Assembly: GCA_938083015.1 (NCBI GenBank)
Contig: CALKCX010000003.1
Span: 14,793 to 78,792 of the forward strand
DNA from: an uncultured Candidatus Micrarchaeota archaeon
Lineage (GTDB): Archaea; Micrarchaeota; Micrarchaeia; Anstonellales; J096
DNA: 64,000 bases
Direction of reading: 5' to 3'
In this document: piece by piece, positions 1 to 64,000 of the stretch
Position numbering within the stretch: the stretch's first letter is position 1
How the letters are laid out: each line of letters opens with the position of its first letter
The notes under the pieces: generated by a model
Databases searched by the model: none
Told to the model about the DNA's origin: nothing
What the model saw: only the letters and a program-made list of their open reading frames with translations
Position numbers and translations under genes: made by a program

Positions 1-993
1 ATGGTAATTGTCTTAACTTAGCTGCAACTGTACCAGGTCTAGGAGTGAATTTCGATAGATTAACTACATCTGGTCTATGATTTTCTATAAATTTAAGTGT
101 TTGTTCAAAATCATCTTCTGTTTCTGTCGGATAACCAACTATGATATCGGTAACTACTGTAAACTCTTCACCGAATTTCTCTCTAAAGGCATTTTTCACA
201 TCTATCCAATCTTTTACAGTATGCGATCTATTCATATCTTTAACTAATTTCTCACTACCTGTTTGTACAGATAGATGAAAAAACTTATATATTCGCTTAT
301 CTTCATAGATCTTCAATAATTCATCTAACATATTTTTAAAATAATGTGGACTAGACATTCCTAATCTTATTCTAAAATCATATGGTAATGACAATACTGT
401 TGATAAAAGCTCGACAAGATTTACATTTATATCTTTACCATAACTTCCAAGATCTGTGCCAGTAAGTTCTAATTCTTTACATCCATCGTAGATTGCTGCG
501 TTTATCCATCTAATTATTTCCCCTATTCCAAGACTTAGATATTTTCTAGCTAGTTTTGTAAAACAAAAATGACAAGCAGATAGACAACCTTGTTGAATAG
601 GAATTCTAGCTATAGGGGGGCTAAATGATTTAGGTATATTTCCTCTTCTATCTAGAGAGTTTATCATAATCTTTTCTCCTTTAAGAGATGCTGCTATGGC
701 CTGATCTATCCTATTAATTGCCGATGTAGAAATGGCCGGTAAATTAAATTTTTCTACAATCTTTTTATTAGCAGTTAAACAACCAGCTAATACTAATTTT
801 TTATTTTGAGATTTTAACTGTTCTAATCTATGTATTATCTTTGCCTCAGTCGGTCCTTTGACTCCACAGCTATTTATTACAATTACATCGGCCTCTTCTT
901 CATTATCAACAACCTGGTGTTCTGTTACTTTCTTCATTATCTCTGTATCAGCTTGATTTAAAGTACAACCATAAGTTTCAAAATACACTTTCA
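1..993 (-). CDS. Radical-SAM tRNA methylthiotransferase, MiaB/MtaB (CDKAL1-like) family. Partial: the C-terminus runs off the window start.
   Basis: Hand translation of the reverse strand from the ATG at 991-993 gives MKVYFETYGCTLNQADTEIM...INSCGVKGP (MTTase N-terminal domain). It then gives the radical SAM motif CLSACHFC (CxxxCxxC) and a TRAM-like C-terminal part. No in-frame stop occurs before position 1. The ORF is absent from the six-frame track only because it is open-ended. Confidence 0.8.
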
Positions 994-1044
994 TACTTAA
1001 AACATAGTAAACGTTTTTTAAACTTTTATATAAATACTATTCAA

Positions 1045-2055
1045 ATGAAACTTTTAATTACTTTATCTCTTATGGGGTTTTCTATATTAATGCTTTTTCT
1101 AGCTTATTTAATTAATTCTCAATTAATAGTCATACCTTTGTTTTTACTATCTTTATCTGGATTAGTATTTACTGCTGACTTATTTGTAGATAAAGCTGCA
1201 AAGATTGGAAAATCCCTAGGCCTATCTAATTATCTTATAGGAGTATTTCTAATAGGATTCGGTACATCTACTCCTGAATTAGTAACATCAATTATAGCTT
1301 CGTTTAAAGGTAATTTTGAAATAGCTTATTTCAATGTTGTAGGATCAAATATAGCTAATATACTGTTAATACTAGCTATAACAATACTAATTATGAATAG
1401 TATTAAAGTAATTGTACAGACTAATCTACTTAGAACTGAAAGTCTATATTTATTTGCAAGTGCAATAATACCTATATTGCTGTTTTTAAAAATACCAACT
1501 CCTTCAATAGTTGGCATAATACCTATTATGATATTTTCCGTATATTTATATATAAACATCAAACATCAAGAGAATAATGATGGAAAAACTCAAACTTCTT
1601 ACACAGATTATATAATATTTTTCTTAAGTCTAATCGGTATTGTTATTACATCTGATTTTACTATAAATTATCTTAAACAGACTGCCCAAATATTAAATGT
1701 TGGCGTAGATATTATATCAATATTGGCACTAGCTGTAGGTACTTCAATACCCGAATTAGTTAGTTCAATTATATTAATTAGAAAGAACCCTGATAATATA
1801 GAAATAGCTGTCGGTAATATAATAGGTAGTAATATATTTAATTCTCTTATGATACTCGGTGTTGGAATGCTATCTTCGTATATGGCCGGTTATGAAAATA
1901 TAGATATAAAATCTAGTATAATAGACGTAAGTTGGTGGTTTCTTATTGTATCTACATTTGCCCTTATTCTGATCTATTTAGATAAAGAAATATACAAAGA
2001 AGATGGAATGATATTACTAATTTTATACATTGTGTTTTTGACGATGATAATATAG
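1045..2055 (+). CDS. Ca2+/cation antiporter, CaCA family (YrbG-like Na+/Ca2+ exchanger).
   Basis: Polytopic membrane protein with two alpha-repeat signatures, GTSTPELVTSIIA and GTSIPELVSSIIL, separated by a hydrophilic loop. This is the typical CaCA fold. Confidence 0.75.
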   Translation: MKLLITLSLMGFSILMLFLAYLINSQLIVIPLFLLSLSGLVFTADLFVDKAAKIGKSLGLSNYLIGVFLIGFGTSTPELVTSIIASFKGNFEIAYFNVVGSNIANILLILAITILIMNSIKVIVQTNLLRTESLYLFASAIIPILLFLKIPTPSIVGIIPIMIFSVYLYINIKHQENNDGKTQTSYTDYIIFFLSLIGIVITSDFTINYLKQTAQILNVGVDIISILALAVGTSIPELVSSIILIRKNPDNIEIAVGNIIGSNIFNSLMILGVGMLSSYMAGYENIDIKSSIIDVSWWFLIVSTFALILIYLDKEIYKEDGMILLILYIVFLTMII

Positions 2056-2059
2056 AAAA

Positions 2060-2072
2060 ATATTTAAAAGTA
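2060..2072 (+). promoter_or_regulatory. Putative TATA box (aaatatttaaaag) about 30 nt upstream of the rpl18e ATG. A leaderless transcript is likely.
   Basis: A/T-rich TATA-like element at the canonical archaeal distance from the start codon at 2097. Confidence 0.4.
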
Positions 2073-2096
2073 TACTTATGATAAAAATAGATCCCT

Positions 2097-2459
2097 ATGA
2101 AACATATAACATTTGAGAATCCCCTATGGTATCAGACTGTAAGATTATTGAAGAAGATGAAAAAACCATTCTGGAAAAGAGTATTAGAATTAGTAGATAG
2201 AAGTAGAAGATCTAGAATAGAAGTGAATATTTCTAAGATAAATAAATACGGTAAAGAGGGCAAAGTAATAGTTATACCAGGTAAATTACTAGGAGGTGAG
2301 ACTTTAAAACATAGGATAAAAATAATAGCTGTAGATGCTAGTAAAAAAGTTATAGATGAAATAAAATTAGCTGGTGGAGAATTCGTGTATTTAAGAGATT
2401 ATTTAAAAAATACTCCTGAAGATAATATAAAATACGCGGATATGATGATAATTAGGTGA
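2097..2459 (+). CDS. rpl18e: Ribosomal protein L18e.
   Basis: 120 aa. IEVNISKINKYGKEGKVIVIPGKLLGGETL...AGGEF matches the L18e consensus. It is the first gene of the conserved archaeal L18e-L13-S9-RpoN-...-S2 cluster. Confidence 0.85.
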   Translation: MKHITFENPLWYQTVRLLKKMKKPFWKRVLELVDRSRRSRIEVNISKINKYGKEGKVIVIPGKLLGGETLKHRIKIIAVDASKKVIDEIKLAGGEFVYLRDYLKNTPEDNIKYADMMIIR

Positions 2460-2463
2460 GAGA

Positions 2464-2883
2464 ATGAAGATAATAGATGCTACTGATCTTGTATTTGGAA
2501 GAGCTGCTTCTGTAATAGCTAAGATGTTATTAAAAGGAGAAGAGGTAACGGTAATCAATGCAGAAAAATTCGTATTGAATGGCAATCCTAATTACATATT
2601 GGAAAAATTTAAAACTAGAAGATCGTGGAAAAATAAGGCCAATCCAGAGAGGTCTCCACATTATTCAAGAGTTCCACATCTTTTAGTAAAGAGAATGATT
2701 AGGGGAATGTTACCAAGGAAGACTTTTACAGGTAGACAAGCTTATAGAAGATTGATGGTATATACTGGTAATCCAGAGAATTTACAAGGACAATCATTAG
2801 AAGATATGAAGATAAAAGATAAGGGAAAACCACATATTTATATATATGATTTATGTAAGAGATTGGGGTGGAAAGATGAGTAA
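2464..2883 (+). CDS. rpl13: Ribosomal protein L13.
   Basis: 139 aa. The N-terminus MKIIDATDLVFGRAASVIAKMLLKGEEVTVINAEK is typical of archaeal L13. The operon context supports the call. Confidence 0.85.
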   Translation: MKIIDATDLVFGRAASVIAKMLLKGEEVTVINAEKFVLNGNPNYILEKFKTRRSWKNKANPERSPHYSRVPHLLVKRMIRGMLPRKTFTGRQAYRRLMVYTGNPENLQGQSLEDMKIKDKGKPHIYIYDLCKRLGWKDE

Positions 2884-3304
2884 AACTAAGAGAAAGACTA
2901 AGAAAAAAGATATTAAGATAATTGCAAGTAGGGGGAAGAGAAAAAGAGCTATAGCTAGAGTATTCGTTAAAACTAAGGGAAAAGGTAATATAAAGATCAA
3001 TGGAGTTGATTGGAAAGTTTACTTCAATGCTCCATTTTATCAAGCTTATTTTAACAGTATAATCAATAGAGCTGAAAAATTGATAAAAAATTTAGATATT
3101 GATGTAAATGTAAATGGTGGAGGGATAGTTGGACAATTACAGGCAGTAACAACTGGTATAGCAAGGGCATTGATACAATTAGATTATGAATTAAAAGGTA
3201 AGGTATTTGAAGATAGTATATTAAAAGAAGATATTCGAAGAGTAGAACCTAAGAAAGATAGACGAAGAAAGGCAAGAGCTAAATTCCAGAAATCATATAG
3301 GTGA
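2876..3304 (+). CDS. rps9: Ribosomal protein S9. The track ORF starts at 2846, but the likely start is the ATG at 2876 (MSKTKRK...), which overlaps the rpl13 stop.
   Basis: The C-terminus ...RRRKARAKFQKSYR is the S9 signature basic tail. Operon position is conserved. Confidence 0.85.
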   Translation: MSKTKRKTKKKDIKIIASRGKRKRAIARVFVKTKGKGNIKINGVDWKVYFNAPFYQAYFNSIINRAEKLIKNLDIDVNVNGGGIVGQLQAVTTGIARALIQLDYELKGKVFEDSILKEDIRRVEPKKDRRRKARAKFQKSYR

Positions 3305-3308
3305 GTTT

Positions 3309-3521
3309 ATGAACAAATTCCCTATAAGATGTTTTACATGTGGTAAAGTAATAGGCCATCTTTATAAAGAGTATTCTTACAGAATAGCTAAAGGAGAAGA
3401 TAGGGGAAAAGTTTTAGATGATCTTGGTATAACAAGGTATTGTTGTAGAAGACACTTTTTAGGATTTGAAAATGTTGCCGATGATACTATATTGGTAAAC
3501 GAGTATGTTACTGATGTTTAG
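3309..3521 (+). CDS. rpoN: RNA polymerase subunit N (Rpo10/RPB10 homologue).
   Basis: 70 aa. MNKFPIRCFTCGKVIGHLYKEY...CCRRH is the zinc-binding CxxC...CC motif of RpoN. It follows rps9 as in other archaea. Confidence 0.85.
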   Translation: MNKFPIRCFTCGKVIGHLYKEYSYRIAKGEDRGKVLDDLGITRYCCRRHFLGFENVADDTILVNEYVTDV

Positions 3522-3531
3522 GTGAATTGAT

Positions 3532-4125
3532 ATGCTAGTAAGTGAAGAAGTGTATATTGAACACGCTGTCCACATAGGAGGTGCTCAAAAATTAGGCCAT
3601 ATTAATCCTTTTATTGCTAAGAGAAGAAAAGACGGTGTTTACATATTAGATATAGAAAAAATAGATGAGGCATTAAAAAGAGTAATAAATAGAATAGCTT
3701 CAATAGAACCTTCTAAACTTTTAATATTGCCTTCAAGATACTATGGTAAGATAGCTGCTAGTAAATTCTCTAAACTATTCCCAGAGGTCAAATTGATTAC
3801 AGATAGATACATACCTGGCTCTCTAACTAATCCAAATGTACAATATTATATTGAACCAGATCTAATATTGGTATGCGATCCTAATAGTGAAGGAGTTGCT
3901 ATAAAAGATGCTAACAGAATAGGAATACCTGTAATTGGTCTAGTTGATACAGATACTGTAATAGATGGACTTGAAGATTTTGTACCTATGAATAACAGAG
4001 GTAGAAAGAGTTTAGCATTATTCTTCTGGTTATTAGCCAGAGAGATGTATATGAAACAAGGTAGAATAAAATCTTATGATGAATTTAAAATACCAATAAG
4101 TTATTTTGAAAAGCTTGAAGATTAA
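3532..4125 (+). CDS. rps2: Ribosomal protein S2.
   Basis: 197 aa. HAVHIGGAQKLGHINPFI...GVYILDIEKIDEALK is a conserved S2 N-terminal block. In other archaea RpoK and enolase sit between rpoN and rps2; they are absent here. Confidence 0.85.
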   Translation: MLVSEEVYIEHAVHIGGAQKLGHINPFIAKRRKDGVYILDIEKIDEALKRVINRIASIEPSKLLILPSRYYGKIAASKFSKLFPEVKLITDRYIPGSLTNPNVQYYIEPDLILVCDPNSEGVAIKDANRIGIPVIGLVDTDTVIDGLEDFVPMNNRGRKSLALFFWLLAREMYMKQGRIKSYDEFKIPISYFEKLED

Positions 4126-4130
4126 TATTT

Positions 4131-5969
4131 ATGCTATTTGAAGAGATAAAAGATGAATTAAAAACTTTAATTGGAGATAAGTTTAAGATAAAGGATTACA
4201 TTACAGGAATATATGTGTATTTAGACGAATTTAAAGAGATCGATCAAAATAAATTGATAGAGATAATAAAGCGATATAAAAAGAGAATATTTATAAGATT
4301 CTCAAATAGATTACAGCAAGACGTTACAGATAAGATGATAAGAGAGATGTTGAAGACAATTCAAATAGATGATATTTTATTTTCAAATGTATTTGGTGAA
4401 GTTTATATTAAAGTCAAATATCTAAACATATCCGAATTGATTGAAAAATATGGAAAAAATATATTTTTATCAACAGGCTGGTATCCTATATTTGAAAGAT
4501 CTCCAAGTATAGATTCAGATTTTGCTAAGAGTATGTTTAAGAATAAATATGGAAGAGATGTTGAAAAGATGTTAAAAAGAGTAGGTACTAAGATGGCAGA
4601 ACGTATAGATTCAATATCTTATGTAACATTGACGATGTTAGGAGGATTTCAAGAAGTTGGTAGAACTAGTATGCTTTTAGAGACAAAACATTCTAAATTC
4701 TTATTAGATGCTGGAATTCATCCTGCTCCCCCAAGTCCCCAAGATGAATTACCTATGTTTGAACTATTAGGTTCTTTAAACGATCTAGACGGTATAATAG
4801 TTTCACATGCCCATACTGATCACGTAGCTGCTATTCCATATTTATATAAAATGGGCTATGATGGCCCAATATATATGACACCTCCTACTCTCGAATTGGC
4901 CGTATTATTACAAATGGATTATCTAAATCTAGCTGAAAAAGGAGACAATAGAGATTTTCTATACTCTATTAAGGATATAAAAAATATGTTAGATCATGCT
5001 ATATTACTTGATTATGGACAGACTACGGATGTATCTAAAGATGTAAAATTAACTTTTTACAATGCTGGCCATATCTTAGGCAGTGCATCGATACATTTAA
5101 ATATAGCTGATAAGTTTGTAATGATATATTCTGGTGATATAAAATACGGTCCTACGCAATTGTTTGACCCTGCTTATGATAAATACCCTATAGCTAATAC
5201 ATTAATAGTAGAATCTACATACGGTAACAAAGTATTACCATCTAGAGATCAAGCAGAAAGTATACTTATAAATAAGATTAAAGAAGTATTAGATAGAAAG
5301 GGCAAAGTATTAATACCTGCATTTGCAATAGGTAGAAGTCAAGAGATAATGGTCACATTATATAGATATGCTAATCAAGATTGGAATATTCCAATATATA
5401 TAGATGGAATGATAAAAGAGGCCTCATCTTTACATAGTCAATATTTAGAATATCTTCACGAAGATATACGTCGAATGATCTTAGATAATAGGTCGCCTTT
5501 TGAATGGGAATACTTGAAGGTCGTAAATGGTAAATCAAAAGATGAAATTGTAAAAGAACCATGTATTATTATAGCTACTGCAGGTATGATGAATGGGGGC
5601 CCTATATTAGAATATTTAAAGATGCTAGCTGATGATGAAAAATCTGCTTTAATATTTGTAGGTTATCAATCTCCTGGAACCTTGGGAAATAGAATACAAG
5701 GAGGAAGTAGGAAGGTATTGCTAAAAGATAATGGTGATTATAAAGAATATGATTTAAAACTAGAAGTAATGACAATCGAAGGATTTTCTGGGCATAGTGA
5801 TATGAATCAACTTTTAGAATGGATAAAATCTATAAAAAATCCTCCTAGAAAAGTTTATACTATGCATGGAGATGCGAATACTACTATAGAGTTTGCCAGA
5901 ACTATAAAGCAATTATTGAAGATTAATACAGATGCTCCTTTAAATATGGAGAGAAGAAGATTAAGATGA
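4131..5969 (+). CDS. aCPSF1 / FttA: KH-domain plus metallo-beta-lactamase plus beta-CASP RNase (transcription termination / RNA processing factor).
   Basis: 612 aa. N-terminal KH-like region, MBL motif VSHAHTDHVAAIPYL, downstream beta-CASP His/Asp blocks, and the C-terminal GHSD motif. Confidence 0.85.
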   Translation: MLFEEIKDELKTLIGDKFKIKDYITGIYVYLDEFKEIDQNKLIEIIKRYKKRIFIRFSNRLQQDVTDKMIREMLKTIQIDDILFSNVFGEVYIKVKYLNISELIEKYGKNIFLSTGWYPIFERSPSIDSDFAKSMFKNKYGRDVEKMLKRVGTKMAERIDSISYVTLTMLGGFQEVGRTSMLLETKHSKFLLDAGIHPAPPSPQDELPMFELLGSLNDLDGIIVSHAHTDHVAAIPYLYKMGYDGPIYMTPPTLELAVLLQMDYLNLAEKGDNRDFLYSIKDIKNMLDHAILLDYGQTTDVSKDVKLTFYNAGHILGSASIHLNIADKFVMIYSGDIKYGPTQLFDPAYDKYPIANTLIVESTYGNKVLPSRDQAESILINKIKEVLDRKGKVLIPAFAIGRSQEIMVTLYRYANQDWNIPIYIDGMIKEASSLHSQYLEYLHEDIRRMILDNRSPFEWEYLKVVNGKSKDEIVKEPCIIIATAGMMNGGPILEYLKMLADDEKSALIFVGYQSPGTLGNRIQGGSRKVLLKDNGDYKEYDLKLEVMTIEGFSGHSDMNQLLEWIKSIKNPPRKVYTMHGDANTTIEFARTIKQLLKINTDAPLNMERRRLR

Positions 5970-6694
5970 AACCTTTAATTATATACAGCTCAAAGAACAT
6001 CGCTAGTAAAACTCTAGCAGAACAATTAGATGGTAATATAGATAGTTTAGATGTTAACGACGATATTGTTAGATTTGATCCACCTAAAACTAACCACGAT
6101 TATTATATAGTTTTAAGTTCACACACATCCAGTTCAGGCATACCTAGTGCAACTGTACATGTACCTGGTAATTGGGGAAAAGCAGAATTGGGGGGAGAAG
6201 ATAGTAAATTATCGATAAGTTATCCGTCAAAGATGTTAGAAATATTGAAAGGTTATTCTTTATTAGGAGATAGATATGAAATAACGTTTGAAGTAGATCA
6301 TCACGGTCCTACATTTGATAAACCTGTAATGTTTGTCGAACTAGGTAGTGATGAAAGGGGATGGAAAGATAAAGAAGCCGCTAAGATAATTGTAAAATCG
6401 GTATTAAATGCTATAGATAAAAATGATCAATACGATGTGTATTTTGGTATAGACGGTACGCATTATGTGCCGAAACTAACTAAGTATGCTTTAGAAAACA
6501 ATGTTACATATTCACATCTATTAGCTAGATATCAAGAAGAAGGATTTAGAGAAGAGATGTTTATACAGGCCATAGAAAAAACAATAGAAACAGTAGATGG
6601 TATATTATTGGCCAAAAAAGGAGTAGATGGGAAGAAGAAAGAGTTTGTAAAAAAATTTGCAGAAAAATACGGAATAGAATTAAAAGTTATCTAA
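5966..6694 (+). CDS. dtdA: D-aminoacyl-tRNA deacylase, archaeal type (DtdA).
   Basis: Motifs TVHVPGNWGKAELGG, VDHHGPT, FVELGSDERGW and GIDGTHYVPKLTKYALE align with the archaeal DtdA family blocks, recalled from memory. The ATGA overlap with aCPSF1 indicates co-transcription. Confidence 0.75.
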   Translation: MKPLIIYSSKNIASKTLAEQLDGNIDSLDVNDDIVRFDPPKTNHDYYIVLSSHTSSSGIPSATVHVPGNWGKAELGGEDSKLSISYPSKMLEILKGYSLLGDRYEITFEVDHHGPTFDKPVMFVELGSDERGWKDKEAAKIIVKSVLNAIDKNDQYDVYFGIDGTHYVPKLTKYALENNVTYSHLLARYQEEGFREEMFIQAIEKTIETVDGILLAKKGVDGKKKEFVKKFAEKYGIELKVI

Positions 6695-8643
6695 TTGCTT
6701 ACTAAAGAATAAGCTCCATCTTCTCCAGTTCTAGATTCATATATTTCTCCTTGATTTTTTAATTTAGTCAATATCTCTTCTAATTCTCTTTCATCAATAT
6801 CTAACTCTTTAGCTCTTTCTCTTATCTTTCTTTTATAAGCTATTCCATCGGTATGGACCAATTCACTAATTATATCTAACACTAGGTTTATCTTTTCCAT
6901 CTTACTACGCGTCACTCCCCCTGTAACTATATCTACACTTATCTCTCCTGTTTCTGGATCTCTCATAACAGTATCTATCATCTTACTTACAAGATCTGTA
7001 CTTATCTCTACATCTTCTCTCTCTACTCTATTAGAAAGTCTAAACTTAGCATGAGCTTCTGCTAATCTTATCAGACCTTCTAAATATCTTGGAGTAATTG
7101 TAACATTACCACTAGACGCTCCTTTCCTTCTCATATCTACATAAAAATCCTGTATTAGTTTTACTGCTTCATCTGTAAGTTCAGGTGCGTGTTTTCTAGC
7201 ATAACTTATATATTTTCTAAGCAAATTCCTATCAGGTTCTAGATTTCCATATTCTTTATGAAGAGATAGTATTGCTCTTGCCAATCTCTCATCTTTTTCC
7301 TCGTTTACAGTATCGACTATCGGGAATATTAAATCAAATCTACTTAATAAAGCTGGTGGTATATTGAATTGATCTACTATTTTCTTTCTAATACTAAATC
7401 TACCGAATTTAGGATTGGCAGCTGCTAATATTGTAGTATCGGCCATTAACTTTGCAACAATACCTGCTTTAGCTATTGACACAGTACCAGATTCCATTAC
7501 TTCGTGTAAAGCACTTTTTTCATCATCATCTAATTTATCAAATTCATCTATAGTCACCATACCTCCAGATGCTAATACTACTGCTCCTGCTTTAAGAGTC
7601 CACCCTACGTATTCATCTTTTTCTACAGTAGCTGTTAATCCTACACCTGATGCTGATTTACCACTAACATAGATTGCCTTAGGAGATATTGAAGCTACTT
7701 GTTGAAGAATTCTGGATTTAGCTATACCAGGATCACCGATTAATAAAATATGTATATTAGATCTAAGTCTTGTACCTGCTTTAGTTACTTTTTTATTTCC
7801 TCCAATTAGTTGTAATACAATTGCCTTTTTTATATCTTCATACCCATATATATCTGGGAATACCATATTTGCGAATTTATCAAGAGCATTATGTTGTTTA
7901 CTCAATCTCTCTATTTCTTCTTTGTCCTTATCAGTAAGATTTATAGAGTTAAAATCTACTTGAGTTTTTCTTATACCTTTTATATATACGAGTTTTGATA
8001 ATCTATTTTCCTTAATATGATTCTGAACAAGACTTAATATACCTGTTATTTCAACTACTTCACCAGGCAATATCGAGTTTATAAAAGTACCTGTAAGAAT
8101 ACATTTTATCTTAGGAGCTGGTACACCAGGTTCTGTTCTTTCTATAGGTTCTTGCACATCTAAGTATTGTATATCTTTCTTAGTCGAATCTATAAGATCT
8201 ATCTTTTTACTATTGCAATAAGGACATTTAGAAGGGAATTTTTGATTAGCTGTTATCATAAAAGTCCGATTACAGCTTTTACACATATAATTGTTTATAT
8301 GAACTATTGGTTCTATCTCTGATCTTCTAACTACTAATCCATAAAATGAAATTAACTTATTTTCATATTTACTACCTATGTCTTTTATCATTATAGGTGG
8401 TAACATTCCTGTAACTCTTATATCTATCTCTCTTCCCTCTAATCCTAATGTTATAAATCTTTCATAAATCTTGGATTTTAATGTATCTAAAAATTGATTT
8501 GGACTATTCTTAAGAGTCTCTGCCAATATTTGATCAAATGATAATAATTCGCTATAATCAATTTCTAGTATTCCTGTAGAGTATACTTGATAAATATCAA
8601 TTTTATTATTTATATAAAGATCTAATGAATCGATGTTTATCAT
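6691..8643 (-). CDS. mcm: MCM replicative helicase.
   Basis: 650 aa. C4 zinc finger CKSCN...CPYCNSKK. Walker A IGDPGIAKSRILQQV. Walker B DEFDKLDDDEKSALHEVMESGTVSIAKAG. Arginine finger region and C-terminal wH. It is shorter than most archaeal MCMs (about 690 aa). Confidence 0.9.
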   Translation of the reverse strand: MINIDSLDLYINNKIDIYQVYSTGILEIDYSELLSFDQILAETLKNSPNQFLDTLKSKIYERFITLGLEGREIDIRVTGMLPPIMIKDIGSKYENKLISFYGLVVRRSEIEPIVHINNYMCKSCNRTFMITANQKFPSKCPYCNSKKIDLIDSTKKDIQYLDVQEPIERTEPGVPAPKIKCILTGTFINSILPGEVVEITGILSLVQNHIKENRLSKLVYIKGIRKTQVDFNSINLTDKDKEEIERLSKQHNALDKFANMVFPDIYGYEDIKKAIVLQLIGGNKKVTKAGTRLRSNIHILLIGDPGIAKSRILQQVASISPKAIYVSGKSASGVGLTATVEKDEYVGWTLKAGAVVLASGGMVTIDEFDKLDDDEKSALHEVMESGTVSIAKAGIVAKLMADTTILAAANPKFGRFSIRKKIVDQFNIPPALLSRFDLIFPIVDTVNEEKDERLARAILSLHKEYGNLEPDRNLLRKYISYARKHAPELTDEAVKLIQDFYVDMRRKGASSGNVTITPRYLEGLIRLAEAHAKFRLSNRVEREDVEISTDLVSKMIDTVMRDPETGEISVDIVTGGVTRSKMEKINLVLDIISELVHTDGIAYKRKIRERAKELDIDERELEEILTKLKNQGEIYESRTGEDGAYSLVSN

Positions 8644-8667
8644 AATCTTTTAATATTTTGAAAGTTT

Positions 8668-8982
8668 TTAAACAGTTCTTGATATTCTAAAAAACAAAAG
8701 TATTATTAACATTAGTATTATCAATATTATTGAATATTTTAACAGCATCTTAAGTTCTTTATCCATATCTTTAATCTCTGGTCTCTTAGGAGGTCTAATA
8801 GGTATAGGTTTCTCTCTTTCCATAGTTGTTTTCTGAGCAATATAAGGTTCACACTTATGGCCATAAGTATATTCATCTATCGTAGGAGTAATATGTCTAG
8901 AACAATACCATTTATTACAATATGGACATTGATATTCGCCTTCTAATCCACATTTTTCACAAGTTTTTTCTAAATCTTCCAC
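8668..8982 (-). CDS. Small Cys/His zinc-ribbon protein (AN1-like spacing) with a C-terminal transmembrane tail anchor. Function unknown.
   Basis: CEKCGLEGEYQCPYCNKWYCSRH...GHKC, followed by a Pro/Lys-rich linker and the hydrophobic segment YSIILIILMLIILLFF. Confidence 0.4.
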   Translation of the reverse strand: MEDLEKTCEKCGLEGEYQCPYCNKWYCSRHITPTIDEYTYGHKCEPYIAQKTTMEREKPIPIRPPKRPEIKDMDKELKMLLKYSIILIILMLIILLFFRISRTV

Positions 8983-9109
8983 ATTGTATATATTGAAAAT
9001 ATTTTTAAAAATCAGAGCTCCAGTTTGTCATCATCAAATCAGCAAACCTGTGTATCATCCCTTTTTATAAATAATTAATCTTTTAAAAAATCTAACTCTA
9101 ATATATAGC

Positions 9110-11341
9110 ATGTTTGAAGATATAGAAATAAAATGGCAGAAGATATGGAATGAGAGAAAAAAGACATATGATTTAAATAAACCAATAATAGCTATAGATA
9201 CGCCCCCACCTTTTACATCTGGAACATTGCATATGGGCCATATATTAAGCTATTCTTATATAGACTTTATTGCCCGATATTTGATGTTAAAAGGAAATCA
9301 AGTGTTTTATCCACAAGGCTGGGATGCTCAAGGATTTCCAACTGAAATGAAGATAGAGGCAAAGTATGGTAGAGATCTTCCAAGAGAGGAGTTTAGACAG
9401 AGATGTATACAATGGAGTTATGAGATGATAGATAAAATGAAAGAGCAAATGAAGAGAATGGGGTATATGATAGATTGGGGGCACGAGTATATAACAATGG
9501 TCCCAGAATATCATGAAAAAGTACAAAAATCAATAATAGAAATGTGGAGGCAAGGTGAAATATATAGAGATAATCATCCTGTTTTATGGTGCCCCCATTG
9601 TAGATCAGCTATAGCTAAAGCAGAATTAGAAGATAAAGAAATGGATTCCGTATTGTACGATATAAATTTTGGAAATGTAACCATATCTACTACCAGGCCA
9701 GAGTTATTACATGCTTGTGTTGCTATAGCTGTTCATCCCGACGATCCTAGATATAAAAGTATAATTGGTAAAAATGCAAAATTACCAATTTATGATAGAG
9801 AAGTAAAGATAATTGCTGATCAAGATGTGTCGCGTGATTTTGGTACTGGGGCAGTGATGATATGTACATATGGTGATTATCAAGATCTAATATGGCAGAA
9901 AAGACATAATCTGGAAGTTATAGAAGCTATAGATAAAGAAGGGCGATTGAAAAATAGTAAATACGATGGAATGACTATTGATAAGGCCAGAGAAGCTATT
10001 GTAAAAGATCTAAAAAGTATAGGTGCTATTGAAAGAGAAAGACATTATAAGAAAATCGTAAAAGTACATGATAGATGTAAAAATCCAGTAGAATTGATGT
10101 ATTCTTATGAATGGTTTGCTTCTTTAAAGAAACATAAAGATGAATTGATAGATATTGCTAAAATGATAAACTGGTATCCGGAATTCGGCATATATCATTA
10201 TATTGATTGGTTAAACAATTTAGATTGGGATTGGATAATTAGTAGAGATAGAATATTCGGAACACCTATTCCGTTTTATGTATGCGAATATTGTAATAAT
10301 ATAGAACCTGCAGATGAATTACCTTTTTATCCTGAAAAGGCAAAACCTAAGATGTGTAAACAATGTGGAAATCAAATGAAACCAGAGATAAAAGTATTAG
10401 ATGTATGGGTAGATTCTAGTATTACTCCATTAATAGTTTCAAAGTATTACGAAAATATCGATTTTCACAATAAAGTCTTTCCTAATTTTATAAGAATACA
10501 AGGTCTAGAAATAGTTAGAACATGGGCATTGTATACAATATACAGAGTATGGAAATTAACAGGTCAAATACCTTGGAAAAACATATTATTGAATGGTAAC
10601 GTATTGGCCCCGGATGGAAAGAAGATGAGTAAAAGCTTAGGTAATGTCATATCTCCAGATGATTTACTTAAAGAATATCCTGTAGATGCTTTAAGACAAT
10701 GGGCAGCAATGAGTGGGGCATTGGCAAAAGATAGACCATTTTCATATGAAGACATAAAATATGCTAAAGCTTTCTTAATCAAATATTGGAATGCTTCTAA
10801 ATATGTATTATCTAAACTTAAACCAGTAACAGATGTAAAATTAAGAAAAGTCGATAGATGGATATTACATAGATTATCTGAACTTATTGAAAAGGTCCAA
10901 AAATCTATGGATAATTATCAATTTAGAGAAGCTATTGTTAGTTTACAACAATTCTATTGGAATGAATTCTGCGATTATTATTTAGAATATACGAAATGGA
11001 GATTCAACAATGAAGTTGATGGAGCTATCTATACTTTAAAGAAAGTCCAAGAAGAGTTTTCGAAGATGTTCTCTATATTCGCCCCACATCTTGCATATGA
11101 AGTATATTGGCAGATATTTGGAAAAGAAATTGAAGATTGGCCTAACTTCAAATTCTCAGATCCAGAAGCAGTTAAACAAGTTGAAATTTTTAATCAAGAG
11201 GTATCTAAAGTAAGAACGTATAAAATATCTAATAGATTATCTATGAAGGCCGAATTAGATAAATGGAAATTAGAAACTAATCTTGATCCAGAGTTAAAAG
11301 AAGAACTTAAACAAGTAATGCACATTAAGGAATTAATCTAG
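9110..11341 (+). CDS. valS: Class Ia aminoacyl-tRNA synthetase with a CP1 editing domain. Most likely valyl-tRNA synthetase.
   Basis: HIGH motif PPPFTSGTLHMGH (ValRS-like PPPxxTGxLHMGH). TTRPELLHACVAIAVHPDD at the CP1 start. Editing block FGTGAVMICTYGDYQD...RHNL. KMSKS as GKKMSKSLGN. At 743 aa it is unusually short for ValRS. IleRS cannot be fully excluded. Confidence 0.6.
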   Translation: MFEDIEIKWQKIWNERKKTYDLNKPIIAIDTPPPFTSGTLHMGHILSYSYIDFIARYLMLKGNQVFYPQGWDAQGFPTEMKIEAKYGRDLPREEFRQRCIQWSYEMIDKMKEQMKRMGYMIDWGHEYITMVPEYHEKVQKSIIEMWRQGEIYRDNHPVLWCPHCRSAIAKAELEDKEMDSVLYDINFGNVTISTTRPELLHACVAIAVHPDDPRYKSIIGKNAKLPIYDREVKIIADQDVSRDFGTGAVMICTYGDYQDLIWQKRHNLEVIEAIDKEGRLKNSKYDGMTIDKAREAIVKDLKSIGAIERERHYKKIVKVHDRCKNPVELMYSYEWFASLKKHKDELIDIAKMINWYPEFGIYHYIDWLNNLDWDWIISRDRIFGTPIPFYVCEYCNNIEPADELPFYPEKAKPKMCKQCGNQMKPEIKVLDVWVDSSITPLIVSKYYENIDFHNKVFPNFIRIQGLEIVRTWALYTIYRVWKLTGQIPWKNILLNGNVLAPDGKKMSKSLGNVISPDDLLKEYPVDALRQWAAMSGALAKDRPFSYEDIKYAKAFLIKYWNASKYVLSKLKPVTDVKLRKVDRWILHRLSELIEKVQKSMDNYQFREAIVSLQQFYWNEFCDYYLEYTKWRFNNEVDGAIYTLKKVQEEFSKMFSIFAPHLAYEVYWQIFGKEIEDWPNFKFSDPEAVKQVEIFNQEVSKVRTYKISNRLSMKAELDKWKLETNLDPELKEELKQVMHIKELI

Positions 11342-12533
11342 TCCTATCTCTAGGAAATAACATCGCTTCTCTAATATTGTTTAATCCCAATAATTGCATA
11401 AGGAATCTCTCCAATCCCATACCAAACCCTCCATGAGGGGGCACACCGTATTTAAAAGCTTCAAGATAAAACTCAAAATCGTGTATATTTAGACCTCTCT
11501 CAATTATAGCATTTTCAAGAAGATCAACATCATGTATTCTCTGGGCCCCTGAAGCTATCTCAAGACCTTTAAAGAATAGATCGAAGGATTTACTATACAT
11601 ATCGTCTTTTGGCATAGTATAAAAAGCTCTAATTCTAGTAGGAAATCCTTCTATAAAATATAAATCTTGTTCAAGTATTTCATATATCTTTTTCTCATGT
11701 TCTTTACTAAAATCATCTCCTATTTCTATGTTAACTCCATGTTCTTTCAACAAGTTTACTATCTCTTCATAACTATAGATGTTTATCTTATCTACTTCAT
11801 AGTTTACCTTTTGTATCATCTCTTTTACTACTTCAGCTAGTAAATTCATTACATCTTTATAATCATTTATAACCATTTCCACATCTAAAGATATCGCTTC
11901 ATTTAGATGATAAATAGTATTATGTTTCTCTGCCCGGTATATAGGCATTGTTATAAATACTTTTTCTAATCCACCAATTACGGCCATCTGCTTATATAAT
12001 TGAGGAGATTGGGCCAGATAAGCATGTCTTTCAAAATATTCTACTTTGAATACCTCTGCACCTCCTTCTGATGCAGCACCTAATATTAAGCTTGGATGTA
12101 TCTCTATAAATCCTCTATTTAATAAGAAATTACGATAAGTATTAATAACATCTGATTTTATCTTAAATATATTTGCTATCTCTGGTCTTCTTAGATCTAA
12201 AAATCTATATTTTAATCGTACATCAAAATCAGAAGGTACAATTCCAGTAGGGTCTACAGGTAGCTTTTTCTTGACTCTAGAATTAATTATAATCTTCTCT
12301 GCTTTTATCTCTATTCCAGATTTAGCTATATTTGATTTAACTACTGTGCCAATAACAGTTAGATGGTCTTCTCTATTAACAGTTATGTCTTCTTTCGTAA
12401 CTACTTGAATAGTGCCTGTCCAGTCTCTTAGTATTATAAATTTTATCTTTCCTAAATTACGAAACTCATGTACAAATCCAGATATTTGAATTGTTTGATC
12501 TATCATTTGATAAGCTTGCTTAATCGATATCAT
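11325..12533 (-). CDS. aspS: Aspartyl-tRNA synthetase (class IIb; AspRS or non-discriminating Asp/AsnRS). The track ORF extends to 12596, but that extension overlaps tRNA-Leu. The likely start is the internal Met at 12533 (MISIKQ...).
   Basis: OB-fold N-terminal domain. LKYRFLDLRRPE. QSPQLYKQM signature. Class II motif 3 GGFGMGLERFLMQLLGLNNIREAMLFPRDRTRL. Confidence 0.75.
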   Translation of the reverse strand: MISIKQAYQMIDQTIQISGFVHEFRNLGKIKFIILRDWTGTIQVVTKEDITVNREDHLTVIGTVVKSNIAKSGIEIKAEKIIINSRVKKKLPVDPTGIVPSDFDVRLKYRFLDLRRPEIANIFKIKSDVINTYRNFLLNRGFIEIHPSLILGAASEGGAEVFKVEYFERHAYLAQSPQLYKQMAVIGGLEKVFITMPIYRAEKHNTIYHLNEAISLDVEMVINDYKDVMNLLAEVVKEMIQKVNYEVDKINIYSYEEIVNLLKEHGVNIEIGDDFSKEHEKKIYEILEQDLYFIEGFPTRIRAFYTMPKDDMYSKSFDLFFKGLEIASGAQRIHDVDLLENAIIERGLNIHDFEFYLEAFKYGVPPHGGFGMGLERFLMQLLGLNNIREAMLFPRDRTRLIP

Positions 12534-12582
12534 ATGTTTATCAAGATAATATATTTTAAAATCTAGTTTATAACTTAAAATA

Positions 12583-12668
12583 GCAGGGGTAGCCAAGTCT
12601 GGTCAAAGGCGCAGGCTTGAGGGGTCTGTCCCGTTGTGGGTTCGTGGGTTCAAATCCCACCCCCTGCA
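12583..12668 (+). tRNA. tRNA-Leu (anticodon GAG) with a long variable arm.
   Basis: Acceptor stem GCAGGGG/CCCCTGC plus discriminator A. D-arm. Anticodon stem CAGGC/GTCTG with loop TTGAGGG. 13-nt variable arm. T-arm GTGGGTTCAAATCCCAC. Hand-folded. Confidence 0.8.
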
Positions 12669-14239
12669 TTTAAAACGTATTTATCTAATAATTCATTATA
12701 TACTCCTCTTGATAACAAATATCCCATTAGATAAGAGATAATAGCTATAATAGCAAATCCTACTACTTCTATACTTGCCAATAATAGTAAAGGAAACATG
12801 ACCATAATAGCTATTGTTACATTATTTCTAACTATCTTATATACGTATTCAAAATTTTCTTTTCGTCTTAATCTAAAATCTGTAATAATAATTTGTGCAT
12901 CTATACTTACACCTGCTGCAGCTATAAGGCCAACAATAGCAGCTAAATCCAATGTAAACCTACCTACAATGGCCAATAATATTATTATTTCCAATACTGA
13001 TATAAACATCATTATAGTTGCAATCTTAAGATTTCCATACCTAATAGATGCAAATAGACCTACTGCTAATACACTAAGTATTATTCCTATAATAGAATAA
13101 AATAGAGACAATTCTCCAAATACTGCAGGTATATTCGTAGTTCCTATTATCTCTAAATTATAAGGAATACCTCCACCTTTCAATAATGATGCTATTTCTC
13201 TAGCTTCTTCAATAGCTTTATTTTTAGAAGTTCCTGTGATAAGATATCTAATGCCTATGCTTGTTCCAGAAGTTATAGATGGAGACAACCTTGGTGCAGA
13301 TATTAAATTTATTGCTTTCCAACTAACTATAGATCCGAATTGTACTTCTGGATATAACGATGAGTCGTCTACGATTATCTGATTTGAATAATTAACATCT
13401 CTTGAAGTTATAAGACTGCCATTTTTCGGAAGATAGAATTCATCTTCCCAAATTACAGATATGTTTAAATATGACAATATTTCTAAACTTTCTTCAGGAT
13501 TCTGTAATTTCTCTTTATCTAATAATATATAGGAATTTCTAGGAGGATCTAAAAACATATATATTGGTCTATTGGCCTTTCCTCTAACTTTTTCTAAAAA
13601 TTTAATATTAGCTTCTGGATTAATTGCAAATTGTACTCCCCAGTCTGCACCACCAATTTGGGCACGATCTAATACAATTTGTACTGTATTTGGAATAATG
13701 TCTTCGCCTTTTATAACTATTTCTCCATCTACTATTCCAATATATTCTCCTTTTCTAGTTATTACATTACCTATTCTATTTAACAGATCTGGAGAGCTAC
13801 CTTCTATGTATATAAGTCTATTTTCAAGACCTTTTACTACTATTTGTTCTAGACCAAGTGCAGATAATCTATTTTTAATTCTCTCTATAAGATCCAACAT
13901 ATCTGAGTTAGAAATAGGTTCATCTACTTGTAATATTACTCGTGTTCCTCCTTTGAAATCTATACCAAGATTAACTCCGTGTAATAATAAAGATAATAAA
14001 GCTAAAGAAGCTAATGCTATAAAATAGTAAAGACGAGTATGTTTTGCTATGTAATTTGTTAACAATATGGCCAATACTAGATAAAATGCAAATATATTTG
14101 AAATGGCCGTATTAAATATAGATAGTAATAATAATACCATACCTATTCCTAATACTATAAACTGAGATCTATTGAACATATTTCTCACCGTATTTTTGTA
14201 ATAGATAAGCATTATAGCCCCAAGAGGTAAAGAAGTCAA
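12650..14239 (-). CDS. secD: Protein-export membrane protein SecD.
   Basis: 529 aa. N-terminal TM segments, a large periplasmic loop containing LGIDFKGGTRVIL, and six C-terminal TM segments. The true start is probably an internal Met (MFNRSQF, about 14179), giving a smaller overlap with secF. Confidence 0.65.
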   Translation of the reverse strand: MTSLPLGAIMLIYYKNTVRNMFNRSQFIVLGIGMVLLLLSIFNTAISNIFAFYLVLAILLTNYIAKHTRLYYFIALASLALLSLLLHGVNLGIDFKGGTRVILQVDEPISNSDMLDLIERIKNRLSALGLEQIVVKGLENRLIYIEGSSPDLLNRIGNVITRKGEYIGIVDGEIVIKGEDIIPNTVQIVLDRAQIGGADWGVQFAINPEANIKFLEKVRGKANRPIYMFLDPPRNSYILLDKEKLQNPEESLEILSYLNISVIWEDEFYLPKNGSLITSRDVNYSNQIIVDDSSLYPEVQFGSIVSWKAINLISAPRLSPSITSGTSIGIRYLITGTSKNKAIEEAREIASLLKGGGIPYNLEIIGTTNIPAVFGELSLFYSIIGIILSVLAVGLFASIRYGNLKIATIMMFISVLEIIILLAIVGRFTLDLAAIVGLIAAAGVSIDAQIIITDFRLRRKENFEYVYKIVRNNVTIAIMVMFPLLLLASIEVVGFAIIAIISYLMGYLLSRGVYNELLDKYVLNAGGGI

Positions 14240-15116
14240 CTATTAGACCAATGATCATAACAGCAGCTATATTTTTTAGAAAACTAATATTTAGTAAAAC
14301 ACCTATACCTAAGATTATGAAGAATACTAGCATTGAACTTGTAATCATAGATATACCTGTTTTCATACTTTCATCTATACTATTGGGTTTTCTTGTCAAA
14401 TAATAATTGCTAACTAGTAATACGCTGGTATCTAAACTATACCCAAATAGCATTAATAATCCTATTAATATGCTAAGATCGATATCAAAACCTAATAAGC
14501 TTATAATACCAATAGTTACTAAAGCGTCTATCAAAGCTCCGGATAGTATGTTAACAGTTGGAAACCAGGTCTTAAAAGTTAAGAAAATATAAATAGTTGC
14601 GAATAGCATACCTAATAAAAACACCATAAATATCCTTGTAAATAATTCTTTAGATAAAATAGGAGTAATTAGATTATAAGAATATTCGTATTTGCCGTCT
14701 ATGCTTTGTAGTATTGATGTTAACGTTTTATTAACAGAGGATTCGTATACTAAATTAGAATATTCGATTAAACTTTGATTTTCATATTCTATACCTGAGA
14801 GTTCGGCCATAGTTTTAACATAATCATTGCATTTATCTAAATCAATAGTTTGTCTTAAACAATTTAATAATTCAGATCTTGTTTCTATTATTGTCTTAAG
14901 ATTAGGTGATAATCTCAATGGAATTTCATATATATAAATTCCTTCTAAAGATTTAAAATTATGTGAAAATGGAATATATAATTTTGAATCGGATGTAATC
15001 GTAATTATTAACCCCCCTTCAAAATCTATACCAGTTCTAAACGATGTGATGTATCCTATTATCGAGATTATCGATAATATGAATAGTATTGTCAATAATA
15101 ACTTTCTATCTATCAT
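14169..15116 (-). CDS. secF: Protein-export membrane protein SecF.
   Basis: 315 aa. N-terminal TM segments, then GIDFEGGLIITI (SecD/F signature), then a C-terminal six-TM bundle. It lies directly upstream of secD on the same strand. Confidence 0.65.
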   Translation of the reverse strand: MIDRKLLLTILFILSIISIIGYITSFRTGIDFEGGLIITITSDSKLYIPFSHNFKSLEGIYIYEIPLRLSPNLKTIIETRSELLNCLRQTIDLDKCNDYVKTMAELSGIEYENQSLIEYSNLVYESSVNKTLTSILQSIDGKYEYSYNLITPILSKELFTRIFMVFLLGMLFATIYIFLTFKTWFPTVNILSGALIDALVTIGIISLLGFDIDLSILIGLLMLFGYSLDTSVLLVSNYYLTRKPNSIDESMKTGISMITSSMLVFFIILGIGVLLNISFLKNIAAVMIIGLIVDFFTSWGYNAYLLQKYGEKYVQ

Positions 15117-15209
15117 GAGTTAAATACATATAAAAAAGTTTAAAAATAACTGACCAATTTTATTTTTGTAAACATATATGTTTAAAAAAAGTTAATCATA
15201 ATATAAAAT

Positions 15210-16817
15210 ATGAATGTTGTAGTTGAAGCAGAATTAGATAAAAGATTAGAAGAACTTAGATTAAACAATCCTGAAACTGAGCGCAAAGTAAAAATAGCTT
15301 TAAGACAATTTCTTACACAGACAGATACAACAATAACACTTAACGTTAATCCTTACAATGCAAACATGATAAGAGAATGGCTAATGAAACATTATCCTGA
15401 AATATCTGTAACTACTGTTAACAAAAGACAAAATGGTACTGAAGATATAGTTTTGAGAAAAGGGCAAAAAATGCCCATGTTTATAGACCAATCTATTCTT
15501 AGTATAGATCAATTAGTAAATTCGTTAAATAGCAATGGTGTGGTAAAAAATAGCGTAAAAGATAATCTATATAGATTAGTAAAAGGCAATACTTATAGTG
15601 TGACATTGAATTTAAATAGCGATAACGCTAATAAGGTGAAACAATGGGCAGAAGAATATGGTTATGAAGTTTCACTACGAACTGCTCAGAATGGTTTGGT
15701 AGATATAACTATAAGAAGACATAAGAAAGTATCTTCTTTAGACAGACCACAATCTAATCAAAACTTAAATACAGGTTTACCTAAACATCTTGATCATAAT
15801 TTCTATCGTGGTATAAAACATGTATATGAGGCATTGAAAGGTACTTCTTTCTTTGATTATTATAGCACGTTATCTGATGAAAAGAAAGAATTGTTTTTAT
15901 CATTCATGTGGGGTGTATATATGAGAAGTGTAAACGAAACACAAAAATCAAATCCAGAACTGTTTGGACAAATAGGCTCTGTAAGAACTTTATTTTCAAA
16001 ATTAAATAAACACAATATAATATCGGAATTTGAAGCTAGATTAGAAAGAGCAGAAAGACAGACAAAAATGGCAATAGAAATCCTTGAACAAAAATTCTCA
16101 AAAGAAAATAAATCGTTGAAAAACTTCTTAGGTTCAAATTATAAAGAATTTGAAAAAGCACTAAAATATATTTTTATGGAATGGAAATTTGATGATAATA
16201 CTATTAATTCTATATTGAACAGTATATCTTATCAAACTATTGATAAATTATATAAAGCTTTAATTGACTTTAGAGCAAAAAACCATAGACATTCTCCAGG
16301 TAAAGATGTATCTAATCAAGATCTAGCAGAGATAAGCTTATCAACAATTCTATTTAGTAAAATGTTTGGAGTAGATTCAGAATTAATCTTGGCCATTATA
16401 GGACAAGAATCTAATTTTAGAAAACAAGCATGGAATGATGGAAATATAGGCATGACTCAACAAAGTGGGCAAGGTTGGAACATGTATGTATTCGGTTCAA
16501 GATACCCAGGTATGTTAGAAAATTATATGAAAGCTAGATTTAAAAGAGCCGGATGGCAAGGAAATCCTGATTATCAATCACCTTTAGTAAATAGAACTTT
16601 ATTAGCAAATCAAAATATAACAATGCAAATATATACTGGTGTAATAACATTGGTAGGTAAAGCTATTGAAAAATATGGTACAAATACAGATCTGTCTAAC
16701 TTAGATAATAGAAAAGATGTTGTATATCAAATTGCCAGGGGATACAATGGAAGCAAATTAGCAAATAGTTATGCTTCTGCAGTAGTTAGTAGTCCACTTT
16801 GGAATTTAGATTTGTGA
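15210..16817 (+). CDS. Protein with two N-terminal about 45-aa tandem repeats and a C-terminal lytic transglycosylase (SLT / lysozyme-like) domain.
   Basis: SLT motifs LILAIIGQESNFRKQAWNDGNIGMTQQ (ES...G-L/M-xQ), NQNITMQIYTGV and QIARGYNGSKLA (AYNxG). Repeats TITLNVNPYNANMIREWLMKHYPEISVTTVNKRQNG and YSVTLNLNSDNANKVKQWAEEYGYEVSLRTAQNG. No obvious signal peptide. Confidence 0.6.
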   Translation: MNVVVEAELDKRLEELRLNNPETERKVKIALRQFLTQTDTTITLNVNPYNANMIREWLMKHYPEISVTTVNKRQNGTEDIVLRKGQKMPMFIDQSILSIDQLVNSLNSNGVVKNSVKDNLYRLVKGNTYSVTLNLNSDNANKVKQWAEEYGYEVSLRTAQNGLVDITIRRHKKVSSLDRPQSNQNLNTGLPKHLDHNFYRGIKHVYEALKGTSFFDYYSTLSDEKKELFLSFMWGVYMRSVNETQKSNPELFGQIGSVRTLFSKLNKHNIISEFEARLERAERQTKMAIEILEQKFSKENKSLKNFLGSNYKEFEKALKYIFMEWKFDDNTINSILNSISYQTIDKLYKALIDFRAKNHRHSPGKDVSNQDLAEISLSTILFSKMFGVDSELILAIIGQESNFRKQAWNDGNIGMTQQSGQGWNMYVFGSRYPGMLENYMKARFKRAGWQGNPDYQSPLVNRTLLANQNITMQIYTGVITLVGKAIEKYGTNTDLSNLDNRKDVVYQIARGYNGSKLANSYASAVVSSPLWNLDL

Positions 16818-18086
16818 TATACTAAGTCTCTGAACTCGTATTATATTGCTAAATATTCTATAATATATTATGTTAACTAGCATTATTAATAAAAACATCC
16901 CAGTTAGACCTATGTATTGTAAAACAACATATCCTATTTTGATAGATACTAAAGTAGCTACTCGAATTATAAGTAAATAGGTATTTGATAAGTTTTCTCT
17001 AGTATTTTCATCGTCTACATCTAATAATAGCTTTCTAATATATATAGGTCCAAACATGTTTACTGCGATTATTAAAATAGCAATTGCCAATATATAAGCT
17101 CCGAGAAAGGCCAATATAGATGAAACTGTAGTTAATACAAATCCAATACCAAGTAATCTATTATGTTCTTGTTCATCCATTAATCTACCAGATAGAAATA
17201 AGGATAATATAGATAACAAAGACGTAATTGTAATTATAGTAAACATCTCTGAAGAATCCAATCCTATTATATTGATGTATATCCATCCTGATAGATTTAT
17301 CGGTATATAAAAACCTAATACTGAAAATATAGATAGACCTAACAATAGATTAGATTTATTGTTAAGAATTACAGTTAATCTATCAAAAGTCTTCCTATTT
17401 TTAATAACATAGATTAGTAATACCAACAATATGGCCGCGAATATATAGATGTTTAAATTTAATATAAAATATATGAAAGAGGCGATTGCTAAAACTATCA
17501 ATGAAATTCTTCTTATATCAGATTTAGTAAATCTATATGTTCTAAGACTATCGTCGTCAACGTATTTATAGACCAATATTAAAATTGCTAAAAGAGCAAT
17601 AATTGTTATAAACGATATTATAATAAACATATCTAAATCTATATACAGTATAATCACAGGTATCAATATAGTTACCAATGACCATATTATTTCAACGTTA
17701 TTTAAATTTTTACCAGAGTTTTTTCTATCTAATGCCGTTAACATTGATGAAAGAAGAGGGAATAATACTGAAAAAGCAGCTCCTTCTGCTAATGCCCCTA
17801 AGTATATAGCTTCAAAGTTTTTATTCATTATTCCATAGACAAGAAGAATAATAGCGACTATGAAACTAGATAAGCTTATTATTATAATTCTCTTCTTTCC
17901 TAAGATCTTTCGAATATATATTAATATAGGCTGTAATATAACTGCTGCAGAGAAAAATAAAATGTTAAACTCTATTATTAAATCGTGCTTTTCAATAGTT
18001 TTAGATAGATATAGAATATAATTGTTTACAAGGACAAAATAGAATGCTATAAATAGATTGATTAATACGATTAATAAGAACAACAT
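16806..18086 (-). CDS. Polytopic integral membrane protein (about 12 TM). Possibly an MFS-type transporter.
   Basis: 426 aa, almost entirely hydrophobic helices, with a short charged loop at mid-protein. No catalytic motif recognised. Confidence 0.35.
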   Translation of the reverse strand: MLFLLIVLINLFIAFYFVLVNNYILYLSKTIEKHDLIIEFNILFFSAAVILQPILIYIRKILGKKRIIIISLSSFIVAIILLVYGIMNKNFEAIYLGALAEGAAFSVLFPLLSSMLTALDRKNSGKNLNNVEIIWSLVTILIPVIILYIDLDMFIIISFITIIALLAILILVYKYVDDDSLRTYRFTKSDIRRISLIVLAIASFIYFILNLNIYIFAAILLVLLIYVIKNRKTFDRLTVILNNKSNLLLGLSIFSVLGFYIPINLSGWIYINIIGLDSSEMFTIITITSLLSILSLFLSGRLMDEQEHNRLLGIGFVLTTVSSILAFLGAYILAIAILIIAVNMFGPIYIRKLLLDVDDENTRENLSNTYLLIIRVATLVSIKIGYVVLQYIGLTGMFLLIMLVNIIYYRIFSNIIRVQRLSISQI

Positions 18087-18143
18087 ATAAGGTCTATTTA
18101 TACTATTGTGAATGTTTTAAAACAATATATGTTATTAAAATTA

Positions 18144-18217
18144 GCCTTAGTAGCTCAGCCTGGCAGAGCGCACGCTTGGTAAGCGTGAGGTCGCGGGTTC
18201 AAATCCCGCCTAAGGCT
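18144..18217 (+). tRNA. tRNA-Thr (anticodon GGU).
   Basis: Acceptor stem GCCTTAG/CTAAGGC plus discriminator U. D-arm AGCTCAGCCTGGCAGAGC. Anticodon stem-loop CACGC-TTGGTAA-GCGTG. T-arm GCGGGTTCAAATCCCGC. A T-tract follows. Confidence 0.85.
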
Positions 18218-18245
18218 TTAAAAAAATTTTTTCATAAATATAAAA

Positions 18246-18923
18246 ATGATTATCTACTGGGATTTAGATGAAACTTTAAGAGAAAATAAGGAGTTAACAA
18301 AAAGGGCAATAGAAGCAGCAATATCTAAATTCATTCCTTCTAAAAACTTAAATTTATCTTCAGATCAAATATATAATCTTTGGAATAAAGCTAATTTAGA
18401 ATGTATAATAGATAAAGACGATAAAGTATTTGCAAGATTCTTCAAAATATTATTCCCAGATATTGATAATATAGATAAATTGGCAGAATATGCAAAAGCT
18501 TATGTACACAATGAAATAGAATATCAAAAACCATTTGATCATACTGAAGTAGCTCTTCAAATAGTACAGAGGTTTAAGAATGGAATAATATCACATGCTA
18601 AGAAAGGGTCTACGATAGTATGGTTAAAAAGATATAATTTAGAGAAGTATTTTGATCCCAATTTAATATTCGATGGAGTAATTGACAAGAAAGATTATAT
18701 GAAAGGTCACTTTATATATATCGGCGATTCTATATCGGATTTGTATTCATTTCTAAAAGTTGAAACAGGAAATATGATATTAATAGGTAGACATGATGGA
18801 TATGTAGATAAATTACTTGATCTCTATCCTGAGAAAAGACAATATGTATATTACGCTAATGATGCTTTAGAAGCTTCTAAATTAGTAACAAAACTATTTA
18901 AAAAGGAGCATATACTTAATTGA
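18246..18923 (+). CDS. HAD-superfamily hydrolase (putative phosphatase).
   Basis: Motif I at the N-terminus, IIYWDLDETL (DxDxT). GDS/D-containing C-terminal blocks YIGDSISD. Confidence 0.5.
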   Translation: MIIYWDLDETLRENKELTKRAIEAAISKFIPSKNLNLSSDQIYNLWNKANLECIIDKDDKVFARFFKILFPDIDNIDKLAEYAKAYVHNEIEYQKPFDHTEVALQIVQRFKNGIISHAKKGSTIVWLKRYNLEKYFDPNLIFDGVIDKKDYMKGHFIYIGDSISDLYSFLKVETGNMILIGRHDGYVDKLLDLYPEKRQYVYYANDALEASKLVTKLFKKEHILN

Positions 18924-18942
18924 AGTTAAAGGGTGTTAAAAT

Positions 18943-21138
18943 ATGGCAAGAAAAGAGTATGTTGTAGAAGAAGTTGTTAAAATAATGAGTAATATAGAAA
19001 ATGTTAGAAATATTGCCATTATTGCACATGTTGATCACGGAAAATCAACTTTAACAGATAGTCTAGTAGCTAGAGCAGGTTTAATAAGTAAAGAATTAGC
19101 AGGTGAGCAGAGAATATTAGACTTTGAAGAACTTGAACAGAAGAGAGGAATAACTATAAAATCGGCAAACATAAGTTTAGGTTTTAACTTTAGAGGAAAA
19201 GATTACGTGATCAATTTAATAGATACCCCTGGGCATGTAGATTTTGGTGGACACGTTACTAGGGCCCTTAGAGCTGTAGACGGTGTTATACTAGTAGTAG
19301 ATTCTGTAGAAGGAGTTATGCCCCAGACTGAGACGGTATTAAGACAAGCTTTAAAAGAAAGGGCAAAACCAGTAGTATTTATTAACAAAGTAGATAGATT
19401 AATAAACGAATTAAAATTAGATTCGAAACAGATGATGGAGAGAATTGCAAAGATAATAAATACGATAAATAAGATTATAGACAGTGCTGCCCCACCTGAA
19501 TTTAAAGCTTCATGGAAAGTAAGTGTTGAAAATGGAACAGTAGCAATAGGGTCTGCATTCAATAAATGGGCCCTTAGCTTACCATACTTAAAAGAGAAAG
19601 GCATATCTTTTCAAAAGCTCTATGAATTAGTCCAACAAGATAGAAGAAAAGAAGCTATGGAATTGGCACCATTAGATGAAGTTGTACTAAGTATGGTAAT
19701 ACAGCATTTACCAAATCCTAGAATTGCACAAAGCTATAGAATTAAACATCTCTGGCATGGCGATAGTGAATCTGATATAGGTAAGCGTATGTTAACATGT
19801 GATCCAGAAGGGCCATTAGTAGGTGTTGTAATTGGAGTAGTACACGATAAAAATGCAGGAGAGGTTGCTGTATTAAGATTATTCTCAGGTAAGATATACA
19901 AAGGACAAGACGTATATGCTATATCTAAGAATGAGAATACTAAAATACAACAAGTAGCTATATACATGGGACCTGATAGAGTAAATGTAGATCAAGTAAT
20001 AGCAGGCAATATAGCTGCAATAATAGGTGTAAAAGATACCTATATTGGTGAAACGATATCTTCTACGACAATAGAACCATTTGAACAGATTAAACATTAC
20101 TCAGAACCTGTAGTTACTAAATCCGTTGAACCTAAGAATAGTAAAGATTTGGCAAAACTTATAGAGGTTTTAAAACAGATGTCTAGAGAAGACCCTACAT
20201 TGAAAGTTGAAATCAATCAAGAAACTGGAGAATATTTAATATCTGGAATGGGGGAATTACATCTTGAAATTATTGAATATAAAATTAAGAATGAACATGG
20301 ATTAGATATAGTAGTGTCACCTCCTATTGTAGTATATAGAGAAACGATAAGAACAGATCTAAAAGAAGCTATTGAAAGTAAAAGTCCAAATAAGCATAAT
20401 AGATTTTACATAGTCGTAGAGAGATTACCAGAGCAAGTAAAGAATTGGATAATAGAACAAGGATTCATGGGGGGCAAGATTAAGAATGTAGATTACGTTG
20501 TGAAAAAATTAATAGAATTAGGTATGGATAGAGAAGAGGCAAAGAATTTTTGGAGCATATACGATGGCAACATATTTATCAATTCAACTAAAGGTATACA
20601 ATATCTAAATGAAGCTCAAGAGTTAATTATACAGGGTTTCATAGAGGCCATGCAAAAAGGACCATTGGCCCAAGAAAAGGTAGTTGGATTAAAAGTAAGA
20701 TTAGTTGATGCTATGTTACACGAAGATCATGTCCATAGAGGGCCTGCACAAGTAATACCTGCAATTAAAAGAGGTATATACGCAGCTATGATAAAAGCAG
20801 GTACTACATTACTTGAACCTAAGCAAAAAGTATTATTCCAGGTACCTCATGATTATGCTGGAGCTATATTAAATATAATAAATGGTAAAAGGGGCCAATT
20901 AGTAGATATGCAACAAGAAGAAGAGTTATCGACTATAATAGCTATTTTCCCTGTAGCTGAGATGTTTGGATTTAGTAATGAAGTAAGAGGGGCATCTCAA
21001 GGTAGAGCTTTGTGGTATCCTGAATATTGGGGATTTGAAGAACTGCCTAGAGAATTATTAGATAGAACTGTTAGATCAATTAGAGAGAGAAAGGGACTAA
21101 ACCCTGAACCTCCAACAGTTGAAGTGTTTTTAGAGTGA
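18943..21138 (+). CDS. fusA: Translation elongation factor 2 (aEF-2).
   Basis: 731 aa. G1 AHVDHGKSTL, DTPGHVDF, NKVDR, and the domain IV region with the conserved His of the diphthamide loop (HEDHVHRGPAQ). Confidence 0.95.
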   Translation: MARKEYVVEEVVKIMSNIENVRNIAIIAHVDHGKSTLTDSLVARAGLISKELAGEQRILDFEELEQKRGITIKSANISLGFNFRGKDYVINLIDTPGHVDFGGHVTRALRAVDGVILVVDSVEGVMPQTETVLRQALKERAKPVVFINKVDRLINELKLDSKQMMERIAKIINTINKIIDSAAPPEFKASWKVSVENGTVAIGSAFNKWALSLPYLKEKGISFQKLYELVQQDRRKEAMELAPLDEVVLSMVIQHLPNPRIAQSYRIKHLWHGDSESDIGKRMLTCDPEGPLVGVVIGVVHDKNAGEVAVLRLFSGKIYKGQDVYAISKNENTKIQQVAIYMGPDRVNVDQVIAGNIAAIIGVKDTYIGETISSTTIEPFEQIKHYSEPVVTKSVEPKNSKDLAKLIEVLKQMSREDPTLKVEINQETGEYLISGMGELHLEIIEYKIKNEHGLDIVVSPPIVVYRETIRTDLKEAIESKSPNKHNRFYIVVERLPEQVKNWIIEQGFMGGKIKNVDYVVKKLIELGMDREEAKNFWSIYDGNIFINSTKGIQYLNEAQELIIQGFIEAMQKGPLAQEKVVGLKVRLVDAMLHEDHVHRGPAQVIPAIKRGIYAAMIKAGTTLLEPKQKVLFQVPHDYAGAILNIINGKRGQLVDMQQEEELSTIIAIFPVAEMFGFSNEVRGASQGRALWYPEYWGFEELPRELLDRTVRSIRERKGLNPEPPTVEVFLE

Positions 21139-21148
21139 TCTCTATTAA

Positions 21149-22282
21149 ATGGACCCAAAAGAATACGAATTTAATAAGATAATTAAAAAGATTAAGCAGT
21201 TTAAAGGCACAGGTACTCAACTTGTTAGCGTATACATTCCTGCAGATTATCCTATTGGAGAAGTAGCTGCTAAACTAAGATCAGAGATATCTCAAGCAGA
21301 GAATATAAAGTCAAAACAAACTAGAACAAAGGTAATTGGGGCTTTAGAAAGAATATTAAATGCTTTAAAAGGATTTAAGAATACCCCACCTAATGGTCTT
21401 GTAGTATTTGCAGGTGATGTATCAGAAGATCCTTCTAGAGAGAATATTATTACAATTACTTTAGAACCTATAAAAAAATTAAATCAAAGCATATATAGAT
21501 GTGATTCATCATTTTATTTAGAACCATTAGAGAATATGCTCGCTCAAAGAGATAAATATGGATTGGTAGTTATCGATGGAAAAGAGGCAACATTGGCATT
21601 ACTCGATGGTGTAAATTATTACATATTGGATGAAATAGAAAGTCATGCACATTCTAAAGTTAGAAAAGGAGGGCAATCAGCTAGAAGATATGAGCGATTG
21701 ATAGAAGAACAGACAGAATATTATTATAAAAAGGTCTCAGAAGCAATGGATACGCATTTTTTAAATAAAGTAAAAGGAATAATCATAGGCGGTCCTGGTC
21801 CTACTAAAGAGTATTTTCTGGAGGCAAAACATTATAATTATCAGCATAAAATACTTGGAATCTTTGATACTGGGTATACAGGAATAGAAGGAATTAGAGA
21901 ACTTATTGATAAAAGTAAAGAACTAATACAAGAACAGGATATTGTAATAGAAGTTAGAGAAATAACTAGGTTTATAAAAGAAGTAATAAATGAGGGAAAA
22001 GCCACATATGGATTAGAACAGACTTTAGAAGCTATAAACAACAGAAGGGCCGAGAAGGTATTGGTATCGTCAAAACTAGATATTAAAGTATATATTACTG
22101 AAGATCAGAAGATTAGCTTTGAACCAATTGATTCACCTAAAGATGTATTAGATATACAGGATTACCTTTATGAATTATGTACTAAGAATGGTATAGATAT
22201 AATGATTATATCAAGTAATTCTAATGAAGCTGATATGTTTTTAAATACTTTCGGGGGAATAGGGGCAATACTAAAATATTGA
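21149..22282 (+). CDS. prf1: Peptide chain release factor aRF1.
   Basis: 377 aa. The NIKS-like region is near the N-terminal domain. The GGQ motif is present as KGGQSARRYERL. Confidence 0.9.
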   Translation: MDPKEYEFNKIIKKIKQFKGTGTQLVSVYIPADYPIGEVAAKLRSEISQAENIKSKQTRTKVIGALERILNALKGFKNTPPNGLVVFAGDVSEDPSRENIITITLEPIKKLNQSIYRCDSSFYLEPLENMLAQRDKYGLVVIDGKEATLALLDGVNYYILDEIESHAHSKVRKGGQSARRYERLIEEQTEYYYKKVSEAMDTHFLNKVKGIIIGGPGPTKEYFLEAKHYNYQHKILGIFDTGYTGIEGIRELIDKSKELIQEQDIVIEVREITRFIKEVINEGKATYGLEQTLEAINNRRAEKVLVSSKLDIKVYITEDQKISFEPIDSPKDVLDIQDYLYELCTKNGIDIMIISSNSNEADMFLNTFGGIGAILKY

Positions 22283-23431
22283 TTATTCTGCGTCTCCTCC
22301 ATCACCAAAATCAACACTTACATCAGAAGTATCAAAATGATATTCATGTTTAGTCTCTTCATCTTCTTTATATAATCGTTTTCTTAGCACATAGGATTGT
22401 AACAAATTAATTAAATTTTCAGCAGTCAATATAGCTCTTGATCTGTCTGCTTGACCATTAACAACTAACTCATGGGGAAGAGATTTAAGAATACGCGTTA
22501 ATAAATCGAATACTTCGCTATAGTTTTCATTATCTGAATGTATAAAAATGTAGACATTGAAATTATTTTCAAAAGGTATGTTTAAATTACTTCCAATAAC
22601 CGATGTTGAATTGAAAACAAACATCTTAGCTTTAATATCTCTGCCTTCTAAATCCCAATCTAATGTAAGAGATTTTAAATGTGAAGTATCAAGAAGATGT
22701 ATAGCTATACTAGTAAGCCCCATCTCTCCTAATTTATCTTCTAGATTACGAATAGTTTCATAGAATTCTTGCTGTTTTTCCAAAATCCTTATACTTCTTA
22801 TAATATCTGAATGTGCCAATAATACTATTATAGCTGGTATATGTTTAGGTGTTAATCTTCTAATATCTGGTGGCCATTCGTTTAAAAAATCTCTAACATC
22901 TGATAAATCATCTTCCGTATCATAAGCTTGTTCAAAAATATTTTTTAGATTATTAAGCGTAGATGGCAATTCTATATGTATAGAAGAAGGTCTTCTAACT
23001 TTTTCAATATTTGAATTGCCTTTAATTCCGCGTCCATCCACGATTTTCCCATCTTTGTCCTTATCTTCAAGTTCAAACATTAGGCCTATTACCATTCTAC
23101 TTATTATAGGATATATATCTTTGCCTTTAGAAACGTATATTGGATTTGACGTATACAATGAAGCTTTTCTCAATATTCCAGGAATGTTTTTAATATGTAC
23201 AGGATATTCTAAAAATAACATATAATACGGTGGTAATAGAAATTGATTAGATGATTTAATAGCAATAGGTGAATATGTATATAAATCTCTCTGAGGTGGT
23301 ATACCTGGAAATCCTATTAAGACAGGAAGAGAGCGTTCATCGGCATATCTAACTCGAGTATTTGGTTCTATTTTAATAATAGGTCTTTCCTTATATTGTC
23401 GAACATTCTTATCAATAATTATCTCATGCAT
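22283..23431 (-). CDS. Conserved hypothetical protein (382 aa) with an acidic C-terminal tail.
   Basis: Long ORF with good codon structure, directly downstream of rpoD on the same strand with a 31-nt gap. No recognisable motif. Ends DFGDGGDAE. Confidence 0.3.
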   Translation of the reverse strand: MHEIIIDKNVRQYKERPIIKIEPNTRVRYADERSLPVLIGFPGIPPQRDLYTYSPIAIKSSNQFLLPPYYMLFLEYPVHIKNIPGILRKASLYTSNPIYVSKGKDIYPIISRMVIGLMFELEDKDKDGKIVDGRGIKGNSNIEKVRRPSSIHIELPSTLNNLKNIFEQAYDTEDDLSDVRDFLNEWPPDIRRLTPKHIPAIIVLLAHSDIIRSIRILEKQQEFYETIRNLEDKLGEMGLTSIAIHLLDTSHLKSLTLDWDLEGRDIKAKMFVFNSTSVIGSNLNIPFENNFNVYIFIHSDNENYSEVFDLLTRILKSLPHELVVNGQADRSRAILTAENLINLLQSYVLRKRLYKEDEETKHEYHFDTSDVSVDFGDGGDAE

Positions 23432-23462
23432 ATATTTATTTTATTAAATATGTTTAAAATCC

Positions 23463-24053
23463 TTAGTATATGTTTAGCAATGTTTTAAAGTCTCTTTTTA
23501 TGTAATCTTTTACCAATCTTAACAATTCTTCAGCTGTATATTGAAAATTTGTTTCAAAGAATACCTTGTATTTATTCTCATCTAACATTTCATAAGAGGC
23601 AAGAGCAGTTTGAAATTTTGCATGCTTAAACCCAATTCCCTGTCTTATTACAAATATAATATCTATCTCTTGCCCAGGAAGTAAATCTATAATCTCGTAT
23701 CCATTTTTATTCTTAACATTATCTGGATACCATAATGCAACTTCTACTCCTTCCGGAAGGACCATATCAAATGTAGTCAATTCTTTCTTCTTATTTGTTG
23801 CCTTATAAGCTAATACACCTTCATATTCTGGTTTAGGATTCTTATCTAATACTTTGATAGGTATCATTCCTAATCTATGAGCTATATATTCTATAGGATA
23901 AGCACTGGTATTTGTCTTCATTCTAATCAAATCTATAGCATATACAGGAACTCGTCCCATTAGGTATTTTCTAATTAGATTGGCCTCTCTTGCTGTACCA
24001 TGAAGTATGAATTCACCGTAAAACTTATTAAGATGTAAATCTGTAATTTTCAT
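23463..24053 (-). CDS. rpoD: RNA polymerase subunit D (Rpo3/RPB3 homologue). Short form without the Fe-S domain.
   Basis: 196 aa. [20 protein letters not shown] and [13 protein letters not shown] match RpoD dimerisation-domain blocks. It lies downstream of S13-S4-S11 as in the conserved archaeal cluster. Confidence 0.75.
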
Positions 24054-24436
24054 ACTCTTCTTCCTCTTCTCCCTCCTTTTCTTCTTATAGTATCAGTAGG
24101 TATAGGTGTTACATCTTCAATTCTCAATATTTTTAGACCTGCTCTTGATATTATTCTAACAGCAGCATTAGCTCCAGGACCAGGGATTTTAGATCTATTG
24201 CCCCCAGGGGCCCTCATTTTTATTATCACAGCTTCAATACCAAGATTCTTAAGATCATTAGCTACCTTTGCAGCGGCCTGCATAGCAGCATAGGCCTTAC
24301 CTTCTTCTCTATCAGCATCTACCATAGACCCCCCACTGCTCCAACTTAAAGTCTCTGCACCACTTATATCGGTTGCAGTAATTATAGTATCATTTTTAGA
24401 AGAATAAATTCTAACTATTGCTACCTTTCTCATCAA
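24050..24436 (-). CDS. rps11: Ribosomal protein S11.
   Basis: 128 aa. [26 protein letters not shown]...GGSM. Conserved cluster position. Confidence 0.85.
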
Positions 24437-24923
24437 CCATCACCTGATCTTTTAGATTAACAGGCCTATAATATGAAATCTTACTTTCATCTTCAGCTTT
24501 TATCAATGCTGACGGTGAAGTAACTCTATTACCATCTATTGATATAAAACCATGAACTATTAGTTGTCTTGCATGTAATATAGATTTTGCCATACCTTTT
24601 CTATACACTATACTTTGTAATCTTCTATCTAATATTGCCTCTATTTTCAATGACAATATATCATCTATTTTAGCATCTTGGCCTAAGATATTGTAACTTA
24701 TTAACTTATCCAATAATAATCTTTCTTTCTTTACTCTTATCTCTTGAGGTAAAGCTAATAATTTTCTTGCCTGGGCCCTTACATTTCTTAAGAACGCCTT
24801 AGCTATCCACAATTCTCTCATATTCTTCAATCCGTATTTAATCTTTAACCTTTTTTCTTCTCTTATTCGATAGATATCTAACAGTCTTTTAGGTTTTTGA
24901 TACTTTTTATGTAATTTTCTCAT
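24411..24923 (-). CDS. rps4: Ribosomal protein S4.
   Basis: 170 aa. S4 N-terminal basic region and S4 RNA-binding domain ([37 protein letters not shown]). Confidence 0.85.
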
Positions 24924-24931
24924 TCTCTCAC

Positions 24932-25462
24932 CTATTTAGTAGTTGCTTGTTGATTAGTTTTGCTCTTAGTAACTCCTACAGTCATACCTTTTCTACCAGT
25001 ATTCTTTGCCCTTTGTCCCCTGACCTTTTTGCCTCTTAAATGTCTATAACCTTGCCATGAATACATCTTCTTCTTTCGCTCTATTGACATCTTGGTAGCA
25101 AACATAAGATCGTTCATTACAAGATGATACGATTTTCCATTCCATACATCAGATCTTCGATTTAACATATAATATGGCATAATATGTTCATTTAAATTCA
25201 ATAAAAGATTATCTATTTTAGCTATTTGATCATCGTCTAAATTACCAACATACTCTCTTTTATCAATTCCAAACTTCTTTTTAATTAAATCTGCTAAATA
25301 CTTGCCTGTAGTAAAAGATATTCCTTTGATCTTCCAAAGTGCCCTATATAGTCTGGTATTACCTAATATATCAACACCAGCAATTCTAACAATACCTTTT
25401 TTAACATCACCTACATTTTGTTTTACATTAGTCTTTTTAGTATCAGTTTTAGGTTTCGCCAT
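24932..25462 (-). CDS. rps13: Ribosomal protein S13.
   Basis: 176 aa. VRIAGVDILGNTRLYRALWKIKGI and a C-terminal basic tail. First gene of the S13-S4-S11-RpoD cluster. Confidence 0.85.
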   Translation of the reverse strand: MAKPKTDTKKTNVKQNVGDVKKGIVRIAGVDILGNTRLYRALWKIKGISFTTGKYLADLIKKKFGIDKREYVGNLDDDQIAKIDNLLLNLNEHIMPYYMLNRRSDVWNGKSYHLVMNDLMFATKMSIERKKKMYSWQGYRHLRGKKVRGQRAKNTGRKGMTVGVTKSKTNQQATTK

Positions 25463-25507
25463 TACTCGCTCACCATCAATTAAAATAAATAGGTAATATT
25501 TAAATAC

Positions 25508-26566
25508 TTATATGTTAAGACCACCAAATAAAGTATTGATTAACATCATAAATATGTATAATAATACATAAGCTATTAGTAATGTGATAAGAAGATTTCT
25601 ATAAAACATTGCCTTATTATTTTCTGAACTAGATATGATCTTGGATGTAAATATCGATGTTACAAATATGGACAGAATGGCAAAATATAGGAAAGCTTCT
25701 TTATCAATACTAGGAAGACCTATTTGAATATTTATAGGTAATATTCCTGCGTATATGTTTATATCTTTAAGTTGTGAAAATGCGTTATATAAAACATCTA
25801 ATAATTTCATAGATATTGCATATAATAAAGGCATACCGAATACCGTTGCTATTAATATAAACATTCTATATGTAGTAAGCGTAGTAGATATCTCGTCTTT
25901 ATAATTCTGTATTTCTCTTATATCTAATGCTAGTTTTTCAATTATATCAGCTAATCTAGCACCAGTCTTTATACCTTCTACTATTATTACAAATGTTCTA
26001 CGTATTAATACAGAATTAAAATCTTCACTTAATCTAAGAATTGTCTTATCTAAAGGAACCCCCGAATAATATTCTTTCATCCTTGCCCTTATCTTCTGAG
26101 AAAACAGTCCGTATTCTTCTTTGGCCGCATCTAAAATAGCTCTATCTACGATATTACCAGATCTTATTCCTGCAGCTAAGTTCATAAGAAATTCAGGTAA
26201 TACTCTTTCAGACTCTCTTCTTATCTTATCTTCTCTTATATCTATTATTCCATTTATTATTAACACGATTATTATATAAATCAATACACCGTATAGTAAT
26301 GTACCTGTAAATACTCTAATAATATCTTTTGATATTGTAAAATTATCCAATACTATATCGCGTAATTTTAGCTTTTCAAATACACCGCCTATATCGTTAT
26401 AAGATATCAAATAACCAACTAGGAAAGATAGTAAAAACATTATTACTAAAAGGCCCCCTAAAAATTCTCCAGTAATTCTCATCTCTGCTAATTTTAATCT
26501 TCTATCTAGATTTTCTATGAATTTTCTAGACAGAATTCTACTAAACACCTCAAACATCTTGATCAC
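25508..26566 (-). CDS. Type II secretion system F-domain membrane protein (TadC/FlaJ-like), the second of two.
   Basis: 352 aa. N-terminal TM helices, a cytoplasmic T2SSF-type helical domain (LPEFLMNLAAGIRSGN...GVPLDKTILRL), then C-terminal TM helices. Confidence 0.6.
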   Translation of the reverse strand: MIKMFEVFSRILSRKFIENLDRRLKLAEMRITGEFLGGLLVIMFLLSFLVGYLISYNDIGGVFEKLKLRDIVLDNFTISKDIIRVFTGTLLYGVLIYIIIVLIINGIIDIREDKIRRESERVLPEFLMNLAAGIRSGNIVDRAILDAAKEEYGLFSQKIRARMKEYYSGVPLDKTILRLSEDFNSVLIRRTFVIIVEGIKTGARLADIIEKLALDIREIQNYKDEISTTLTTYRMFILIATVFGMPLLYAISMKLLDVLYNAFSQLKDINIYAGILPINIQIGLPSIDKEAFLYFAILSIFVTSIFTSKIISSSENNKAMFYRNLLITLLIAYVLLYIFMMLINTLFGGLNI

Positions 26567-27373
26567 CTATTCAAATAGACTATATCTAGGTTTAGAATAA
26601 GTAATAAAGCGATAGAATAGGTATTGAATAAGAGTTACTAACATTAACATTAGGAAAAGATGAATTACATTAAAATCTGCAGCTCTACCTGTAAATGACA
26701 ATATTATCAACAATATAGGTAAAGACAATGTAGGCAAGATAATAGCTATTAACATATACATAAGCATTAGGGGATTTAATCTAAAACCATATTTTCTATA
26801 TTCGTTCATCTTTTCATTTGTAATCTGTTTCTCTAATTCTTCTAATATCTTAGCTAAATCTGCACCAGAATCTATTGCACTGGCTATCTGTAATAATACG
26901 AATTTCATATAATTACTGGGTGTTTGAGCAGCTTCATCTCTCAATGCCTTACTAGCAGGTACTCCTGATGCAATCTGTTTTGCCAATTTCTCCATTACTT
27001 CACTAGCTTTACCATATCCTTTAGATGTAAGTAAAAAGATGTTATAACTAGGTACACCTGCTCTAAGTAATACCACCATGTGTTTTAACAAAAATCCTAA
27101 TTCATATTCTATATTTTTCCTATATATTTCAATTTTCACATCTACCTCTTTTAAATTTATCATATACCACATTAAAAGGTTCAAAAGATAAATTAAGAAT
27201 ATTGTTATAATTAAAATGTAAAAATCTAGATTAATATTGGAAAGCAATATTAGAATTGTTATTACTACTGTGGATAACAAAGCATAGAATAAAGCTAATA
27301 TAAATGCCCGTCTTACATATTCTGAGACAGACATATTATATGATACTATTTTAAGTTTTTCAGCTAGCTGCAT
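26567..27373 (-). CDS. Type II secretion system F-domain membrane protein (TadB/FlaJ-like), the first of two.
   Basis: 268 aa. TM helices flank a cytoplasmic domain with LLKHMVVLLRAGVPSYNIF...ASKALRDEA, characteristic of T2SSF/TadB/FlaJ. Confidence 0.65.
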   Translation of the reverse strand: MQLAEKLKIVSYNMSVSEYVRRAFILALFYALLSTVVITILILLSNINLDFYILIITIFLIYLLNLLMWYMINLKEVDVKIEIYRKNIEYELGFLLKHMVVLLRAGVPSYNIFLLTSKGYGKASEVMEKLAKQIASGVPASKALRDEAAQTPSNYMKFVLLQIASAIDSGADLAKILEELEKQITNEKMNEYRKYGFRLNPLMLMYMLIAIILPTLSLPILLIILSFTGRAADFNVIHLFLMLMLVTLIQYLFYRFITYSKPRYSLFE

Positions 27374-27394
27374 ATTGTTTATTTATATAAATAG

Positions 27395-28201
27395 TTATTT
27401 ATAATTATCATCAAGATAAGCTTTGATGATATGTTCTGGTACATTCTTCTGTTTCAAGTAATAATACTTTGCCTTTAACAATGCCTCTTTTTTATCTATC
27501 TGTTTTAGAGAATATTTCCTAAATGTTTCAGGATCGTTTTTTATAAGATACAAAAACAACGAGGCCTCTGGTATTTTCTCCATATTTTCAATGATATTTT
27601 TATACATATCAACTTCAACGTTTTCTTTAACATTTTCTTTAACAACATTGCCTAATCTTGCCAACATCTCTGATCTAATTTTTTCATCCATAATTCCTTT
27701 CTGTTCTAAAATATAATCGATTATAATTTTTGGATCTTCAGTCTTACTATATGTTTTTAGCATCTTAATCCTGTTTATTAGAATTTGCTTTTTACTATTA
27801 CTAGTTTCCATTCTATATAGATTGGATAGACGAGTTAATTCCTTACTTAGATTTGTAACTATCTGTCGGTATTCTTCAATTAATTCATCTATATTATAAG
27901 TCTTCTTCTCTTCTTTTACTTCCATTTCTTCTATCTTCTTTTCTAACTCTTTCCATTCGTCAATCTCTGTAGTTTTTTCTATAACAGGTTGTTGAATAGG
28001 TTCTTGTATAGATTTTGTAATCGATCCCAATGAAACTAATCTCCAAAAATAGCTTAGATCCGATTCAAATATATCTTCTTCATATATCTTAATAGTCGAT
28101 ATTTGTATAGGTTGATGGGCAACTATTACCTGGCCTTTTTGGAATATATCACTCATCGAATTCCCACCTTCTGTTATTAGCTGCAAATTCAAGTATTTCA
28201 T
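27395..28201 (-). CDS. Hypothetical soluble Lys/Glu-rich (coiled-coil-prone) protein inside the pilus-like operon.
   Basis: 268-aa ORF overlapping the 3' end of the ATPase gene. The real start is probably the internal Met (MSDIFQKGQ...). No recognisable domain. Confidence 0.3.
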   Translation of the reverse strand: MKYLNLQLITEGGNSMSDIFQKGQVIVAHQPIQISTIKIYEEDIFESDLSYFWRLVSLGSITKSIQEPIQQPVIEKTTEIDEWKELEKKIEEMEVKEEKKTYNIDELIEEYRQIVTNLSKELTRLSNLYRMETSNSKKQILINRIKMLKTYSKTEDPKIIIDYILEQKGIMDEKIRSEMLARLGNVVKENVKENVEVDMYKNIIENMEKIPEASLFLYLIKNDPETFRKYSLKQIDKKEALLKAKYYYLKQKNVPEHIIKAYLDDNYK

Positions 28202-29624
28202 CTGGATTACGATAGTATCGCGATACTAAGTATCCTACTTTATCTACATCATAATATTCATTAGCTACCATCCAATTCAATACATGTTCTTTTTCTTTTA
28301 TATCTAACATTACCTCTTCTTCTTTCCAACCTAAATATATCTCAAATAGTTCATAAGTCTTCTTCATTCTACGTTTTTCATAATTCTTCTTCTTAAAATT
28401 ATACCTATATACTATATTTACCTCTCCATTATCTAATACTTCTGCAATTTCAAATGTTTTTCTCTCATTAGTTCGTCTATTTCTAACTTGTACCATAATT
28501 ATACCAAGACTATCTAGCATCTCTTTAGGTAAATTAATAGGCGGAGTTGTTAATCGATTTACAGCTTGTACTGAACTATCGGCGTGTATAGTAGAATATA
28601 CACTATGACCAGTTCTCATAGCTTCAAACATTATCTCAGCTTCTTTCTGTTTTCTTACTTCTCCAACTAATATTCTATCAGGTCTCATTCTAAGACTATT
28701 TACTAATAAATCTAACATACTTATTTCTCCTTTTCCTTCTGGATTTGGCTGTCTTACAACCATAGGTACCCATTGTAAATACTTAGGTAATGTCAATTCT
28801 CGAGTATCCTCTATCGAGATTATTCTCTGATTAGCTGGTATGAATTCTGCTATACTGTTTAATACAGATGTTTTTCCAGATCCAGTGCCCCCTGCTATTA
28901 ATATAGATATCTCGTTTTGTACATAACTCCATATCAAAGCAGCTATTTCAGAACTTAGAGTATTACTTGATATCAATCTAGTTATAGACCACGGGTTTTT
29001 AGAGAATTTTCTAATAGTTATAGTATTACCTGATGTTGAAATAGGATAAAGTGTGGCGTTTACTCTACTACCATCTGGTAATGTAGCATCTAATAATGGG
29101 TTAAGTATGTTTATCTGTCTTCCTATTCTTCTAGCAATTGTAGAAGCATAATTAAAAATATCTTCATCTTTTCTAATTACTAAATTGCTTTTACACCATC
29201 CTATTTTCTTATGATAGACCCATATAGGTTGCCCAGGACCATTAACGCAGATCTCTTCTATGTTTTCATCATAACTTATCAATTCTAATTCTCCTAATCC
29301 TATTGTAGTTAATAATAAATATTCTGTTAGAATATTCAAAGATCTTTGATCTATATCTTTGAAGTTTTCTTTTAAAATTTTAATAGATACCTCTTTATAT
29401 ACTTCTCTAACATATTCATATTTATTTGGATCTAATAAATCTCGAATGTCAATGTTGGCTTTTTGTATTAAATCGTATCTTATTTTATTATCTATTATTA
29501 TTTTCGTTGGATCGCTTAATGACGGAATTTTAACTTCGTATATTGGTACAAATTCTTCATCTTTATGATATATATTAACGTTTATTGGAAAATCTTGATT
29601 ACCGATAGTATACTGTAAATTCAT
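28149..29624 (-). CDS. FlaI/TadA/VirB11-family secretion ATPase (type IV pilus / archaellum-type assembly ATPase).
   Basis: 491 aa. FlaI-like N-terminal domain. Walker A ILIAGGTGSGKTS. Asp box and Walker B RISIEDTRELTLP...RPDRILVGEVR. His box FEAMRTGHSVYSTIHADS. Confidence 0.85.
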   Translation of the reverse strand: MNLQYTIGNQDFPINVNIYHKDEEFVPIYEVKIPSLSDPTKIIIDNKIRYDLIQKANIDIRDLLDPNKYEYVREVYKEVSIKILKENFKDIDQRSLNILTEYLLLTTIGLGELELISYDENIEEICVNGPGQPIWVYHKKIGWCKSNLVIRKDEDIFNYASTIARRIGRQINILNPLLDATLPDGSRVNATLYPISTSGNTITIRKFSKNPWSITRLISSNTLSSEIAALIWSYVQNEISILIAGGTGSGKTSVLNSIAEFIPANQRIISIEDTRELTLPKYLQWVPMVVRQPNPEGKGEISMLDLLVNSLRMRPDRILVGEVRKQKEAEIMFEAMRTGHSVYSTIHADSSVQAVNRLTTPPINLPKEMLDSLGIIMVQVRNRRTNERKTFEIAEVLDNGEVNIVYRYNFKKKNYEKRRMKKTYELFEIYLGWKEEEVMLDIKEKEHVLNWMVANEYYDVDKVGYLVSRYYRNPDEILEFAANNRRWEFDE

Positions 29625-30106
29625 CTTTCTATCACGATATTCAATACACCGTTTCTAATATCCTTACTGATAATTTTTCCATTCTTAAAATCAGAATTTA
29701 AAGGTACTCTTATATTCATTCCATCTCCTGTTATTACAAGTTTACCATCTTCTATCTTTACATCAACGTTTTTTGAATTATTCTCTAATAATACGGCTAT
29801 CTTTAATTTATCTCCTTCTCTACTTACATCAAACATAGGTAGATTTGCCTGTTCTTCTCTATCAAAATCGCTTTCTTCTTTAACTCGCTCTACAATTTTA
29901 ACAGGTTCAATACCAAACATCCTAAGCATTTCCATCTGCATCTGATGAATCTTTCTAAACATGTTTTCAAATTCTTTTTCAAATACTTCAGTATTATTAT
30001 CAAAATCATCTATATACTCTATTCTAGGAGGTTTATCTCCTTCTTTTATAATTCTAAAACCAAATCTTCTAATCTTGAATTTTTTCTCATCGTCCATGTT
30101 AATCAC
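29621..30106 (-). CDS. Small Hsp20/alpha-crystallin-like protein, translationally coupled (ATGA overlap) to the secretion ATPase.
   Basis: 161 aa. The C-terminal half PMFDVSREGDKLKIAVLL...VKIEDGKLVITGD...SKDIRNGVLNIVIER resembles the alpha-crystallin domain. The annotated start is a GTG. An in-frame ATG lies 3 codons downstream. Confidence 0.4.
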   Translation of the reverse strand: MINMDDEKKFKIRRFGFRIIKEGDKPPRIEYIDDFDNNTEVFEKEFENMFRKIHQMQMEMLRMFGIEPVKIVERVKEESDFDREEQANLPMFDVSREGDKLKIAVLLENNSKNVDVKIEDGKLVITGDGMNIRVPLNSDFKNGKIISKDIRNGVLNIVIER

Positions 30107-30107
30107 C

Positions 30108-30118
30108 TAAATATATAA
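30108..30118 (+). promoter_or_regulatory. Putative TATA box (aaatatataag) for the fibrillarin gene, in the 13-bp divergent spacer.
   Basis: A/T-rich element about 25-45 nt upstream of the probable fibrillarin start ATG at 30159. Confidence 0.35.
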
Positions 30119-30158
30119 GATGTTTTTGATTTTTAAACTTATCACAGAAAGTTTAGAT

Positions 30159-30779
30159 ATGATAATTAGAGAAAATAAAATATATACGAAAAATCTAGTG
30201 CCAGGAAGTAATGTATACGGGGAAAGATTGATAAAAATAGATGGTATAGAATACAGAGAATGGGATCCATATAGAAGTAAATTAGCAGCTGCAATACTTA
30301 AAGGTCTAAAAAATTTTAAATTTAAAAATAACTCGTCAGTATTGTATTTAGGAGCATCTACAGGTACGACTATTTCACATATTTCAGATATATGTTATGA
30401 AGCAGAGATATACGCTGTTGAAATATCTAAGAGAAGCATGCTTCAATTAGTCGAGCTTGCCAAGGTAAGAAAAAACATAATACCTATACTAGCAGATGCT
30501 AATCATCCTATGGACTATCAAGATATTGGCAAAATAGATATATTATATCAAGATATAGCTCAACCTAATCAAATAGAAATTTTCGATAAAAATGTTAACA
30601 TGTTTAAACCTACGTATGCATATCTATGTTTAAAAACTCAAAGCATAGATGTATCTGTCTCCCCGTCTAAGATTTTAGAGAGAGAATTACTTAAAATACC
30701 ATACAGGCCTATTGAAATTATAGATTTAAATCCATATGATAAGCACCATTACTTCTTAGTTTTTCACTTCTATCAATAG
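30159..30779 (+). CDS. flpA: Fibrillarin, the C/D box sRNP 2'-O-methyltransferase. The track ORF begins at 30120; the likely start is MIIRENK at 30159.
   Basis: VYGERLIKIDGIEYREWDPYRSKLAAAIL. The SAM-binding motif VLYLGASTGTTISHISDI. NIIPILADANHP and DILYQDIAQPNQ. These are classic fibrillarin blocks. Confidence 0.9.
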   Translation: MIIRENKIYTKNLVPGSNVYGERLIKIDGIEYREWDPYRSKLAAAILKGLKNFKFKNNSSVLYLGASTGTTISHISDICYEAEIYAVEISKRSMLQLVELAKVRKNIIPILADANHPMDYQDIGKIDILYQDIAQPNQIEIFDKNVNMFKPTYAYLCLKTQSIDVSVSPSKILERELLKIPYRPIEIIDLNPYDKHHYFLVFHFYQ

Positions 30780-31850
30780 ATATTGATCTTTACTAAGTTG
30801 ATCTATTAAAGATATGAATTTTGAACCACCTAAATGCCTTATAAACCTTTTGTCTACTTTTTTACCTTTTGTCCAATATATGAACAAATCGTCACATTCC
30901 ATATATTCTAATATCTTTTTATTATCAAAATCTTCAACATCAGTATTTTTAAACGTATATTTGTTTAATCTTCTATACCAAAGATCTCTTGCTAGATCTC
31001 TAATTTTTTTATATTTATTTTGATCTAAATTTAATAATTTCCAAAGTATAGCTTCATCACCAGCATCTACTAAATCTTGAAATGTAATTACATCGTATTC
31101 TAAAGCCATGTATAACAATTTTCTAAGTATAGCAGCAGCTTTGATAATCGTATTATGATGGTAAACATTGTTAAACATCATGTATCTAGCTATTAATATA
31201 GATTCGATTGTTCTTTTATTTTTACTCGATCCATTTTCTATATCAAGCTCTATATTGCCACCAGTTTTATATTTAATTAAATCTAAAACATACTCATCAA
31301 TTATCCCATAAGTAGTTCCTGTATAGTAAGCATCTCTTACTAGATAATCTAATCTATCAAAACCAATTTCATCCGATATTATATTATAATTTTTTATCGA
31401 ATAATCATCTAAATCCAGTTCAGAGCTAATTATACTTATTAATTTTTCTCCAAACTTTTCATGTGTATATTCTTCATTTATTGTAATACTTGTGTTTTCA
31501 TAATTATATGTTAATTTATTATTCATTATTGATAATACTGCCTCAGAGTCATGAGAGAAAGATATATGACCAATATCGTGTAATAATGCATACATTTTAA
31601 CAGATTCTATCTCTTTTAAGTCAATATCATTTTTAAATGATCTTGTAAACATTCTAAAAAATTTATCTGTTAACCCATATACACCTATAGAATGTTGATA
31701 TCTTGTATGGGTAGCACCAGGATAAACTAAATGAGCTAATGAAAGTTGCTTGATATATTTTAATCTAATAAATAAAGGATGTTGTACAATATCTTGAAAC
31801 TTCCCTTCAAGATGTATTAAACCGTGTATAGGATCTTTGATAGTAACCAT
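30756..31850 (-). CDS. HD-domain phosphohydrolase, COG1078 / dNTP triphosphohydrolase-like.
   Basis: DPIHGLIHL...THTRYQHSIGVYGL...LLHDIGHISFSHDSE is the HD motif H...HD...D of the dGTPase/SAMHD1-like family. Confidence 0.8.
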   Translation of the reverse strand: MVTIKDPIHGLIHLEGKFQDIVQHPLFIRLKYIKQLSLAHLVYPGATHTRYQHSIGVYGLTDKFFRMFTRSFKNDIDLKEIESVKMYALLHDIGHISFSHDSEAVLSIMNNKLTYNYENTSITINEEYTHEKFGEKLISIISSELDLDDYSIKNYNIISDEIGFDRLDYLVRDAYYTGTTYGIIDEYVLDLIKYKTGGNIELDIENGSSKNKRTIESILIARYMMFNNVYHHNTIIKAAAILRKLLYMALEYDVITFQDLVDAGDEAILWKLLNLDQNKYKKIRDLARDLWYRRLNKYTFKNTDVEDFDNKKILEYMECDDLFIYWTKGKKVDKRFIRHLGGSKFISLIDQLSKDQYLLIEVKN

Positions 31851-31851
31851 C

Positions 31852-32577
31852 TTATACTACTCTTCTATAGGTATCTGTTGAATCCTCAACACATTCTCCT
31901 GCTTCTGCAAGAATTACCAAAATTATTTTTACCATCTGAGACGGAAGTCCGGTTTTTTCAGCTATTTTATCTATATGAGTAGGTATTTTAATACTTCTCA
32001 ATACTTTATCTTTATTCTTATCAAACAATTCTCTTTTTATTACATAGAATTTCGAATCTACCGGATTGTTAAATACTATAAATTGATCAATATCTTCTCT
32101 ATTTTTAAACATCTCTATATCTTCAATTTCCAATATTCCATATTCTAATTCGTTTATCATCTTTATGTAAGACATCAACTTAGTCATTTCATATACTTCT
32201 TTTGGTAAGCTTATCTTACCATCAGAGTTTACCATAACATATTTTGAATCTATTAGATCTTTCAATATGAGCATCTCTTCTTTACTAAGACTATCCTTTA
32301 ACTTATCTATACTTCTATCTTTATAGTATATCATAGAGATTTTCCATAGTAAAGCTCTTTTATCTTTATCTATACTGTTTAGTTTTTTCATCAATCTCTT
32401 AATTTTTGGATCAGATATATCTATTTTGGATTTTTCCTCTTTAATTTCATAAGTCTCTTCAACTTCATAATCCGATTTATCTTGTTTTACTAAAAGCACC
32501 AGATTTTGATTGATTTGATAGACCTGATAACCATAGTTTCTAAGCACGTCAAACGCCTTTCTTAATTCTTCTTTCAT
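31852..32577 (-). CDS. Hypothetical protein with a C-terminal winged-helix-like segment. It sits immediately downstream of the HD-domain gene.
   Basis: 241 aa, Lys/Glu-rich. The C-terminus IDKIAEKTGLPSQMVKIILVILAEAGECVE resembles an HTH. No other motif found. Confidence 0.3.
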   Translation of the reverse strand: MKEELRKAFDVLRNYGYQVYQINQNLVLLVKQDKSDYEVEETYEIKEEKSKIDISDPKIKRLMKKLNSIDKDKRALLWKISMIYYKDRSIDKLKDSLSKEEMLILKDLIDSKYVMVNSDGKISLPKEVYEMTKLMSYIKMINELEYGILEIEDIEMFKNREDIDQFIVFNNPVDSKFYVIKRELFDKNKDKVLRSIKIPTHIDKIAEKTGLPSQMVKIILVILAEAGECVEDSTDTYRRVV

Positions 32578-32629
32578 ACTTTTATTATTAAACTAAGCTT
32601 TTTAAAAATTCTAGCTTTATATATTAGCT

Positions 32630-32688
32630 ATATGATGAACACTGGATATGCTGAGCATAAGCTATGACGAGAAATTTGAGTGCTGATT
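32630..32688 (+). ncRNA. C/D box small RNA (guide for 2'-O-methylation).
   Basis: aTGATGA (C box, 32632-32638), then a 12-nt guide ACACTGGATATG, then CTGA (D', 32651-32654). Next a 10-nt spacer, TGACGA (C', 32665-32670), a 12-nt guide GAAATTTGAGTG, and CTGA (D, 32683-32686). The spacing is the canonical archaeal 12-nt form. It lies in a 109-nt intergenic gap, antisense to both flanking genes, with an A/T-rich TATA-like element about 25 nt upstream. Confidence 0.65.
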
Positions 32689-33811
32689 ACTCAATTTGCT
32701 CTTGATCTATTATTTTTGCACCTTCTCCTACCCCCGATATAATGTATTTATGGCCCATGTTTTCTACAAGATCTAATACTTTGTCTAAGTATTTATCTGT
32801 AGTAAATATCAAAGGATTAGGACCTGCATCAAAAGAATAAGCAGCTATGTTTTCTTTAAATTTACTATTCAATTCCAGTATTGAATCTGCAATAGAATGA
32901 CTTACATCGTTCATATATACTATTTTTGGATAACTATTCAACATAATACTATGTAATCCATCTGAAGCTCTTATTACGATTTCCCATACATTATTATAAT
33001 CTCTGACTTTAATTCTATCTATTAATCTTGGTAATAACACATTTTCCTCGTATTCTACCCAATACCAATATAAATACGATGTTTCTACACTTCTCTTCAT
33101 TCCAGTTCTACTATCTATGGGCTTTTCATCTACTTTGACTAGAGGTAATACTATTTTAATATCTTTTAATTCAGATGCAGGTATAATTGATTCGGCATAG
33201 CTAGAATTTTCATCTATGTTTTTATTCATAAATTGCTCAATAGTAAAACCCCTATACCATATTACCAGACCACCTGCTTTAGGTATTGATCTACATGCAG
33301 ATCCTGAGAGTTGTCTGGCCAATATAGTTAATTTTCTTTCCCCCATTTCTCCAAGATTATCTAAATCCTGTTTAATCTCAGGTACAGTATTAGCAATAGC
33401 AACAGCTAAAGCAGAGAAACCTGATGCAGAAGAAGCAAGTCCTGCAGCAGTCGGAAAATTATTTTTAGATTCTATGTAATATGTATAATTCAATACCGAT
33501 GGATAAAAATTAGATATTTTCTCTAAATATATGAGAATGTTTTTATACTCTTTTGAATCCTCTTTAAAGGTCTTTCCATTTAGTATAAATCTTTCTATTA
33601 AAGGTTGATTAGGTTCTCGCTTATCTATTGATAGATTTGTAATCGTTATAAGACTATCTGTAGTAAGTGATATAGAAGATTTTGTTGGATGATTTCTTAA
33701 ACCAAAGATGTTATCTGGAAGTACTCCCCAGTATTTTATCAAAGCTAGATTAGAAGACGATTTAACAAATACCTTTTTCATATTCTTTTGATAGATTTTT
33801 AAATTAAACAT
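32687..33811 (-). CDS. GHMP-kinase-family mevalonate-pathway decarboxylase (diphosphomevalonate / phosphomevalonate decarboxylase family).
   Basis: The N-terminal ALIKYWG matches the MVD signature (NIAVIKYWGKRD). GHMP ATP-binding Gly/Ser-rich loop PTAAGLASSASGFSALA. The true start is probably the internal Met (MKKVFVK), because the annotated ATG overlaps the tRNA-Tyr 3' end. Confidence 0.7.
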   Translation of the reverse strand: MFNLKIYQKNMKKVFVKSSSNLALIKYWGVLPDNIFGLRNHPTKSSISLTTDSLITITNLSIDKREPNQPLIERFILNGKTFKEDSKEYKNILIYLEKISNFYPSVLNYTYYIESKNNFPTAAGLASSASGFSALAVAIANTVPEIKQDLDNLGEMGERKLTILARQLSGSACRSIPKAGGLVIWYRGFTIEQFMNKNIDENSSYAESIIPASELKDIKIVLPLVKVDEKPIDSRTGMKRSVETSYLYWYWVEYEENVLLPRLIDRIKVRDYNNVWEIVIRASDGLHSIMLNSYPKIVYMNDVSHSIADSILELNSKFKENIAAYSFDAGPNPLIFTTDKYLDKVLDLVENMGHKYIISGVGEGAKIIDQEQIE

Positions 33812-33898
33812 CCCGTCGGAGGGATTTGAACCCCCAACCTCCCGGTATCAACGAATTGCTCACTACAGCCGGGCGCTCTACCGTTGAGCTACGACGGG
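33811..33898 (-). tRNA. tRNA-Tyr (anticodon GUA) with a 16-nt intron at the canonical 37/38 position.
   Basis: Reverse complement: acceptor stem CCCGTCG/CGACGGG plus discriminator A, D-arm TAGCTCAACGGTAGAGC, anticodon stem CCCGG/CCGGG. The loop CTGTAG followed by TGAGCAATTCGTTGAT then A is a 7-nt loop plus a 16-nt insert. T-arm GGGGGTTCAAATCCCTC. Confidence 0.7.
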
Positions 33899-33955
33899 TA
33901 TAACAATGTTTTATTCTAAAATAACATTTAAAAGCTTTATCTTAAACTATAAAGC

Positions 33956-35038
33956 ATGATCCAAGAATTTTTATACTTAATCAAAATGGAGATATTTGGA
34001 AATACTGTTGAACAATATTTATTGTCTTTAATTTTATTAACTGTACTTACAACATTATTTAGACTATTCAAAGAGGTAATATTAAAATATTTAAAACAAT
34101 TAGCTGATAAATCTCAGACAAAATACGATAATTACCTTATAGAAGCGATATCAGAGTTAAAATGGCCTTTCTATATAATTGTTTCATTTTACATATCTAT
34201 AATGTTTCTAAATTTGCCCAAGTCTATATATACATTAATTCATATTCTAACAGTAGCTATAATCGCTTATTATACATCTAAAGCTTTAGTGAAATTCATA
34301 GAATTATTTGTAAAAGATCTAAATAATCGCTTAAATCAAGAAGATAGAATAGATGACAATGTTATAGATCTTGCCTTAGGTATTGTAAGAATAGCAATAA
34401 TAATAATAGTTATAATAACAGCTCTTACTAATCTTGGAATAGATACTACGGCATTGATAACTGGATTAGGTATTGGGGGATTAGCAGTAGCATTTGCATT
34501 ACAAAGAATAATGGAAGATGTGTTTGCCTTCTTCATGATACATATAGATAAACCTATAAAGAAAGGTGAGTTTATAGCAGTTGGTAATTATGCTGGAACT
34601 GTAGAAAAAATAGGATTGAAATCTACTAGAATAAGATCTAGATCTGGAGAGGAAATAATAGTATCGAATAAAGATTTGTTAAATTCTTGGATTAACAATT
34701 ATGGTAGAGTAATAGAAAGACGATATTTACTTCGATTAAATATAGTTTATAATACACCAGTAGATAAGTTAGAGAAAATACCTGAGATAATAAAAGAAGA
34801 AATAAAAAATGCGGCCGAAGATGCTAAAATATATAGGGTACATTTTATAGGTTATGGTGATTCTTCTCTAATTTTTGAAGCTTATATAGGTATAACTAGA
34901 ATGGATTATGTCGAATACTTAGATGTCGTTCAAAAGATAAATTTAAACATAAAGAGAAGATTTGATCGAGAAGCTATAGAATTTGCATTCCCTAGTCAGT
35001 CAATATATATTGAAAAATTCTCTAAAGATAAATTTTAA
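33956..35038 (+). CDS. Small-conductance mechanosensitive channel (MscS family).
   Basis: Three N-terminal TM helices, then the conserved MscS beta-domain GEFIAVGNYAGTVEKIGLKSTRIRSRSGEEIIVSNKDLLNSWINNYG. Confidence 0.8.
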   Translation: MIQEFLYLIKMEIFGNTVEQYLLSLILLTVLTTLFRLFKEVILKYLKQLADKSQTKYDNYLIEAISELKWPFYIIVSFYISIMFLNLPKSIYTLIHILTVAIIAYYTSKALVKFIELFVKDLNNRLNQEDRIDDNVIDLALGIVRIAIIIIVIITALTNLGIDTTALITGLGIGGLAVAFALQRIMEDVFAFFMIHIDKPIKKGEFIAVGNYAGTVEKIGLKSTRIRSRSGEEIIVSNKDLLNSWINNYGRVIERRYLLRLNIVYNTPVDKLEKIPEIIKEEIKNAAEDAKIYRVHFIGYGDSSLIFEAYIGITRMDYVEYLDVVQKINLNIKRRFDREAIEFAFPSQSIYIEKFSKDKF

Positions 35039-35043
35039 AAATT
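35033..35043 (+). promoter_or_regulatory. Putative TATA box (ttttaaaaatt) of the solitary 5S rRNA gene. It overlaps the MscS stop codon.
   Basis: Centred about 26 nt upstream of the inferred 5S 5' end at about 35063. Confidence 0.4.
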
Positions 35044-35061
35044 AACTTATATATAAAATAA

Positions 35062-35177
<116 letters not shown>

Positions 35178-35189
35178 TTAAATATTTCC

Positions 35190-35200
35190 GATTTTTTAAT
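35190..35200 (+). terminator. T-tract (gaTTTTTTaat). Probable archaeal intrinsic terminator of the 5S rRNA.
   Basis: Oligo-T run 13-20 nt downstream of the 5S 3' end. Confidence 0.4.
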
Positions 35201-35206
35201 AATTAC

Positions 35207-36424
35207 ATGTTAGGTACTTCTGGAATAAGGGGAAAGTATGGAGAGAAGATAACACCGTCTTTAATATACAATGTTTCAAATAAATTCGCACAAGGAAAGA
35301 ATATTGTATATATAGGTAAAGATATAAGAGATAGCTCTGATGCTTTATATTATGCTGCTATATCTGGTGCTTTATCGGCCGGTAGTAGAGTTTACGGCAT
35401 AGGTACAGTTGCCACAGGTATATTAGGATTTGCAGGTACAGGTATGATGATAACAGCTTCTCATAATCCAGAATATGATAATGGTATTAAATTCTTCATA
35501 GATAATATTGAACTTACTAAAGAACAAGGAGAATTTTTAAATTTAGAAATTGATGAAAAACATAGCGGTCTATACATAGATTATCAAGAGAGATTATTTG
35601 ATAAATATATGAAAAATCTAGATGTTTTTGATTTTGATTTTACTTTAGAACCAATAGATTTAAATTCATCTGCTTATACATTTTTCAATTATTATATTTC
35701 TCAAACTAGAATAAGATTAAAATTGATAGACAATACACCTTATTTTCTTAGAAATAGTGAACCTATACAAGAGAATGTAAAAATAGATAGAGGATTTATG
35801 TTAGATGGAGATGGAGATAGGGTTGTATTAATTAGAGAGAAAAAAATAATAGACGGTGATAGGATGTTTGCAGCTTTGGCCAAGTATATGCACGAAACTA
35901 GAGGAACAGATGTATTAGTAGTTACAGTAGAATGTCCAATAGCAATAAAGAATTATTTAAGTAATTTTTACAATAAGATAATCGTAACTAAAGTCGGATC
36001 TAATTATATAGCACAGAATTTAAAAAATTATAAAAATGTAGGTTTTGGGGGAGAACCAAATGGCCATTATATCATTCCTTCGTTTAATCTTACCAGTGAC
36101 GGAATAGCTGGTATGGCATTAATTACAGAATTTCTAAAAACACATCAAAGCTTACCAGAGATAAATTATAGAATAATACGAAAGAAATTCAATGTTAATA
36201 ATAAAAACAAAGTAATAGAAGGATTAAAAGAGAGTATTTCGAATTATGAAGATATTGACGGTATACTTATAGAAGATGAAAACTCAAAAGTATTGATAAG
36301 GGCAAGTGGGACAGAATCTTTGATAAGATTGACCATAGAAGGCCCAGAAGGTAAGATAAATGAATTAATTCAAAAATATGAGTCTTTAGTATTAGAAAAT
36401 ATTAAAAAACATGACAATCTATAA
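35207..36424 (+). CDS. Phosphoglucomutase/phosphomannomutase-family phosphohexose mutase (GlmM/PMM-like). The track ORF starts at 35150 inside the 5S rRNA; the likely start is MLGTSGIRG at 35207.
   Basis: The N-terminal GTSGIRG motif and the active-site Ser loop ITASHNPEYDNGIKF. The Mg-binding block DGDGDRV is also present. Confidence 0.8.
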   Translation: MLGTSGIRGKYGEKITPSLIYNVSNKFAQGKNIVYIGKDIRDSSDALYYAAISGALSAGSRVYGIGTVATGILGFAGTGMMITASHNPEYDNGIKFFIDNIELTKEQGEFLNLEIDEKHSGLYIDYQERLFDKYMKNLDVFDFDFTLEPIDLNSSAYTFFNYYISQTRIRLKLIDNTPYFLRNSEPIQENVKIDRGFMLDGDGDRVVLIREKKIIDGDRMFAALAKYMHETRGTDVLVVTVECPIAIKNYLSNFYNKIIVTKVGSNYIAQNLKNYKNVGFGGEPNGHYIIPSFNLTSDGIAGMALITEFLKTHQSLPEINYRIIRKKFNVNNKNKVIEGLKESISNYEDIDGILIEDENSKVLIRASGTESLIRLTIEGPEGKINELIQKYESLVLENIKKHDNL

Positions 36425-36429
36425 AACTT

Positions 36430-38253
36430 ATGAGATTGTTGCTTTTACACGCTAAAGACGTAGTTGTAGAAACTAGAGAAAAAGCAATTGATATACACGA
36501 TGAACCTAATAATATAGAATTGGATCAAGCATTGGTAGTATTTGTAAGCATAGAAAGAGGAGATACTGATGTTTATTTAGAAAAAGCTTCAGATGATATA
36601 ATAGAACATAAAAACAGGGTAAATGTTGATAAAATTGTAATTTATCCATATGTGCACTTAACCAATGATCCTGAAAGTCCAATTAGAGCAAGAGAGATGA
36701 CTCATAGATTAGCTGATATATTACAGAAAAAAGGAATAGCTGTATATAAAGCTCCTTTTGGATGGTATAAATCGTTTAAAATACACGTCTATGGACACCC
36801 ATTGTCAGAACTTAGTAAAACTTATAGAAAAGATACCGAATATATATCTGAATCTTTGAAAAAAGAAAGTGAAGTAAAATCTAGGTTTGTAATACTTTGG
36901 AATGATAAAATATATAATATAGATGAATTTGACTATGCAAATTATCCTAATCTTAAGAAATTGGTAGAATATGAAACTAGAAAAGTAAGAGCATACGAAT
37001 CAGAACCAGTACATATAGATTTGATGAGAAGGTTAAAACTAGCTAGTAATGAACCTGCAAGTGATGCCGGCAATATTAGATATTATCCAAGAGGTAGAAT
37101 GATAAAGAAGATATTGGAAAGAATGGTTAGCGAATATTGTTTAAAATACGGAGCTAATGAAGTAGAGACACCTATTATGTATGATTACAACCATCCAAGT
37201 CTTGAAAAATATTTAAATAGATTTCCAGCTAGACAATATACAGTATTATCAGATCAGAAGAGATACTTTTTAAGATTCGCTGCATGCTTTGGTCAATTTC
37301 TAATCGCCCATGATAGTTATATAAGTTATAGACAGTTACCTATGAAATTATACGAATTAACAAGATACTCTTTTAGAAGAGAGCAAAGTGGAGAAGTTTC
37401 TGGTCTAAAGAGATTAAGGGCATTCACAATGCCAGATATGCATACGTTTACAGCAAATATGGAAATGGCCAAACAAGAATTTATAGAACAACTTAAATTA
37501 TCTAAAAACTTGATGGAAGAATTAGAATTGTTTGACAATATTGAAATAGCATTTAGAGCTCAAGAGGATTTCTTCAATGATAACAGAGATTTCTACAGAG
37601 ATATACAGAAAATAATAGATAATCGCCCTATTTTATTAGAATTATTTGATCAAAGATACGCTTATTTTATAACTAAATTTGAATTTAACTTTATAGATAG
37701 TAAAGATAAAGCAGCAGCTTTATCAACAGTACAAATCGATATAGAAAATGCAGATACTTATGATATAAAGTATATTGATAAAGACGGCAATAGTAAAAGA
37801 CCAATAATATTGCATGCAAGTCTATCTGGAGCTATAGAAAGAGTAATATTTGCCATATTAGAGAAAGAGGGAATGAAGATAGAGAAAGGTAATAAAGGTA
37901 GATTTCCATTCTTTCTTGCACCAATACAAGTAAGAGTAATTCCTATTAGTAAAGATTATTTAAAACAAGCTATAGATGTTTATGAAAAGCTTTCATTAAT
38001 AGTTAGAACAGATATAGACGATAGAGACGATACATTATCGAATAAAATTAGAGAAGCAAACATGGAATGGATTCCATATATTGTAGTAATTGGAAAAAAT
38101 GAAGTAGAATCTGGTAATATTAGTATTACGGATAGAGATGGTAAAAAAATGGAATTAACAATAGAGAAGTTTATAGAAATGTTAAAGTCTAATATAAAAT
38201 ACCAGGAAATGTTAAATATGGAACCTATGTTAAGTAAGAGGGGAGGTATATGA
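36430..38253 (+). CDS. thrS: Threonyl-tRNA synthetase: single-chain archaeal type with an N-terminal DTD-like editing domain plus catalytic and anticodon-binding domains.
   Basis: The N-terminus MRLLLLHAKDVVVETREKAIDIHDEP resembles the archaeal ThrRS editing domain. Class II motif 2 region FRREQSGEVSGLKRLRAFTMPDMH. Motif 3 LHASLSGAIERVIFAILE. C-terminal anticodon-binding domain. Confidence 0.85.
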   Translation: MRLLLLHAKDVVVETREKAIDIHDEPNNIELDQALVVFVSIERGDTDVYLEKASDDIIEHKNRVNVDKIVIYPYVHLTNDPESPIRAREMTHRLADILQKKGIAVYKAPFGWYKSFKIHVYGHPLSELSKTYRKDTEYISESLKKESEVKSRFVILWNDKIYNIDEFDYANYPNLKKLVEYETRKVRAYESEPVHIDLMRRLKLASNEPASDAGNIRYYPRGRMIKKILERMVSEYCLKYGANEVETPIMYDYNHPSLEKYLNRFPARQYTVLSDQKRYFLRFAACFGQFLIAHDSYISYRQLPMKLYELTRYSFRREQSGEVSGLKRLRAFTMPDMHTFTANMEMAKQEFIEQLKLSKNLMEELELFDNIEIAFRAQEDFFNDNRDFYRDIQKIIDNRPILLELFDQRYAYFITKFEFNFIDSKDKAAALSTVQIDIENADTYDIKYIDKDGNSKRPIILHASLSGAIERVIFAILEKEGMKIEKGNKGRFPFFLAPIQVRVIPISKDYLKQAIDVYEKLSLIVRTDIDDRDDTLSNKIREANMEWIPYIVVIGKNEVESGNISITDRDGKKMELTIEKFIEMLKSNIKYQEMLNMEPMLSKRGGI

Positions 38254-38774
38254 AGATAATTCTAATTACTGGTAAAAGAGGGGCAGGTAAGACTGAATTT
38301 GCTAAGATGATAGCTAAAAACATTCCAGTTTATGAAATGTCAGAATATGTTTATAGAGAAATGAAGAAGGCAAACATTGATAAATTTGATGCCATTACTG
38401 TAGGTCAATTCGCTAAAGATCTTAGAAAAAAATATGGTAATGATATTGTAGCTAGATTATTATGGGATGATATTAAAGATAAGCAAATAGTTGTAATTTC
38501 TGGAGCTAGATCACCTGAAGAAGTAGATTTCTTTAGACAGAGAGCTAAGGTAATTGTCATAAAAATAGATGCTAAACCTGAGATAAGATATGAGAGAATT
38601 GTTCAAAGAAATAGACACGGAGATATAAGATCTTATGAACAGTTTTTAGAAAAGGAAAAATTAGATGAACAATTAGGAGTAGATCAAATTATAGAAGACA
38701 TTATCATAGACAATAATCATGATATAGATTTATTGAAGAGAAAAATAGATCATCTAGTTGATTTTATAATCTAA
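38250..38774 (+). CDS. P-loop NTPase / small nucleotide kinase (dephospho-CoA-kinase-like UPF0200 family). ATGA-coupled to thrS.
   Basis: Walker A at the N-terminus: ILITGKRGAGKTEFAK. 174 aa. Confidence 0.5.
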   Translation: MKIILITGKRGAGKTEFAKMIAKNIPVYEMSEYVYREMKKANIDKFDAITVGQFAKDLRKKYGNDIVARLLWDDIKDKQIVVISGARSPEEVDFFRQRAKVIVIKIDAKPEIRYERIVQRNRHGDIRSYEQFLEKEKLDEQLGVDQIIEDIIIDNNHDIDLLKRKIDHLVDFII

Positions 38775-39551
38775 ATCGTTTCTAAAACATAGGGTAACAT
38801 TTACATTACATCTATAAGGAGAATTTATAGAGATTCTTAAAGGTAAATCTAAAATCATAGGATTTCTTCCATTTGTTAACTCTACTAATGAATCTATACT
38901 AATAGCATAGATAGATAGAATATTGCAATCGTTTTCTACATATATATCTAAAATAGAATCGTTAATAGTTCTATTTATAGGTATATCGTAATAATATATA
39001 AAGCCTTCCATAAGCTCACTATTAAAAGAGTTACATGTTTTAGTAGCTAACATAGTTACATACATAGTACCACCAGAGCAAAACATACCTATACCTACGT
39101 ATACTAGATCATCGCTTAATAACAATCTTCTATGTCCAACACTTTGAAACCAACTATCTACTACCATTTTAGCAGATTTAGCAGATGTATCACATGTCGT
39201 ATGTTTTGACATAAATAAATTCTCTCCAGCTATGAAAAATAGATATTTATTGTCTAATAATCTATCTTCTACGTTTTTTCCATCTTTGTCAAAATGACTA
39301 AAGAAGTTTTCTCTATACATACGGATAGAATAAGATCTAGCAATATAGCTTAACCTATTATCAAATACGTATGGGGAAAGATTGTAATCTATTCTAATTC
39401 TATTGATAAATTGAAAGACCATGTATTCAAATTCATTAGCAGGAGGAGCGTCTGATCTTTTAAATATTTCTGGGTCTGTTTTGTTTACACACGCAGATAC
39501 GATAAAAAGTAGACTAATCAGTAGAAATCTCAAGTAAAGATCTGTTTTCAT
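38754..39551 (-). CDS. Secreted CAP/SCP/PR-1-like domain lipoprotein. The track ORF extends to 39590; the likely start is MKTDLYL... at 39551.
   Basis: Signal peptide with a lipobox-like LFIVSAC. CAP-domain blocks FINRIRIDYNL...AGENLFMS and VVDSWFQSVGHRRLLLSDDLVYVGIG (compare GHYTQVVW...VGCA). Confidence 0.55.
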   Translation of the reverse strand: MKTDLYLRFLLISLLFIVSACVNKTDPEIFKRSDAPPANEFEYMVFQFINRIRIDYNLSPYVFDNRLSYIARSYSIRMYRENFFSHFDKDGKNVEDRLLDNKYLFFIAGENLFMSKHTTCDTSAKSAKMVVDSWFQSVGHRRLLLSDDLVYVGIGMFCSGGTMYVTMLATKTCNSFNSELMEGFIYYYDIPINRTINDSILDIYVENDCNILSIYAISIDSLVELTNGRNPMILDLPLRISINSPYRCNVNVTLCFRNDLDYKIN

Positions 39552-39665
39552 CGGGCATTTTATACCATATTCTATAAACATTAAATTCAAGCTGATCTAT
39601 TGAATTTACTTCAACAACTTTTTTATCGATTTTAAAATCCTTCAAAGGAGAATACCTTCCCATGT

Positions 39666-39893
39666 TTATTCACCTTCAATCATCTTTATTACAAATTCAC
39701 CAGTTTCTGTATATGGACTATAGGCACCACCGGCCATAGTAAAATTACATTTAGTACATTTCCATATACTATATGAAATTCTTCTAAGTTTTTGAGTTTT
39801 ACACTTCGGACATTCATATTTAGCTTTTTGCAATTTTATAATATTGTTATAAGTAGCTCTTATCTTTTTACCATACTTATTTGTCTTTAACAT
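39666..39893 (-). CDS. rpl37ae: Ribosomal protein L37ae.
   Basis: 75 aa. KYGKKIR...YECPKCKTQKLRRISYSIWKCTKCNFTMAGGAY is the L37ae C4 zinc ribbon. Confidence 0.85.
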   Translation of the reverse strand: MLKTNKYGKKIRATYNNIIKLQKAKYECPKCKTQKLRRISYSIWKCTKCNFTMAGGAYSPYTETGEFVIKMIEGE

Positions 39894-39934
39894 AAACTCA
39901 CCTAATTTACATTAATTAGAATGTTTTAAAAATC

Positions 39935-40702
39935 TTACCCGATTAGTAATCGATCAATCTTGTCAATATTATTAATTGAAATATCTATTGCTTTGTTTAT
40001 ATCATCTCTTGTTAATTGTCCATTTCCACTTTTCTGTATACTTACTAAATTTCTATCTCGATCTAATACTATGCTTATTGAAGCATCAGCTAATTCACTT
40101 TCCATATAATTAGGATCTAGTATAAGTTCATCCCCTATTTTGACAAATGTATTGCTATACACGGTATTTTTCAAAAAGCTTTTATCTAAGTATTTAGATC
40201 TATCTAAGATATTGTTTTCATATACAGGTATTTTAAGATTTAGCAAGGCCCCCATTCCTGCTAGATAACATGTATCTATAGCATTTCCATCGTAGTCTAA
40301 AATGTACATATCTAAAAACAAAGTATAACCTTTGTTAGGTTCTAATACTAAAGCTTCAAGATCTAATACTTCTGCACTTCTAAATCCTCTATCTACGACT
40401 CTTGATATCTCTATAGATCTCTCATCTGGGGGCCCACTGATAAAACTTTCATGAGCTATCGGAGAGAGATCTACGTTTACTATTAGATTTGCCTTATTCT
40501 GTTCAAATAATTCTCCTATTTCTACTTTAATACCAGCTATGACTATTGTTTTTCCTATTTTAGCAATAGCAGATCCTTCTGCAGTCGAAATTATATCTTT
40601 TTTAATTGCAATCTTTCTATATTCATCCCATTTTCTTCCATCTAATCTTAATCCATACTCATGATAATACTTTAAGAACAGATCTTTCGAGTAATACATC
40701 AT
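39935..40702 (-). CDS. rrp42: Exosome complex component Rrp42 (RNase PH-like, inactive subunit).
   Basis: 255 aa. RNase PH fold blocks. The operon order SBDS-Rrp4-Rrp41-Rrp42 is conserved in archaea. Confidence 0.75.
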   Translation of the reverse strand: MMYYSKDLFLKYYHEYGLRLDGRKWDEYRKIAIKKDIISTAEGSAIAKIGKTIVIAGIKVEIGELFEQNKANLIVNVDLSPIAHESFISGPPDERSIEISRVVDRGFRSAEVLDLEALVLEPNKGYTLFLDMYILDYDGNAIDTCYLAGMGALLNLKIPVYENNILDRSKYLDKSFLKNTVYSNTFVKIGDELILDPNYMESELADASISIVLDRDRNLVSIQKSGNGQLTRDDINKAIDISINNIDKIDRLLIG

Positions 40703-41412
40703 ATTATATCGACCAGATCATTATCAATTGGTCCACGATATTTTTTATAAAACGCTTCTCTTATAAGATTTACAAATACATCTTTTTTATCTCTAATCAT
40801 ATTTAATGCTTTCTCAAATTCCTCTCTGCTTATTTTACCATCTAATTGTAATAACAATATCTCACCTGTTCTAGACATACATATTGGTATATCTCCTTGT
40901 CCTAAGTTATCTTCTTCTTTAGATAAATCTAATACAATACGACCATTTACTTTGCCTGCTGATATACCATAACCTATATCTCTAAGAGCAATACCTGCAT
41001 CTATCAATGCAGCTACAGAAGCTACAAACGATGCTACCCTAGTACCTCCTTCTGCTTGTAATACTAATATGTTTATCTCTATTATACCTCCTGGATATTT
41101 ATCTAATAATACTAAATTTGATAAAGCTTCTCTAAGAACTTTTGATATCTCTATAGCTCGACGATTAGGAGTGTATTTTCCATGTTCTTCTAATGAAGAA
41201 AAAGTAGTCATACGATATTCTACTTTTAAAATAGCTTTATCTTGAATTTCTATAGCAGGAGGTGCCTCTTCAGGTCCATAAACACCTACCAATATCTTAT
41301 TTTTTCCCCATTCTATATAAGCAGATCCAGTAGCATTGTTTAATATACCAACTTCAAGTTTTATATTTCTAAGCTCATCATCAGCTCTATTATCAGTTCT
41401 CATCTTTATCAC
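40699..41412 (-). CDS. rrp41: Exosome complex exonuclease Rrp41 (RNase PH).
   Basis: 237 aa. MRTDNRADDELRNIKLEVGILNNATGSAYIEWGKNKILVGVYGP and the phosphate-binding TRVAS region (AEGGTRVASFVA). Confidence 0.8.
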   Translation of the reverse strand: MIKMRTDNRADDELRNIKLEVGILNNATGSAYIEWGKNKILVGVYGPEEAPPAIEIQDKAILKVEYRMTTFSSLEEHGKYTPNRRAIEISKVLREALSNLVLLDKYPGGIIEINILVLQAEGGTRVASFVASVAALIDAGIALRDIGYGISAGKVNGRIVLDLSKEEDNLGQGDIPICMSRTGEILLLQLDGKISREEFEKALNMIRDKKDVFVNLIREAFYKKYRGPIDNDLVDII

Positions 41413-41917
41413 CGTATTTACTTTTTATATAATCGAGAACATCTTTCATATGGGCCCTTCTAACAATATCATCTATAATGTTTATTGCCTTTGATATCTC
41501 TCCACCTTCTATCCAAACAACTCCGTTTCTACCAACTCCTAATTTGCTTTTAGATAATTGCCCTATAAGTTTAATCATCTGTCCTTTTGTACCAACTATT
41601 CTAGATAGTTTAGACGTAGGTACACGATATATTAAAGCGTTTTTGATTACCCGTATATCTTCTAGATTGTCATTTTGAGATATAGTTCCTAATACAAAAT
41701 CTCCTATTTTTAGCTCTATATTAATAGTTTTTATCATTGCACTTAAAGCATAATAAGAAAATATATCTATAATATAAGCTACATTCTTCTTCTCTGCAAT
41801 TACTCTACCAACTACGATATCACCTGGTTTAGGGATGTATGCGTATTCAATAGGATTTTCTATACCGTCTATCATAAGGTAATACTGATCTTTTTTATCA
41901 CCAGGCAAGGTTATCAT
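41393..41917 (-). CDS. rrp4: Exosome RNA-binding cap protein Rrp4 (S1 plus KH). Short form.
   Basis: 174 aa. S1-like PKPGDIVVGRVI... and KH GXXG region RIVGTKGQMIKLIGQLS. It lacks most of the usual N-terminal domain. Confidence 0.7.
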   Translation of the reverse strand: MITLPGDKKDQYYLMIDGIENPIEYAYIPKPGDIVVGRVIAEKKNVAYIIDIFSYYALSAMIKTINIELKIGDFVLGTISQNDNLEDIRVIKNALIYRVPTSKLSRIVGTKGQMIKLIGQLSKSKLGVGRNGVVWIEGGEISKAINIIDDIVRRAHMKDVLDYIKSKYGDKDEN

Positions 41918-42609
41918 TCTTTCACCTTCAATAGTTTACTTTCTACTTTACCATTAGTCATCTTATTCAACCTATCATATACTTCTCCTTGTATACCAGC
42001 AAGAATTTCTATTTGAGCTATTAATCCATCTTGAGTTTCCTCAAGCTTAATAGGATTTAAAGATTTAATATAACCATATACTTTGTAAGCAACATCAGAT
42101 GGGACTTTTATTTGTATTATAACAGAGGCCATTTTAATAGGTAAAATCTTTCTAAGATGTTCCAATATCTCTTTGGCCTGTTGCTCTACAGGTTTAAACG
42201 GATCTATGTTATATTTAATGTTTTGCATTGCATTTTCAATTCTTAAAGGAGGAATAGGTAAATTGGTTTGTCCATCCATACAGTTTCTAGCAAGAAAATC
42301 TATAATTTGCTTTCTCTTCTTTTCTATCATCTTTCTTCTCTGCTCTGTCGTAAGTTGTATTTCTCCTTTGTCAAGTATAGTTTTCAATATAATATTTATA
42401 TCGGTTGTACCAAAAGCTTTCTTTATATTACTAGGCGATTGTCTCTCACCTTTTTTTGCATTTTTATAAACTTCTTCAATGACCAATATATTATTAATAT
42501 CTTTTTTAGATCCTTCTAAATAAGCATAAGCTTTATCAGGATCTAATAGTAATTCAAAATGTTCTCCGTTTATTACAATCTTTCCAACTATCGCCTTATC
42601 TAAATCCAT
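41914..42609 (-). CDS. SBDS-family ribosome maturation protein (Sdo1).
   Basis: The N-terminal VINGEHFELLLDPDKAYAYLEG matches the SBDS FYSH domain (FEIxVDPDKAxxxR). 231 aa. Heads the exosome operon. Confidence 0.8.
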   Translation of the reverse strand: MDLDKAIVGKIVINGEHFELLLDPDKAYAYLEGSKKDINNILVIEEVYKNAKKGERQSPSNIKKAFGTTDINIILKTILDKGEIQLTTEQRRKMIEKKRKQIIDFLARNCMDGQTNLPIPPLRIENAMQNIKYNIDPFKPVEQQAKEILEHLRKILPIKMASVIIQIKVPSDVAYKVYGYIKSLNPIKLEETQDGLIAQIEILAGIQGEVYDRLNKMTNGKVESKLLKVKE

Positions 42610-42613
42610 AAAC

Positions 42614-43033
42614 TCACCCTTCCATTGTAATATCTTTTTTTATAACTACATCATTAATATTGAATAATTCTTTAAATATCTTTTTAGCAGCTCTAAGTTT
42701 ACTACTATTATTACCTATAGCATACTTAACATACTTCGGATCTACAAATATAACCAATACTTTATCTTGATTAGCATCAAATACATCATACCTATTTATC
42801 TTAACGTTATTATAAAACAATCTTATGAATTCGTCTAATTTATTAGAATACCCTAAAATTACAATCTTACTATTAAATTTTTTACTTAAAGTGTGAACGT
42901 ATTTCAAATCTAAATCTGGTGTATCGGTTATAAAAAACAAGTATTCTTGATCTATATAGACAGATTTAGGTACTTTTCCAACAATAGACGAGTATTCCTT
43001 TATATAATACAAATCGTCTGTATTGATTTCCAT
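42614..43033 (-). CDS. nusA: Archaeal NusA-like KH-domain protein (transcription termination/antitermination factor homologue).
   Basis: 139 aa, at the conserved position immediately downstream of rpl30e in the rpoH-B-A'-A''-L30e-NusA array. The KH motifs are degenerate, so the call rests mainly on synteny. Confidence 0.55.
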   Translation of the reverse strand: MEINTDDLYYIKEYSSIVGKVPKSVYIDQEYLFFITDTPDLDLKYVHTLSKKFNSKIVILGYSNKLDEFIRLFYNNVKINRYDVFDANQDKVLVIFVDPKYVKYAIGNNSSKLRAAKKIFKELFNINDVVIKKDITMEG

Positions 43034-43378
43034 CTATATCTTAGCTTCTCCTTTTTCTAATACAGCTACTGCGGATACGAGAAATGGTTTACCAATTGCT
43101 TGTCCCATATCTAAAGAAGTACCTATGTATATCAATCTTATTCCTTTCTGTTGACAAATAGAGGATATTTCAGATAACACATCTTCTCTAGAATTCTTAG
43201 CTAAAAACACAGCATGTACTTGCGATTTATTTAATACTCTTTTTACCTCTCTATAACCATAAACTATCTTTCCAGTCTCTGCTATTAATTTTAAATTATC
43301 TAAATTTACATCAGTTATTATCTTTTTAGATCTTTTTCTTATCAACATTTTACTACTTTTTTCATCCATATTATACAC
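43034..43378 (-). CDS. rpl30e: Ribosomal protein L30e.
   Basis: 114 aa. L30e/L7Ae fold blocks GKIVYGYREVKRVLNKSQVHAVFLAKN and LVSAVAVL. Conserved position after rpoA''. Confidence 0.85.
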   Translation of the reverse strand: MYNMDEKSSKMLIRKRSKKIITDVNLDNLKLIAETGKIVYGYREVKRVLNKSQVHAVFLAKNSREDVLSEISSICQQKGIRLIYIGTSLDMGQAIGKPFLVSAVAVLEKGEAKI

Positions 43379-43383
43379 CCTAA

Positions 43384-47004
<3,621 letters not shown>

Positions 47005-47033
<29 letters not shown>

Positions 47034-50000
47034 CTTTCTTTCTAATTAGAAGCCTTGGATAGATATGTAAAGATATAATTTCATTTAACAATAGTTTAAA
47101 TGCATAAGGAATTTCTACCTTACCAACATTATTAGATCCACATACAGGACATACGTATTCATTTTTATACTCATCTTTATATGCAAAACTTCCACAATCT
47201 TGACATATAAGTTCATAATGTTTGTCGCTATTTTCTAATAATCTATCTAATACTACAGCACCTGCACCATACCCTAATAAGGTATCTCTTTCCATCTCTC
47301 CAAATCTTAATCCTCCTTCTCTACTTCTACCTTCAGTAGGTTGTGCTGTAAGCAATTGCACAGGTCCTTTTGTTCTACTATGCATTTTATTTGATACTAA
47401 ATGATGAAGTCTTTGATAATATATAACACCAATGAATATCTTCACCTTAATCTTCTCTCCAGTTATACCATCATACATTTCTTCCTCTCCCCATTCATCA
47501 AACCCCATCTTTTTAAGTTGTTCTGTAAACTGTTCTAATTTATCACCTGAAAAAGGCGTTGCATCTACGTAATTTCCATTCATACAAGCTACTTTACATC
47601 CGAGCATTTCAAGTAAGTGCCCAGCAGTCATTCTACTAGGTATTGCATGAGGATTAATTATCAAATCTGGTACAATACCGCTTTTAGTAAATGGTAAATC
47701 CTTCTGGTGGACTATCATACCTATTACTCCTTTCTGTCCATGTCTAGAGCTAAACTTATCTCCTATTTCAGGTATTTTATTCATTCTAAATCTAACTTTA
47801 ACTACGTGATCGCCATCATCGTTAATAGTAACTATGATTCTATCTACTCTTCCTTCTTCTCCTTCTTTAACCTTAACAGAACTATCCTTATATCTCTCTT
47901 GAATTATCTTACCTATACTTATTTCTTCTAAGAATCTAGGTGGGGAGATTTTACCTATTAATATTTCATTCTCAACATAGTACTCGTCTATTCTAGGAAG
48001 TCCATCTTGATCTATCTTTGCATATAACTCAGGATCTTTATGACCAACTATATCTTCTGTAGGTTTTGTTATCTTATCTTCATAACCAGCGTAATACTTG
48101 ACTTTCTCAGTACTATAGGTTTTATACATTATACTTCTTCCAAACCCTCTATCTATTGCAGATTTGTTAATTACTACTGCATCAGTCATATTCCATCCTC
48201 TATAGCTCATTACAGCTACTACTAAATTATACCCAGCAGCTCTCTTACTTAATCCTAGATGTTCGTATATTCTACTAGTAGCTATTGGTCTCTCATTGTA
48301 ATAGTTTACATATGCCTTAGTATCGTATCTATAATTGAAGGCAGAATTATACAAACCTAGACTTTGCTTGAGCATACCACTTGCCATAGTTAATCTAGGT
48401 GAAGAATTGTATTCTGGAAAAGGTAATAATGCGGCAGCTACTCCAAATAATGTAGCAGGATCTATTTCTAAATGCGTATAATTCTTTCCATCACCTAAGT
48501 CTTCTATAGATCTAGCAATCAAAGCATTTTCTTCCTCTTCAGAATCCAAATATTCAATATACCCCATCTTTACCAAATCTTCCCAATTATATCTACCTCC
48601 TTTTATATCATCCCATATTTTCAAAACTTTTAGAATACCGTTTTCTATAACTAAATAAGGTCTTCTAAGTCTTCCAGGTGAAGTATTGATATATAATTCA
48701 TCAAATTTAGATACATAATAGAAGTTTATAGAACTACTTAATAACCCGGATCTTCTAGCATAGACTAATTCTTTAAATATCTTTTCTCCATCTTTGTATT
48801 CTCCAATATAATACCCGTCTAAGTATACTTGTACATCCCCACCAGCATACTTATTTAGAATTTCCAATATCTTAGATTTCTGTTTATCATCTATATATTC
48901 TGTAGTAATCTCTGCCGCTATTGCCAGATTTTTCAATAATGATGTTGATGCACCTTCAGGAGTCTCAGAAGGACAGATCTTACCATACCATGTACCATGT
49001 AGATCTCTTGCTTTAAAATGCGGATGAGATTTATCGAGAGGAGACAATACTCTTCTTCTATGACTTAACGATGATACAAAACTTACCCTATCCATTACCT
49101 GTGATACTCCTACTTGTCCAGCTATCCAATTACCAGTTGCCATTGCATACATAATTTTAGTCGTAAATACATTTGGTCTTATCAATGTTCCTATCTTTCC
49201 TATCTTCCTACCTCTAACTACATTTCTATTAATCTGATTTCTTATATCTCCTAACAATTGATCGAAGGCATAACCAAATAATTCAGCTATTAGGTCACCT
49301 GCAAGTTTAATTCTCTTATTTCCATAATGATCTCTATCATCTTCTTTAATCTTTCCATATGCAAGTAATGAAGCTCTTATTATCATCCTAAGTATATACT
49401 TGGCCTTCTTAATCTTAGACTCTCGTTCATCATCTGTATTAAGATGTGGTAATAGGAAATTTGTAAGCAACTTCTTATAATGATTTTCTTGTATCTCGAA
49501 TTGATTATTAGGCTTTAATCTCTTTATTAGATATACTTCTATACTTTCTTCACTTTTCTGTAATAATCTTTCTATTGCATCTTTATTTAGTAAATAATCG
49601 AAATAAACTTCTGGATATTGCTTAATAATTTGCTCAATTTCTTCATAACTAAGACCTAAAGCTCGAATGACTAGAAAAGCATTGAGTTGAGGTACAGAAT
49701 GAGGGAATTCTAAATAAAACAATCCATCTTTAGTTCTCTTTACACTTACTTTTGCCCTATATATGTCTCTTGTAGAGAATACTTTAGCTATTACAGAATC
49801 TCCGTCTTTTAATACTAATATTTTATTAGGTACTATATCTTCAATACCTATCAATGTTCTTTCAGTACCATTGATTATAAAGTAACCTCCAGGATCCATT
49901 GGATCTGTGCCTCTTTCTATCTTCTGTTCAGGTCTTAGATTGTTTAAATTACACAATACTGAATTTACCATTATAGGTAGATCTCCGACATACATTCCTT

Positions 50001-50415
50001 TTTCTATCTCTTCAAATCTATCTGTATATGTACCATCATTTTGATATTCTCTTTTATATCTAGCTATATCTACAATTACTCTTCCAGAATAAGTTAGATC
50101 TCTTATTAAAGCTTCAGCAGGAAACAATGGAAACCTGTTTCCACTACTCTCTACTCGTGTAGGAGGTTCTATAGCTATTCTTTCAATCTTATATACTATT
50201 TTATTCTTATTACTATCTCTAGCAATTCTCTCCATATCAACTTCTATTTCATTTTCTCTATTTCTAATTTTACTCTTAAGATATCTATCTATTCCTTCTG
50301 TAACAAAACGATTAAACGAATCTATCTGCTGTTTAACTAAATTGTTATACTCAAAATACTTCTTTAAAAGTACTTTAGATATTTCATTCATTTGGTAACT
50401 CATATCGTTCACCAA
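47005..50415 (-). CDS. rpoB: RNA polymerase subunit B (unsplit, 1136 aa).
   Basis: Full-length Rpo2. Conserved blocks GDKFSSRHGQKGVIG and the C-terminal Zn ribbon CQDCG...CPVCG. Not split into B'/B''. Confidence 0.95.
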
Positions 50416-50695
50416 TAACTACCCTATAATATTTATAACGTATTCCAAAATCATTTCTCTTAAATTCGATTATCTCTCCTTCTTTTGCACCTAATGCCAA
50501 TACTACAGGATCTGATTTTAATATTTTTGGTAATTCATTTTCAGACTTGCCCAATTTATCCAACAATTCTTTTTTCTCTTTTTCATCAAGCTTTCTTGCT
50601 GTAGGTATTAGAAAATGACCTATTGGATCCACCCTAAGTTTAGGGGAAGATTTAGAAAACTTACCTTTCATGTTAAGATCATATTTATAAAGCAA
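50384..50695 (-). CDS. rpoH: RNA polymerase subunit H (Rpo5/RPB5 C-domain homologue).
   Basis: 103 aa. HFLIPTARKL...LPKILKSDPVVLALGAKEGEIIEFKRNDFGIRYKYYRVV matches the RpoH/Rpb5 C-terminal domain. First gene of the array. Confidence 0.8.
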   Translation of the reverse strand: MLYKYDLNMKGKFSKSSPKLRVDPIGHFLIPTARKLDEKEKKELLDKLGKSENELPKILKSDPVVLALGAKEGEIIEFKRNDFGIRYKYYRVVIGERYELPNE

Positions 50696-50731
50696 AAAAC
50701 TTTTAAAACTTTATGTTATAAATAAAATAGA

Positions 50732-51886
50732 TTATTTTCTTAACCTTTTTGCCTTAATTATCCTTTCTGCTGCTTCTTTAATAGCATTATCTCTCATCTT
50801 ATTTATTCCTAAAGATAATAATTTCTTAAACTTATTCAAGATTCTATACTTTAAATTATCCTTCATAGTATTTTCATCTATATAATTACCTGTAATATTA
50901 TATACCCATTCCATATAGCTTCCTATTACTCCACCCGAATTTGCCAATATATCTGGTACTACGATTGAATTTAATTGTTCATCTACTTTCCAATCAATAG
51001 GATTATTTGCCATCTCTATTATCCATTTAGCTTTGATATTATGGACGTTTTTTTCATTAATTTGCAATTCCAATGCAGCAGGTGCAAGTATATCTACATC
51101 TAATTCTAATAAAGTAGCATTATCTATCTGTTCTGCATTATAACCATGAAAGGTACGATTTATTTTCTTATATTCAAGTACTTTCTTTATATCTAAACCT
51201 TCTGGATCGTATATTGCCGAGTTACTATCTGAAATAGCTACTACTTTAAAGCCAGCATTGTATAACATCTCTGCTAGATTACCACCAACATTACCAGACC
51301 CTTGTATAGCTATACTAATATTTCTCTTTTCTATCTCTTTAGCTATGTATTCTATTATTACAAAACCTCCATAAGATGTAGATATTTCTCTAAAAGCTAT
51401 ACCTCCTAATTCTACAGGTTTAGATGTAAACATGGCCGCTTCTTTCGTATCTTTAGAAATTTGATAAGCGTCTAACATCCATGCTATAATTTGAGAATTG
51501 GTATTTACATCTGGTGCAGGTATATCTTTCCATGTACCTATAATATCAGAGAAGGCAATAGCGTATTCTTTTGATAATTTTTTAAGCTGTTCTATAGATA
51601 GATTTTTTGGATCTACTTTTATTCCTCCTTTTGCACCTCCATAAGGAAGTTCTACTAAAGAATTCTTTAAACTCATTAAAAGAGATAGCATCTTTAATTC
51701 ATGTTCATCAACATTTGGATGAAATCTTATACCACCTTTTGAAGGACCTAATGCAGTACTATGTATTACCCTATACGCCTGATATTCTTGTCCATCCACT
51801 CTTAGTTTTGTCATATATACATTTTCCCAATCTAATAATTCATAATACCCTAGATTTGTCAATCTATCAACAAGACTTTGAAGCAT
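50732..51886 (-). CDS. gdhA: Glu/Leu/Phe/Val-family amino-acid dehydrogenase (probable glutamate dehydrogenase).
   Basis: ALGPSKGGIRFHP...LPYGGAKGGIKVDP (catalytic Lys-containing GGAKGG block) and a Rossmann GSGNVG motif. At 384 aa it is shorter than typical GDH. Confidence 0.8.
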   Translation of the reverse strand: MLQSLVDRLTNLGYYELLDWENVYMTKLRVDGQEYQAYRVIHSTALGPSKGGIRFHPNVDEHELKMLSLLMSLKNSLVELPYGGAKGGIKVDPKNLSIEQLKKLSKEYAIAFSDIIGTWKDIPAPDVNTNSQIIAWMLDAYQISKDTKEAAMFTSKPVELGGIAFREISTSYGGFVIIEYIAKEIEKRNISIAIQGSGNVGGNLAEMLYNAGFKVVAISDSNSAIYDPEGLDIKKVLEYKKINRTFHGYNAEQIDNATLLELDVDILAPAALELQINEKNVHNIKAKWIIEMANNPIDWKVDEQLNSIVVPDILANSGGVIGSYMEWVYNITGNYIDENTMKDNLKYRILNKFKKLLSLGINKMRDNAIKEAAERIIKAKRLRK

Positions 51887-51915
51887 GCTTTTTTATAAGC
51901 AAATAGATTTAAATA

Positions 51916-53613
51916 ATGATTACAATAATATTAATTGTGGATGAGTTCGAAGAAATTCTAATATCTACACCGATAGATAAAATAATTCAGATAATAAAAG
52001 ATGAGCGTGAAGTAACTAGCTCATATTTAGCTTTAAAGACAAAATACGATCAAACTACTATTGAAGAATGGGTTAGATACTTAGAAAGAGAAGGAATAGT
52101 TGAAATAAAATATCAGTTTAATGAAATGTACATATCTTGGAATGCTCCTAAGAAAGAAGAAGTAGAGGCCAGAAAAGAGAAGGTAAAGTCAAGAATTGAA
52201 AATGTTGAAAATAGAATATCACAGCTTAAGGAAGATGTTGAAATTGAGATAAAAATTGTATATGAAATTGTTGAACAGCTTGGGCAGAAGTTAGAACAGA
52301 TAGCTTCAGATAGAGATAAATTGATTATCTTCATATCTCAATTTCAGAGATTCAAAGAAGAATTTGATAGAGATATATCTTTAATTAACAGAGATATTGA
52401 AAAGACTGCAACTCAAATAGATGATAAGTATAGACAAGTATCTTCCTTTGCAGGTATGATTGCTGAAGTATCAACATCAGATATATCTCAAACAGAACAA
52501 GAATTGAGAAAATCAATAGATGAGAAAATGAAATTAATAGAAAATAGAATGAAAGATCTTGATGTTTATCTTGAAAAACTATCGAATTTCTCTGAAAAAG
52601 ATGTAGAGAATTTAAAAGATAAATTAGATGAGATAAATCGATTTAAAGAAGTATTAGATAATAGCAAATATATAGAGCAAGAACTTAGAGAAATTGTTAA
52701 ACGATATGAATATATACTTGAAATTCTTACTGAGAGAGAAAAACTATTGGCAGAATTGCAAGAACTAAATAAGAAAAATGTAGAAATACAGAATTCTTTA
52801 ACTAATATGACAGGCACTATATTTGAAATAAATGATAAGTTACAAAAAGTAGTACAAGATTACTATGAACTTCAAAGTAGATCTGCTGAATTGGCCACAC
52901 AGATCAAAAATAATCAAGATATACTTAAAAATGTAGAAATAAAAGATACTTCTGCTATAGAAAGAGCTTCAGCAATACTAGAAGAGTTAAGAACTATAAG
53001 ACAAGAATTACAGTCGTTTGACAAATTAGCAAAAGAAGCAGAAATTATAATAGATAGATTACAAGATATTGGAAAGGTAAGAGCTAATTTAGAGAAATAT
53101 AGAAGAGAATACCTTTTAGAAATAGCAAAATATGCAGAATTGGTAAATGATGATTTAAAAACACTAGAGACTTTGTTAGATATCAAAAGAAGATTAATAT
53201 CGGAATTGTCTCAATATAAAGAAACAATATTGGGCTATGAAGACGAATTTAAGAAATATGTAAAATTATTTGTAGAACAGAAGGAATCGTTTAATTCTAT
53301 GAAAAATTTACTATATGATATGATGACCAATGGGGAAATAGCAGAAGGATTGAAGAAGATTCAAGAGGTATTAGTAGGTGTTGAACAATTAAATACAAAA
53401 TTAGAAGAGGCAAGAAGATTATTAATAGAATTAGAAGAGATTAAGATAAACATAAATATCATAAATAAAGAACTAAATCTTATAAAACTTAGAACTCCGG
53501 AAACAGAGAAAGAGATACAGCAGAAATTGGATTATCAAGAAAAGGCATTAAAGGAACAACAGATAAAAAGGCAGACTCTAGAAGATTGGATACGGGGATT
53601 TACAAAAAAATGA
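51916..53613 (+). CDS. Hypothetical protein: N-terminal winged-helix-like domain followed by about 480 aa of Lys/Glu-rich coiled coil.
   Basis: The N-terminal about 80 aa (IDKIIQIIKDEREVTSSYLALKT...TIEEWVRYLEREGIVEIK) has HTH-like periodicity. The rest is heptad-rich (EIEIKIVYEIVEQL..., LEELRTIRQELQSF...). There is no TM segment or signal peptide. It is ATGA-coupled to the next gene. Confidence 0.4.
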   Translation: MITIILIVDEFEEILISTPIDKIIQIIKDEREVTSSYLALKTKYDQTTIEEWVRYLEREGIVEIKYQFNEMYISWNAPKKEEVEARKEKVKSRIENVENRISQLKEDVEIEIKIVYEIVEQLGQKLEQIASDRDKLIIFISQFQRFKEEFDRDISLINRDIEKTATQIDDKYRQVSSFAGMIAEVSTSDISQTEQELRKSIDEKMKLIENRMKDLDVYLEKLSNFSEKDVENLKDKLDEINRFKEVLDNSKYIEQELREIVKRYEYILEILTEREKLLAELQELNKKNVEIQNSLTNMTGTIFEINDKLQKVVQDYYELQSRSAELATQIKNNQDILKNVEIKDTSAIERASAILEELRTIRQELQSFDKLAKEAEIIIDRLQDIGKVRANLEKYRREYLLEIAKYAELVNDDLKTLETLLDIKRRLISELSQYKETILGYEDEFKKYVKLFVEQKESFNSMKNLLYDMMTNGEIAEGLKKIQEVLVGVEQLNTKLEEARRLLIELEEIKININIINKELNLIKLRTPETEKEIQQKLDYQEKALKEQQIKRQTLEDWIRGFTKK

Positions 53614-56264
53614 TACTTGTCTTCTTATTACTTTTCTCTGGTTGTATTGATCAAATTAATCAACAATTAAAGGCCTCTAGTGATGCTTATAAAAATTTAG
53701 GTATTGCTGAAAATGTATCTGTGCAATATGATAAGAATACTTTAATTAATGTGTTAAAAGAAGCTAAAAAACAGTATGAATCAAGAGAAAACGGATCTGT
53801 GTATACATTGGTATGCAATTATTCTAAATTAAAGAAAGTAGGTTGGGATAAGTTTAAGGCTTATTGGAAATTCTTATTAGGAGATAAAAAAGCTTTGTTT
53901 GACGAATCTCTAATTGGTGGAGAATGTTGGATACAAAATGTTAGTCATTATCCTAGTATTGAAGCTATTATTGTTTCACCTTATCTTTCTGTAAGTGAAA
54001 TAAAGAAAAATCAGGCTTTTTATAAAGTTATTATGGAAGATGATGGCCGCGTATACATAGAAGATATATCCAAATTAAGTGATCAAGAGATAGAGAAAAG
54101 ATATAAATTATTTCACAGATTCTTATTCTTTGGAATAGGTTCTGGTCCATCTTTCTCTGATTTCAATGAACTTAATCCATTTTGCAATAATTCTTTAAGA
54201 TATCCAATTAAATACATTTCTGGTACTAAAACACAATATCTTTTACCAGCATTACCTGATATAAGAGCTGCTTGTTATCTAGATCTTGGTTATATACCTG
54301 TATATGTCTTTTATAGTAAATACGGTATTCCAGAAGTAGATAATTCTGCATTATTAGTAGCTAGACTATCTGGAGAGGCCTATGGAAATCAAGGACACGT
54401 AGGACCTGTAATATTGTTTACAGAAGCTTCTATTACTCCTGATGAATTATTACAAGGATTAGATGTAAATTCAAATACACCTGTTGCAGGTAGGATAAAG
54501 GCACAAGTAGTATCTTGGAAAATACTCTGTCCAAGTTGTCTAATTGGTCTATCAATACCTTTTGATGTTAAACATCAACATCTAAAGAAATTAAAAGATA
54601 TTATACTATCGGATAGTTTTCTCTATGAAAATGTTTCAATAATAGGTTTTGGTCTAGATGTTGATAAATTAGATAATAAAGATTCTGTTGCTGAGCTAAT
54701 TTATCGAATGGATAGTTTAATAAGATTTTCAAGAGATCTCGGTAAACCAAGTGCAATAACATACATGTATATTCCTCAATCTTGGTTAGAAAAGAAGATT
54801 AGACCAGATGGATACAAATATAGTAATTTTGATTACATTATGAAAACAATCTATTCTACTGAAGGAATAGGTACTATGGCCTTATCGCAGATGACTGGAA
54901 AGGGTTTGATGATGCTACCATCTCCTCCGCTAATTCCAGAATCAATGATAATATTATTGGGCAAAAACAATCCTATATCTGTACTTACATCTGGTTTTGA
55001 TAAAAATGAACAGGTATTTTCCTATACTTTAAGTTATTGTAAAGAGTATTTTAAGGTAGATCAAGGATTACCTGTAATATACTCGTCTTCCGGAGTAGAT
55101 CTATTAGGTATTAGTCTAGCAAGTAGAACATCTTATTTTAAAGATACTCCTGATTATAGAGAACCAATATACAATCCACCTAAAATATACGATATAAATG
55201 ATAAGGATGATGTTGTATTTAAATGTGTTGGTTGTTTTCTTATGTTAAATTCTAGTCAAATTAAAAATTATAAAAACATATTTAATACTGCTAGATATAC
55301 AAAAGGGTGCAATGAACCTGATGAAAATATAGTAAAGAAGATAAAATTCTATTCAGATATAATAGATATGGATCCACCTTTTATAAGAGCTTTAATAGAC
55401 GAGCTTACAAATTATAATCCTAATCATGTATCATTTGCAAAAGATGCAAAAGAACAAATGGAAAGATGTGGTCATAATCTTACATACGATGCTGTTAAAT
55501 CAATGTTACCAAATACGCCTAAGATTAGCGATTACGTATGTGGATTCGGTATTATGGATGTAAAACTTGATATAACTAAAGAAATCATTAGTCCATGTGA
55601 AAACAGTAATAACATATTAGGTAAACGAATATTTGAAATAGACATAAATATGTGTAAAGGTATATTATTATTAGCTAATGCTTCAGATCAAGCAGAACAG
55701 TTAATAAAACAATATAGTAAATATATGGCAAAAGATCTCGAAGATAGATATATGATATATCGAATGATGCTAACAGCTCTTATATATGATCAAGGTAGGA
55801 ATTTTACAGAAGCTACTGTGTCATATTTTAATGGTATAAACAATGACGGTTTAGTTGATCAGATTAAGACTGTGGGATTAACTGGTCAAAAGAATGAAGA
55901 TGATAAAAAATGTGAAGATTATATGAGCTTGGATAAATTCTTTCAATATTGTTGTTATTACGATGGCAATAGGTATGAAATGATAAATGGTTATTGTAAA
56001 AAAATAGCTGATTATGAGAATTATTGGGATTTCTTATTAGGTATGAAACTTGCTCGAGGCTTTATGTATAGTAGCAATCCCGATTATTTTATATCATTTA
56101 AAGAAGCTTATTTAAAAGTAGAGAAAACGTTAAATATAACATCCAAATACTTCGATGTGTATGAGAAATGTAAAGATTGTGCAGATGAGAATTGGGCAGA
56201 TAATGTTAATAGAAAGATAAAGCAAATATGTGGCAATTTACCTAATCTACCTATGTGTAAATAG
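53610..56264 (+). CDS. Large secreted cysteine-rich, N-glycosylation-sequon-rich protein (putative lipoprotein; surface/S-layer-like or host-interaction candidate). The track ORF starts at 53586; the likely start is MILVFLLLFSGC at 53610.
   Basis: N-terminal signal peptide with a lipobox-like LLFSGC. About 24 Cys over 884 aa, including CC and CxxC pairs. Many N-x-S/T sequons. No TM anchor at the C-terminus. No recognised catalytic motif. Confidence 0.4.
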   Translation: MILVFLLLFSGCIDQINQQLKASSDAYKNLGIAENVSVQYDKNTLINVLKEAKKQYESRENGSVYTLVCNYSKLKKVGWDKFKAYWKFLLGDKKALFDESLIGGECWIQNVSHYPSIEAIIVSPYLSVSEIKKNQAFYKVIMEDDGRVYIEDISKLSDQEIEKRYKLFHRFLFFGIGSGPSFSDFNELNPFCNNSLRYPIKYISGTKTQYLLPALPDIRAACYLDLGYIPVYVFYSKYGIPEVDNSALLVARLSGEAYGNQGHVGPVILFTEASITPDELLQGLDVNSNTPVAGRIKAQVVSWKILCPSCLIGLSIPFDVKHQHLKKLKDIILSDSFLYENVSIIGFGLDVDKLDNKDSVAELIYRMDSLIRFSRDLGKPSAITYMYIPQSWLEKKIRPDGYKYSNFDYIMKTIYSTEGIGTMALSQMTGKGLMMLPSPPLIPESMIILLGKNNPISVLTSGFDKNEQVFSYTLSYCKEYFKVDQGLPVIYSSSGVDLLGISLASRTSYFKDTPDYREPIYNPPKIYDINDKDDVVFKCVGCFLMLNSSQIKNYKNIFNTARYTKGCNEPDENIVKKIKFYSDIIDMDPPFIRALIDELTNYNPNHVSFAKDAKEQMERCGHNLTYDAVKSMLPNTPKISDYVCGFGIMDVKLDITKEIISPCENSNNILGKRIFEIDINMCKGILLLANASDQAEQLIKQYSKYMAKDLEDRYMIYRMMLTALIYDQGRNFTEATVSYFNGINNDGLVDQIKTVGLTGQKNEDDKKCEDYMSLDKFFQYCCYYDGNRYEMINGYCKKIADYENYWDFLLGMKLARGFMYSSNPDYFISFKEAYLKVEKTLNITSKYFDVYEKCKDCADENWADNVNRKIKQICGNLPNLPMCK

Positions 56265-56266
56265 AT

Positions 56267-56953
56267 ATGAGAGAAACCATATTTCCTGAATTAAAACCTG
56301 GTTATAATGATGTAAAATCTTATAGTACTAATGGTCCAGAAGTGAGAACAAGGTTTACGATAAAAAAAGATTGGGTAATGACAATAGCTGATACTCCTGA
56401 AAATCATGTTCAACCTGTACATTATCATACTAAAAAGAAAGAAACTATATTTATAATAAAGGGATGCGGAGCTATCGTATATTATGTTAATGGAGAGGAA
56501 TGTCAAACAGTAGTATGTGGGGCGACTATGGTGAGTTTCTATGAAGGTATCTCCCATACTTTAAAGGCGATTACCAAATTTCCAAATTTTAGTATAAAAA
56601 GATTTACCGAAGATGATTATTCATTAGGAATATCTGAAAACAAAACTCATCCTTATATTAGGCGTCTTTATCATCAAGATGGATTAATAAGATTAATCCA
56701 TAGACCTGACGGAGAGAATATAGGAAGAATTGGAGTATACATAATAGATCGTAAAGAGAAGATCGAAGAATTACTTAGGAAAATGCGACAATCGATAACA
56801 CATCTTACCATAATTTATATAAAGGGTAGTATTGGTATAGATGGACATACTTTTGAAGGTGGAATAATAAAATTAGATGAATCCTTTGATTTAAGATCTT
56901 TAAGTATTTATGATTTAGATTATGCTATAATATTGAAGACATCCTCAAGATGA
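56267..56953 (+). CDS. Cupin-domain protein with an unknown C-terminal extension.
   Basis: Cupin motif 1 fits PVHYHTKKKETIFIIKGCG (G(x)5HxH(x)3-4E(x)6G). It begins 3 nt after the stop of the preceding gene. Its 3' end overlaps the glyS 3' end by 34 nt on the opposite strand. Confidence 0.4.
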   Translation: MRETIFPELKPGYNDVKSYSTNGPEVRTRFTIKKDWVMTIADTPENHVQPVHYHTKKKETIFIIKGCGAIVYYVNGEECQTVVCGATMVSFYEGISHTLKAITKFPNFSIKRFTEDDYSLGISENKTHPYIRRLYHQDGLIRLIHRPDGENIGRIGVYIIDRKEKIEELLRKMRQSITHLTIIYIKGSIGIDGHTFEGGIIKLDESFDLRSLSIYDLDYAIILKTSSR

Positions 56954-58275
56954 GTTAATCTTCTGTTTTTTATACCATCAAAAAACGTATAACCTATAAG
57001 ATCTTTAATCAAAACCCTATTTACCCCGATTTTTCTAGCTCTGTTTATCTTCTTAATTGCCTCTCCTTTTCCATCAATATACATTACATCATACTTATCT
57101 ATTAATTTAAGATATTCTTCATGCCCATCTAAACCGCTTAATGTTATAAATAGAAAATCGTATGGTCTGACTTTGGTATTAAACTCAAAATGATCGTTTC
57201 TAAATCCTTGTTCTAAGATTACATACAATAATCTCTCTAAACCTAATGAAGATTCAACTACATGAGGGGTTGGAAATGATAATTTAGAATATTCTCTATG
57301 TCTACTAAGATCATAATTTGATCTATAAGCATTTCCAGCTATTTCTATAACACCGTATTCTGTCATAACTTCTATATCGAAATTACCTTTAGAATAATGT
57401 GGTGTTTCATGAGCTTCTAATTCTCTTATCCACATTTTTCTCTGATCTAAACCTAATTCTGTATAGAATTCCCATTCCATAGCTAAGAAAGCTGCCATAA
57501 TTTGATTGTCCATTACTTCTTTTAAAAAATCAGATACTGTCATTTCTTCAATGTTATCTTTTCCTCTTCTTTTAATCCTAAACTTTCTATTGGTATACAT
57601 TTCAAAATTCTTAAAAACAGGATTATTCGGATCAAAGAAGTATTCAACTTCCATTTGATTAAACTCTCTTAATCTAATCAATCCTCTTCTAGGACTAATT
57701 TCATTTCTAAAACTTTTACCAACTTGTGCTATAGCTATAGGTAAGCGATTATAGGTTTTATAAAATCTTGGAAAATCTACAAACATTCCCTGTGCAGTTT
57801 CTGGTCTTAGAAAACCTATTTGATCTCTACCATAACCTATTTCTGTTTTAAACATCAAGTTTACATATTCTACTTTTGAAAATTCTCCACCATATTCTGA
57901 TCTTAGATCTTTAAGAAGTTCATCTGCTTTTTCAGGATCCCATGTTTTACCAGCTTCTTCTACAATCTTATCAGCTCTGTAAACATTACCTGTTTTCATA
58001 CACCTTACCATAGGATCTGTGAAGTTATCGTAATGACCAGAAGCTTTTAATACAATCTCTGGAGTTATCAAAGAAGTATCTATTTCAATAAAATTATGTC
58101 TTCTTACAAATATTTTTCTCCATAAGTTTATTATTCTATTCTTCATCCTTAATCCTATCTCTCCATAATTATAGAAACCTGCTGGTGAATCGTATATTTC
58201 ATTAGACGGATATATTATATTTAATTCTTGGGCAAGCTCTAGTGCTTTCATACCTATTTTAAAATATCTATACAT
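56920..58275 (-). CDS. glyS: Glycyl-tRNA synthetase (archaeal/eukaryotic alpha2 type). Compact form.
   Basis: The N-terminus YPSNEIYDSPAGFYNYGEIGLRMKNRIINLWRKIFV matches the GlyRS start ([21 protein letters not shown]). Class II motifs are present. C-terminal anticodon-binding domain (GEAIKKINRARKIGVNRVLI). Only 451 aa. Confidence 0.85.
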   Translation of the reverse strand: MYRYFKIGMKALELAQELNIIYPSNEIYDSPAGFYNYGEIGLRMKNRIINLWRKIFVRRHNFIEIDTSLITPEIVLKASGHYDNFTDPMVRCMKTGNVYRADKIVEEAGKTWDPEKADELLKDLRSEYGGEFSKVEYVNLMFKTEIGYGRDQIGFLRPETAQGMFVDFPRFYKTYNRLPIAIAQVGKSFRNEISPRRGLIRLREFNQMEVEYFFDPNNPVFKNFEMYTNRKFRIKRRGKDNIEEMTVSDFLKEVMDNQIMAAFLAMEWEFYTELGLDQRKMWIRELEAHETPHYSKGNFDIEVMTEYGVIEIAGNAYRSNYDLSRHREYSKLSFPTPHVVESSLGLERLLYVILEQGFRNDHFEFNTKVRPYDFLFITLSGLDGHEEYLKLIDKYDVMYIDGKGEAIKKINRARKIGVNRVLIKDLIGYTFFDGIKNRRLTHLEDVFNIIA

Positions 58276-58287
58276 TTTAAAATAACC

Positions 58288-58677
58288 ATGTTTAGAAGAA
58301 TACCTAAAGATGAGAAAATATTAGAATTAAACATAGGACAGGAGTTTGACGATTTTATAATAGTTTCAGATTACGATGTTAAACTATTGAAAGACCTAGG
58401 TATAATGGATGAAGAAGTAAATGTAGACATGAAAATATACGAAGTTTATAAAGAATTGTATGAAAAAGGATACAACCCCTCGATATTCGTATATAATGAT
58501 CAGATATACATTAAAATTACATCTCAGAGATTTTTAAGACACAGACCGGCCTATAAATATTTAATAGCTTTTGATATGAATCTCGATTTACATCTTAAAG
58601 CAGCTACAGCAACTAAACTTAAGCTATTAATATATCAAGATGGCAAGTATTTAATGATCTTACCTCATATTCTGTGA
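58288..58677 (+). CDS. Hypothetical protein (129 aa).
   Basis: ORF with consistent codon usage in a 12-nt gap after the glyS start. No recognisable motif. Confidence 0.25.
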   Translation: MFRRIPKDEKILELNIGQEFDDFIIVSDYDVKLLKDLGIMDEEVNVDMKIYEVYKELYEKGYNPSIFVYNDQIYIKITSQRFLRHRPAYKYLIAFDMNLDLHLKAATATKLKLLIYQDGKYLMILPHIL

Positions 58678-59397
58678 AAATATTATATAATAGAATATTA
58701 ATAAAAATATCAAAGTCAAATAGTAAATAGGTATTGGTAAAACTAAAGAATTAGAAGCGTAATATAAAAGAATTCCAGAGATACTTCCACCTAATGCCCC
58801 TATAACATTGCTTATCTCTTTACTACCTATTCCTTCTTCTTCAAAATACCCTGCTATAGAATCAAACAGATTACCTATTATACCTGCTATAAATATTAGA
58901 ATAGAATTTTCTATACTTATATTAAATACTAATATACCAAATATAGATATTAACATAGATCCAAATGCACCTGCTAATGATCCGTATAGACTTATCCCTC
59001 CGCTTCTTCCTATTACTGTTCTTCTTCTACCTATAATAGTATATACGTACTTATCGAATATTCCAAGTTCAGATGAAAACTTATCAGCAGTAATTGCTGC
59101 TAAAGCACTTAAATAACCTAGATAAGCAAGATCTCTATCGATTATTCCAAATGGCATATCAAATAAAGCTAATAATATAGGTATTATACCATTAGATAAT
59201 ACATTATTGAACGATCTTGTTTTCTCAAGTTTCTTCATCTTCATCTTAGTTACAGGTCTAATCATAGATACGTAATTACCTAACATTAAAAATACTATTA
59301 AACCAAATAGATATTCAGGTCTACTTAAAAAGTATAACAATAAAGCTATGATCAATGCAACTAATATGCCTTTTCCATCTAAACCTAACAGACTCAT
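58660..59397 (-). CDS. Integral membrane protein, DUF92/TMEM19-like.
   Basis: 245 aa, about 7 TM segments. Gly-rich blocks GRSGGISLYGSLAGAFG and GALGGSISG are reminiscent of the DUF92 family. Confidence 0.35.
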   Translation of the reverse strand: MSLLGLDGKGILVALIIALLLYFLSRPEYLFGLIVFLMLGNYVSMIRPVTKMKMKKLEKTRSFNNVLSNGIIPILLALFDMPFGIIDRDLAYLGYLSALAAITADKFSSELGIFDKYVYTIIGRRRTVIGRSGGISLYGSLAGAFGSMLISIFGILVFNISIENSILIFIAGIIGNLFDSIAGYFEEEGIGSKEISNVIGALGGSISGILLYYASNSLVLPIPIYYLTLIFLLIFYYIIFSQNMR

Positions 59398-59444
59398 GAT
59401 ATATATTACATAAAATTTAAATATAGATCAAAACTATTAATTTT

Positions 59445-61040
59445 ATGTGTGGTATTGTTGGGTATATAGGCCATAGACCAAATCAGGTAATAAAATATGC
59501 ATTAAAAGCTGTAGAATACCGTGGTTATGATTCAGTAGGTTATTACGATGGAAATCTAGTAAAAATAGTTGGTAAAGTTGACGATTTATTGAAGAAATTG
59601 GAAAATGTTAATTCTCCGTTTATCGCCCATACTAGATGGGCAACTCATGGTGCAGTCGAACCTAAAAACGCTCATCCTCATGTATATGGCAAAATAGTAT
59701 TAGTACATAATGGTACTGTAAATATAGATAGAAAAATCGATAATCTTGTTTCTGATACAGATTCAGAGAGAATAGCGGCAATATTAGATCAATTGACTGT
59801 TAATGAAAACATACTAAATGCTTTAGCAAGATTATATCAAGAGATTGAAGGTACGTTTACATTAGCTATAATGCATAAAGATCAACATGATAAAATATAT
59901 TTTGTAAAACAAGGTACGCCTCTTATTATAGGTATAGGTGAAAACGAGATGTTCTTAAGTTCAGATCTTGTTGCTTTTCTTCCATATACTAATAAATATA
60001 TAAGATTAGAAGATGGAGATTATGGATATATAACAAAAGAAGGTTATGTGATATATAATAATGGTAATCTTGTAAACAGACCTGTAAGGATATTTGAAAG
60101 CGATTATAAGGCAGCGATTTTAGATAATTATCCGCATTTTATGTTAAAAGAAATAGAAGAACAAAGACAATTACCAGAAGCTATTCAACCTATAGATATA
60201 TCATTGTTGAAAAAGATAATAAAAAGAACAAGAATAGACGGAGTAGCTGCAGGAAGTAGTTATCATGCATTGACTTTTATTAGATATTTGACGAAAAATA
60301 AGATATTGCCTTACATATCTTCAGAATATCCATATCTTATAGATAGGCCAAAATATGTTTTAGCTATTAGTCAAAGTGGAGAAACAATAGATACAATATA
60401 CGCTGTAAAACTAGCTAAAGAAAAGGGGGCAAAGATTATAAGTATTACAAACTATATAGGTTCTACATTAGCATCTATATCAGATTATGTAATACCTATG
60501 AATGCTGGTATAGAAATTGGGGTAGCAGCTACTAAAACATTTCTTGCACAGGTATTGTTAGGTTATAAATTAATAGATGACTTCGATGTGCAGTATATTA
60601 AAAAGGCAATAGAAGTTGGGTTAACTAAACCTTTGATTAACATTGATATTACAAAACCGATATTTTTCGTAGGCAAAGGCATAAATTATAGTATAGCTAT
60701 GGAAGGTGCTTTAAAGATGAAGGAAATAACATATTTATATTCGGAAGCATTTCCTGCTGGTGAGATGAAACACGGGCCTCTTAGTTTATTTGATCAAAAC
60801 TCTCAGACAATATTTATACATGGAAACGATTCAAGTTATAACAGTGCTATAAACAATTATAAAGAAATAGAAGCAAGGGGAAGTAAAGTAATAAGATTAA
60901 ATCCTGAGATGTTAACAGATAGATATTTTCACATAGCTGCCATAGTATATTTGCAGAGATTAGCTTATAATACTGCTGTTCAAATAGGTCGAGATCCTGA
61001 TAAACCTAGATTCTTAGCAAAGGCGATTACAGTAGAATGA
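59445..61040 (+). CDS. glmS: Glutamine--fructose-6-phosphate aminotransferase (GlmS). Compact form.
   Basis: The N-terminal nucleophile MCGIVGYIG (class II glutamine amidotransferase). Two SIS-domain blocks (AISQSGETIDT, KGAKIISITN) and a C-terminal VE. 531 aa. Confidence 0.85.
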   Translation: MCGIVGYIGHRPNQVIKYALKAVEYRGYDSVGYYDGNLVKIVGKVDDLLKKLENVNSPFIAHTRWATHGAVEPKNAHPHVYGKIVLVHNGTVNIDRKIDNLVSDTDSERIAAILDQLTVNENILNALARLYQEIEGTFTLAIMHKDQHDKIYFVKQGTPLIIGIGENEMFLSSDLVAFLPYTNKYIRLEDGDYGYITKEGYVIYNNGNLVNRPVRIFESDYKAAILDNYPHFMLKEIEEQRQLPEAIQPIDISLLKKIIKRTRIDGVAAGSSYHALTFIRYLTKNKILPYISSEYPYLIDRPKYVLAISQSGETIDTIYAVKLAKEKGAKIISITNYIGSTLASISDYVIPMNAGIEIGVAATKTFLAQVLLGYKLIDDFDVQYIKKAIEVGLTKPLINIDITKPIFFVGKGINYSIAMEGALKMKEITYLYSEAFPAGEMKHGPLSLFDQNSQTIFIHGNDSSYNSAINNYKEIEARGSKVIRLNPEMLTDRYFHIAAIVYLQRLAYNTAVQIGRDPDKPRFLAKAITVE

Positions 61041-62134
61041 AAGTTCTAATAAATAGCTTAGAAATAGGTGGGGCAGAGAGATCTCTTGAAATGTTAAGTA
61101 AATATCTAGATATGGATGTTTATACTCTATTTGATATGTCGAAGATGAATATAAAATATAGGCCTATAACTAAGTTAAAATCCATTAAAGGTATATTCTG
61201 GTATTTATATTTACCTTATATTATATTTGAAGCTAAAAAGATGTTTAAATCTGGTGATATAATTGTATCTCATTTAAATCAATCTAATATCGTGAATTAT
61301 ATTTTAAAAAGAGTTTTGAATACCAAAAGTATAATGGTTATACATCATTTGTTTCTAAATAGGCGTATTCCTTTTGAAATTGATGTAATGAGAGGCGCAG
61401 ATATGGTAGTATTCGTCTCTAAACATATGGAATTTGATGGAAAGATTAGATATGGAATTAAAAACACGACCACGATATATAATCCTATAGATGTAAATTC
61501 TATATTAAACAATTCTAATTTAGATCCTGGTATAGATGGTGAATATATATTGAATATCGGTAGATTTATAGATATGAAAAACCAGGATTTTCTCATAAAC
61601 GTTTATTCTAAAATTAAGCAGAAATTAGATATGAAGTTAGTTATATTAGGATATGGAGAAAAAAAGGAGATGTTGAAAAGATTAGCTATTAGATTGGGGT
61701 TAAAGATAAGTGAAAATCCAGAAGATAATGCCGATGTTTATATTATAAGTACAAACAATGTCTATCCTTATATTAAATCTGCTAGAGCTTATATACATCC
61801 GTCTACAATGGAAGGAATGGGGATTGCAGTTTTAGAAGCTCTTGTATTTAACAAACCTATTATTATATCAGATTACAAACATGGAAGTAGAGAAATATTA
61901 GAAATTGGTTTTGAAGAAAAAATAGAATATCCGAAATATACTGAGCGAGGTGTGCTAATGCCTGTTACTAAAGATGTTAACTCACTAGAAGGACAGATTT
62001 GGATAGAGAATATACCACGTATATTGGAAGATTATAAAAAAGTCGACGGTCTTAGATTTATAAAAGAGAATTTTGATCCTGTTAAAATTGCAGATAAGTG
62101 GAAAAACTTGTTAATTACTCTCGAGCATAGCTAA
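61037..62134 (+). CDS. GT4-family glycosyltransferase.
   Basis: The C-terminal GT-B domain has an E(x7)E-type motif, PSTMEGMGIAVLEALVFNKPIIISD. ATGA-coupled to glmS. Confidence 0.75.
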   Translation: MKVLINSLEIGGAERSLEMLSKYLDMDVYTLFDMSKMNIKYRPITKLKSIKGIFWYLYLPYIIFEAKKMFKSGDIIVSHLNQSNIVNYILKRVLNTKSIMVIHHLFLNRRIPFEIDVMRGADMVVFVSKHMEFDGKIRYGIKNTTTIYNPIDVNSILNNSNLDPGIDGEYILNIGRFIDMKNQDFLINVYSKIKQKLDMKLVILGYGEKKEMLKRLAIRLGLKISENPEDNADVYIISTNNVYPYIKSARAYIHPSTMEGMGIAVLEALVFNKPIIISDYKHGSREILEIGFEEKIEYPKYTERGVLMPVTKDVNSLEGQIWIENIPRILEDYKKVDGLRFIKENFDPVKIADKWKNLLITLEHS

Positions 62135-62836
62135 AATATTAGCTATTAGATCTGCAACTAAGTATGCACTTTTTCTCTCAGGAAGTATTTCAACTACATC
62201 TATTCCAAGTATATTTTTTCCCCTTAGACTATCTATAAAATCAAGTAATTGTTGATAGCTTATACCATTAGGTACCAATACATTAGTATCTATGTATTTA
62301 GGATCTAATATGTCCATATCAATAGATAGATAAAAATCGTTTATCGAATTATCGTAATGTTTCCATCCAATTTCATCGCGTTCAACAACTCTTACACCAT
62401 AATGGTATACATGTTCTGTGTATTCTCTTAATCTCTTAGCTACACAGGCATGATCATATTTAGAACCTCTATATTCATCGTACATATCAGGATGGGCATC
62501 TAAGATAACGTAATTTTGAAATAGACCTATAGTCGATATTGTCACAGAATGATCTGGGGCAATCATAATAGGTATTTTAGATCTTGATATTATATTACGT
62601 ATAACAAAACTTAGTTCTTCCATAGAAGATCTTTCTAATAACACCATATCATAAGTATATACGGGAATGTTATTATAATCAATATTATACTTATTATTGT
62701 AACCTGGTAACTGCAATGATTGTTTAATTACTTCTATAGCTGGAGCTTTGTCTATATTATCTATAACAGGAATTACCACGTATTTTGATTTTTCAAAACT
62801 GTATTCTGAACCTAGAAATGAAAATTTGACAATCAT
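62111..62836 (-). CDS. Ureohydrolase (arginase/agmatinase family, agmatinase-like). Short form.
   Basis: Mn-binding blocks IAPDHSVT, LDAHPDMYDEY, SIDMDILDP and GIDVVEILP align with the GGDHS / DAHxD / SxDxDxxDP / DxVE signatures of agmatinase. Confidence 0.65.
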   Translation of the reverse strand: MIVKFSFLGSEYSFEKSKYVVIPVIDNIDKAPAIEVIKQSLQLPGYNNKYNIDYNNIPVYTYDMVLLERSSMEELSFVIRNIISRSKIPIMIAPDHSVTISTIGLFQNYVILDAHPDMYDEYRGSKYDHACVAKRLREYTEHVYHYGVRVVERDEIGWKHYDNSINDFYLSIDMDILDPKYIDTNVLVPNGISYQQLLDFIDSLRGKNILGIDVVEILPERKSAYLVADLIANILAMLESN

Positions 62837-62880
62837 ATTATTAAGATATTTTTAAATATTTTACATATATAATCTAAGAT

Positions 62881-64000
62881 ATGCAAAACCACGAATATGA
62901 TGTAGTAATAGTTGGTGCTGGTCCTGGAGGATCAGGTACTGCGTTACATCTTAAAGATTCAGGATTAAAGATTGCTTTGCTAGATAAACATAAATTTCCT
63001 AGAGATAAAACTTGTGGAGATGGAATAAGTGGCAAATCGTCTACGATATTGAAAGAACTTGGACTGTTTGATAAGATTTTTGAATTGCCCCATGGTCCTG
63101 GCTATGGAGTCTGGATGAGTGGTCCAAATGGAGTAGATTTAATAGTAGATTCTAGACAAGAAAATCCAAATGCAAAACCTCATGGAGCTGTAATAAGAAG
63201 ATATGATTTTGATAATTTTCTGTTTAATAATGCGAAGCAAATGCCAAATGTAGATGCTTTTGAACAATATACTGTATTTGATCTAATAAAAGAAGAAAAT
63301 AATTATGTTGGTGTATTGGCAAAAGATAAAGATGGGAATACTCATGAATTTAGAGCTAAGATCATAATCGGGGCAGATGGGGCAGGTTCAGTAGTTGCCA
63401 GTAAACTAGGAGTAGCTATAAGAGATCCAGATCATTATGTATCGGCAGTAAGAGCTTATTACGATGGAGTAGAAGGAATGAGAGAAGTAATTGAAATACA
63501 TTTCGTTGAACAAGCGTTACCTGGGTACTTTTGGATATTCCCATTAGAAGGCAAAAAGGCCAATGTAGGTATAGGTATGTTAGATAGAGATATGAGAAAA
63601 AATAAGGTAAATCTGGCACAACTTATGGAAAATCTTATAATGCAACATCCTAAATTCAAAGATAGGTTTGCTAATGCGAAAAGATTGACCAATATCGTTG
63701 GTTGGACTTTACCTTTAGGATCTAAGAGAAGAAAACCATATTTTAACCATGTATTATTAGTAGGCGATGCTGCTGCTTTAATAGATCCATTAACTGGAGA
63801 GGGAATAGGAAATGCTTTGTTATCATCTAAACTTGCAGCAATTACTATAAAAGAGGCATTTCAAAAGAATGATTTCTCAGAAAATACGTTGAAAATGTAC
63901 GATCAATTGCTAAAGAAGCATCTTGATCCTGAACTTCAAACAATGTATAGAATACAAAGACTAGGGTCTGTAAAATGGTTATTAAATCATTTCTTCAATA
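62881..64000 (+). CDS. FAD-dependent geranylgeranyl reductase (digeranylgeranylglycerophospholipid reductase family). Partial: it runs off the window end.
   Basis: FAD fingerprint YDVVIVGAGPGGSGTA. KTCGDGISG (conserved redox Cys). The GDAA block (LVGDAAALIDPLTGEGIGNA). The frame is open to position 64000. Confidence 0.8.
   Translation, partial: MQNHEYDVVIVGAGPGGSGTALHLKDSGLKIALLDKHKFPRDKTCGDGISGKSSTILKELGLFDKIFELPHGPGYGVWMSGPNGVDLIVDSRQENPNAKPHGAVIRRYDFDNFLFNNAKQMPNVDAFEQYTVFDLIKEENNYVGVLAKDKDGNTHEFRAKIIIGADGAGSVVASKLGVAIRDPDHYVSAVRAYYDGVEGMREVIEIHFVEQALPGYFWIFPLEGKKANVGIGMLDRDMRKNKVNLAQLMENLIMQHPKFKDRFANAKRLTNIVGWTLPLGSKRRKPYFNHVLLVGDAAALIDPLTGEGIGNALLSSKLAAITIKEAFQKNDFSENTLKMYDQLLKKHLDPELQTMYRIQRLGSVKWLLNHFFN

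Follow-up and report, generated by a model that had tools for sequence, protein, structure and literature searches.

A very divergent SLT/GH23 lysozyme-like domain, predicted to cleave glycans, in a Micrarchaeota protein of a rare family

The C-terminal part (residues 365-535) of a 535-aa protein of this very small archaeon of symbiotic type (DPANN, Micrarchaeota) belongs to the lysozyme-like GH23/SLT superfamily, though as a very divergent member, as judged from family profiles together with a structure model of the domain. The protein represents a rare family with an architecture of its own, and SLT domains are already on record from DPANN archaea, among them Micrarchaeota. We lean, with some reserve, towards reading it as an active, divergent glycan cleaver of the lytic transglycosylase type that would be used at the cell surface or at the interface with a partner organism. 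The window referred to below is the whole stretch of DNA analysed, 64 kb in length.

Gene and genomic context

The gene and the surrounding features on which the following account draws are these:

15117..15209, no strand: A/T-rich divergent spacer of 93 bp between secF and the gene, read directly from the sequence
15181-15190, about 20-29 nt before the ATG: candidate archaeal TATA-like box TTTAAAAAAA, proposed from the sequence only
15210..16817, plus strand: complete ORF with ATG start, read directly, encoding 535 aa and a stop (two N-terminal modules, a helical region and an SLT-like domain)
25511-27373, minus strand: two T2SSF genes of a type IV pilus-like cluster
28152-29624, minus strand: T2SSE gene of the same cluster

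As an in-frame stop at 15207 directly precedes the start, no N-terminal extension of the protein is possible. The gene shows nothing of the decay that the sequence-only reading had allowed for, its ORF being intact and without a frameshift, and the motif strings quoted in that reading were all found (AIIGQESNF...GMTQQ, NITMQIYTGV and GYNGSKLANSY). The divergent orientation to secF (14169..15116, minus strand; PF02355) that it described was likewise borne out, with the 93-bp spacer between the two genes. TATA-like strings such as the one listed are common in spacers as A/T-rich as this one. The gene had also been placed near a pilus-like operon; a type IV pilus-like cluster does exist, but it lies 8.7 kb away and the link is positional only, with MFS, HAD, aEF-2 and eRF1 genes, one unannotated ORF and several short ORFs in between. 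At least 92% of the window is coding, and no second copy of the gene was found within its 64 kb. An NCBIfam scan of the 535-aa protein and a phmmer search of the single sequence against the PDB returned nothing, and no contig record encoding exactly this protein was found.

The C-terminal catalytic domain

The C-terminal domain and its motifs were delineated as follows:

16302..16814, plus strand: divergent SLT/GH23 lysozyme-like catalytic domain, residues 365-535 (AF2 model, Foldseek, profile against PDB, hhalign)
16407..16409, plus strand: codon of Glu400, predicted catalytic acid/base in motif I (QESNF), invariant and aligned with the Glu of the ES pair of MltC and MltE
16449..16460, plus strand: motif II, G414-M-T-Q417, the GLMQ equivalent, aligned to GLMQ of MltC, MltE and classical SLTs
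16614..16661, plus strand: segment N469-I...G477...K484, putative equivalent of the SLT NIxxGxxYL helix (pattern and fold alignment)
16743..16751, plus strand: motif III, Y512-N513-G514, the AYNxG equivalent, with Y512 and N513 invariant and G514 at least 90% conserved
16770..16772, plus strand: Tyr521, at least 90% conserved, candidate for the catalytic-site Tyr that family 1 lytic transglycosylases have near the C-terminus

A full SLT assignment, as made in the earlier reading, does not pass at the level of Pfam, where PF01464 scored 17.7 bits with the whole protein and 19.0 with the domain, below its gathering threshold of 21.3 bits, in an alignment spanning only profile positions 8-42 of 117. 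As these scores are sub-threshold, the SLT assignment needs family profiles and a structure model. Pfam SLT, SLT_2 and SLT_4 were the top three matches and alone recurred across the family, all of them below threshold, and PF01464 was matched individually by 11 of the 26 core family members (best E 4e-5). A 36-sequence family profile searched against the PDB matched MltC (7e-8) and MltE (1e-5), its significant matches being lytic transglycosylases only, and a stricter profile made from 26 core C-terminal domains still matched MltC (7.6e-4). All PDB profile matches with E below about 0.5 were lytic transglycosylases. The hhalign comparison with classical SLTs gave a probability of 96.6% (E 5e-10), the sequence-profile likeness to them covering only about 40 columns, across motifs I-II.

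An AF2 model of residues 360-535 alone reached a pLDDT of 90.9 and a pTM of 0.89. The SLT fold was retrieved by Foldseek only after the domain had been modelled in this way; searched with the full-length model, the top 50 held no SLT structure and only weak matches to the N-terminal module. With the domain model, the top 50 PDB matches were all lysozyme-like, nearly all of them GH23 besides two of glucosaminidase type, and included MltE, MltC, gp144, Slt, MltF, g-type lysozyme and a GH23 chitinase (E about 1e-2, probability about 1.0 for the best matches, TM 0.36-0.47). The top 50 matches in BFVD were all lysozyme-like phage LT_GEWL proteins, with TM up to 0.56. Structural likeness to GH23 is therefore moderate (TM 0.36-0.56, E about 1e-2), which in the predicted structure points to a divergent member. 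The placement of the C-terminus in the lysozyme-like SLT/GH23 superfamily, as the sequence-only reading had it, is thus one on which family profiles, domain model and hhalign agree.

The predicted catalytic Glu, which that reading had recognised, has not been lost: Glu400 is present and invariant in both family alignments (36/36 and 26/26 sequences), and in the models Glu400-S401 stands at the C-terminal end of helix 390-401. The position aligned with it is Q in PDB entries of inactive E-to-Q mutants, and those chains scored about 5-8 bits lower. Across the family Q417 never varies and G414 is conserved at 90% or more, while the middle residues of motif II deviate (M/L/V, then T); K484 is invariant as well. 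The aYNG of motif III lay opposite AYNGG of MltC in the HMMER alignment, in a non-significant second segment only. The C-terminal active-site Tyr (motif IV) is Y192 in MltE and Y587 in Slt70, and Tyr521 is a candidate equivalent only. The only invariant columns of the family alignment are E, Q, K, Y and N. As the motif residues are invariant or at least 90% conserved among members merely 18-59% identical to the 535-aa protein, catalytic competence is supported.

N-terminal modules, middle region and export

Upstream of the catalytic domain, the protein comprises the following parts:

15261..15473, plus strand: N-terminal module copy 1, residues 18-88 (repeat score, secondary structure of the model, family alignment)
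15528..15731, plus strand: N-terminal module copy 2, residues 107-174, with the signature LNLNxxNAxKVxxWA...NGxVDI (repeat score, model, family alignment)
15723..15773, plus strand: low-confidence, probably disordered linker, residues 172-188 (pLDDT below 50, length differing among orthologues)
15783..16280, plus strand: all-helical, family-specific middle region, residues 192-357 (model, profile matches, hhalign)

The two N-terminal repeats seen in the letters are genuine, but their unit is about 70 aa and not about 45 aa. Residues 18-88 against 107-174 gave a BLOSUM62 local score of 97, compared with 27.1±5.2 (maximum 54) for 2000 shuffles, and the same shuffle test revealed an internal N-terminal repeat in three orthologues; in other family members without a transmembrane segment the module occurs as a single copy. 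In the model, each module of about 70 aa runs helix, strand, helix, strand, strand. It had been said not to resemble LysM, SPOR or PASTA, and indeed no Pfam family recurs for it. A profile of the module searched against the PDB matched mainly de novo designed proteins and no natural protein significantly, and the weak Foldseek matches of the full-length model were the WhiA N-domain, KH, SirA/TusA-like and R3H domains. A presumed relative of the module (P0027, matched by the profile in five stretches) was rejected as spurious, being an unrelated protein with near-identical internal repeats. The linker shares three residues with the end of module copy 2. The middle region was modelled with pLDDT mostly of 80-96, dipping to 60-68 at residues 241-260, and is conserved well past the close orthologues, as profile matches of distant members begin at positions 95-320 and the hhalign alignment of a paralogue covers it. 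No match to residues 192-357 was found in Pfam or among PDB sequences.

The absence of a signal peptide noted from the sequence holds, the N-terminus being acidic and hydrophilic. No signal peptide, transmembrane segment or lipobox was found in the 535-aa protein, whose maximum 19-residue Kyte-Doolittle mean (1.56) falls within the catalytic domain, and most archaeal family members likewise have neither a signal peptide nor a transmembrane segment. On the mark of an extracytoplasmic location (signal peptide, lipobox or membrane anchor), the protein differs from murein lytic transglycosylases as a functional class. Since it carries neither a Sec nor a Tat nor a pilin-type signal, it would have to leave the cell by a non-classical route or with the help of a partner. 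A recognised signal peptide has been reported in only 32% of archaeal peptidoglycan hydrolase homologues (PMC12352652). The N-terminal tandem module would be the best candidate for targeting or docking, which is a speculative step in the mechanism.

Family and inheritance

The family is rare, with 34 representatives among 1.84 billion proteins, and the database copies of the gene that bear a name are all called 'hypothetical protein'. Close orthologues have 545-555 aa and 33-59% identity. A homologue search with a 27-sequence profile returned the same four proteins only, and a search for related loci with a narrow alignment led only to two species-representative genomes, to a single close locus from a metagenome and to five matches of a short motif. 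Among these five, L010 lies in a phage-like region and the other four encode near-identical small SLT proteins; the motif AIIGQESN is common to the gene product and to these prophage SLTs (L007-L011).

Relatives from Nitrospiraceae (P0023 and P0043, named 'HEAT repeat domain-containing protein') stand in bacterial genome context. They share with the archaeal protein a helical region and an SLT-like core (profile E 4e-10, positions 192-545) and the same invariant residues, and differ in having N-terminal HEAT repeats and one membrane helix instead of two alpha/beta modules. One subgroup of the membrane-helix members comes from a Nitrospiraceae bacterium. Flanking K/R counts put the N-terminal side inside in 5/7 membrane-helix members and are tied in 2/7, so that the catalytic part of these relatives is predicted to lie outside the cell. 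The existence of bacterial relatives points to an old transfer between domains, in one direction or the other.

The gene itself is chromosomal and vertically inherited, neither viral nor recently acquired. The synteny SecDF-X-MFS-HAD-aEF2-eRF1 is conserved in other Anstonellales genomes with X orthologues 33-59% identical; orthologues occupy the same neighbourhood on three other contigs, and further Micrarchaeota MAGs carry the gene. A deviation in GC or codon usage, which the sequence-only reading proposed to look for, was not seen, as GC (0.295), GC3 (0.177) and codon distance (0.167) all fall within the distribution of the window's genes. No relative was found among IMG/VR viral contigs, the PHROGs search gave a negligible match only (E 0.002), and viral structures in PDB and BFVD were no closer to the domain model than cellular ones. 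The MFS gene is convergent and overlaps the 3' end of the gene, and it is orthologous and syntenic in Anstonellales (42% identity, same position in two contigs). Its candidacy as an AmpG-like muropeptide permease in a conserved cassette gained no NCBIfam match and is kept as a weak lead only. The MFS is unrelated to the one beside the Nitrospiraceae homologue, and it is missing beside other archaeal family members and from the locus L003.

Comparison with known enzymes

The best sequence-profile and structural matches are family 1 lytic transglycosylases of GH23 (E. coli MltE/EmtA, MltC, Slt70; PF01464), which share the helical lysozyme-like fold, Glu-Ser at a helix end, and G-x-x-Q, a putative N-I...G equivalent and Y-N-G in the same order, with Tyr521 following as the candidate C-terminal Tyr. 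In contrast to these, the archaeal protein has G(M/L/V)TQQ(S/T) in place of GLMQ, a longer stretch from motif II to the N-I...G segment and a family-specific invariant Lys484; it falls below the Pfam threshold, lacks a signal peptide or lipobox, and, where those enzymes carry U/L domains or DUF3393, has the new helical region together with two alpha/beta modules that are likewise new. Phage enzymes of the phiKZ gp144 type and goose-type lysozymes are alike in fold (3bkh TMq 0.46; GEWL 153l TMq 0.44), and phage virion-associated lytic transglycosylases are also without a signal peptide, but the archaeal gene has neither a phage context nor viral sequence homologues. The g-type lysozymes possess the catalytic Glu plus a downstream conserved Asp (D86/D97 in GEWL), whereas in the alignment of the present family no Asp is conserved, either between motifs I and II or further on.

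That an SLT domain is not expected in an archaeon proved half true: its presence here adds to SLT-domain proteins reported in DPANN since 2013 (PMC8204110, PMC5864196), and a 'lytic murein transglycosylase' has been listed in three Micrarchaeota genomes (Chen et al. 2018, PMC5864196). The reported DPANN proteins (PMC8204110, PMC5864196) share the SLT-type domain and a proposed action on the walls of others, but were found by standard annotation, can be as long as 3,000 aa and have a predicted extracellular location or Sec export. The protein described here, with 535 aa, a hypothetical annotation and no export signal, is set apart from them by description. Fam00969 comprises very large (up to 3,000 aa) extracellular LT-domain proteins of Woesearchaeota and Pacearchaeota (PMC8204110), from which it is set apart by size, signal and lineage, being of 535 aa, without an export signal and from Micrarchaeota.

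Proposed function and alternative explanations

As an active lytic-transglycosylase-type cleaver, the domain would use Glu400 at its helix end to protonate the glycosidic oxygen of a beta-1,4-linked N-acetyl-amino-sugar chain bound in the groove; the 2-acetamido group would assist, and either the C6-OH (lytic transglycosylase outcome) or water (lysozyme outcome) would finish the cleavage. It may serve to cut a glycan of a cell wall or envelope locally, outside the cell and where a partner organism is touched; bacterial murein would be the ancestral substrate and the likeliest one. Action outside the cell is suggested by the membrane-helix relatives, Nitrospiraceae included, which place the domain outside the membrane, and the literature interprets SLT-domain proteins of DPANN as enzymes directed at bacterial walls (PMC8204110, PMC5864196). 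According to references cited in PMC12892359, the hosts of cultivated Micrarchaeota are wall-less or S-layer archaea without murein, so that a murein substrate is not assured. As the protein has no signal peptide, transmembrane segment or lipobox, its access to a wall is unexplained, which counts against this main reading.

Given such hosts, the same fold and chemistry might serve another substrate, an N-acetyl-hexosamine glycan other than murein that belongs to an archaeal partner or to the organism's own envelope (e.g. chitobiose cores of S-layer N-glycans, chitin-like polymers, glycocalyx), so as to open or remodel the cell-cell contact or to harvest amino sugars, whose products the convergent MFS might import. 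We regard this as a possibility to be entertained tentatively: the GH23 fold takes chito-oligosaccharides, and the GH23 chitinase 3w6e (TMt 0.52) and MltE with chitopentaose (4hjy) were among the matches, the overlapping MFS is conserved in place within Anstonellales, and the gene is kept in a compact genome, but the protein has the motif set of murein lytic transglycosylases, and the MFS matches no NCBIfam model, AmpG-type or otherwise, besides being unrelated to its Nitrospiraceae counterpart and missing from the loci of other archaeal members and from L003. A further reading appears rather unlikely, namely a DPANN host-interaction enzyme in which a murein-type lytic transglycosylase, anciently exchanged with bacteria, was retargeted to glycans in the envelopes of archaeal partners (or to a bacterium hosting Micrarchaeota) and is delivered without Sec/Tat via the N-terminal tandem module; it would explain why the gene is retained, in conserved synteny, in very compact archaeal genomes. 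Taking the missing export signal literally, one may place the SLT-like domain inside the cell, as a glycan- or ligand-binding or structural module that, for example, processes imported muropeptides or oligosaccharides or acts as a scaffold. Such a cytoplasmic or non-catalytic role accords with the lack of signal peptides and transmembrane segments here and in most archaeal members, with the housekeeping neighbourhoods everywhere and with the weak N-module matches to small cytoplasmic alpha/beta domains (SirA/TusA-like, R3H). It too seems rather unlikely, as the catalytic Glu and the whole motif set are strictly conserved, the membrane-helix relatives put the domain outside, and we know of no established cytoplasmic SLT enzyme.

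Phage virions typically carry lytic transglycosylases that lack a signal peptide, and together with the BFVD matches, which are all phage LT_GEWL, the AIIGQESN shared with prophage SLTs and the old inter-domain transfer indicated by Nitrospiraceae, this may suggest that the gene is left over from a virus or mobile element or was recently gained by horizontal transfer, for instance as a lysin associated with a virion or secretion system. The notion of an integrated-virus relic, raised in the sequence-only reading, is contradicted by typical composition and codon usage, by flanks of SecDF, MFS, HAD, aEF-2 and eRF1 that are the same in genomes with orthologues of 33-59% identity, and by the absence of viral relatives in IMG/VR, the negligible PHROGs match and viral structures that are no closer; a recent viral or horizontal event is largely refuted and on our estimate very improbable. 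Least credible of all is a chance resemblance, by which an unrelated helical domain would carry SLT-like short motifs. The sub-threshold Pfam matches, the short profile alignments and the TM-scores below 0.5 against the PDB would fit it, but three SLT Pfam models agree, the PDB profile matches up to E of about 0.5 are all lytic transglycosylases, 50/50 Foldseek matches in each of two libraries are lysozyme-like, and the residues that never vary are precisely those of the SLT motifs.

Significance

How DPANN archaea attach to, open and feed on partner cells is poorly understood, and few conserved candidate enzymes are at hand. The gene is a concrete candidate, as it encodes a probably active (predicted) glycan-cleaving domain that standard annotation has overlooked. 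As SLT domains in DPANN have already been described, the finding refines the existing picture and does not overturn it. If the substrate is murein, it would support the view that some Micrarchaeota attack or live on bacteria, and if it is an archaeal glycan, the known chemistry of GH23 would be widened. Should the retargeted host-interaction enzyme prove true, GH23 would gain its first member with an archaeal-envelope substrate, and with it would come a new export or docking module.

Genomic context of the SLT-like gene

The window has a GC content of ~30% and a coding share of at least 92%, and its gene content is archaeal, including MCM, aEF-2, aRF1, fibrillarin and SecDF. Its composition and compactness are in keeping with Anstonellales, among which are lineages of very low GC and with the smallest archaeal genomes known (PMC12892359). 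The features considered here are:

15210..16817, plus strand, SLT-like gene (ORF, 535 aa)
16806-18086, minus strand, MFS transporter gene, convergent to the SLT-like gene
22283-23431, minus strand, 382-aa ORF between eRF1 and downstream minus-strand genes
25508-29624, minus strand, type IV pilus / archaellum-like cluster (T2SSE ATPase and two T2SSF)
28152-29624, minus strand, T2SSE ATPase
25511-26566 and 26570-27373, minus strand, T2SSF membrane proteins
27395-28201 (268 aa) and 29621-30106 (161 aa), unannotated ORFs beside or between the T2SS genes

The sequence-only reading of the SLT-like gene was confirmed as an observation, and all the strings cited for its protein were found in this ORF, which has no longer N-terminus because of a stop codon at 15207. 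SecF and the SLT-like gene diverge from an A/T-rich spacer of 93 bp, and at its other end the SLT-like gene shares its final 12 nt with the 3' end of the MFS gene. In the two closest relatives, secF and the SLT-like gene are separated by a gene of 217-222 aa that matched neither Pfam nor NCBIfam (contigs L002 2531-3184 and L003 2533-3201, both minus strand); its absence from the window is consistent with ongoing gene loss. The 382-aa ORF also matched nothing in Pfam or NCBIfam, and its counterpart position holds unannotated ORFs in L002 (391 aa) and L003 (581 aa), followed by RpoD-like, S11 and S4 genes. No pilin genes were identified at the pilus-like cluster.

A divergent SLT/GH23 catalytic domain

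Evidence for the SLT assignment from the single sequence was weak. Pfam SLT, ranking ahead of SLT_2 and SLT_4, scored 17.7 bits with the full length and 19.0 bits with the domain alone (threshold 21.3) and aligned over the Glu-to-GLMQ segment only, and single-sequence searches of NCBIfam and PDB gave no match. The family is very small: a search of 5.8 billion proteins gave three close homologues, and 34 of 1.84 billion representatives matched at E ≤ 1e-3, the weakest of these being standard SLT proteins that carry signal peptides and GLMQ / (A)YNxG-type motifs. Within the core set, identity to the SLT-like protein falls to 18%. E400 and Q417 are invariant across the family, and at G414, Y512, N513, G514, Y521 and K484 conservation is complete or no lower than 90%; as aligned, the conserved residues match the motifs of family 1 lytic transglycosylases exactly, with Y521 as a candidate for their C-terminal active-site Tyr.

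Searched against PDB, a 36-sequence family profile retrieved MltC (7e-8) and MltE (1e-5), and a stricter profile of 26 core C-terminal domains placed only lytic transglycosylases at the top (MltC 7.6e-4), with the catalytic Glu matched and E-to-Q mutant chains ~5 bits lower. Comparison with six classical SLT domains by hhalign gave 96.6% probability (E 5e-10) over 43 columns only, while PF01464 was touched individually by 11 of the 26 core members and no second family recurred. In structure search, the full-length AF2 model (pLDDT 79) brought up no SLT fold among its best 50 matches. A model of residues 360-535 alone, built from the 26-sequence alignment (pLDDT 90.9, pTM 0.89), gave lysozyme-like enzymes as all of the best 50 Foldseek matches in PDB: GH23 members (MltE, MltC, phiKZ gp144, Slt, MltF, goose-type lysozymes and a GH23 chitinase) and two enzymes of glucosaminidase type (E ~1e-2, probability ~1.0 for the best matches, TM 0.36-0.47). 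Profiles and the domain model thus indicate that the C-terminus is a real, highly divergent SLT/GH23 domain with intact catalytic residues.

N-terminal modules and export signals

The two N-terminal repeats proved genuine (residues 18-88 against 107-174 score 97; shuffles 27±5), and orthologues show the same duplication. Each copy is modelled as helix-strand-helix-strand-strand and carries the signature LNLNxxNA...W...G...NGxVDI; many family members without a transmembrane segment have one copy, and the subgroup of the SLT-like protein has two. The module matched no Pfam family, its profile retrieved mainly de novo designed proteins from PDB with no significant natural match, and its structural matches (SirA/TusA-like, R3H, KH) were weak. 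An all-helical region (residues 192-357), delineated by model, profile and comparison with distant members, is family-specific and kept in those members. The protein lacks a signal peptide, as had been proposed, and no Tat motif, pilin-like N-terminus or transmembrane segment was found.

P0027, a protein of 501 aa encoded outside the window, starts with a hydrophobic stretch like a signal peptide and contains about four near-identical ~70-aa repeats. Five of its stretches aligned with the section of the profile that covers the N-terminal module (E 2e-6); it was rejected as a relative and judged an unrelated protein with near-identical internal repeats.

Paralogue and bacterial relatives

In a sister Anstonellales/Micrarchaeota lineage, a tandem paralogue (538 aa, ~30% identical, P0007-like, with a different N-terminus) comes after the SLT-like gene; this paralogue is absent from the window, L002 and L003. 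The loci of this paralogue and of a bacterial relative are:

L001 5984-7600, tandem paralogue
L006 9624-11237, tandem paralogue
L005 ~10001-11245, tandem paralogue
L004 9630-10568 and 10565-11242, tandem paralogue split by a frameshift at residue 313
L015 7001-9253, HEAT-membrane helix-core protein (P0023/P0043) of a Nitrospiraceae bacterium

The L004 copy is otherwise 99.6-100% identical to that of L001, and its frameshift reflects an error of assembly or else the beginning of decay. One family subgroup has an N-terminal HEAT-repeat region and one membrane helix before the helical and SLT-like core; P0012, P0014 and P0017 share this architecture with the Nitrospiraceae protein, and its sole annotation is 'HEAT repeat domain-containing protein'. 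Archaeal P0011 also has a membrane helix before the core. Flanking K/R counts place the N-terminal side inside in five of seven members with a membrane helix (tied in the other two), so that the catalytic part would lie outside. As Nitrospiraceae members carry the same core, an old bacteria-archaea transfer in either direction is likely.

The exact AIIGQESN string also occurs in small classical SLT proteins (~200 aa), which have a membrane helix at the N-terminus and the motifs GLMQI and AYNAG (L010 2870-3466, and near-identical proteins in L007, L008, L009 and L011). The L010 gene lies in a phage-like bacterial region (LexA-like repressor, recombination genes, SSB, HNH). None of these proteins belongs to the archaeal family.

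Origin of the gene

The earlier interpretation stood as regards the SLT/GH23 domain, the duplicated repeats and the missing signal peptide; its suggestion of a viral-element relic did not. The composition of the gene (GC 0.295, GC3 0.177, codon-usage distance 0.167) is typical of the window (0.295, 0.187±0.019 and 0.153±0.041). Orthologues at 33-59% identity keep the order SecD/SecF (or FtsZ), SLT-like gene, MFS, HAD, aEF-2, eRF1 in other contigs; those with a named source come from 'Candidatus Anstonellales archaeon' or 'Candidatus Micrarchaeota archaeon' and are all annotated 'hypothetical protein'. Further archaeal members adjoin housekeeping genes (aIF2/PFOR, CDC48/topoisomerase, a ribosomal protein operon). 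Among viral structures in BFVD, the best 50 matches of the domain model were LT_GEWL/SLT-type phage proteins or unnamed entries, no closer than cellular structures. Since a pattern scan of IMG/VR found no relative and the PHROGs match was negligible, a prophage relic or recent transfer was rejected. Vertical inheritance and purifying selection are demonstrated.

Proposed function

The fold class, the intact conserved motif set and the absence of known export signals were demonstrated. On a mechanistic reading, the enzyme would work outside the cell at the partner interface, with Glu400 as the general acid in cleavage of a beta-1,4-linked N-acetyl-amino-sugar glycan, and its ancestral substrate would be murein; more speculatively, the N-terminal tandem module might serve docking or unconventional export. 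The main alternative assumes identical chemistry, with an archaeal glycan, or another one containing GlcNAc, in place of murein. It is favoured because the hosts of cultivated Micrarchaeota lack murein (references in PMC12892359) and because the structural matches include GH23 enzymes that bind or cut chitin oligomers. Product uptake is weakly hinted at by the convergent, syntenic MFS gene, whose orthologues share 42% identity between lineages and which is paired with the SLT-like gene also in L002 and follows the paralogue in L001. The MFS protein of the window matched nothing in NCBIfam, and is hence not AmpG-like by that measure, and the wider family does not share this neighbour. The Nitrospiraceae homologue also has a convergent MFS gene behind it (L015 9307-10503), with no detectable relationship to that of the window.

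SLT-type domains are already documented in DPANN archaea, in large extracellular proteins of Woesearchaeota and Pacearchaeota and, earlier, in three DPANN genomes (PMC8204110), and three Micrarchaeota genomes encode a 'lytic murein transglycosylase' (PMC5864196). Killing of bacteria by archaeal peptidoglycan hydrolases has been demonstrated, and a recognised signal peptide is present in only ~1/3 of these enzymes (PMC12352652). The SLT-like gene is therefore not a new kind of system; it is strongly divergent, of new architecture, below annotation thresholds and without export signal, and it offers a simple experimental handle on the interaction of Micrarchaeota with their partners.

Follow-up and report, generated by a model that had tools for sequence, protein, structure and literature searches.

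The five genes at 25508-30106 encode, with a probability that we put at roughly 0.7, the core components, cytoplasmic and membrane-bound, of an archaeal type IV pilus (T4P) machine of the 'euryarchaeal' clade 2 / Epd-Tad-like type. The host is a genome-reduced DPANN archaeon of the Micrarchaeota (Anstonellales). ORF analysis of the window (the whole 64-kb stretch of DNA that was analysed) confirmed the five co-directional genes described in an earlier sequence-only reading, all of them on the minus strand, and with a T2SSE ATPase and a split T2SSF platform the type IV pilus / Tad-like assembly module that it proposed also stands. The oddities that it flagged (split platform, no pilins in cis, overlaps) are normal for the archaeal T4P family, and the lineage-specific content amounts to only two small, poorly understood accessory genes. 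The features are the following.

29621..30097, minus strand: g1, 158-aa cytoplasmic protein; ATG start at 30097, Shine-Dalgarno site GGTGA; the database homologue has 158 aa
28149..29624, minus strand: g2, T2SSE/VirB11-family secretion ATPase, 491 aa, putative pilus assembly motor (Pfam T2SSE E 1.9e-38)
28866-28892, minus strand: Walker A of g2, GGTGSGKTS
28794-28820, minus strand: Asp box of g2
28659-28685, minus strand: Walker B of g2
28581-28610, minus strand: His box of g2
27395..28156, minus strand: g3, soluble K/E-rich protein of 253 aa, helical throughout; ATG start at 28156, Shine-Dalgarno site AGGTGG
26567..27373, minus strand: g4, N-half platform protein (TadC-like), ~4 TM helices (Pfam T2SSF E 2.6e-18, single domain)
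25508..26557, minus strand: g5, C-half platform protein (TadB-like), 349 aa, ~5 TM helices (Pfam T2SSF E 5.4e-11, single domain); start ATG 26557 with Shine-Dalgarno site GGTGAT
51916..53613, plus strand: probable dispersed component, cytoplasmic, 565 aa, with a winged helix-turn-helix (wHTH) domain at the N-terminus and a long K/E coiled coil

The ATPase and the split platform

The description of g2 as a FlaI/TadA-type ATPase with a GGTGSGKTS Walker A and a His box was borne out by the Pfam T2SSE match and by the motifs located above. It scored 276 bits against the NCBIfam FlaI model, under the cutoff of 550, and 189 bits against the TadA family. The closest solved relative was AfGspE (2OAP; 239 bits, full length), followed by FlaI (208) and CpaF (167). 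AfGspE belongs to clade 2 / arCOG01817 (Makarova 2016 Fig. S4, PMC4858521), and by sequence g2 is closest to it rather than to FlaI or CpaF, the clade 2 assignment being a score ranking against these three solved structures. That FlaI and ArlJ/FlaJ were the top NCBIfam models for the ATPase and the platform genes might suggest a reduced archaellum (motility) core, but this is effectively refuted: the scores were far under the equivalog cutoffs (276 vs 550, 32 vs 550 and 24 vs 400), archaellin, FlaH, FlaF and FlaG were not found in the window, related loci have short UPF0333 pilins instead of archaellins, and archaella are missing in the Micrarchaeon Mia14 and in most DPANN (PMC5498576).

Both g4 and g5 matched T2SSF, as expected from the earlier claim of two separately encoded T2SSF membrane proteins. 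The two are paralogues (23% identity, E 3e-7) and match different halves of the ArlJ/FlaJ models: g4 aligns to positions 6-249 of 555 (N half), g5 to positions 160-463 of 465 (C half). In a survey of 82 related loci, whose ATPases were 44-58% identical, the g4-type protein was a separate gene in 62, and wherever both halves were present they were separate adjacent genes (49/49) and never fused. [quoted passage not shown]

We believe that a hexameric g2 would dock on a platform made of the two half-size proteins g4 and g5, and that together they would pull prepilins, processed by an A24 peptidase, out of the membrane for polymerisation into a filament on the cell surface. With the clade 2 modules (arCOG01817; Haloferax volcanii PilB3-PilC3, A. 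fulgidus AfGspE), which already include Nanoarchaeota (Makarova, Koonin & Albers 2016) and to which it is joined by score ranking, the locus shares a VirB11/T2SSE ATPase that is most AfGspE-like, the frequent presence of two tadC-like genes, and pilins that are often missing from the module and supplied in trans; it differs in the upstream HSP20-fold g1, in the helical K/E-rich g3 between ATPase and platform, and in its place between a fibrillarin gene and the S13 ribosomal-protein operon. The Methanococcus maripaludis Epd pilus (EpdL ATPase, EpdJ/EpdK platforms, EppA peptidase) and the 'Epd-like' clade (Denise et al. 2019) likewise have two single-T2SSF platform genes, the Epd-like ones from fission of a two-domain ancestor, and the pilins of related DPANN loci carry, like Epd pilins, a K-G/A-Q cleavage site with Q at +1. 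In contrast to Epd, the order here is ATPase, N half and C half, colinear with the unsplit gene, with no FlaH/TadZ-like second ATPase in the window and no pilins or EppA-like peptidase in cis. Bacterial Tad/Flp systems (TadA/CpaF, TadB, TadC) also combine one ATPase, clearly homologous to g2 (CpaF, 167 bits), with two half-size platform proteins, but the Anstonellales locus is without secretin, TadZ, Flp pilin and TadV, g2 is nearer to its archaeal relatives, and the archaeal host has no outer membrane.

Pilins and the gene neighbourhood

In agreement with the earlier statement that the 64 kb hold no prepilin or prepilin peptidase gene, no pilin was detected in the window by three regex scans or by an HMM of the DPANN pilin N-terminus (best window match E 1.9, against 1e-11 to 1e-16 for the four positive controls from L005/L006), and no Peptidase_A24 was present among the Pfam-scanned window ORFs, all polytopic membrane proteins included. 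The flanks of five related Anstonellales loci held neither. Pilin genes of the same operon, whose presence just outside the window had been named beforehand as counter-evidence, did not turn up in the 64 kb read. Among the 69 candidates examined after the profile of pilin N-termini was run against a database there were Micrarchaeota and Micrarchaeales pilins, and none from the window's contig or from named Anstonellales. A UPF0333/class III pilin with a KGQAAMEYLMTYGWAIL-type N-terminus lay within 1 kb downstream of the platform in 27 of the 37 testable related loci, so that the Anstonellales locus appears rearranged; an adjacent pilin was absent in 10 of the 37, and pilin-less cores thus recur. 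The absence of pilins in cis, also taken as unusual before, is a published situation, since ATPase/TadC modules with pilins in trans are documented, e.g. the Haloferax PilB3 locus (Makarova 2016, PMC4858521).

These absences, in the window and in the related flanks, could also mean that the ATPase and split platform, with g1 and g3, were repurposed after loss of the cognate pilin and no longer assemble a pilus, possibly serving, where the cell touches its host, for secretion or for the uptake of DNA or solutes, or else remodelling membranes. Makarova 2016 (PMC4858521) raises the same option for pilin-less Thermoproteales systems, and natural transformation in Methanococcus is reported to need T4P genes (PMC10133366); the gain of the lineage-specific g1, the loss of an adjacent wHTH gene and the housekeeping surroundings of the cluster, which a 45-nt spacer separates from the S13 ribosomal-protein operon immediately downstream, would fit as well. 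We nevertheless hold repurposing to be unlikely, given that several ATPase/TadC modules are documented to rely, as a rule, on pilins in trans (PMC4858521), that the catalytic motifs and both platform halves are all intact and conserved, and that the view covers 64 kb, most of the genome lying outside. For the pilus machine that we favour, pilins and peptidase would be encoded elsewhere in the Anstonellales genome, of which these 64 kb were read, and the filament would be assembled with pilins in trans. Two T4P loci are known from a cultured Micrarchaeon, 'Ca. Mancarchaeum acidiphilum' Mia14, whose one FlaK-like peptidase is encoded at another place in the genome (Golyshina et al. 2017, PMC5498576), and host contact is the role proposed for its T4P cores (PMC5498576). 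Mia14, compared by its description only, belongs to the same phylum and shares T4P cores remote from the sole prepilin peptidase, but its order is not Anstonellales and the g1/g3 accessories are absent from that description. An attachment or uptake role of the putative machine is plausible, and its filament would presumably mediate adhesion to the host.

The cluster is flanked by the fibrillarin gene on one side and by the S13-S4-S11-RpoD operon on the other. Five-gene order and both flanks are kept in loci L002 and L008/L009, all five genes stand in unchanged order in L003 and L004, and Micrarchaeota/Anstonellales MAGs encode an ATPase 83% identical to g2. In 41 of 72 related loci, a gene on the ATPase strand, starting from no further than 450 nt upstream of the ATPase, encodes a wHTH domain; the profile of this domain weakly matches Lrp/AsnC HTH domains (E 0.002). 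In the Anstonellales loci, for which 3-10 kb of sequence on the upstream side of the ATPase were covered, no such gene was found. The only match in the window to the HMM of this N-terminal domain was the protein at 51916..53613 (E 4e-26; no Pfam match, no TM segments), which is encoded about 22 kb from the cluster and is, by sequence, probably a relocated homologue of the gene normally found directly upstream of this ATPase family. The ancestral order may have been wHTH/coiled-coil gene, ATPase, variable helical gene, N-half platform, C-half platform and pilins; the locus would then have been broken up, with the wHTH/coiled-coil gene moved 22 kb off, the pilins no longer in cis, and the lineage-specific g1 now filling precisely the slot upstream of the ATPase that the wHTH accessory gene has in related loci.

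The accessory genes g1 and g3

The evidence for a functional involvement of g1 and g3 is their position, in a genome where adjacency and overlap are the rule. A longer, 161-aa form of g1 starting at GTG 30106 was rejected in favour of ATG 30097 and its Shine-Dalgarno site. The protein consists of a conserved N-terminal segment (FK[VI]R[RK]F..RII.EG..PP.IE), a helical linker and a C-terminal HSP20/CS-like beta-sandwich of ~73 aa, predicted by AF2 with seven strands (pLDDT 72-88). The top PDB matches of the model in Foldseek (E from 6e-4; TM 0.5-0.62, normalised to the target) were nearly all small HSPs, with the CS domain of Shq1 in addition; this CS domain and the ACDs of Sulfolobus Hsp14/Hsp20.1 were the best neighbours of the C-terminal 73 aa. 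Since g1 models as an alpha-crystallin/CS-type fold, it does not resemble the FlaH/FlaG-type accessories that the sequence-only reading had set as the opposing outcome. Its label of Hsp20-like is weakly supported, by the predicted fold of this domain and by sub-threshold sequence matches. Among the five proteins searched against Pfam, g2, g4 and g5 gave the expected families, whereas full-length g1 had no HSP20 match at E<=1, and the isolated C-terminal domain reached 14.9 bits for HSP20 vs a cutoff of 20.8, with ArsA_HSP20 and CS also sub-threshold.

Canonical sHSPs oligomerise via a C-terminal IXI tail and the beta6 loop. The predicted seven-stranded sandwich of g1 is like the HSP20-like clan (ACD, CS, ArsA_HSP20) and closes with a GVLNIVIER strand resembling ACD beta9, but g1 lies under every sequence threshold, has neither the IXI/V tail nor the beta6 dimerisation loop (sequence and AF2 model), and is best conserved in an unusual basic N-terminal segment unlike sHSP N-termini. 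The family is confined to one archaeal order: an exhaustive profile search found only 2 clusters among 1.84 billion representatives, identity of g1 drops to 43-56% across L002, L003, L004 and L008/L009, and g1 is absent from 82/82 non-Anstonellales related loci. At somewhat less than even odds, g1 stands outside the machine, as a fast-evolving general small chaperone or an unrelated beta-sandwich protein made adjacent by near-zero intergenic space. Its absence from related loci outside the order agrees with this, as does the failure to find another HSP20 among the Pfam-scanned ORFs of the window, but the missing oligomerisation elements, the sub-threshold HSP20 calls, the N-terminal segment and the exact wHTH slot do not. 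The 4-nt ATGA overlap with the ATPase (29621-29624), confirmed here and kept in L002 and L008/L009, had been considered unusual, which did not hold: the window is 96% coding, 7 of its 39 same-strand neighbour pairs share a 4-nt overlap and 27 are spaced by 10 nt or less. This packing is consistent with the median of 39% overlapping genes published for Redboyarchaeum, a reduced Anstonellales genus (PMC12892359). As tight packing is genome-wide, and synteny covers the whole neighbourhood beyond g1 and the ATPase, the coupling is weak evidence of a functional link. We suggest that g1 may be a dedicated accessory of the holdase type or, alternatively, simply a small chaperone that has diverged and lies packed beside the operon.

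The other overlap noted earlier, 53 nt between g2 and g3 (28149-28201), was an ORF-calling artefact that arose because the longest ORF (268 aa) was taken; homologues begin at Met16 of that ORF, and the start at ATG 28156, with its Shine-Dalgarno site, reduces the real overlap to 8 nt (ATGAGTGA). The earlier description of g3 as a soluble K/E-rich protein was correct (K+E 26%), and structure prediction gave helices throughout (AF2, pLDDT 67) and no match to PDB folds (best E 1.2). It would be a cytoplasmic helical accessory of conserved position, probably with a scaffolding or regulatory role in contact with the platform or the ATPase. Only 4 close homologues were found; its N-terminus is disordered, and its conserved C-terminal helical domain recurs in same-position genes (251-563 aa) of loci L011-L015, L018 and L037 (E 8e-12 to 5e-4), with a weak match to the same-position gene of L005.

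A two-gene platform in a known pilus family

The pilus cluster is an ordinary member of a widespread and already known archaeal pilus family, in rearranged and compacted form. The five minus-strand ORFs that the sequence-only reading had placed at 25508-30106 were all confirmed, and are listed here in the order of their transcription.

g1: start at ATG 30097 (-), 158 aa, protein with an HSP20-type fold in its structural model
g2: 28149-29624 (-), T2SSE/VirB11-family ATPase (Pfam T2SSE, E 1.9e-38)
g3: start at ATG 28156 (-), 253 aa, soluble helical protein, K+E content 26%
g4: 26567-27373 (-), membrane protein with a single T2SSF domain (Pfam)
g5: 25508-26557 (-), start at ATG 26557, 349 aa, membrane protein with a single T2SSF domain (Pfam)

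The starts of g1, g3 and g5 are corrected ones, since a GGTGA-type Shine-Dalgarno sequence precedes each of these ATG codons and the resulting proteins agree with the N-termini of their homologues. With g3 starting at 28156, its overlap with g2 is therefore 8 nt (ATGAGTGA) and not the 53 nt (28149-28201) previously described; the ATGA overlap at 29621-29624 was confirmed. The identification of g2 as a secretion ATPase was likewise upheld, its Walker A (GGTGSGKTS), Asp box, Walker B and His box being intact and forming invariant columns in an alignment of five orthologues, as were the K/E-rich soluble protein between the ATPase and the platform genes and the separate coding of two T2SSF membrane proteins. 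The latter have 4-5 predicted transmembrane segments each and are paralogous (23% identity, E 3e-7). Against the ArlJ/FlaJ NCBIfam models, g4 aligned with the N half (positions 6-249 of 555) and g5 with the C half (positions 160-463 of 465).

The same comparisons bear on whether the cluster could encode an archaellum. The FlaI score of g2 was 276 bits against a cutoff of 550, the platform genes reached 32 and 24 bits with ArlJ (cutoffs 550 and 400), and Pfam scans disclosed no archaellin and no ArlH, ArlF or ArlG domain in the window. On the basis of these scores and of the gene content, we rejected an archaellum identity. Among solved structures, g2 scored best with the Archaeoglobus fulgidus ATPase AfGspE (2OAP; 239 bits over the full length), followed by FlaI (208) and CpaF (167). 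AfGspE carries the label clade 2 / arCOG01817 in Fig. S4 of Makarova et al. 2016, so that the closest solved relative of g2 is, by score ranking only, a member of clade 2 of the archaeal type IV pili, the clade in which Nanoarchaeota ATPases have also been put (Makarova et al. 2016, PMC4858521).

The division of the platform into two genes had been regarded as unusual. We surveyed 80 metagenomic loci (ATPases 46-56% identical) plus two non-Anstonellales loci from genomes (L005 and L006) with local HMM scans, and found a g4-type gene downstream of the ATPase in 62 of them. Separate, adjacent g4- and g5-type genes were present in 49 loci (gaps of -59 to +103 nt), that is, in 49/49 of those with both halves, and a fused platform gene was found in none of the surveyed loci. 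It is known that two tadC-like genes are carried by clade 1 and by many clade 2 archaeal pilus loci (Makarova et al. 2016, PMC4858521), and that Epd-like archaeal pili and bacterial Tad systems share a pair of single-T2SSF platform genes that arose by gene fission, with TadC similar to the N half of the two-domain protein and TadB to its C half (Denise et al. 2019, PMC6668835); in Methanococcus, EpdJ and EpdK are each essential (PMC4371748). The adjacent N- and C-half genes of the Epd-like and Tad-like systems have their counterparts in g4 and g5. The second ATPase of those systems, of the TadZ/FlaH type, has no counterpart here, as no ParA/MinD/KaiC-type Pfam match was obtained in the operon or in the other scanned ORFs of the window. 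A split platform is normal for this pilus family.

Pilins and accessory genes

Neither a pilin nor a prepilin peptidase had been seen in the 64 kb, and this absence is corroborated here. Neither regular-expression scans nor an HMM built on the N-termini of DPANN pilins (motif K[GA]QAAME[YF]LMTYGWAIL) detected class III signal-peptide pilins, whether in the window or at five related loci of the Anstonellales; as positive controls, the HMM recovered four pilins in L005 and L006 (E 1e-11 to 1e-16). Pfam and NCBIfam assigned the L005 and L006 pilins to no named family, and it was the class III motif that identified them; one database match of the K[GA]QAAME type is labelled UPF0333. The search of the protein database with the pilin profile (69 candidates) returned Micrarchaeota pilins, none of them attributable to the contig of the window, and no Peptidase_A24 (FlaK/PibD/EppA) was present among the window ORFs scanned with Pfam. 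The view that this absence sets the locus apart has been scaled down: 27 of 37 testable related loci carry a pilin within 1 kb of the g5-type gene and ten do not, and modules of ATPase and TadC with pilins in trans, e.g. the PilB3 locus of Haloferax, have been published (Makarova et al. 2016, PMC4858521). Similarly, the cultured Micrarchaeon 'Ca. Mancarchaeum acidiphilum' Mia14 encodes its single FlaK-like peptidase apart from its two pilus loci (PMC5498576). Missing pilins are hence normal for this family, or at most mildly unusual. The split platform and the missing pilins, taken as oddities, were a false lead that can now be removed.

Upstream of the ATPase, the Aenigmatarchaeota locus L006 carries three genes (1082-7153, +). 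Their products, probably large minor pilins or adhesins, are a 1385-aa protein anchored by an N-terminal hydrophobic stretch, a 407-aa protein that begins with MDIKYQKGQIYSLISVLIV, a class III-like site, and a membrane-anchored, Cys-rich protein of 232 aa.

The ATPase gene is directly preceded, in 41 of 72 related loci, by one that encodes a conserved N-terminal winged helix-turn-helix of about 65 aa plus a K/E coiled coil, a family with no transmembrane segments and a weak Lrp/AsnC-like match in the PDB. Only one protein of the window has this domain, and its gene lies 22 kb from the ATPase:

51916-53613 (+), wHTH/coiled-coil protein, 565 aa, no Pfam family, long coiled coil; N-terminal domain E 4e-26

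The flanks of the other Anstonellales loci lack this gene, and its usual position upstream of the ATPase is occupied in this order by g1. Accordingly, the pilus locus is rearranged relative to its relatives. The comparison also defines a widespread DPANN locus architecture, in which a wHTH/coiled-coil gene is followed by the ATPase, a variable helical gene, the two platform halves and UPF0333 pilins.

The variable helical gene corresponds in the window to g3, which found nothing significant in a fold search against solved structures and whose profile matched a 442-aa protein of L005 with a probability of only 10% and showed no link to the L006 upstream protein. Its conserved C-terminal helical domain was found again (E 8e-12 to 5e-4) in the closest non-Anstonellales loci, in longer genes of low complexity located like g3 between the ATPase and the g4-type gene. 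On the basis of this recurrence at the same position, we consider g3 a positional accessory of a sub-clade and no true orphan. In seven related loci (L020, L027, L029, L032, L035, L039 and L040) the same interval holds a 2.6-3.3 kb insertion with gene(s) of no assigned identity; the inserts in the other loci measure 0.15-1.8 kb, and about half of the loci have none.

Directly 3' of the wHTH/coiled-coil gene, an ORF at 53586-56264 (+) encodes a Cys-rich protein of 892 aa that has an N-terminal signal, a lipobox-like LLFSGC motif and no Pfam family, and is followed at 56267-56953 (+) by the gene of a 228-aa protein, also with no Pfam family. The 892-aa protein had no homologue in 89 fetched loci and could be a surface or adhesion protein.

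The fold of g1

The g1 protein has four database homologues, and a profile search against 1.84 billion representatives returned only two clusters of its own family plus two spurious ankyrin-repeat proteins. Its description as Hsp20-like held at the level of the fold only. In the AlphaFold2 model, built on a shallow alignment of 4 sequences, the N-terminal part was of low confidence and the C-terminal domain (residues ~86-158; pLDDT 72-88) formed seven strands. Foldseek matched it in the PDB almost exclusively to small heat-shock proteins (Sulfolobus Hsp14.0/14.1, the Hsp20.1 ACD, AgsA and others) and to the CS domain of Shq1, the top matches having marginal E-values (6e-4 to 3e-2), probability 1.0 and target-normalised TM-scores of 0.5-0.62. 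In contrast, the description was not borne out at the sequence threshold: the excised domain reached 14.9 bits with HSP20 (PF00011) against a cutoff of 20.8, with further sub-threshold matches to ArsA_HSP20 and CS, and the full-length protein matched at E<=1 no HSP20 but only PCB_OB at chance level (E 0.26). The g1 profile retrieved no small heat-shock protein from the PDB sequences or in the exhaustive search, and its hhalign comparison with Methanocaldococcus jannaschii Hsp16.5 (sequence verified as 1SHS) gave a 17-residue N-terminal 'F..F..MF' match with a probability of 0.4%, which is no evidence of homology. Thus, g1 has in its model the alpha-crystallin-type beta-sandwich of small heat-shock proteins but not their C-terminal I-X-I/V extension, which is absent in all five members of the family, the proteins ending with the last strand (NIVIER).

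Three other identities were considered. A FlaH/FlaG-type accessory protein with no alpha-crystallin fold, the outcome that would have spoken against the Hsp20 description, was not what we found: g1 has no P-loop and no transmembrane segment, and no FlaF or FlaG structure was among its top fold matches, so that this identity is unsupported. The second was PilZ, a c-di-GMP receptor and PilB partner whose hallmark motifs, RxxxR and (D/N)xSxxG, lie about 20-30 residues apart. Similar motifs are present in g1, RRFGFR (RRxxxR) at 30040-30070 and DVSREG (DxSxxG) at 29813-29830 (-). However, they are 75 residues apart, and the D of the second is replaced by E in two of five homologues; Pfam PilZ did not match even when the helical insert was deleted, hhalign with the PilZ protein PA4608 gave a probability of 0.05%, and no PilZ structure was among the top 50 fold matches. 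PilZ was rejected for its wrong motif spacing and conservation and for the negative Pfam and hhalign results. The third concerned the segment PMFDVSREGDKLKIAVLLENNSKNVDVKIEDG (29735-29836, -; residues ~88-120), which resembles one ankyrin repeat; the g1 profile matched two multi-repeat ankyrin proteins (E 1e-11 and 7e-7) and DARPins (E 0.03), in each case over a single stretch of ~30 aa. Since an ankyrin fold contradicts both the beta structure modelled with confidence and a sequence pattern suggestive of strands, we judged this probably a chance likeness of a strand-turn-strand segment to one repeat.

Genomic setting and possible role

Two MAGs, labelled Candidatus Micrarchaeota and Candidatus Anstonellales, carry ATPases 83% identical to g2. 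The window has a GC content of ~30% and is 96% coding; 15 of its 39 same-strand neighbour pairs overlap, seven of them by exactly 4 nt, and 27/39 are at most 10 nt apart. These figures match those published for Redboyarchaeum, an ultra-reduced Anstonellales genus in which coding density is ~95.6%, a median of 39% of genes overlap and GC is low (Rao et al. 2025, PMC12892359), and the lineage is of the Anstonellales and possibly of an ultra-reduced, Redboyarchaeum type. All other annotated genes of the window were assigned by Pfam scans to housekeeping or general metabolism (e.g. ribosomal proteins, RNA polymerase, EF2, eRF1, aminoacyl-tRNA synthetases, MCM, exosome, SecDF and mevalonate decarboxylase). 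That a pilus core is retained within such a compact housekeeping block, in a lineage with very small published genomes, suggests its importance to the organism. For the physical contact with hosts on which DPANN archaea depend, type IV pili are prime candidates.

The translational coupling of g1 to the ATPase had been thought unusual, a view at odds with the seven 4-nt overlaps counted in the window. The overlap of g1 with the ATPase gene is kept in relatives down to 43% identity. A functional tie of g1 to the motor is putative, since overlapping and abutting genes are the norm in this genome and synteny extends over the entire neighbourhood. As to mechanism, the hexameric ATPase g2 would dock on a heteromeric platform of the two half-proteins g4 and g5, and together they would assemble trans-encoded pilins into a polymer once an A24 peptidase had cleaved them, with the cytoplasmic helical or coiled-coil accessories (g3 and the wHTH protein) acting as putative scaffolds or regulators. 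Host or surface adhesion is the likely role, as proposed for the pili of Mia14 (PMC5498576). The identities of the genes, the division of the platform and the conservation are shown directly, whereas filament assembly, the supply of pilins in trans and adhesion are inferred. A more specific reading is that the Anstonellales remodelled an ancestral DPANN pilus locus, displacing the pilins and the wHTH/coiled-coil partner and translationally coupling the HSP20-fold g1 to the ATPase, and that g1, together with g3, is a new dedicated motor subunit, e.g. a thermoprotective holdase, or an adaptor serving the ATPase or the N-terminal helices of pilins; in a variant of this reading, the motor would run without classical pilins. 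We regard this proposal as improbable, at roughly one chance in seven. In any case, the accessory families still to be characterised number two to three (g1, g3 and the wHTH/coiled-coil protein), and they are candidates for experiments on archaeal pilus regulation.

Downstream of g5, a 45-nt spacer (25463-25507) containing an archaeal TATA box close to consensus (TTTAAATA) and the Shine-Dalgarno sequence GGTGA leads to the S13-S4-S11-RpoD operon. A promoter of its own is probable for this operon, but transcription may also run on into it from the pilus genes. This junction is likewise conserved in two related Anstonellales loci (L002 and L008). After RpoD follows a 382-aa protein with no Pfam family (22283-23431, -), and the gene at this position varies strongly in length (581 aa in L002, 428 aa in L008). 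On the other side of the cluster, the fibrillarin ORF (30120-30779, +; 219 aa) is ~13 codons longer than in relatives (206-209 aa), and its true start is probably Met14 (30159), which would give a 61-nt divergent promoter region common to fibrillarin and g1, with TATA-like boxes TTTAAAAA and TTATATAT. Further along, a tRNA-Thr(TGT) gene (33811-33898, -) is, at 88 nt, longer than usual and may hold an intron, and a stand-alone 5S rRNA gene (35064-35177, +) lies between the MscS and phosphoglucomutase genes.

Follow-up and report, generated by a model that had tools for sequence, protein, structure and literature searches.

A conserved box C/D sRNA gene in a Micrarchaeota genome and the possible role of its guides in tRNA wobble-base methylation

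In an uncultured Candidatus Micrarchaeota archaeon, a gene for a diphosphomevalonate-decarboxylase-like protein (MVD) is separated by 109 nt from a gene for a protein of 241 amino acids. The initial annotation of this DNA placed a canonical box C/D sRNA in that gap. Is the element a functional guide RNA gene and, if it is, on which RNAs might its guides act? We consider these questions in the window, by which we mean the whole stretch of 64,000 nucleotides that was analysed. The G+C content of the window is about 30%, and it contains several archaeal markers: fibrillarin, L7Ae, ThrRS with an archaeal editing domain, eRF1 and 5S rRNA. Its MVD and ValRS have their nearest named homologues in 'Candidatus Anstonellales' and 'Candidatus Micrarchaeota' MAGs, which makes the organism a DPANN archaeon.

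The reported gene occupies positions 32632-32686 of the plus strand (about 55 nt). Its boxes and guides were read from the sequence and are arranged as follows:

32632-32638, plus strand: box C, AUGAUGA (RUGAUGA)
32639-32650, plus strand: D' guide ACACUGGAUAUG, 12 nt
32651-32654, plus strand: box D', CUGA
32655-32664, plus strand: D'-C' spacer GCAUAAGCUA, 10 nt, containing a 2-bp GC/GC mini-stem
32665-32670, plus strand: box C', UGACGA, a variant of UGAUGA
32671-32682, plus strand: D guide GAAAUUUGAGUG, 12 nt
32683-32686, plus strand: box D, CUGA

The initial annotation had these boxes right to the base, along with both guides and the spacer between D' and C', and it had correctly derived both predicted target sequences and their N+5 positions. 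How often would such an arrangement arise by chance? In a regular-expression search the exact motif was found nowhere else on either strand of the window. When the full motif was loosened (guides of 10-14 nt, C' with one variant position), it still occurred only once in the real window, and once in 2000 first-order Markov randomisations searched on both strands, which corresponds to 0.0005 expected per 64 kb. For a still looser motif the expectation is 0.007 per window. No plus-strand ORF of at least 50 aa was found over the element. The terminal stem is weak, as had been claimed: only two base pairs are possible (A32630-U32688 and U32629-A32689), and they are not kept in relatives. Weak or absent terminal stems are common among archaeal sRNAs.

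At gathering thresholds, Rfam reports no C/D family at 32632-32686. When the thresholds are relaxed, 32628-32688 of the plus strand is aligned over its full length by about ten archaeal C/D families, the best of them being sR3 (24.1 bits, E=4e-4, against a gathering score of 41). In RF01133 (sR3), sR33, snoPyro_CD, sR5, sR19 and sR2 the boxes and spacing all align with those of the reported sRNA from one end to the other, but only the generic boxes are alike; the guides show no relationship. Since the sRNA scores under the Rfam thresholds, it represents a new family of a well-known kind. By its four boxes, its 12-nt guides and the pattern of conservation described below, 32632-32686 qualifies as an archaeal box C/D sRNA.

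It may nevertheless be asked whether there is a functional RNA here at all. The motif might be a chance assembly of box-like elements, or the region might form a terminator or antisense hairpin at the end of MVD. The fold of the sequence is not more stable than that of shuffles (z=0.33), which would agree with such a view, but a stable fold is normally absent from C/D guides. The D guide of the window can also pair with the 9 nt downstream of it, and UGA-containing boxes may arise near stop codons (PMC7994747). Against this stand the low expectation given above, the pattern of conservation among seven copies of the element and the presence of a second sRNA of the same architecture elsewhere in the window, both of which are described below. 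The hairpin, in particular, was rejected: the pairing of the D guide with downstream DNA is possible in the window and in no relative. We regard the non-functional reading as extremely improbable, and as already refuted by the comparative data.

The surroundings of the element include two sRNP protein genes and a candidate promoter:

30120-30779, plus strand: fibrillarin, the C/D sRNP methyltransferase (PF01269, E=2e-71)
31852-32577, minus strand: gene for the 241-aa protein, divergent from the sRNA, clade-restricted, with a tandem winged-helix fold
32599..32609, no strand given: TATA-like element TTTTTAAAAAT, nearly palindromic, identified from the sequence
32687-33811, minus strand: MVD gene, convergent with the sRNA (Pfam MVD-like_N, MDD_C)
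43034-43378, minus strand: L7Ae, a K-turn-binding sRNP core protein (PF01248, E=1.5e-16)

The ORF coordinates agree with the description of a gap of 109 nt holding a gene oriented against both neighbours, as both flanking ORFs lie on the minus strand and the sRNA on the plus strand. The distance of 2.5 kb to fibrillarin that had been noted is true if measured from the start of the fibrillarin gene; from its end the distance is 1.85 kb. The TAA stop codon of MVD (32687-32689, minus strand) abuts box D, so that this part of the earlier description holds in the window, but it does not hold as a conserved feature, since the position of the stop differs in relatives. The database copy of the MVD protein (P0001) has 364 aa; it starts ten codons later and is 100% identical. 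The 241-aa protein has no sequence match in Pfam, NCBIfam or PDB, and only five homologues among 5.8 billion proteins. Its AlphaFold model (pLDDT 82) has its best PDB matches in SelB winged-helix domains, at low TM-scores of 0.27-0.29. This neighbour was also considered as a divergent Nop5, and the idea was rejected on account of the tandem winged-helix fold and the restriction of the protein to the clade.

Measured from the centre of the TATA-like element, box C follows after about 28 nt on the plus strand, and the ATG of the 241-aa gene (32577) after about 26 nt on the minus strand. In five relatives (L002, L003, L004, L005 and L006) the sequence TTT(T)AAA(A/T)AT is kept at the same distance, while the surrounding intergenic DNA has diverged. 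We suggest that TTTTTAAAAAT is a putative shared bidirectional promoter for the sRNA and the 241-aa gene. Its placement fits an archaeal TATA box from which the sRNA would be read one way and a leaderless mRNA the other way.

The strongest indications come from comparison with relatives. Syntenic contigs were reached via the MVD protein, and the sRNA is present at the same syntenic place in six related genomes, always on the strand opposite to MVD. With the window this makes seven copies (the others are in L002, L003, L004, L005, L006 and L157). The MVD of L002 is 74% identical to that of the window; for L003, L004, L005/L006 and L157 the identity is 48-50%. Gene order is kept as MscS, tRNA, MVD, the sRNA, the 241-aa gene, an HD gene and fibrillarin, and all six relatives have fibrillarin in synteny with the sRNA. 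In more distant Micrarchaeota, where MVD is 30-44% identical and the synteny is different, there is no such element after MVD.

Among the seven copies, UGAUGA of box C and CUGA of boxes D' and D are invariant, the leading R of box C being A or G. In box C' both GA dinucleotides are invariant and only the fourth position varies, between U, C and A (UGAAGA or UGAUGA in relatives). Both guides are exactly 12 nt long in every copy, and also in the paralogue at 9012-9061 that is described below. The first 11 nt of the D' guide are the same in all seven, with G or U adjoining D'. The D guide agrees over its first 11 nt in six of the seven, and the nucleotide adjoining D is G or A; the exception, AACUAUUGAGUG in L004, deviates at five positions at its 5' side, beside a conserved UUGAGUG. 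The D'-C' spacers, by contrast, are of 4, 5, 5, 10, 11 or 18 nt and have unrelated sequences. The long ones (window, L002 and L004) retain closing GC..GC or GCC..GGC pairs, and the short ones would form a K-loop. The flanks outside the boxes have diverged as well. Boxes and guides that are constrained, together with a spacer and flanks that are free to change, are the signature of a functional C/D sRNA.

Could this conservation reflect the coding sequence on the other strand? In L003, L005 and L006 the MVD frame enters the sRNA antisense by 26 nt and stops in the D'-C' spacer, so that the sRNA is antisense to the last eight MVD codons. In the window, L002, L004 and L157 the sRNA is non-coding, and in L157 it is located 108 nt from the MVD stop. 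As the sRNA sequence is kept with or without the overlap, the constraint acts on the RNA. The assignment to the box C/D class is thus borne out by motif statistics, conservation in six genomes, the TATA-like element and the nearby genes for sRNP proteins. We put the probability that 32632-32686 (plus strand) is a functional box C/D guide RNA gene at roughly 0.9.

Is it the only one? The initial annotation expected more such sRNAs to be found in gene termini. A model built from six homologues of the sRNA (R1) matched positions 9058-9011 of the minus strand at 17.2 bits, and inspection of the sequence then gave a second gene:

9061-9012, minus strand: second C/D sRNA, GGGAUGA/UACACAGGUUUG/CUGA/UUUGA/UGAUGA/CAAACUGGAGCU/CUGA

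The regular expressions had passed it over because its C box is GGGAUGA; the covariance model recovered it. Rfam sR3 aligns with it at 25.6 bits, again under threshold. It is intergenic and lies in the gap before ValRS; a TATA-like run precedes it by about 25 nt. Copies are conserved beside ValRS in L160/L161, L163 and L164. A general model of both families (R2, unfiltered) gave 53 bits for 9012-9061 and 51 bits for 32632-32686, and the next match in the window had 7.7 bits. From this gap in scores we conclude that there are exactly two recognisable C/D sRNAs in the 64 kb. Hence the expectation of further sRNAs came true to the extent of one more gene in the window, but that gene is intergenic with a TATA of its own rather than part of a gene terminus, and the 64 kb hold nothing else of the kind.

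The second sRNA is of help in reading the first. The target of its D guide, AGCU[C]CAGUUUG, has the form of the anticodon loop of tRNA-Trp(CCA), with N+5 falling on C34. The invariant core of this guide, CUGGAGC, is the complement of G31-C32-U33-C34-C35-A36-G37. Its 5' part is CAAA, CAGA or AAAU among the copies, as would be expected for nucleotides 38-41. In L163 the target loop is CUCCAGA. The window has U at position 39 of the target and L160 has C; each of these nucleotides pairs with G31. The tRNA-Trp arm predicted in this way is AGCUCCAGUUUG, and UGCUCCAGUCUG in GCA_026414465.1. C/D-guided formation of the wobble Cm34 of tRNA-Trp is found across Archaea (PMC7994747; PMC6009581), and the paralogue would make this modification on tRNA-Trp(CCA). 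The predicted target of its D' guide is AAACCU(G/A)UGU.

The reported sRNA, for its part, has a D guide whose predicted target is (C)ACU[C]AAAUUUC (CACUCAAAUUUC), where the bracketed C is at N+5. In tRNA numbering this would read A31 C32 U33 C34 A35 A36 A37 U38 U39 U40 C41. In this reading A31 and U39 can pair, U38-U39-U40 is the same as in the Trp arm, and the layout is that of the second sRNA. Methylation of nucleotide 34 guided by C/D sRNAs has been reported or predicted for both tRNA-Leu(CAA) and tRNA-Trp in Pyrococcus and Pyrobaculum (PMC7994747; PMC7668247; PMC6009581). It is from this precedent, together with the analogy with the paralogue at 9012-9061, that we infer the target, and we consider it probable that the D guide of 32632-32686 would direct formation of Cm34 in tRNA-Leu(CAA). 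The guide would most likely do so by pairing with nucleotides 31-41 of the anticodon arm. The reported sRNA appears to be a duplicate of the tRNA-Trp sRNA that was retargeted to the CAA anticodon.

We looked for the target RNA itself in several places. The stable RNAs of the window (5S rRNA and three tRNAs) contain no target site for the guides of the reported sRNA, and the anticodon stems of the three tRNAs are G+C-rich, unlike the predicted A/U-rich arms. A scan of GTDB genomes with the MVD protein, made in search of target RNAs of relatives, gave nothing close. A profile scan for relatives returned mostly bacteria, and the only Micrarchaeota among its matches were distant ones without the sRNA. 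In metagenomes there are tRNA-Leu(CAA) genes with an ACUCAA(A/G)UUUU arm, which makes such an arm plausible, though these genes are eukaryote-like; a pattern that combined tRNA-Leu(CAA) with the T-loop matched eukaryote-like or bacterial tRNAs only. Scans of viral contigs for the target gave one random match.

Another possibility is that the gene is a genuine C/D sRNA with both guides directed to lineage-specific sites in 16S or 23S rRNA rather than to tRNA. Most archaeal guides do target rRNA (PMC7994747), and the copy in L004 could be read in this way: a divergent 5' half of the D guide beside UUGAGUG would correspond to a conserved stretch of rRNA followed by a variable helix. In tRNA-Leu the 5' half of AACUAUUGAGUG would need U37 and a clash of A31 with G39, and past nt 36 the guide does not match such an arm. 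This guide fits a variable rRNA site better, or else it is partly decayed in that lineage. Halomicrobium 23S rRNA contains ACUCAAAU (L088 5205) in a region that differs between E. coli and the haloarchaeon, and the D' guide of the paralogue pairs at 9.5 of 10 positions with the same rRNA (L088 5024). These matches of 8 and 10 nt are, however, within what chance would give (about 0.1-0.2 per operon by our own estimate). In the rRNAs of E. coli and Halomicrobium neither guide of the reported sRNA has a site of at least 10/11, which places the targets outside the universal core. Furthermore, two independent D guides that both put N+5 on C34 of a Y-U-C-N-A-R loop, one for CAA and one for CCA, would be very unlikely if they were aimed at rRNA. 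We therefore regard rRNA targets for both guides as somewhat unlikely, and a tRNA anticodon loop as the more likely target of the D guide.

The D' guide is a different matter. Its predicted target is (C)AUA[U]CCAGUGU (AUAUCCAGUGU), the bracketed U being paired at N+5, and the guide resembles the D' guide of the second sRNA shifted by one nucleotide. No target for it was found in the window. Several readings were tried. The target resembles E. coli CAUAUCGACGG, which we take to be part of helix 89 of 23S rRNA. A metagenome scan with the pattern GATAACAGGCT...ATATCCAGTGT gave 0 matches, a result that also speaks against rRNA as the common target of both guides, and the best sites in the rRNAs of E. 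coli and Halomicrobium reach no more than 9-10 of 12; the helix was dropped. The target contains U33-CCA-G37, as tRNA-Trp would, but N+5 falls on U33, and tRNA-Trp was rejected; against the Trp arm defined by the paralogue (AGCUCCAGUUUG) the guide has three mismatches, and the flanks disagree. Readings of the D' targets as a T-arm or an acceptor stem conflict with the conservation of A58 or G1 and with the register, and they were dropped as well. A candidate that we retain is an RNA with AUA[U]CCAGUGU, whether in a lineage-specific site of rRNA or in some other stable RNA.

It might also be that the D' guide, or even both guides, are orphans, and that this otherwise genuine C/D sRNA serves as an RNA chaperone or acts on an mRNA or some non-canonical target; it might, for instance, regulate the 3' end of MVD as a cis-antisense RNA. 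Orphan guides are frequent, and in sRNAs that target tRNA one of the two guides usually lacks a target (PMC7994747). The searches for a D' target in the window and in the rRNAs of E. coli and Halomicrobium, which found none, agree with this. The sRNA is also perfectly antisense to the 3' UTR or the 3' coding end of MVD, and overlaps the gene in three relatives. Yet the D' guide has 11 nt that are invariant in seven lineages, which means that selection maintains a specific pairing for it. Nor is the overlap with MVD a conserved one: it ranges from 0 nt of overlap through a gap of 108 nt to an overlap of 26 nt. The hairpin that the D guide can form with the DNA downstream of it is seen in the window only. 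We hold the orphan reading to be unlikely.

Under the preferred reading, in which the D guide is aimed at tRNA-Leu(CAA), the following course of events may be envisaged. Transcription of the sRNA is probably driven by its own TATA element, which lies about 28 nt before box C. The RNA would then join L7Ae, fibrillarin and a short Nop5 to form an sRNP, in which each guide would direct 2'-O-methylation of the target nucleotide that pairs with its fifth position upstream of box D or box D'. What is meant by a short Nop5 needs some explanation. Nop5 is not among the window ORFs that were scanned. In GCA_026414465.1, where both sRNAs are present, there is a Nop-domain protein of 228 aa (L160 19783-20469), and its residues 81-225 align with the Nop domain of Sulfolobus Nop5 (residues 233-376). 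Going by this alignment, the 228-aa protein has no room for the coiled coil. The window's own copy of Nop5 would, by synteny, lie just past base 64000.

How do these sRNAs compare with known ones? The reported sRNA would work like the guides for wobble methylation in Pyrococcus and Pyrobaculum, a likeness that is functional and does not imply kinship. The closest known guide for a wobble C is, like this one, a stand-alone archaeal C/D sRNA of about 55 nt that has all four boxes (C, D', C' and D) and guides 12 nt in length. In both, one guide is complementary to an anticodon loop (here a predicted target), with N+5 on the wobble C. The reported sRNA differs in that the host is a mesophile-like DPANN archaeon of 30% G+C, and in that there is no family relationship at the level of sequence, the Rfam matches being under threshold. 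A further difference concerns the second guide: sRNAs targeting tRNA are usually described with one idle guide, whereas here D' is as conserved as D. Functional analogues of the paralogue at 9061-9012 are Pyrobaculum sR26, which acts on C34 of tRNA-Trp, and the guide in the tRNA-Trp intron of Haloferax and Pyrococcus. The latter is part of a tRNA intron, while the Trp guide described here is a free-standing gene beside ValRS.

The annotation of archaeal genomes often misses C/D box sRNAs, and none from Micrarchaeota or Anstonellales is described in the literature that we searched. The reported sRNA and its paralogue provide two clean examples backed by comparative genomics. They indicate that a DPANN lineage of 30% G+C keeps RNA-guided ribose methylation, and they suggest that a reduced genome retains the methylation of tRNA wobble bases that is conserved from Pyrococcus to Pyrobaculum. 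Both are of use in the annotation of DPANN genomes and in studies of minimal sRNPs; the class of RNA, its architecture and its likely function are already established biology.

A more speculative suggestion can also be made. To a specialist the reported sRNA will come as no surprise. It may also mark a minimal tRNA-directed C/D system that works with a coiled-coil-less Nop5. The two paralogous sRNAs might then make up all or almost all of the C/D repertoire of a reduced DPANN clade: a minimal kit for Cm34 in tRNA-Leu(CAA) and tRNA-Trp, operating with the 228-aa Nop5, in which each sRNA has an equally conserved D' guide for a second lineage-specific site. We offer this tentatively and think it rather doubtful. 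If true, with both guides of one sRNA acting on different RNAs and a Nop5 that lacks the coiled coil, the system would be a natural test of how symmetric dual-guide sRNPs function without the Nop5 dimer bridge.

One more ORF was considered in connection with Nop5. It encodes 161 aa and lies beside fibrillarin, and it was looked at as a possible N-terminal domain of a split Nop5. Its single-sequence model, of low confidence (pLDDT 57), is beta-rich, and the ORF heads a T2SSE/T2SSF gene block.

Three relatives that share synteny around the reported sRNA (contigs L003, L005 and L006) differ at the 3' end of the convergent diphosphomevalonate-decarboxylase-like gene (MVD). In these, the MVD frame runs 26 nt antisense into the sRNA, across boxes D and C' and the D guide between them, and has its stop within the D'-C' spacer. 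The same DNA therefore encodes eight MVD codons on one strand and a guide RNA on the other. Another related contig, L157 (GCA_038736695.1), has a small hydrophobic ORF, on the strand of the sRNA, in the gap that separates box D from the MVD stop; it is missing in all other lineages compared.

Features around the reported sRNA (window coordinates unless a contig is named)
L003 2450-2475; L005 11115-11140; L006 6128-6153, opposite strands: MVD/sRNA overlap
L157 5105-5210 (-): small hydrophobic ORF, about 35 codons, ATGACTATGGGAAGATTAATT...TAA
31852-32577 (-): 241-aa gene, divergent from the reported sRNA
33811-33898 (-): 88-nt tRNA (ARAGORN), beside MVD; in relatives at L002 1221-1307, L003 1214-1301, L004 52-138, L005 9881-9968 and L157 3820-3907
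35064-35177 (+): stand-alone 5S rRNA gene, between the MscS and phosphoglucomutase (PGM) genes
35150-36424 (+): PGM ORF, mechanical start

The 241-aa gene and the reported sRNA have a TATA region in common. For the 241-aa protein just 5 homologues were found among 5.8 billion proteins, every one within the clade. An AlphaFold model (pLDDT 82) predicts tandem winged-helix domains; among PDB structures, the model comes closest to the RNA-binding WH2-WH4 of SelB, with a low TM-score (0.27-0.29).

A second C/D box sRNA, apparently a paralogue of the reported one, is also complete and is kept in relatives (contigs L160/L161, L163 and L164). Its layout is GGGAUGA / 12 nt / CUGA / UUUGA / UGAUGA / 12 nt / CUGA. 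Complementarity of its D guide to the anticodon loop of tRNA-Trp(CCA) would make C34 the nucleotide paired to the fifth guide position upstream of box D. The D' guide, ACACAGGUUU, pairs at 9.5 of 10 positions with AAGCCUGUGU in the 23S rRNA of Halomicrobium mukohataei; since about 0.2 such pairings are expected by chance (our estimate), this possible D' target is only a lead.

Features bearing on the second sRNA
9012-9061 (-): second C/D box sRNA, in the gap upstream of ValRS
L088 5024-5033: AAGCCUGUGU site, domain II hairpin (3' strand), H. mukohataei 23S rRNA, plasmid pHmuk01
L160 19783-20469 (+): Nop5, 228 aa (GCA_026414465.1)

The clade's Nop5 is short: residues 81-225 (the Nop domain) align to Sulfolobus Nop5 233-376, the N-terminal part is about 80 aa long, and the protein has no coiled-coil. 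In Archaea nop5 and fibrillarin are usually paired, whereas in L160 they are not neighbours. The corresponding syntenic position in the genome studied here lies just beyond base 64000 of the window.

ARAGORN labels the tRNA beside MVD 'Thr(UGU)', and the L157 copy '???'. Judged by its sequence, it reads better as tRNA-Tyr(GUA), with C1-G72, a loop CUGUAG-...-A and a putative intron of 15-16 nt at 37/38 that differs in sequence among relatives.

No 16S or 23S gene accompanies the 5S gene within the 64-kb window. Taken from its mechanical start, the PGM ORF shares 28 nt with the 3' end of 5S; its real start therefore probably lies further downstream.

Follow-up and report, generated by a model that had tools for sequence, protein, structure and literature searches.

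The 884-aa protein encoded by the second of three tightly packed genes in the window (the whole 64,000-nucleotide stretch of DNA analyzed here) belongs, as a divergent member, to a Micrarchaeota family of lipobox proteins that combine a clan GH-A-type barrel with an SLT domain, and as such it is a variant form of the extracellular SLT-domain proteins already known from DPANN archaea. In the lineage represented by the window the SLT domain has lost the catalytic Glu and further residues of its motifs. The explanation that we favor as a whole, with moderate confidence, is that of a lipid-anchored extracellular protein with a degenerate SLT domain and a working barrel, which forms no module with its two neighbors.

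The three genes lie on the + strand: gene 1 (51916-53613; ORF of 565 aa) encodes a winged-helix-like and coiled-coil protein, gene 2 (53610-56264; ORF of 884 aa) the Cys-rich lipobox protein, and gene 3 (56267-56953; ORF of 228 aa) a cupin-like protein. These reading frames, as listed in the initial annotation, were confirmed in the sequence together with the ATGA at 53610-53613 that forms the gene 1/gene 2 junction and the 2-nt spacer that separates gene 2 from the ATG of gene 3. The source of the window is a hot-spring Anstonellales genome (Micrarchaeota, DPANN), which we infer to belong to the genus Redboyarchaeum, as a candidate genus only. At sites of 80 °C or more, Redboyarchaeum is reported to be dominant (PMC12892359).

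Surface features, domains and family of the gene 2 protein

The gene 2 protein starts with MILVFLLLFSGC, in which a signal peptide and lipobox (MILVFLLLF-SGC; 53610..53645, + strand) end in C12, the putative lipid-attachment Cys. The segment LLLF-S-G-C12 fits a hydrophobic signal followed by [LVI][ASTVI][GAS]-C, with an atypical Phe at position -3, and among 87 aligned family members G11 is found in 97% and C12 in 99%. An in-frame TTG at 53586 is an alternative start that would add a KK n-region. The motif is used more than once in this genome: another protein in the window, one with a CAP domain, is also of lipobox type and carries LLFIVSAC (38754-39590). A Kyte-Doolittle scan of the gene 2 protein in 19-residue windows gave no value above 1.6.

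The protein contains 23 Cys (2.6% of its residues; the initial annotation had counted about 24), and all 23 are invariant among 7 orthologues. Its N-x-S/T sequons number 11, compared with 5.8±2.2 in shuffles (2% of which reach 11), and four of these sequons are invariant in the same 7 orthologues. The earlier description of the protein as secreted, of lipobox type, rich in Cys and sequon-bearing is supported. The gene 2 product is predicted to be a secreted, lipobox-type and disulfide-rich surface protein, in which both the lipidation and the disulfides are predicted features; up to 11 disulfides would stabilize such a lipid-anchored extracellular protein, which is probably N-glycosylated as well.

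A further proposal, that the protein forms an S-layer, is disfavored by the lack of an S-layer match and by the Cys-rich composition: a scan of the protein against NCBIfam returned 0 families at E≤1, the S-layer families TIGR01564 and TIGR01567 included. SLP_Mh (Micr_00292) from Ca. Micrarchaeum harzensis resembles the gene 2 product in being a secreted and glycosylated surface protein of ~100 kDa (with glycosylation only predicted for the latter), but it has TIGR01564/TIGR01567 domains and almost no sulfur amino acids, whereas the gene 2 protein is built of enzyme folds.

Pfam, NCBIfam, and PDB sequence searches using either the gene 2 protein or the 7-orthologue profile gave no match. The domain architecture was delimited with the help of an AF2 model built on a 95-sequence alignment (pLDDT 89.6, pTM 0.88). 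All domains are encoded on the + strand. According to the secondary structure of the model, an N-terminal alpha/beta domain (residues ~40-170; 53727..54119), whose C69 and C106 are 100% conserved across the family, precedes a (beta/alpha)8 barrel of the clan GH-A type (residues ~172-480; 54123..55049). It is followed by a linker recognized by its Cys conservation (C539, C542, and C567; residues ~481-570; 55050..55319), which is partly of low confidence in the model (pLDDT below 50 at residues 504-516). The SLT / goose-lysozyme-like domain (residues ~571-745; 55320..55844) was placed by alignment to relatives, and the model ends in a helical Cys-rich extension (residues ~746-884; 55845..56264) with five family-conserved Cys (C768, C782, C796, C854, and C857).

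Seven close homologues of the gene 2 protein were found (57-80% identity), and in a search of 1.84 billion proteins the 7-orthologue profile retrieved 133 family representatives at E≤1e-3. Most of them are 700-1000 aa long, and they share query residues ~175-400, some up to ~800. Three of ten sampled family clusters carry an organism name, which in all three cases is from the Micrarchaeota, and the named members belong to the Micrarchaeota or the Bilamarchaeaceae. The order of parts in the family is a lipobox signal, the N-terminal domain, the GH-A-type barrel, the Cys-rich linker and the SLT domain, and in the alignment most members have the canonical motifs DPxxxRAxxxxES...CAxGLMQ and Y-x-G. 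An M23 peptidase was matched in 5 of 57 relatives. Since most members keep the SLT catalytic motifs and a few add M23, the ancestral job of the family was presumably to cleave, in the extracellular space, glycans of the cell-wall type.

The SLT domain and the barrel

The Pfam SLT model (PF01464) found no match at E≤1 in the gene 2 protein or in 6 close orthologues. Among 57 more distant relatives it does match 11, the best at E 7.7e-9 and the rest near the 21.3-bit cut-off, and these matches map onto residues 578-693 of the gene 2 protein. In the AF2 model, residues 572-760 consist mostly of helices and include two short strands, and a Foldseek search of BFVD returned LT_GEWL, SLT, and muramidase matches with a probability of 0.84-0.93 but E-values of 0.09-0.5. 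That the SLT assignment draws on the homology of relatives and on weak fold matches counts against the explanation favored here.

The consensus of the gene 2 family shares its motifs and a predicted all-alpha domain with the bacterial family-1 lytic transglycosylases (Slt70, MltC, EtgA; CAZy GH23), and the best PDB sequence matches of the family profile were EtgA and MltC, although not at significant values (E 0.046-0.76). Compared with these bacterial enzymes the gene 2 protein is without the catalytic Glu and without a match to Pfam SLT, and it has Cys-rich loops inserted between motifs I and II.

Motif I of the gene 2 protein reads RALIDE-LT in place of RAxxxxES. The catalytic Glu column, which is E in 74% of 86 aligned relatives, is occupied by L599 and reads L/L/L/T/H within the window clade; at the next position the protein has T600 where 81% of the 86 relatives have S. 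In motif II, G647-I-M-D650 replaces GLMQ (the family has Q at position 650 in 70%), and the N673-P674 position is changed, with RIF where the family has NPF. Motif III, canonically A-Y-N-x-G, reads I-Y726-D-Q-G729 and keeps YDQG with its Tyr and Gly, and G647, M649, R593, A594, and D588 are also retained. With Leu in place of Glu, the SLT domain of the window lineage can most likely no longer cleave and would at best bind glycan strands.

One could argue on the same data that the gene 2 protein is, like its mesophilic relatives, a fully active two-site wall hydrolase, in which a shifted SLT acid (D/E597 or E598) would serve in an attack on bacterial murein for predation or scavenging. The family is of the murein-hydrolase type as judged by its SLT motifs and the occasional M23 peptidase, seven residues of the SLT motifs and their surroundings (G647, M649, Y726, G729, R593, A594, D588) are retained, and the 57-80% identity with conservation of every Cys points to strong purifying selection. 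Moreover, all 7 orthologues conserve an acid (D/E597) two residues ahead of the lost Glu, and this acid might substitute for it, which is a point against the explanation that we favor. The helix position two residues upstream would, however, face elsewhere, and the shifted acid would have to work in a domain in which the Glu column has become variable and in which the Q of GLMQ is replaced by D and N-P by R-I. The setting is also unfavorable, since the probable habitat is hot springs, and sites of at least 80 °C if the genome belongs to Redboyarchaeum. Archaea without murein predominate in hot springs at such temperatures, and the hosts of Micrarchaeota, as in the pairings with Thermoplasmatales, are archaea. 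We therefore consider a fully active hydrolase quite unlikely.

The barrel is the most conserved part of the family and has the (beta/alpha)8 fold of clan GH-A. It matches none of the CAZy or Pfam family models, and its identity to members of the clan (GH5 mannanases/cellulases, GH26, GH10, GH53) is 7-14%. The catalytic positions on beta4 and beta7 were assigned from secondary structure and alignment, without coordinate superposition. By this assignment E272 lies at the end of beta4 (GPVILFTE), after the strand at 268-270; 89% of the family have Glu at this position, and one orthologue (P0007) has D. The residue before it is Thr, giving a Thr-Glu pair instead of the Asn-Glu usual in clan GH-A. 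At the end of beta7 (after the strand at 381-387), where the clan has its nucleophile Glu, the window clade has Pro389, a position that is D/E in 52 of 90 relatives. A canonical GH-A retaining mechanism is unlikely for this barrel, because beta4 has no Asn-Glu pair and the end of beta7 carries no acid.

Most of the signature residues of the barrel are kept (N189, R219, Q299, K379, Y385, and W392), and since they are kept along with E272 we regard the barrel as the likely working site, which would bind and perhaps hydrolyze an envelope glycan. The target would be the envelope of a host or neighbor cell, or that of the organism itself. Binding-only and catalytic roles of the barrel are inseparable by sequence.

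Four family-conserved barrel residues are nevertheless changed here (D343 to S, D/E389 to P, G435 to M, and Y439 to P). Together with the losses in the SLT domain and the missing residue pair and acid of the GH-A mechanism, they are what would be seen if the gene 2 product were a pure pseudoenzyme, dead in barrel and SLT domain alike, whose only role is that of a rigid adhesin or spacer on the cell surface, locked by disulfides. The retention of E272 (as D in P0007) and of six family signature residues is consistent with continued use of the pocket for ligand binding, and a pseudoenzyme throughout appears to us unlikely.

Gene neighborhood and the flanking genes

The initial annotation had read the three genes as a candidate undescribed surface module and had taken their tight packing as evidence for it. 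Such a dedicated module would link, by translational coupling, a cytoplasmic filament-like coiled-coil protein to a glycoprotein that forms an S-layer or serves in host attachment, with a cupin to service it. Tight packing is the norm in this genome and for this reason uninformative about the trio. Considering ORFs of at least 120 aa, 23 of the 54 junctions in the window overlap and 8 of its 37 same-strand junctions are 4-nt overlaps, and the same-strand gap in the window has a median of 4 nt. In Redboyarchaeum, a hyperthermophilic genus of the Anstonellales, a median of 39% of genes is reported to overlap (PMC12892359).

Synteny was examined in orthologous loci and in those of distant relatives, the latter found by a profile search with a 12-sequence alignment. 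Gene 1 lies directly upstream of gene 2 in all 9 loci that encode a large protein at least 35% identical to the gene 2 protein and for which upstream DNA is available, and at the junction the two genes either overlap by 4 nt or are 22-42 nt apart. This adjacency is kept down to 35-39% identity, even at a locus with a different upstream context (L001), and it makes a link between genes 1 and 2 possible, contrary to the explanation favored here. In close relatives, however, the whole block RpoB-RpoH-GDH-gene 1-gene 2-GlyRS-orf129-DUF92 is equally syntenic, and in the wider gene 2 family a gene 1-type coiled-coil protein is never the partner: upstream of distant members lies either ScpA/ScpB or a homologous secreted protein of ~1,600 aa, which is unrelated to gene 1 and matches no Pfam family. 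No homologue of this giant protein was found anywhere in the window.

Gene 3, which was described earlier as a cupin with an HxH...E site, is cupin-like on sub-threshold matches only. The pattern H52-Y-H54 ... E59 ... H97, to be compared with the two-motif cupin metal site G(x)5HxH(x)3-4E ... H, is indeed present, and H52, H54, E59, and H97 are invariant in 4 orthologues. The matches to Pfam Cupin_1 (E 0.0032, 17.5 bits against a cut-off of 22) and to the WbuC cupin (E 7.9e-5, 22.5 bits against a cut-off of 42) remained below the curated cut-offs, and those to PDB cupins were sub-significant. WbuC-family and D-lyxose isomerase-type cupins share with gene 3 a putative single barrel and the HxH...E...H metal-site pattern; gene 3 differs from these cupins by an extra C-terminal region of ~110 aa. 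At its 3' end the gene runs 34 nt into the convergent GlyRS gene. A homologue is missing from four orthologous loci (L001, L008, L010, and L011), and where present it is only 23-25% identical, compared with 56-76% for its neighbors. Gene 3 thus looks dispensable, fast-evolving and outside any conserved unit.

For gene 1, the long coiled coil of the initial annotation and, as a putative fold, its winged-helix-like N-terminus are supported. The N-terminal ~75 residues are non-periodic and residues ~78 to ~450 show a strong 3.5-residue hydrophobic (heptad) periodicity (z 3-9). Since all 9 aligned homologues (from 8 of 13 database clusters) are 558 aa long, with a first residue that corresponds to GTG 51937, this GTG is probably the true start, giving a protein of 558 aa. 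The best match of the N-terminal ~80 residues, found in 9 of 10 orthologues, is the sub-threshold one to the winged helix of Sul12a, a DNA-binding chromatin protein (E 3.6e-6; 27 bits against a cut-off of 150). MarR, TrmB, and HTH_24 were weak matches, and a profile of the domain retrieved winged-helix families from PDB and Pfam at E>0.0005 only. A sequence scan found no signal peptide and no TM segment, and the protein is probably cytoplasmic.

The long heptad-periodic coiled coil is shared with SMC, Rad50, and archaea-specific SMC-related proteins. SMC and Rad50 have an ATPase head with a P-loop, whereas the gene 1 protein has neither: a search for the P-loop motif [AG]x4GK[ST] in it was negative, and its NCBIfam matches to SMC/Rad50 cover arm regions only (18-24 bits against cut-offs of 300-1000). 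An SMC/Rad50 fragment was ruled out on these two grounds. The idea that gene 1 is what remains of the giant protein encoded upstream of gene 2 in distant relatives was rejected as well (hhalign probability 0.1).

The adjacency of genes 1 and 2 in all 9 loci, the secreted, lipobox-bearing, Cys-rich and sequon-enriched character of the large protein, and the presence in the window of genes for GlmS, GT4, and PMM/PGM, whose identities as given earlier were confirmed, are in keeping with a surface module. Such a module is hard to reconcile with the routine overlap of genes in this genome, the equal synteny of the block from RpoB to DUF92, the erratic occurrence of the cupin, a gene 1 product without export or membrane signals whose N-terminal domain resembles DNA-binding winged helices, and a large protein with enzyme folds that is unlike SLP_Mh. 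We judge the module to be highly improbable. The genes look like unrelated neighbors in an ultra-compact genome, side by side because intergenic DNA is almost lacking here, and we infer that gene 1 has no functional link to the lipoprotein. Of the findings that the initial annotation had itself named as speaking against its proposal, two were made, namely a clear structural match of the large protein to a known enzyme class and the absence of the trio from some relatives, and the third, an SMC/Rad50 fragment in gene 1, was not.

The neighborhood also admits a more elaborate scenario. Across mesophilic Micrarchaeota the gene for the lipobox GH-A-barrel/SLT protein consistently lies right after the gene for the homologous ~1,600-aa secreted protein, and the two products might form an undescribed two-protein apparatus for host contact or wall attack. 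In the hot-spring lineage the giant partner would be gone from this locus and the lysozyme site disabled, with gene 2 kept instead in a 4-nt overlap with gene 1. The surface system would then be re-wired, and the cytoplasmic gene 1 product would position or regulate the remaining adhesin, e.g., at a host-contact site. We offer this as a speculation that is very unlikely to hold in full.

DPANN SLT-domain proteins and implications

Extracellular proteins of the murein-type lytic transglycosylase kind are known in DPANN archaea as fam00969 of the Pacearchaeota and Woesearchaeota (Castelle et al., 2021, PMC8204110), GH23 proteins have been reported in Woesearchaeota (PMC9723730), and a "lytic murein transglycosylase" was noted in three Micrarchaeota genomes (Chen et al., 2018, PMC5864196). 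With these proteins the gene 2 family has in common a large size, secretion, an SLT-type domain, a reduced genome as its source and a presumed action on foreign cell envelopes. Compared by descriptions, the gene 2 protein differs from the DPANN SLT proteins (fam00969 included) in having Leu at the position of the catalytic Glu and changes at further motif residues. The GH-A-type barrel is absent from the descriptions of the DPANN SLT proteins in these papers, and the gene 2 family is lipobox-anchored with 700-1000 aa, whereas the reported DPANN proteins reach up to 3,000 aa.

Removing the apparent three-gene "module", a by-product of extreme genome compaction, eliminates a false lead. Secreted SLT-domain proteins are among the few recurrent candidates for the means by which DPANN archaea attach to or exploit other cells, and the Micrarchaeota candidates among them gain a defined architecture of lipobox anchor, GH-A-type barrel, and SLT domain, together with a high-confidence model. 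In the lineage of the window, whose genomes are reduced, the lysozyme-type residue is lost while the protein is strongly conserved, which would point to a shift from wall cleavage to binding or to barrel chemistry.

Family and fold of the 884-aa protein

On its own, the 884-aa protein encoded by gene 2 (53610-56264, + strand) had no match in Pfam, NCBIfam or PDB sequences, and only seven close homologs were found among 5.8 billion clusters. A profile of these seven was searched against 1.84 billion representatives and retrieved 133 proteins at E ≤ 1e-3, of which 49 reach E ≤ 1e-10. Family members are mostly 700-1000 aa long and have query residues ~175-400 in common, often with extension to ~610-800; the three that bear an organism name are all Micrarchaeota or Bilamarchaeaceae. 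AlphaFold2 gave a pLDDT of 45 using the 7-sequence alignment and a pLDDT of 89.6 and pTM of 0.88 using an alignment of 95 sequences. The model matched GH5, GH26, GH10, GH53, GH42 and GH2 folds (233-274 aligned residues, ~3.0-4.3 Å for most, sequence identity mostly 7-14%), with Foldseek in agreement; the GH-A-type barrel covers residues ~172-480.

The Pfam model SLT (lytic transglycosylase) matched 11 of 57 relatives (best E-value: 7.7e-9) and Peptidase_M23 was found in five of the 57. Mapped from the relatives' matches, the SLT domain corresponds to residues 578-693 of the window protein. The family alignment contains the textbook motifs DPxxxRAxxxxES ... CAxGLMQ ... Y-x-G, and the assertion of the initial annotation that the large protein has no recognisable enzyme motif fails at the family level because of these SLT motifs in relatives. 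Foldseek against viral models returned LT_GEWL, SLT and muramidase proteins at probabilities of 0.84-0.93 with weak E-values.

Large extracellular proteins of the murein-type lytic transglycosylase kind are known from Pacearchaeota and Woesearchaeota (PMC8204110), GH23 proteins from Woesearchaeota (PMC9723730), and a lytic murein transglycosylase from three Micrarchaeota genomes (PMC5864196). Lytic transglycosylase-domain proteins of DPANN have been read as a means of attachment to, or attack on, other cells, and the window protein is of the same kind as the extracellular murein-type proteins. In a limited literature search we did not find descriptions of the barrel and SLT combination with the GH-A-type barrel as its most conserved part, of a lipobox anchor on such DPANN proteins, of a giant secreted protein as family-wide partner, or of a hot-spring lineage that has lost the SLT catalytic residue. 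Family membership, barrel fold, motif changes, synteny pattern and packing statistics are all tool results.

Predicted surface features

The 884-aa protein contains 23 Cys and 11 N-x-S/T sequons and has no hydrophobic segment beyond the N-terminus. The lipobox Gly is shared by 97% of family members and the lipobox Cys by 99%. All 23 Cys are invariant in the seven orthologs at identities down to 35%, and the 22 that remain without the lipobox Cys are enough for 11 disulfides. Sequons are about twice as frequent as in shuffled sequences (11 vs. 5.8 ± 2.2), and four are invariant. The lipobox, invariant Cys and sequon excess support the earlier description of a secreted, lipid-anchored, disulfide-rich glycoprotein, with lipidation, disulfides and glycosylation as predicted properties. 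A second putative lipoprotein (38754-39590, - strand, 278 aa) contains a CAP / cysteine-rich secretory protein domain (Pfam CAP, E-value: 1.6e-12), and its lipobox signal of the same type, MKTDLYLRFLLISLLFIVSAC (LLFIVSAC), shows such signals to be in use in this genome.

The S-layer role also proposed for the large protein was not supported. S-layer models gave no match to it, and its 23 Cys set it apart from the experimentally identified S-layer protein of Micrarchaeota (SLP_Mh of Ca. Micrarchaeum harzensis), which carries TIGR01564/TIGR01567 domains and is nearly devoid of sulfur amino acids.

Gene packing and genomic context

The three same-strand ORFs were borne out at the coordinates first described: gene 1 (51916-53613, + strand, 565 aa) overlaps gene 2 through an ATGA at 53610-53613, with a 2-nt spacer between the gene 2 stop and the ATG of the cupin-like gene 3 (56267-56953, + strand, 228 aa). 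The aligned gene 1 homologs (9/9) are 558 aa long with a first residue that matches GTG 51937, one of them itself starting with a GTG, and the ATG at 51916 adds seven residues (MITIILI) absent from every homolog. A TTTAAATA box lies ~25-30 nt 5' of GTG 51937, the spacing expected of leaderless transcription in archaea. With the in-frame TTG at 53586 as start, the gene 2 signal peptide would gain a Lys-Lys n-region. The cupin and glycyl-tRNA synthetase (GlyRS) ORFs converge and share 34 nt at their 3' ends (56920-56953), so that the opposite-strand GlyRS sequence may restrict change in the conserved C-terminal residues of the cupin (ILKxSS).

Housekeeping genes for glutamate dehydrogenase (GDH), RpoH, RpoB and RpoA lie 5' of the three ORFs on the opposite strand; GlyRS, a 129-aa ORF and DUF92 lie 3', followed by GlmS and a GT4 glycosyltransferase. 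PMM/PGM is located at 35150-36424. The window is otherwise housekeeping (MCM, EF-2, ValRS-type and ThrRS synthetases, aCPSF-type beta-CASP nuclease, MscS, mevalonate-diphosphate decarboxylase), and an unassigned 535-aa ORF (15210-16817, + strand) matched no Pfam family at E ≤ 0.001.

Packing statistics were calculated over the whole window for junctions where both ORFs are 120 aa or longer. Overlaps occur at 23 of 54 junctions and exact 4-nt overlaps at 8 of 37 same-strand junctions; neighbors on the same strand are separated by a median of 4 nt, coding sequence makes up ~97% of the DNA and G+C is ~30% throughout. The close packing of genes 1-3 is not meaningful, as compaction is extreme across the window. 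Named homologs belong to Candidatus Anstonellales / Micrarchaeota MAGs of hot-spring origin. Redboyarchaeum, a hyperthermophilic Anstonellales genus, is reported to have low-G+C genomes of 0.33-0.77 Mb in which a median of 39% of genes overlap (PMC12892359); the features of the window fit this genus, to which it may belong.

Gene 1 precedes gene 2 in every locus that has upstream DNA and a large protein at least 35% identical (L001, L002, L007-L012; in L006 the contig ends just past the coiled-coil gene). The junction is a 4-nt overlap in L001 and L010-L012 and a 22-42 nt spacer in L002, L007, L008 and L009. The same genomes keep the whole block RpoB-RpoH-GDH-[gene 1]-[gene 2]-GlyRS-orf129-DUF92, the downstream half of which is still conserved in L001, the most distant of these loci. 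Gene 1 was never the upstream partner among the loci examined in the wider family. Only the window, the genome of homolog P0022, L002, L007 and L009 have the cupin; L001, L008 (where the large gene directly abuts GlyRS), L010 and L011 lack it. Where it occurs in the 56%-identity group, its identity is 23-25% across 91 residues, against 56-76% for its neighbors. Because of this patchy presence and the confinement of the gene 1-gene 2 pair to one lineage, the coupled trio of the initial annotation is not a conserved unit. Within that lineage the pair is conserved no more strongly than general synteny, and a functional link between the two is unlikely. With packing at the genomic norm and the cupin not conserved, the suggestion of an undescribed cell-surface module finds no support.

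The gene 1 product itself, without signal peptide or TM segment, is presumably cytoplasmic. Its first ~75 residues are highly conserved, with matches that are all sub-threshold and all winged-helix (Sul12a, TrmB, MarR, HTH_24, WH_KIN17). Sul12a, a DNA-binding chromatin protein of Sulfolobus, matched at E 3.6e-6 and was found in nine of ten orthologs. Heptad-type periodicity is strong over residues ~78-450. SMC, Rad50 and ASRP models match via coiled-coil arms only (18-24 bits vs. cut-offs of 300-1000) and a P-loop is absent, which rules out an SMC/Rad50 fragment.

In eight independent loci of mesophilic Micrarchaeota a same-strand protein of ~1,600 aa is encoded upstream of the gene 2 homolog (L003 950-5953, complete; L013, L015, L018 and L024, incomplete, >1,550 aa; L022, L025 and L017). 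These giants are homologous to one another (blastp E-values down to 0) and have no Pfam match, and the only complete copy has an apparent signal peptide. Downstream, several of their loci carry DUF1699_N (weak match), DUF530, Topo VI A and Topo VI B on the other strand. Giant and gene 2 homolog may be a conserved, previously undescribed gene pair. The window has no giant homolog, and homology of gene 1 to the giant was rejected (hhalign probability 0.1). At L005 (2770-3865), ScpA-ScpB is directly upstream of a large protein (P0024, 26% identical). ScpA is the SMC kleisin and ScpB its winged-helix partner, a curious, possibly coincidental parallel to the winged-helix and coiled-coil gene upstream in the window.

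Residue changes in the hot-spring lineage

Where 74% of relatives have the SLT catalytic Glu, the window protein has Leu599 and the relatives closest to it have L, L, T and H. The Gln of GLMQ is replaced by Asp650 and a conserved Asn-Pro by Arg673-Ile674, and the lysozyme-type site has very probably lost its activity.

In the barrel, E272 at the beta4 end is kept (the residue is Glu in 89% of family members and Asp in P0007), as are N189, R219, Q299, K379, Y385 (99%) and W392. D343 is replaced by Ser, the beta7-end residue is Pro389 (Asp or Glu in 52 of 90 relatives), and G435 and Y439 are also altered. We interpret the pocket as still under selection and as the likely working site, for binding or possibly non-canonical hydrolysis; the catalytic reading is tentative, since strand ends were set from the secondary structure of the model.

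Compared with the window's lineage, typical family members (alignment A5, relatives P0023-P0110) have about nine further conserved Cys, at columns that correspond to window positions 59, 64, 126, 358, 451, 456, 501, 605 and 812 and are Cys in 62-89% of the family. The thermophilic lineage represents the family in trimmed form.
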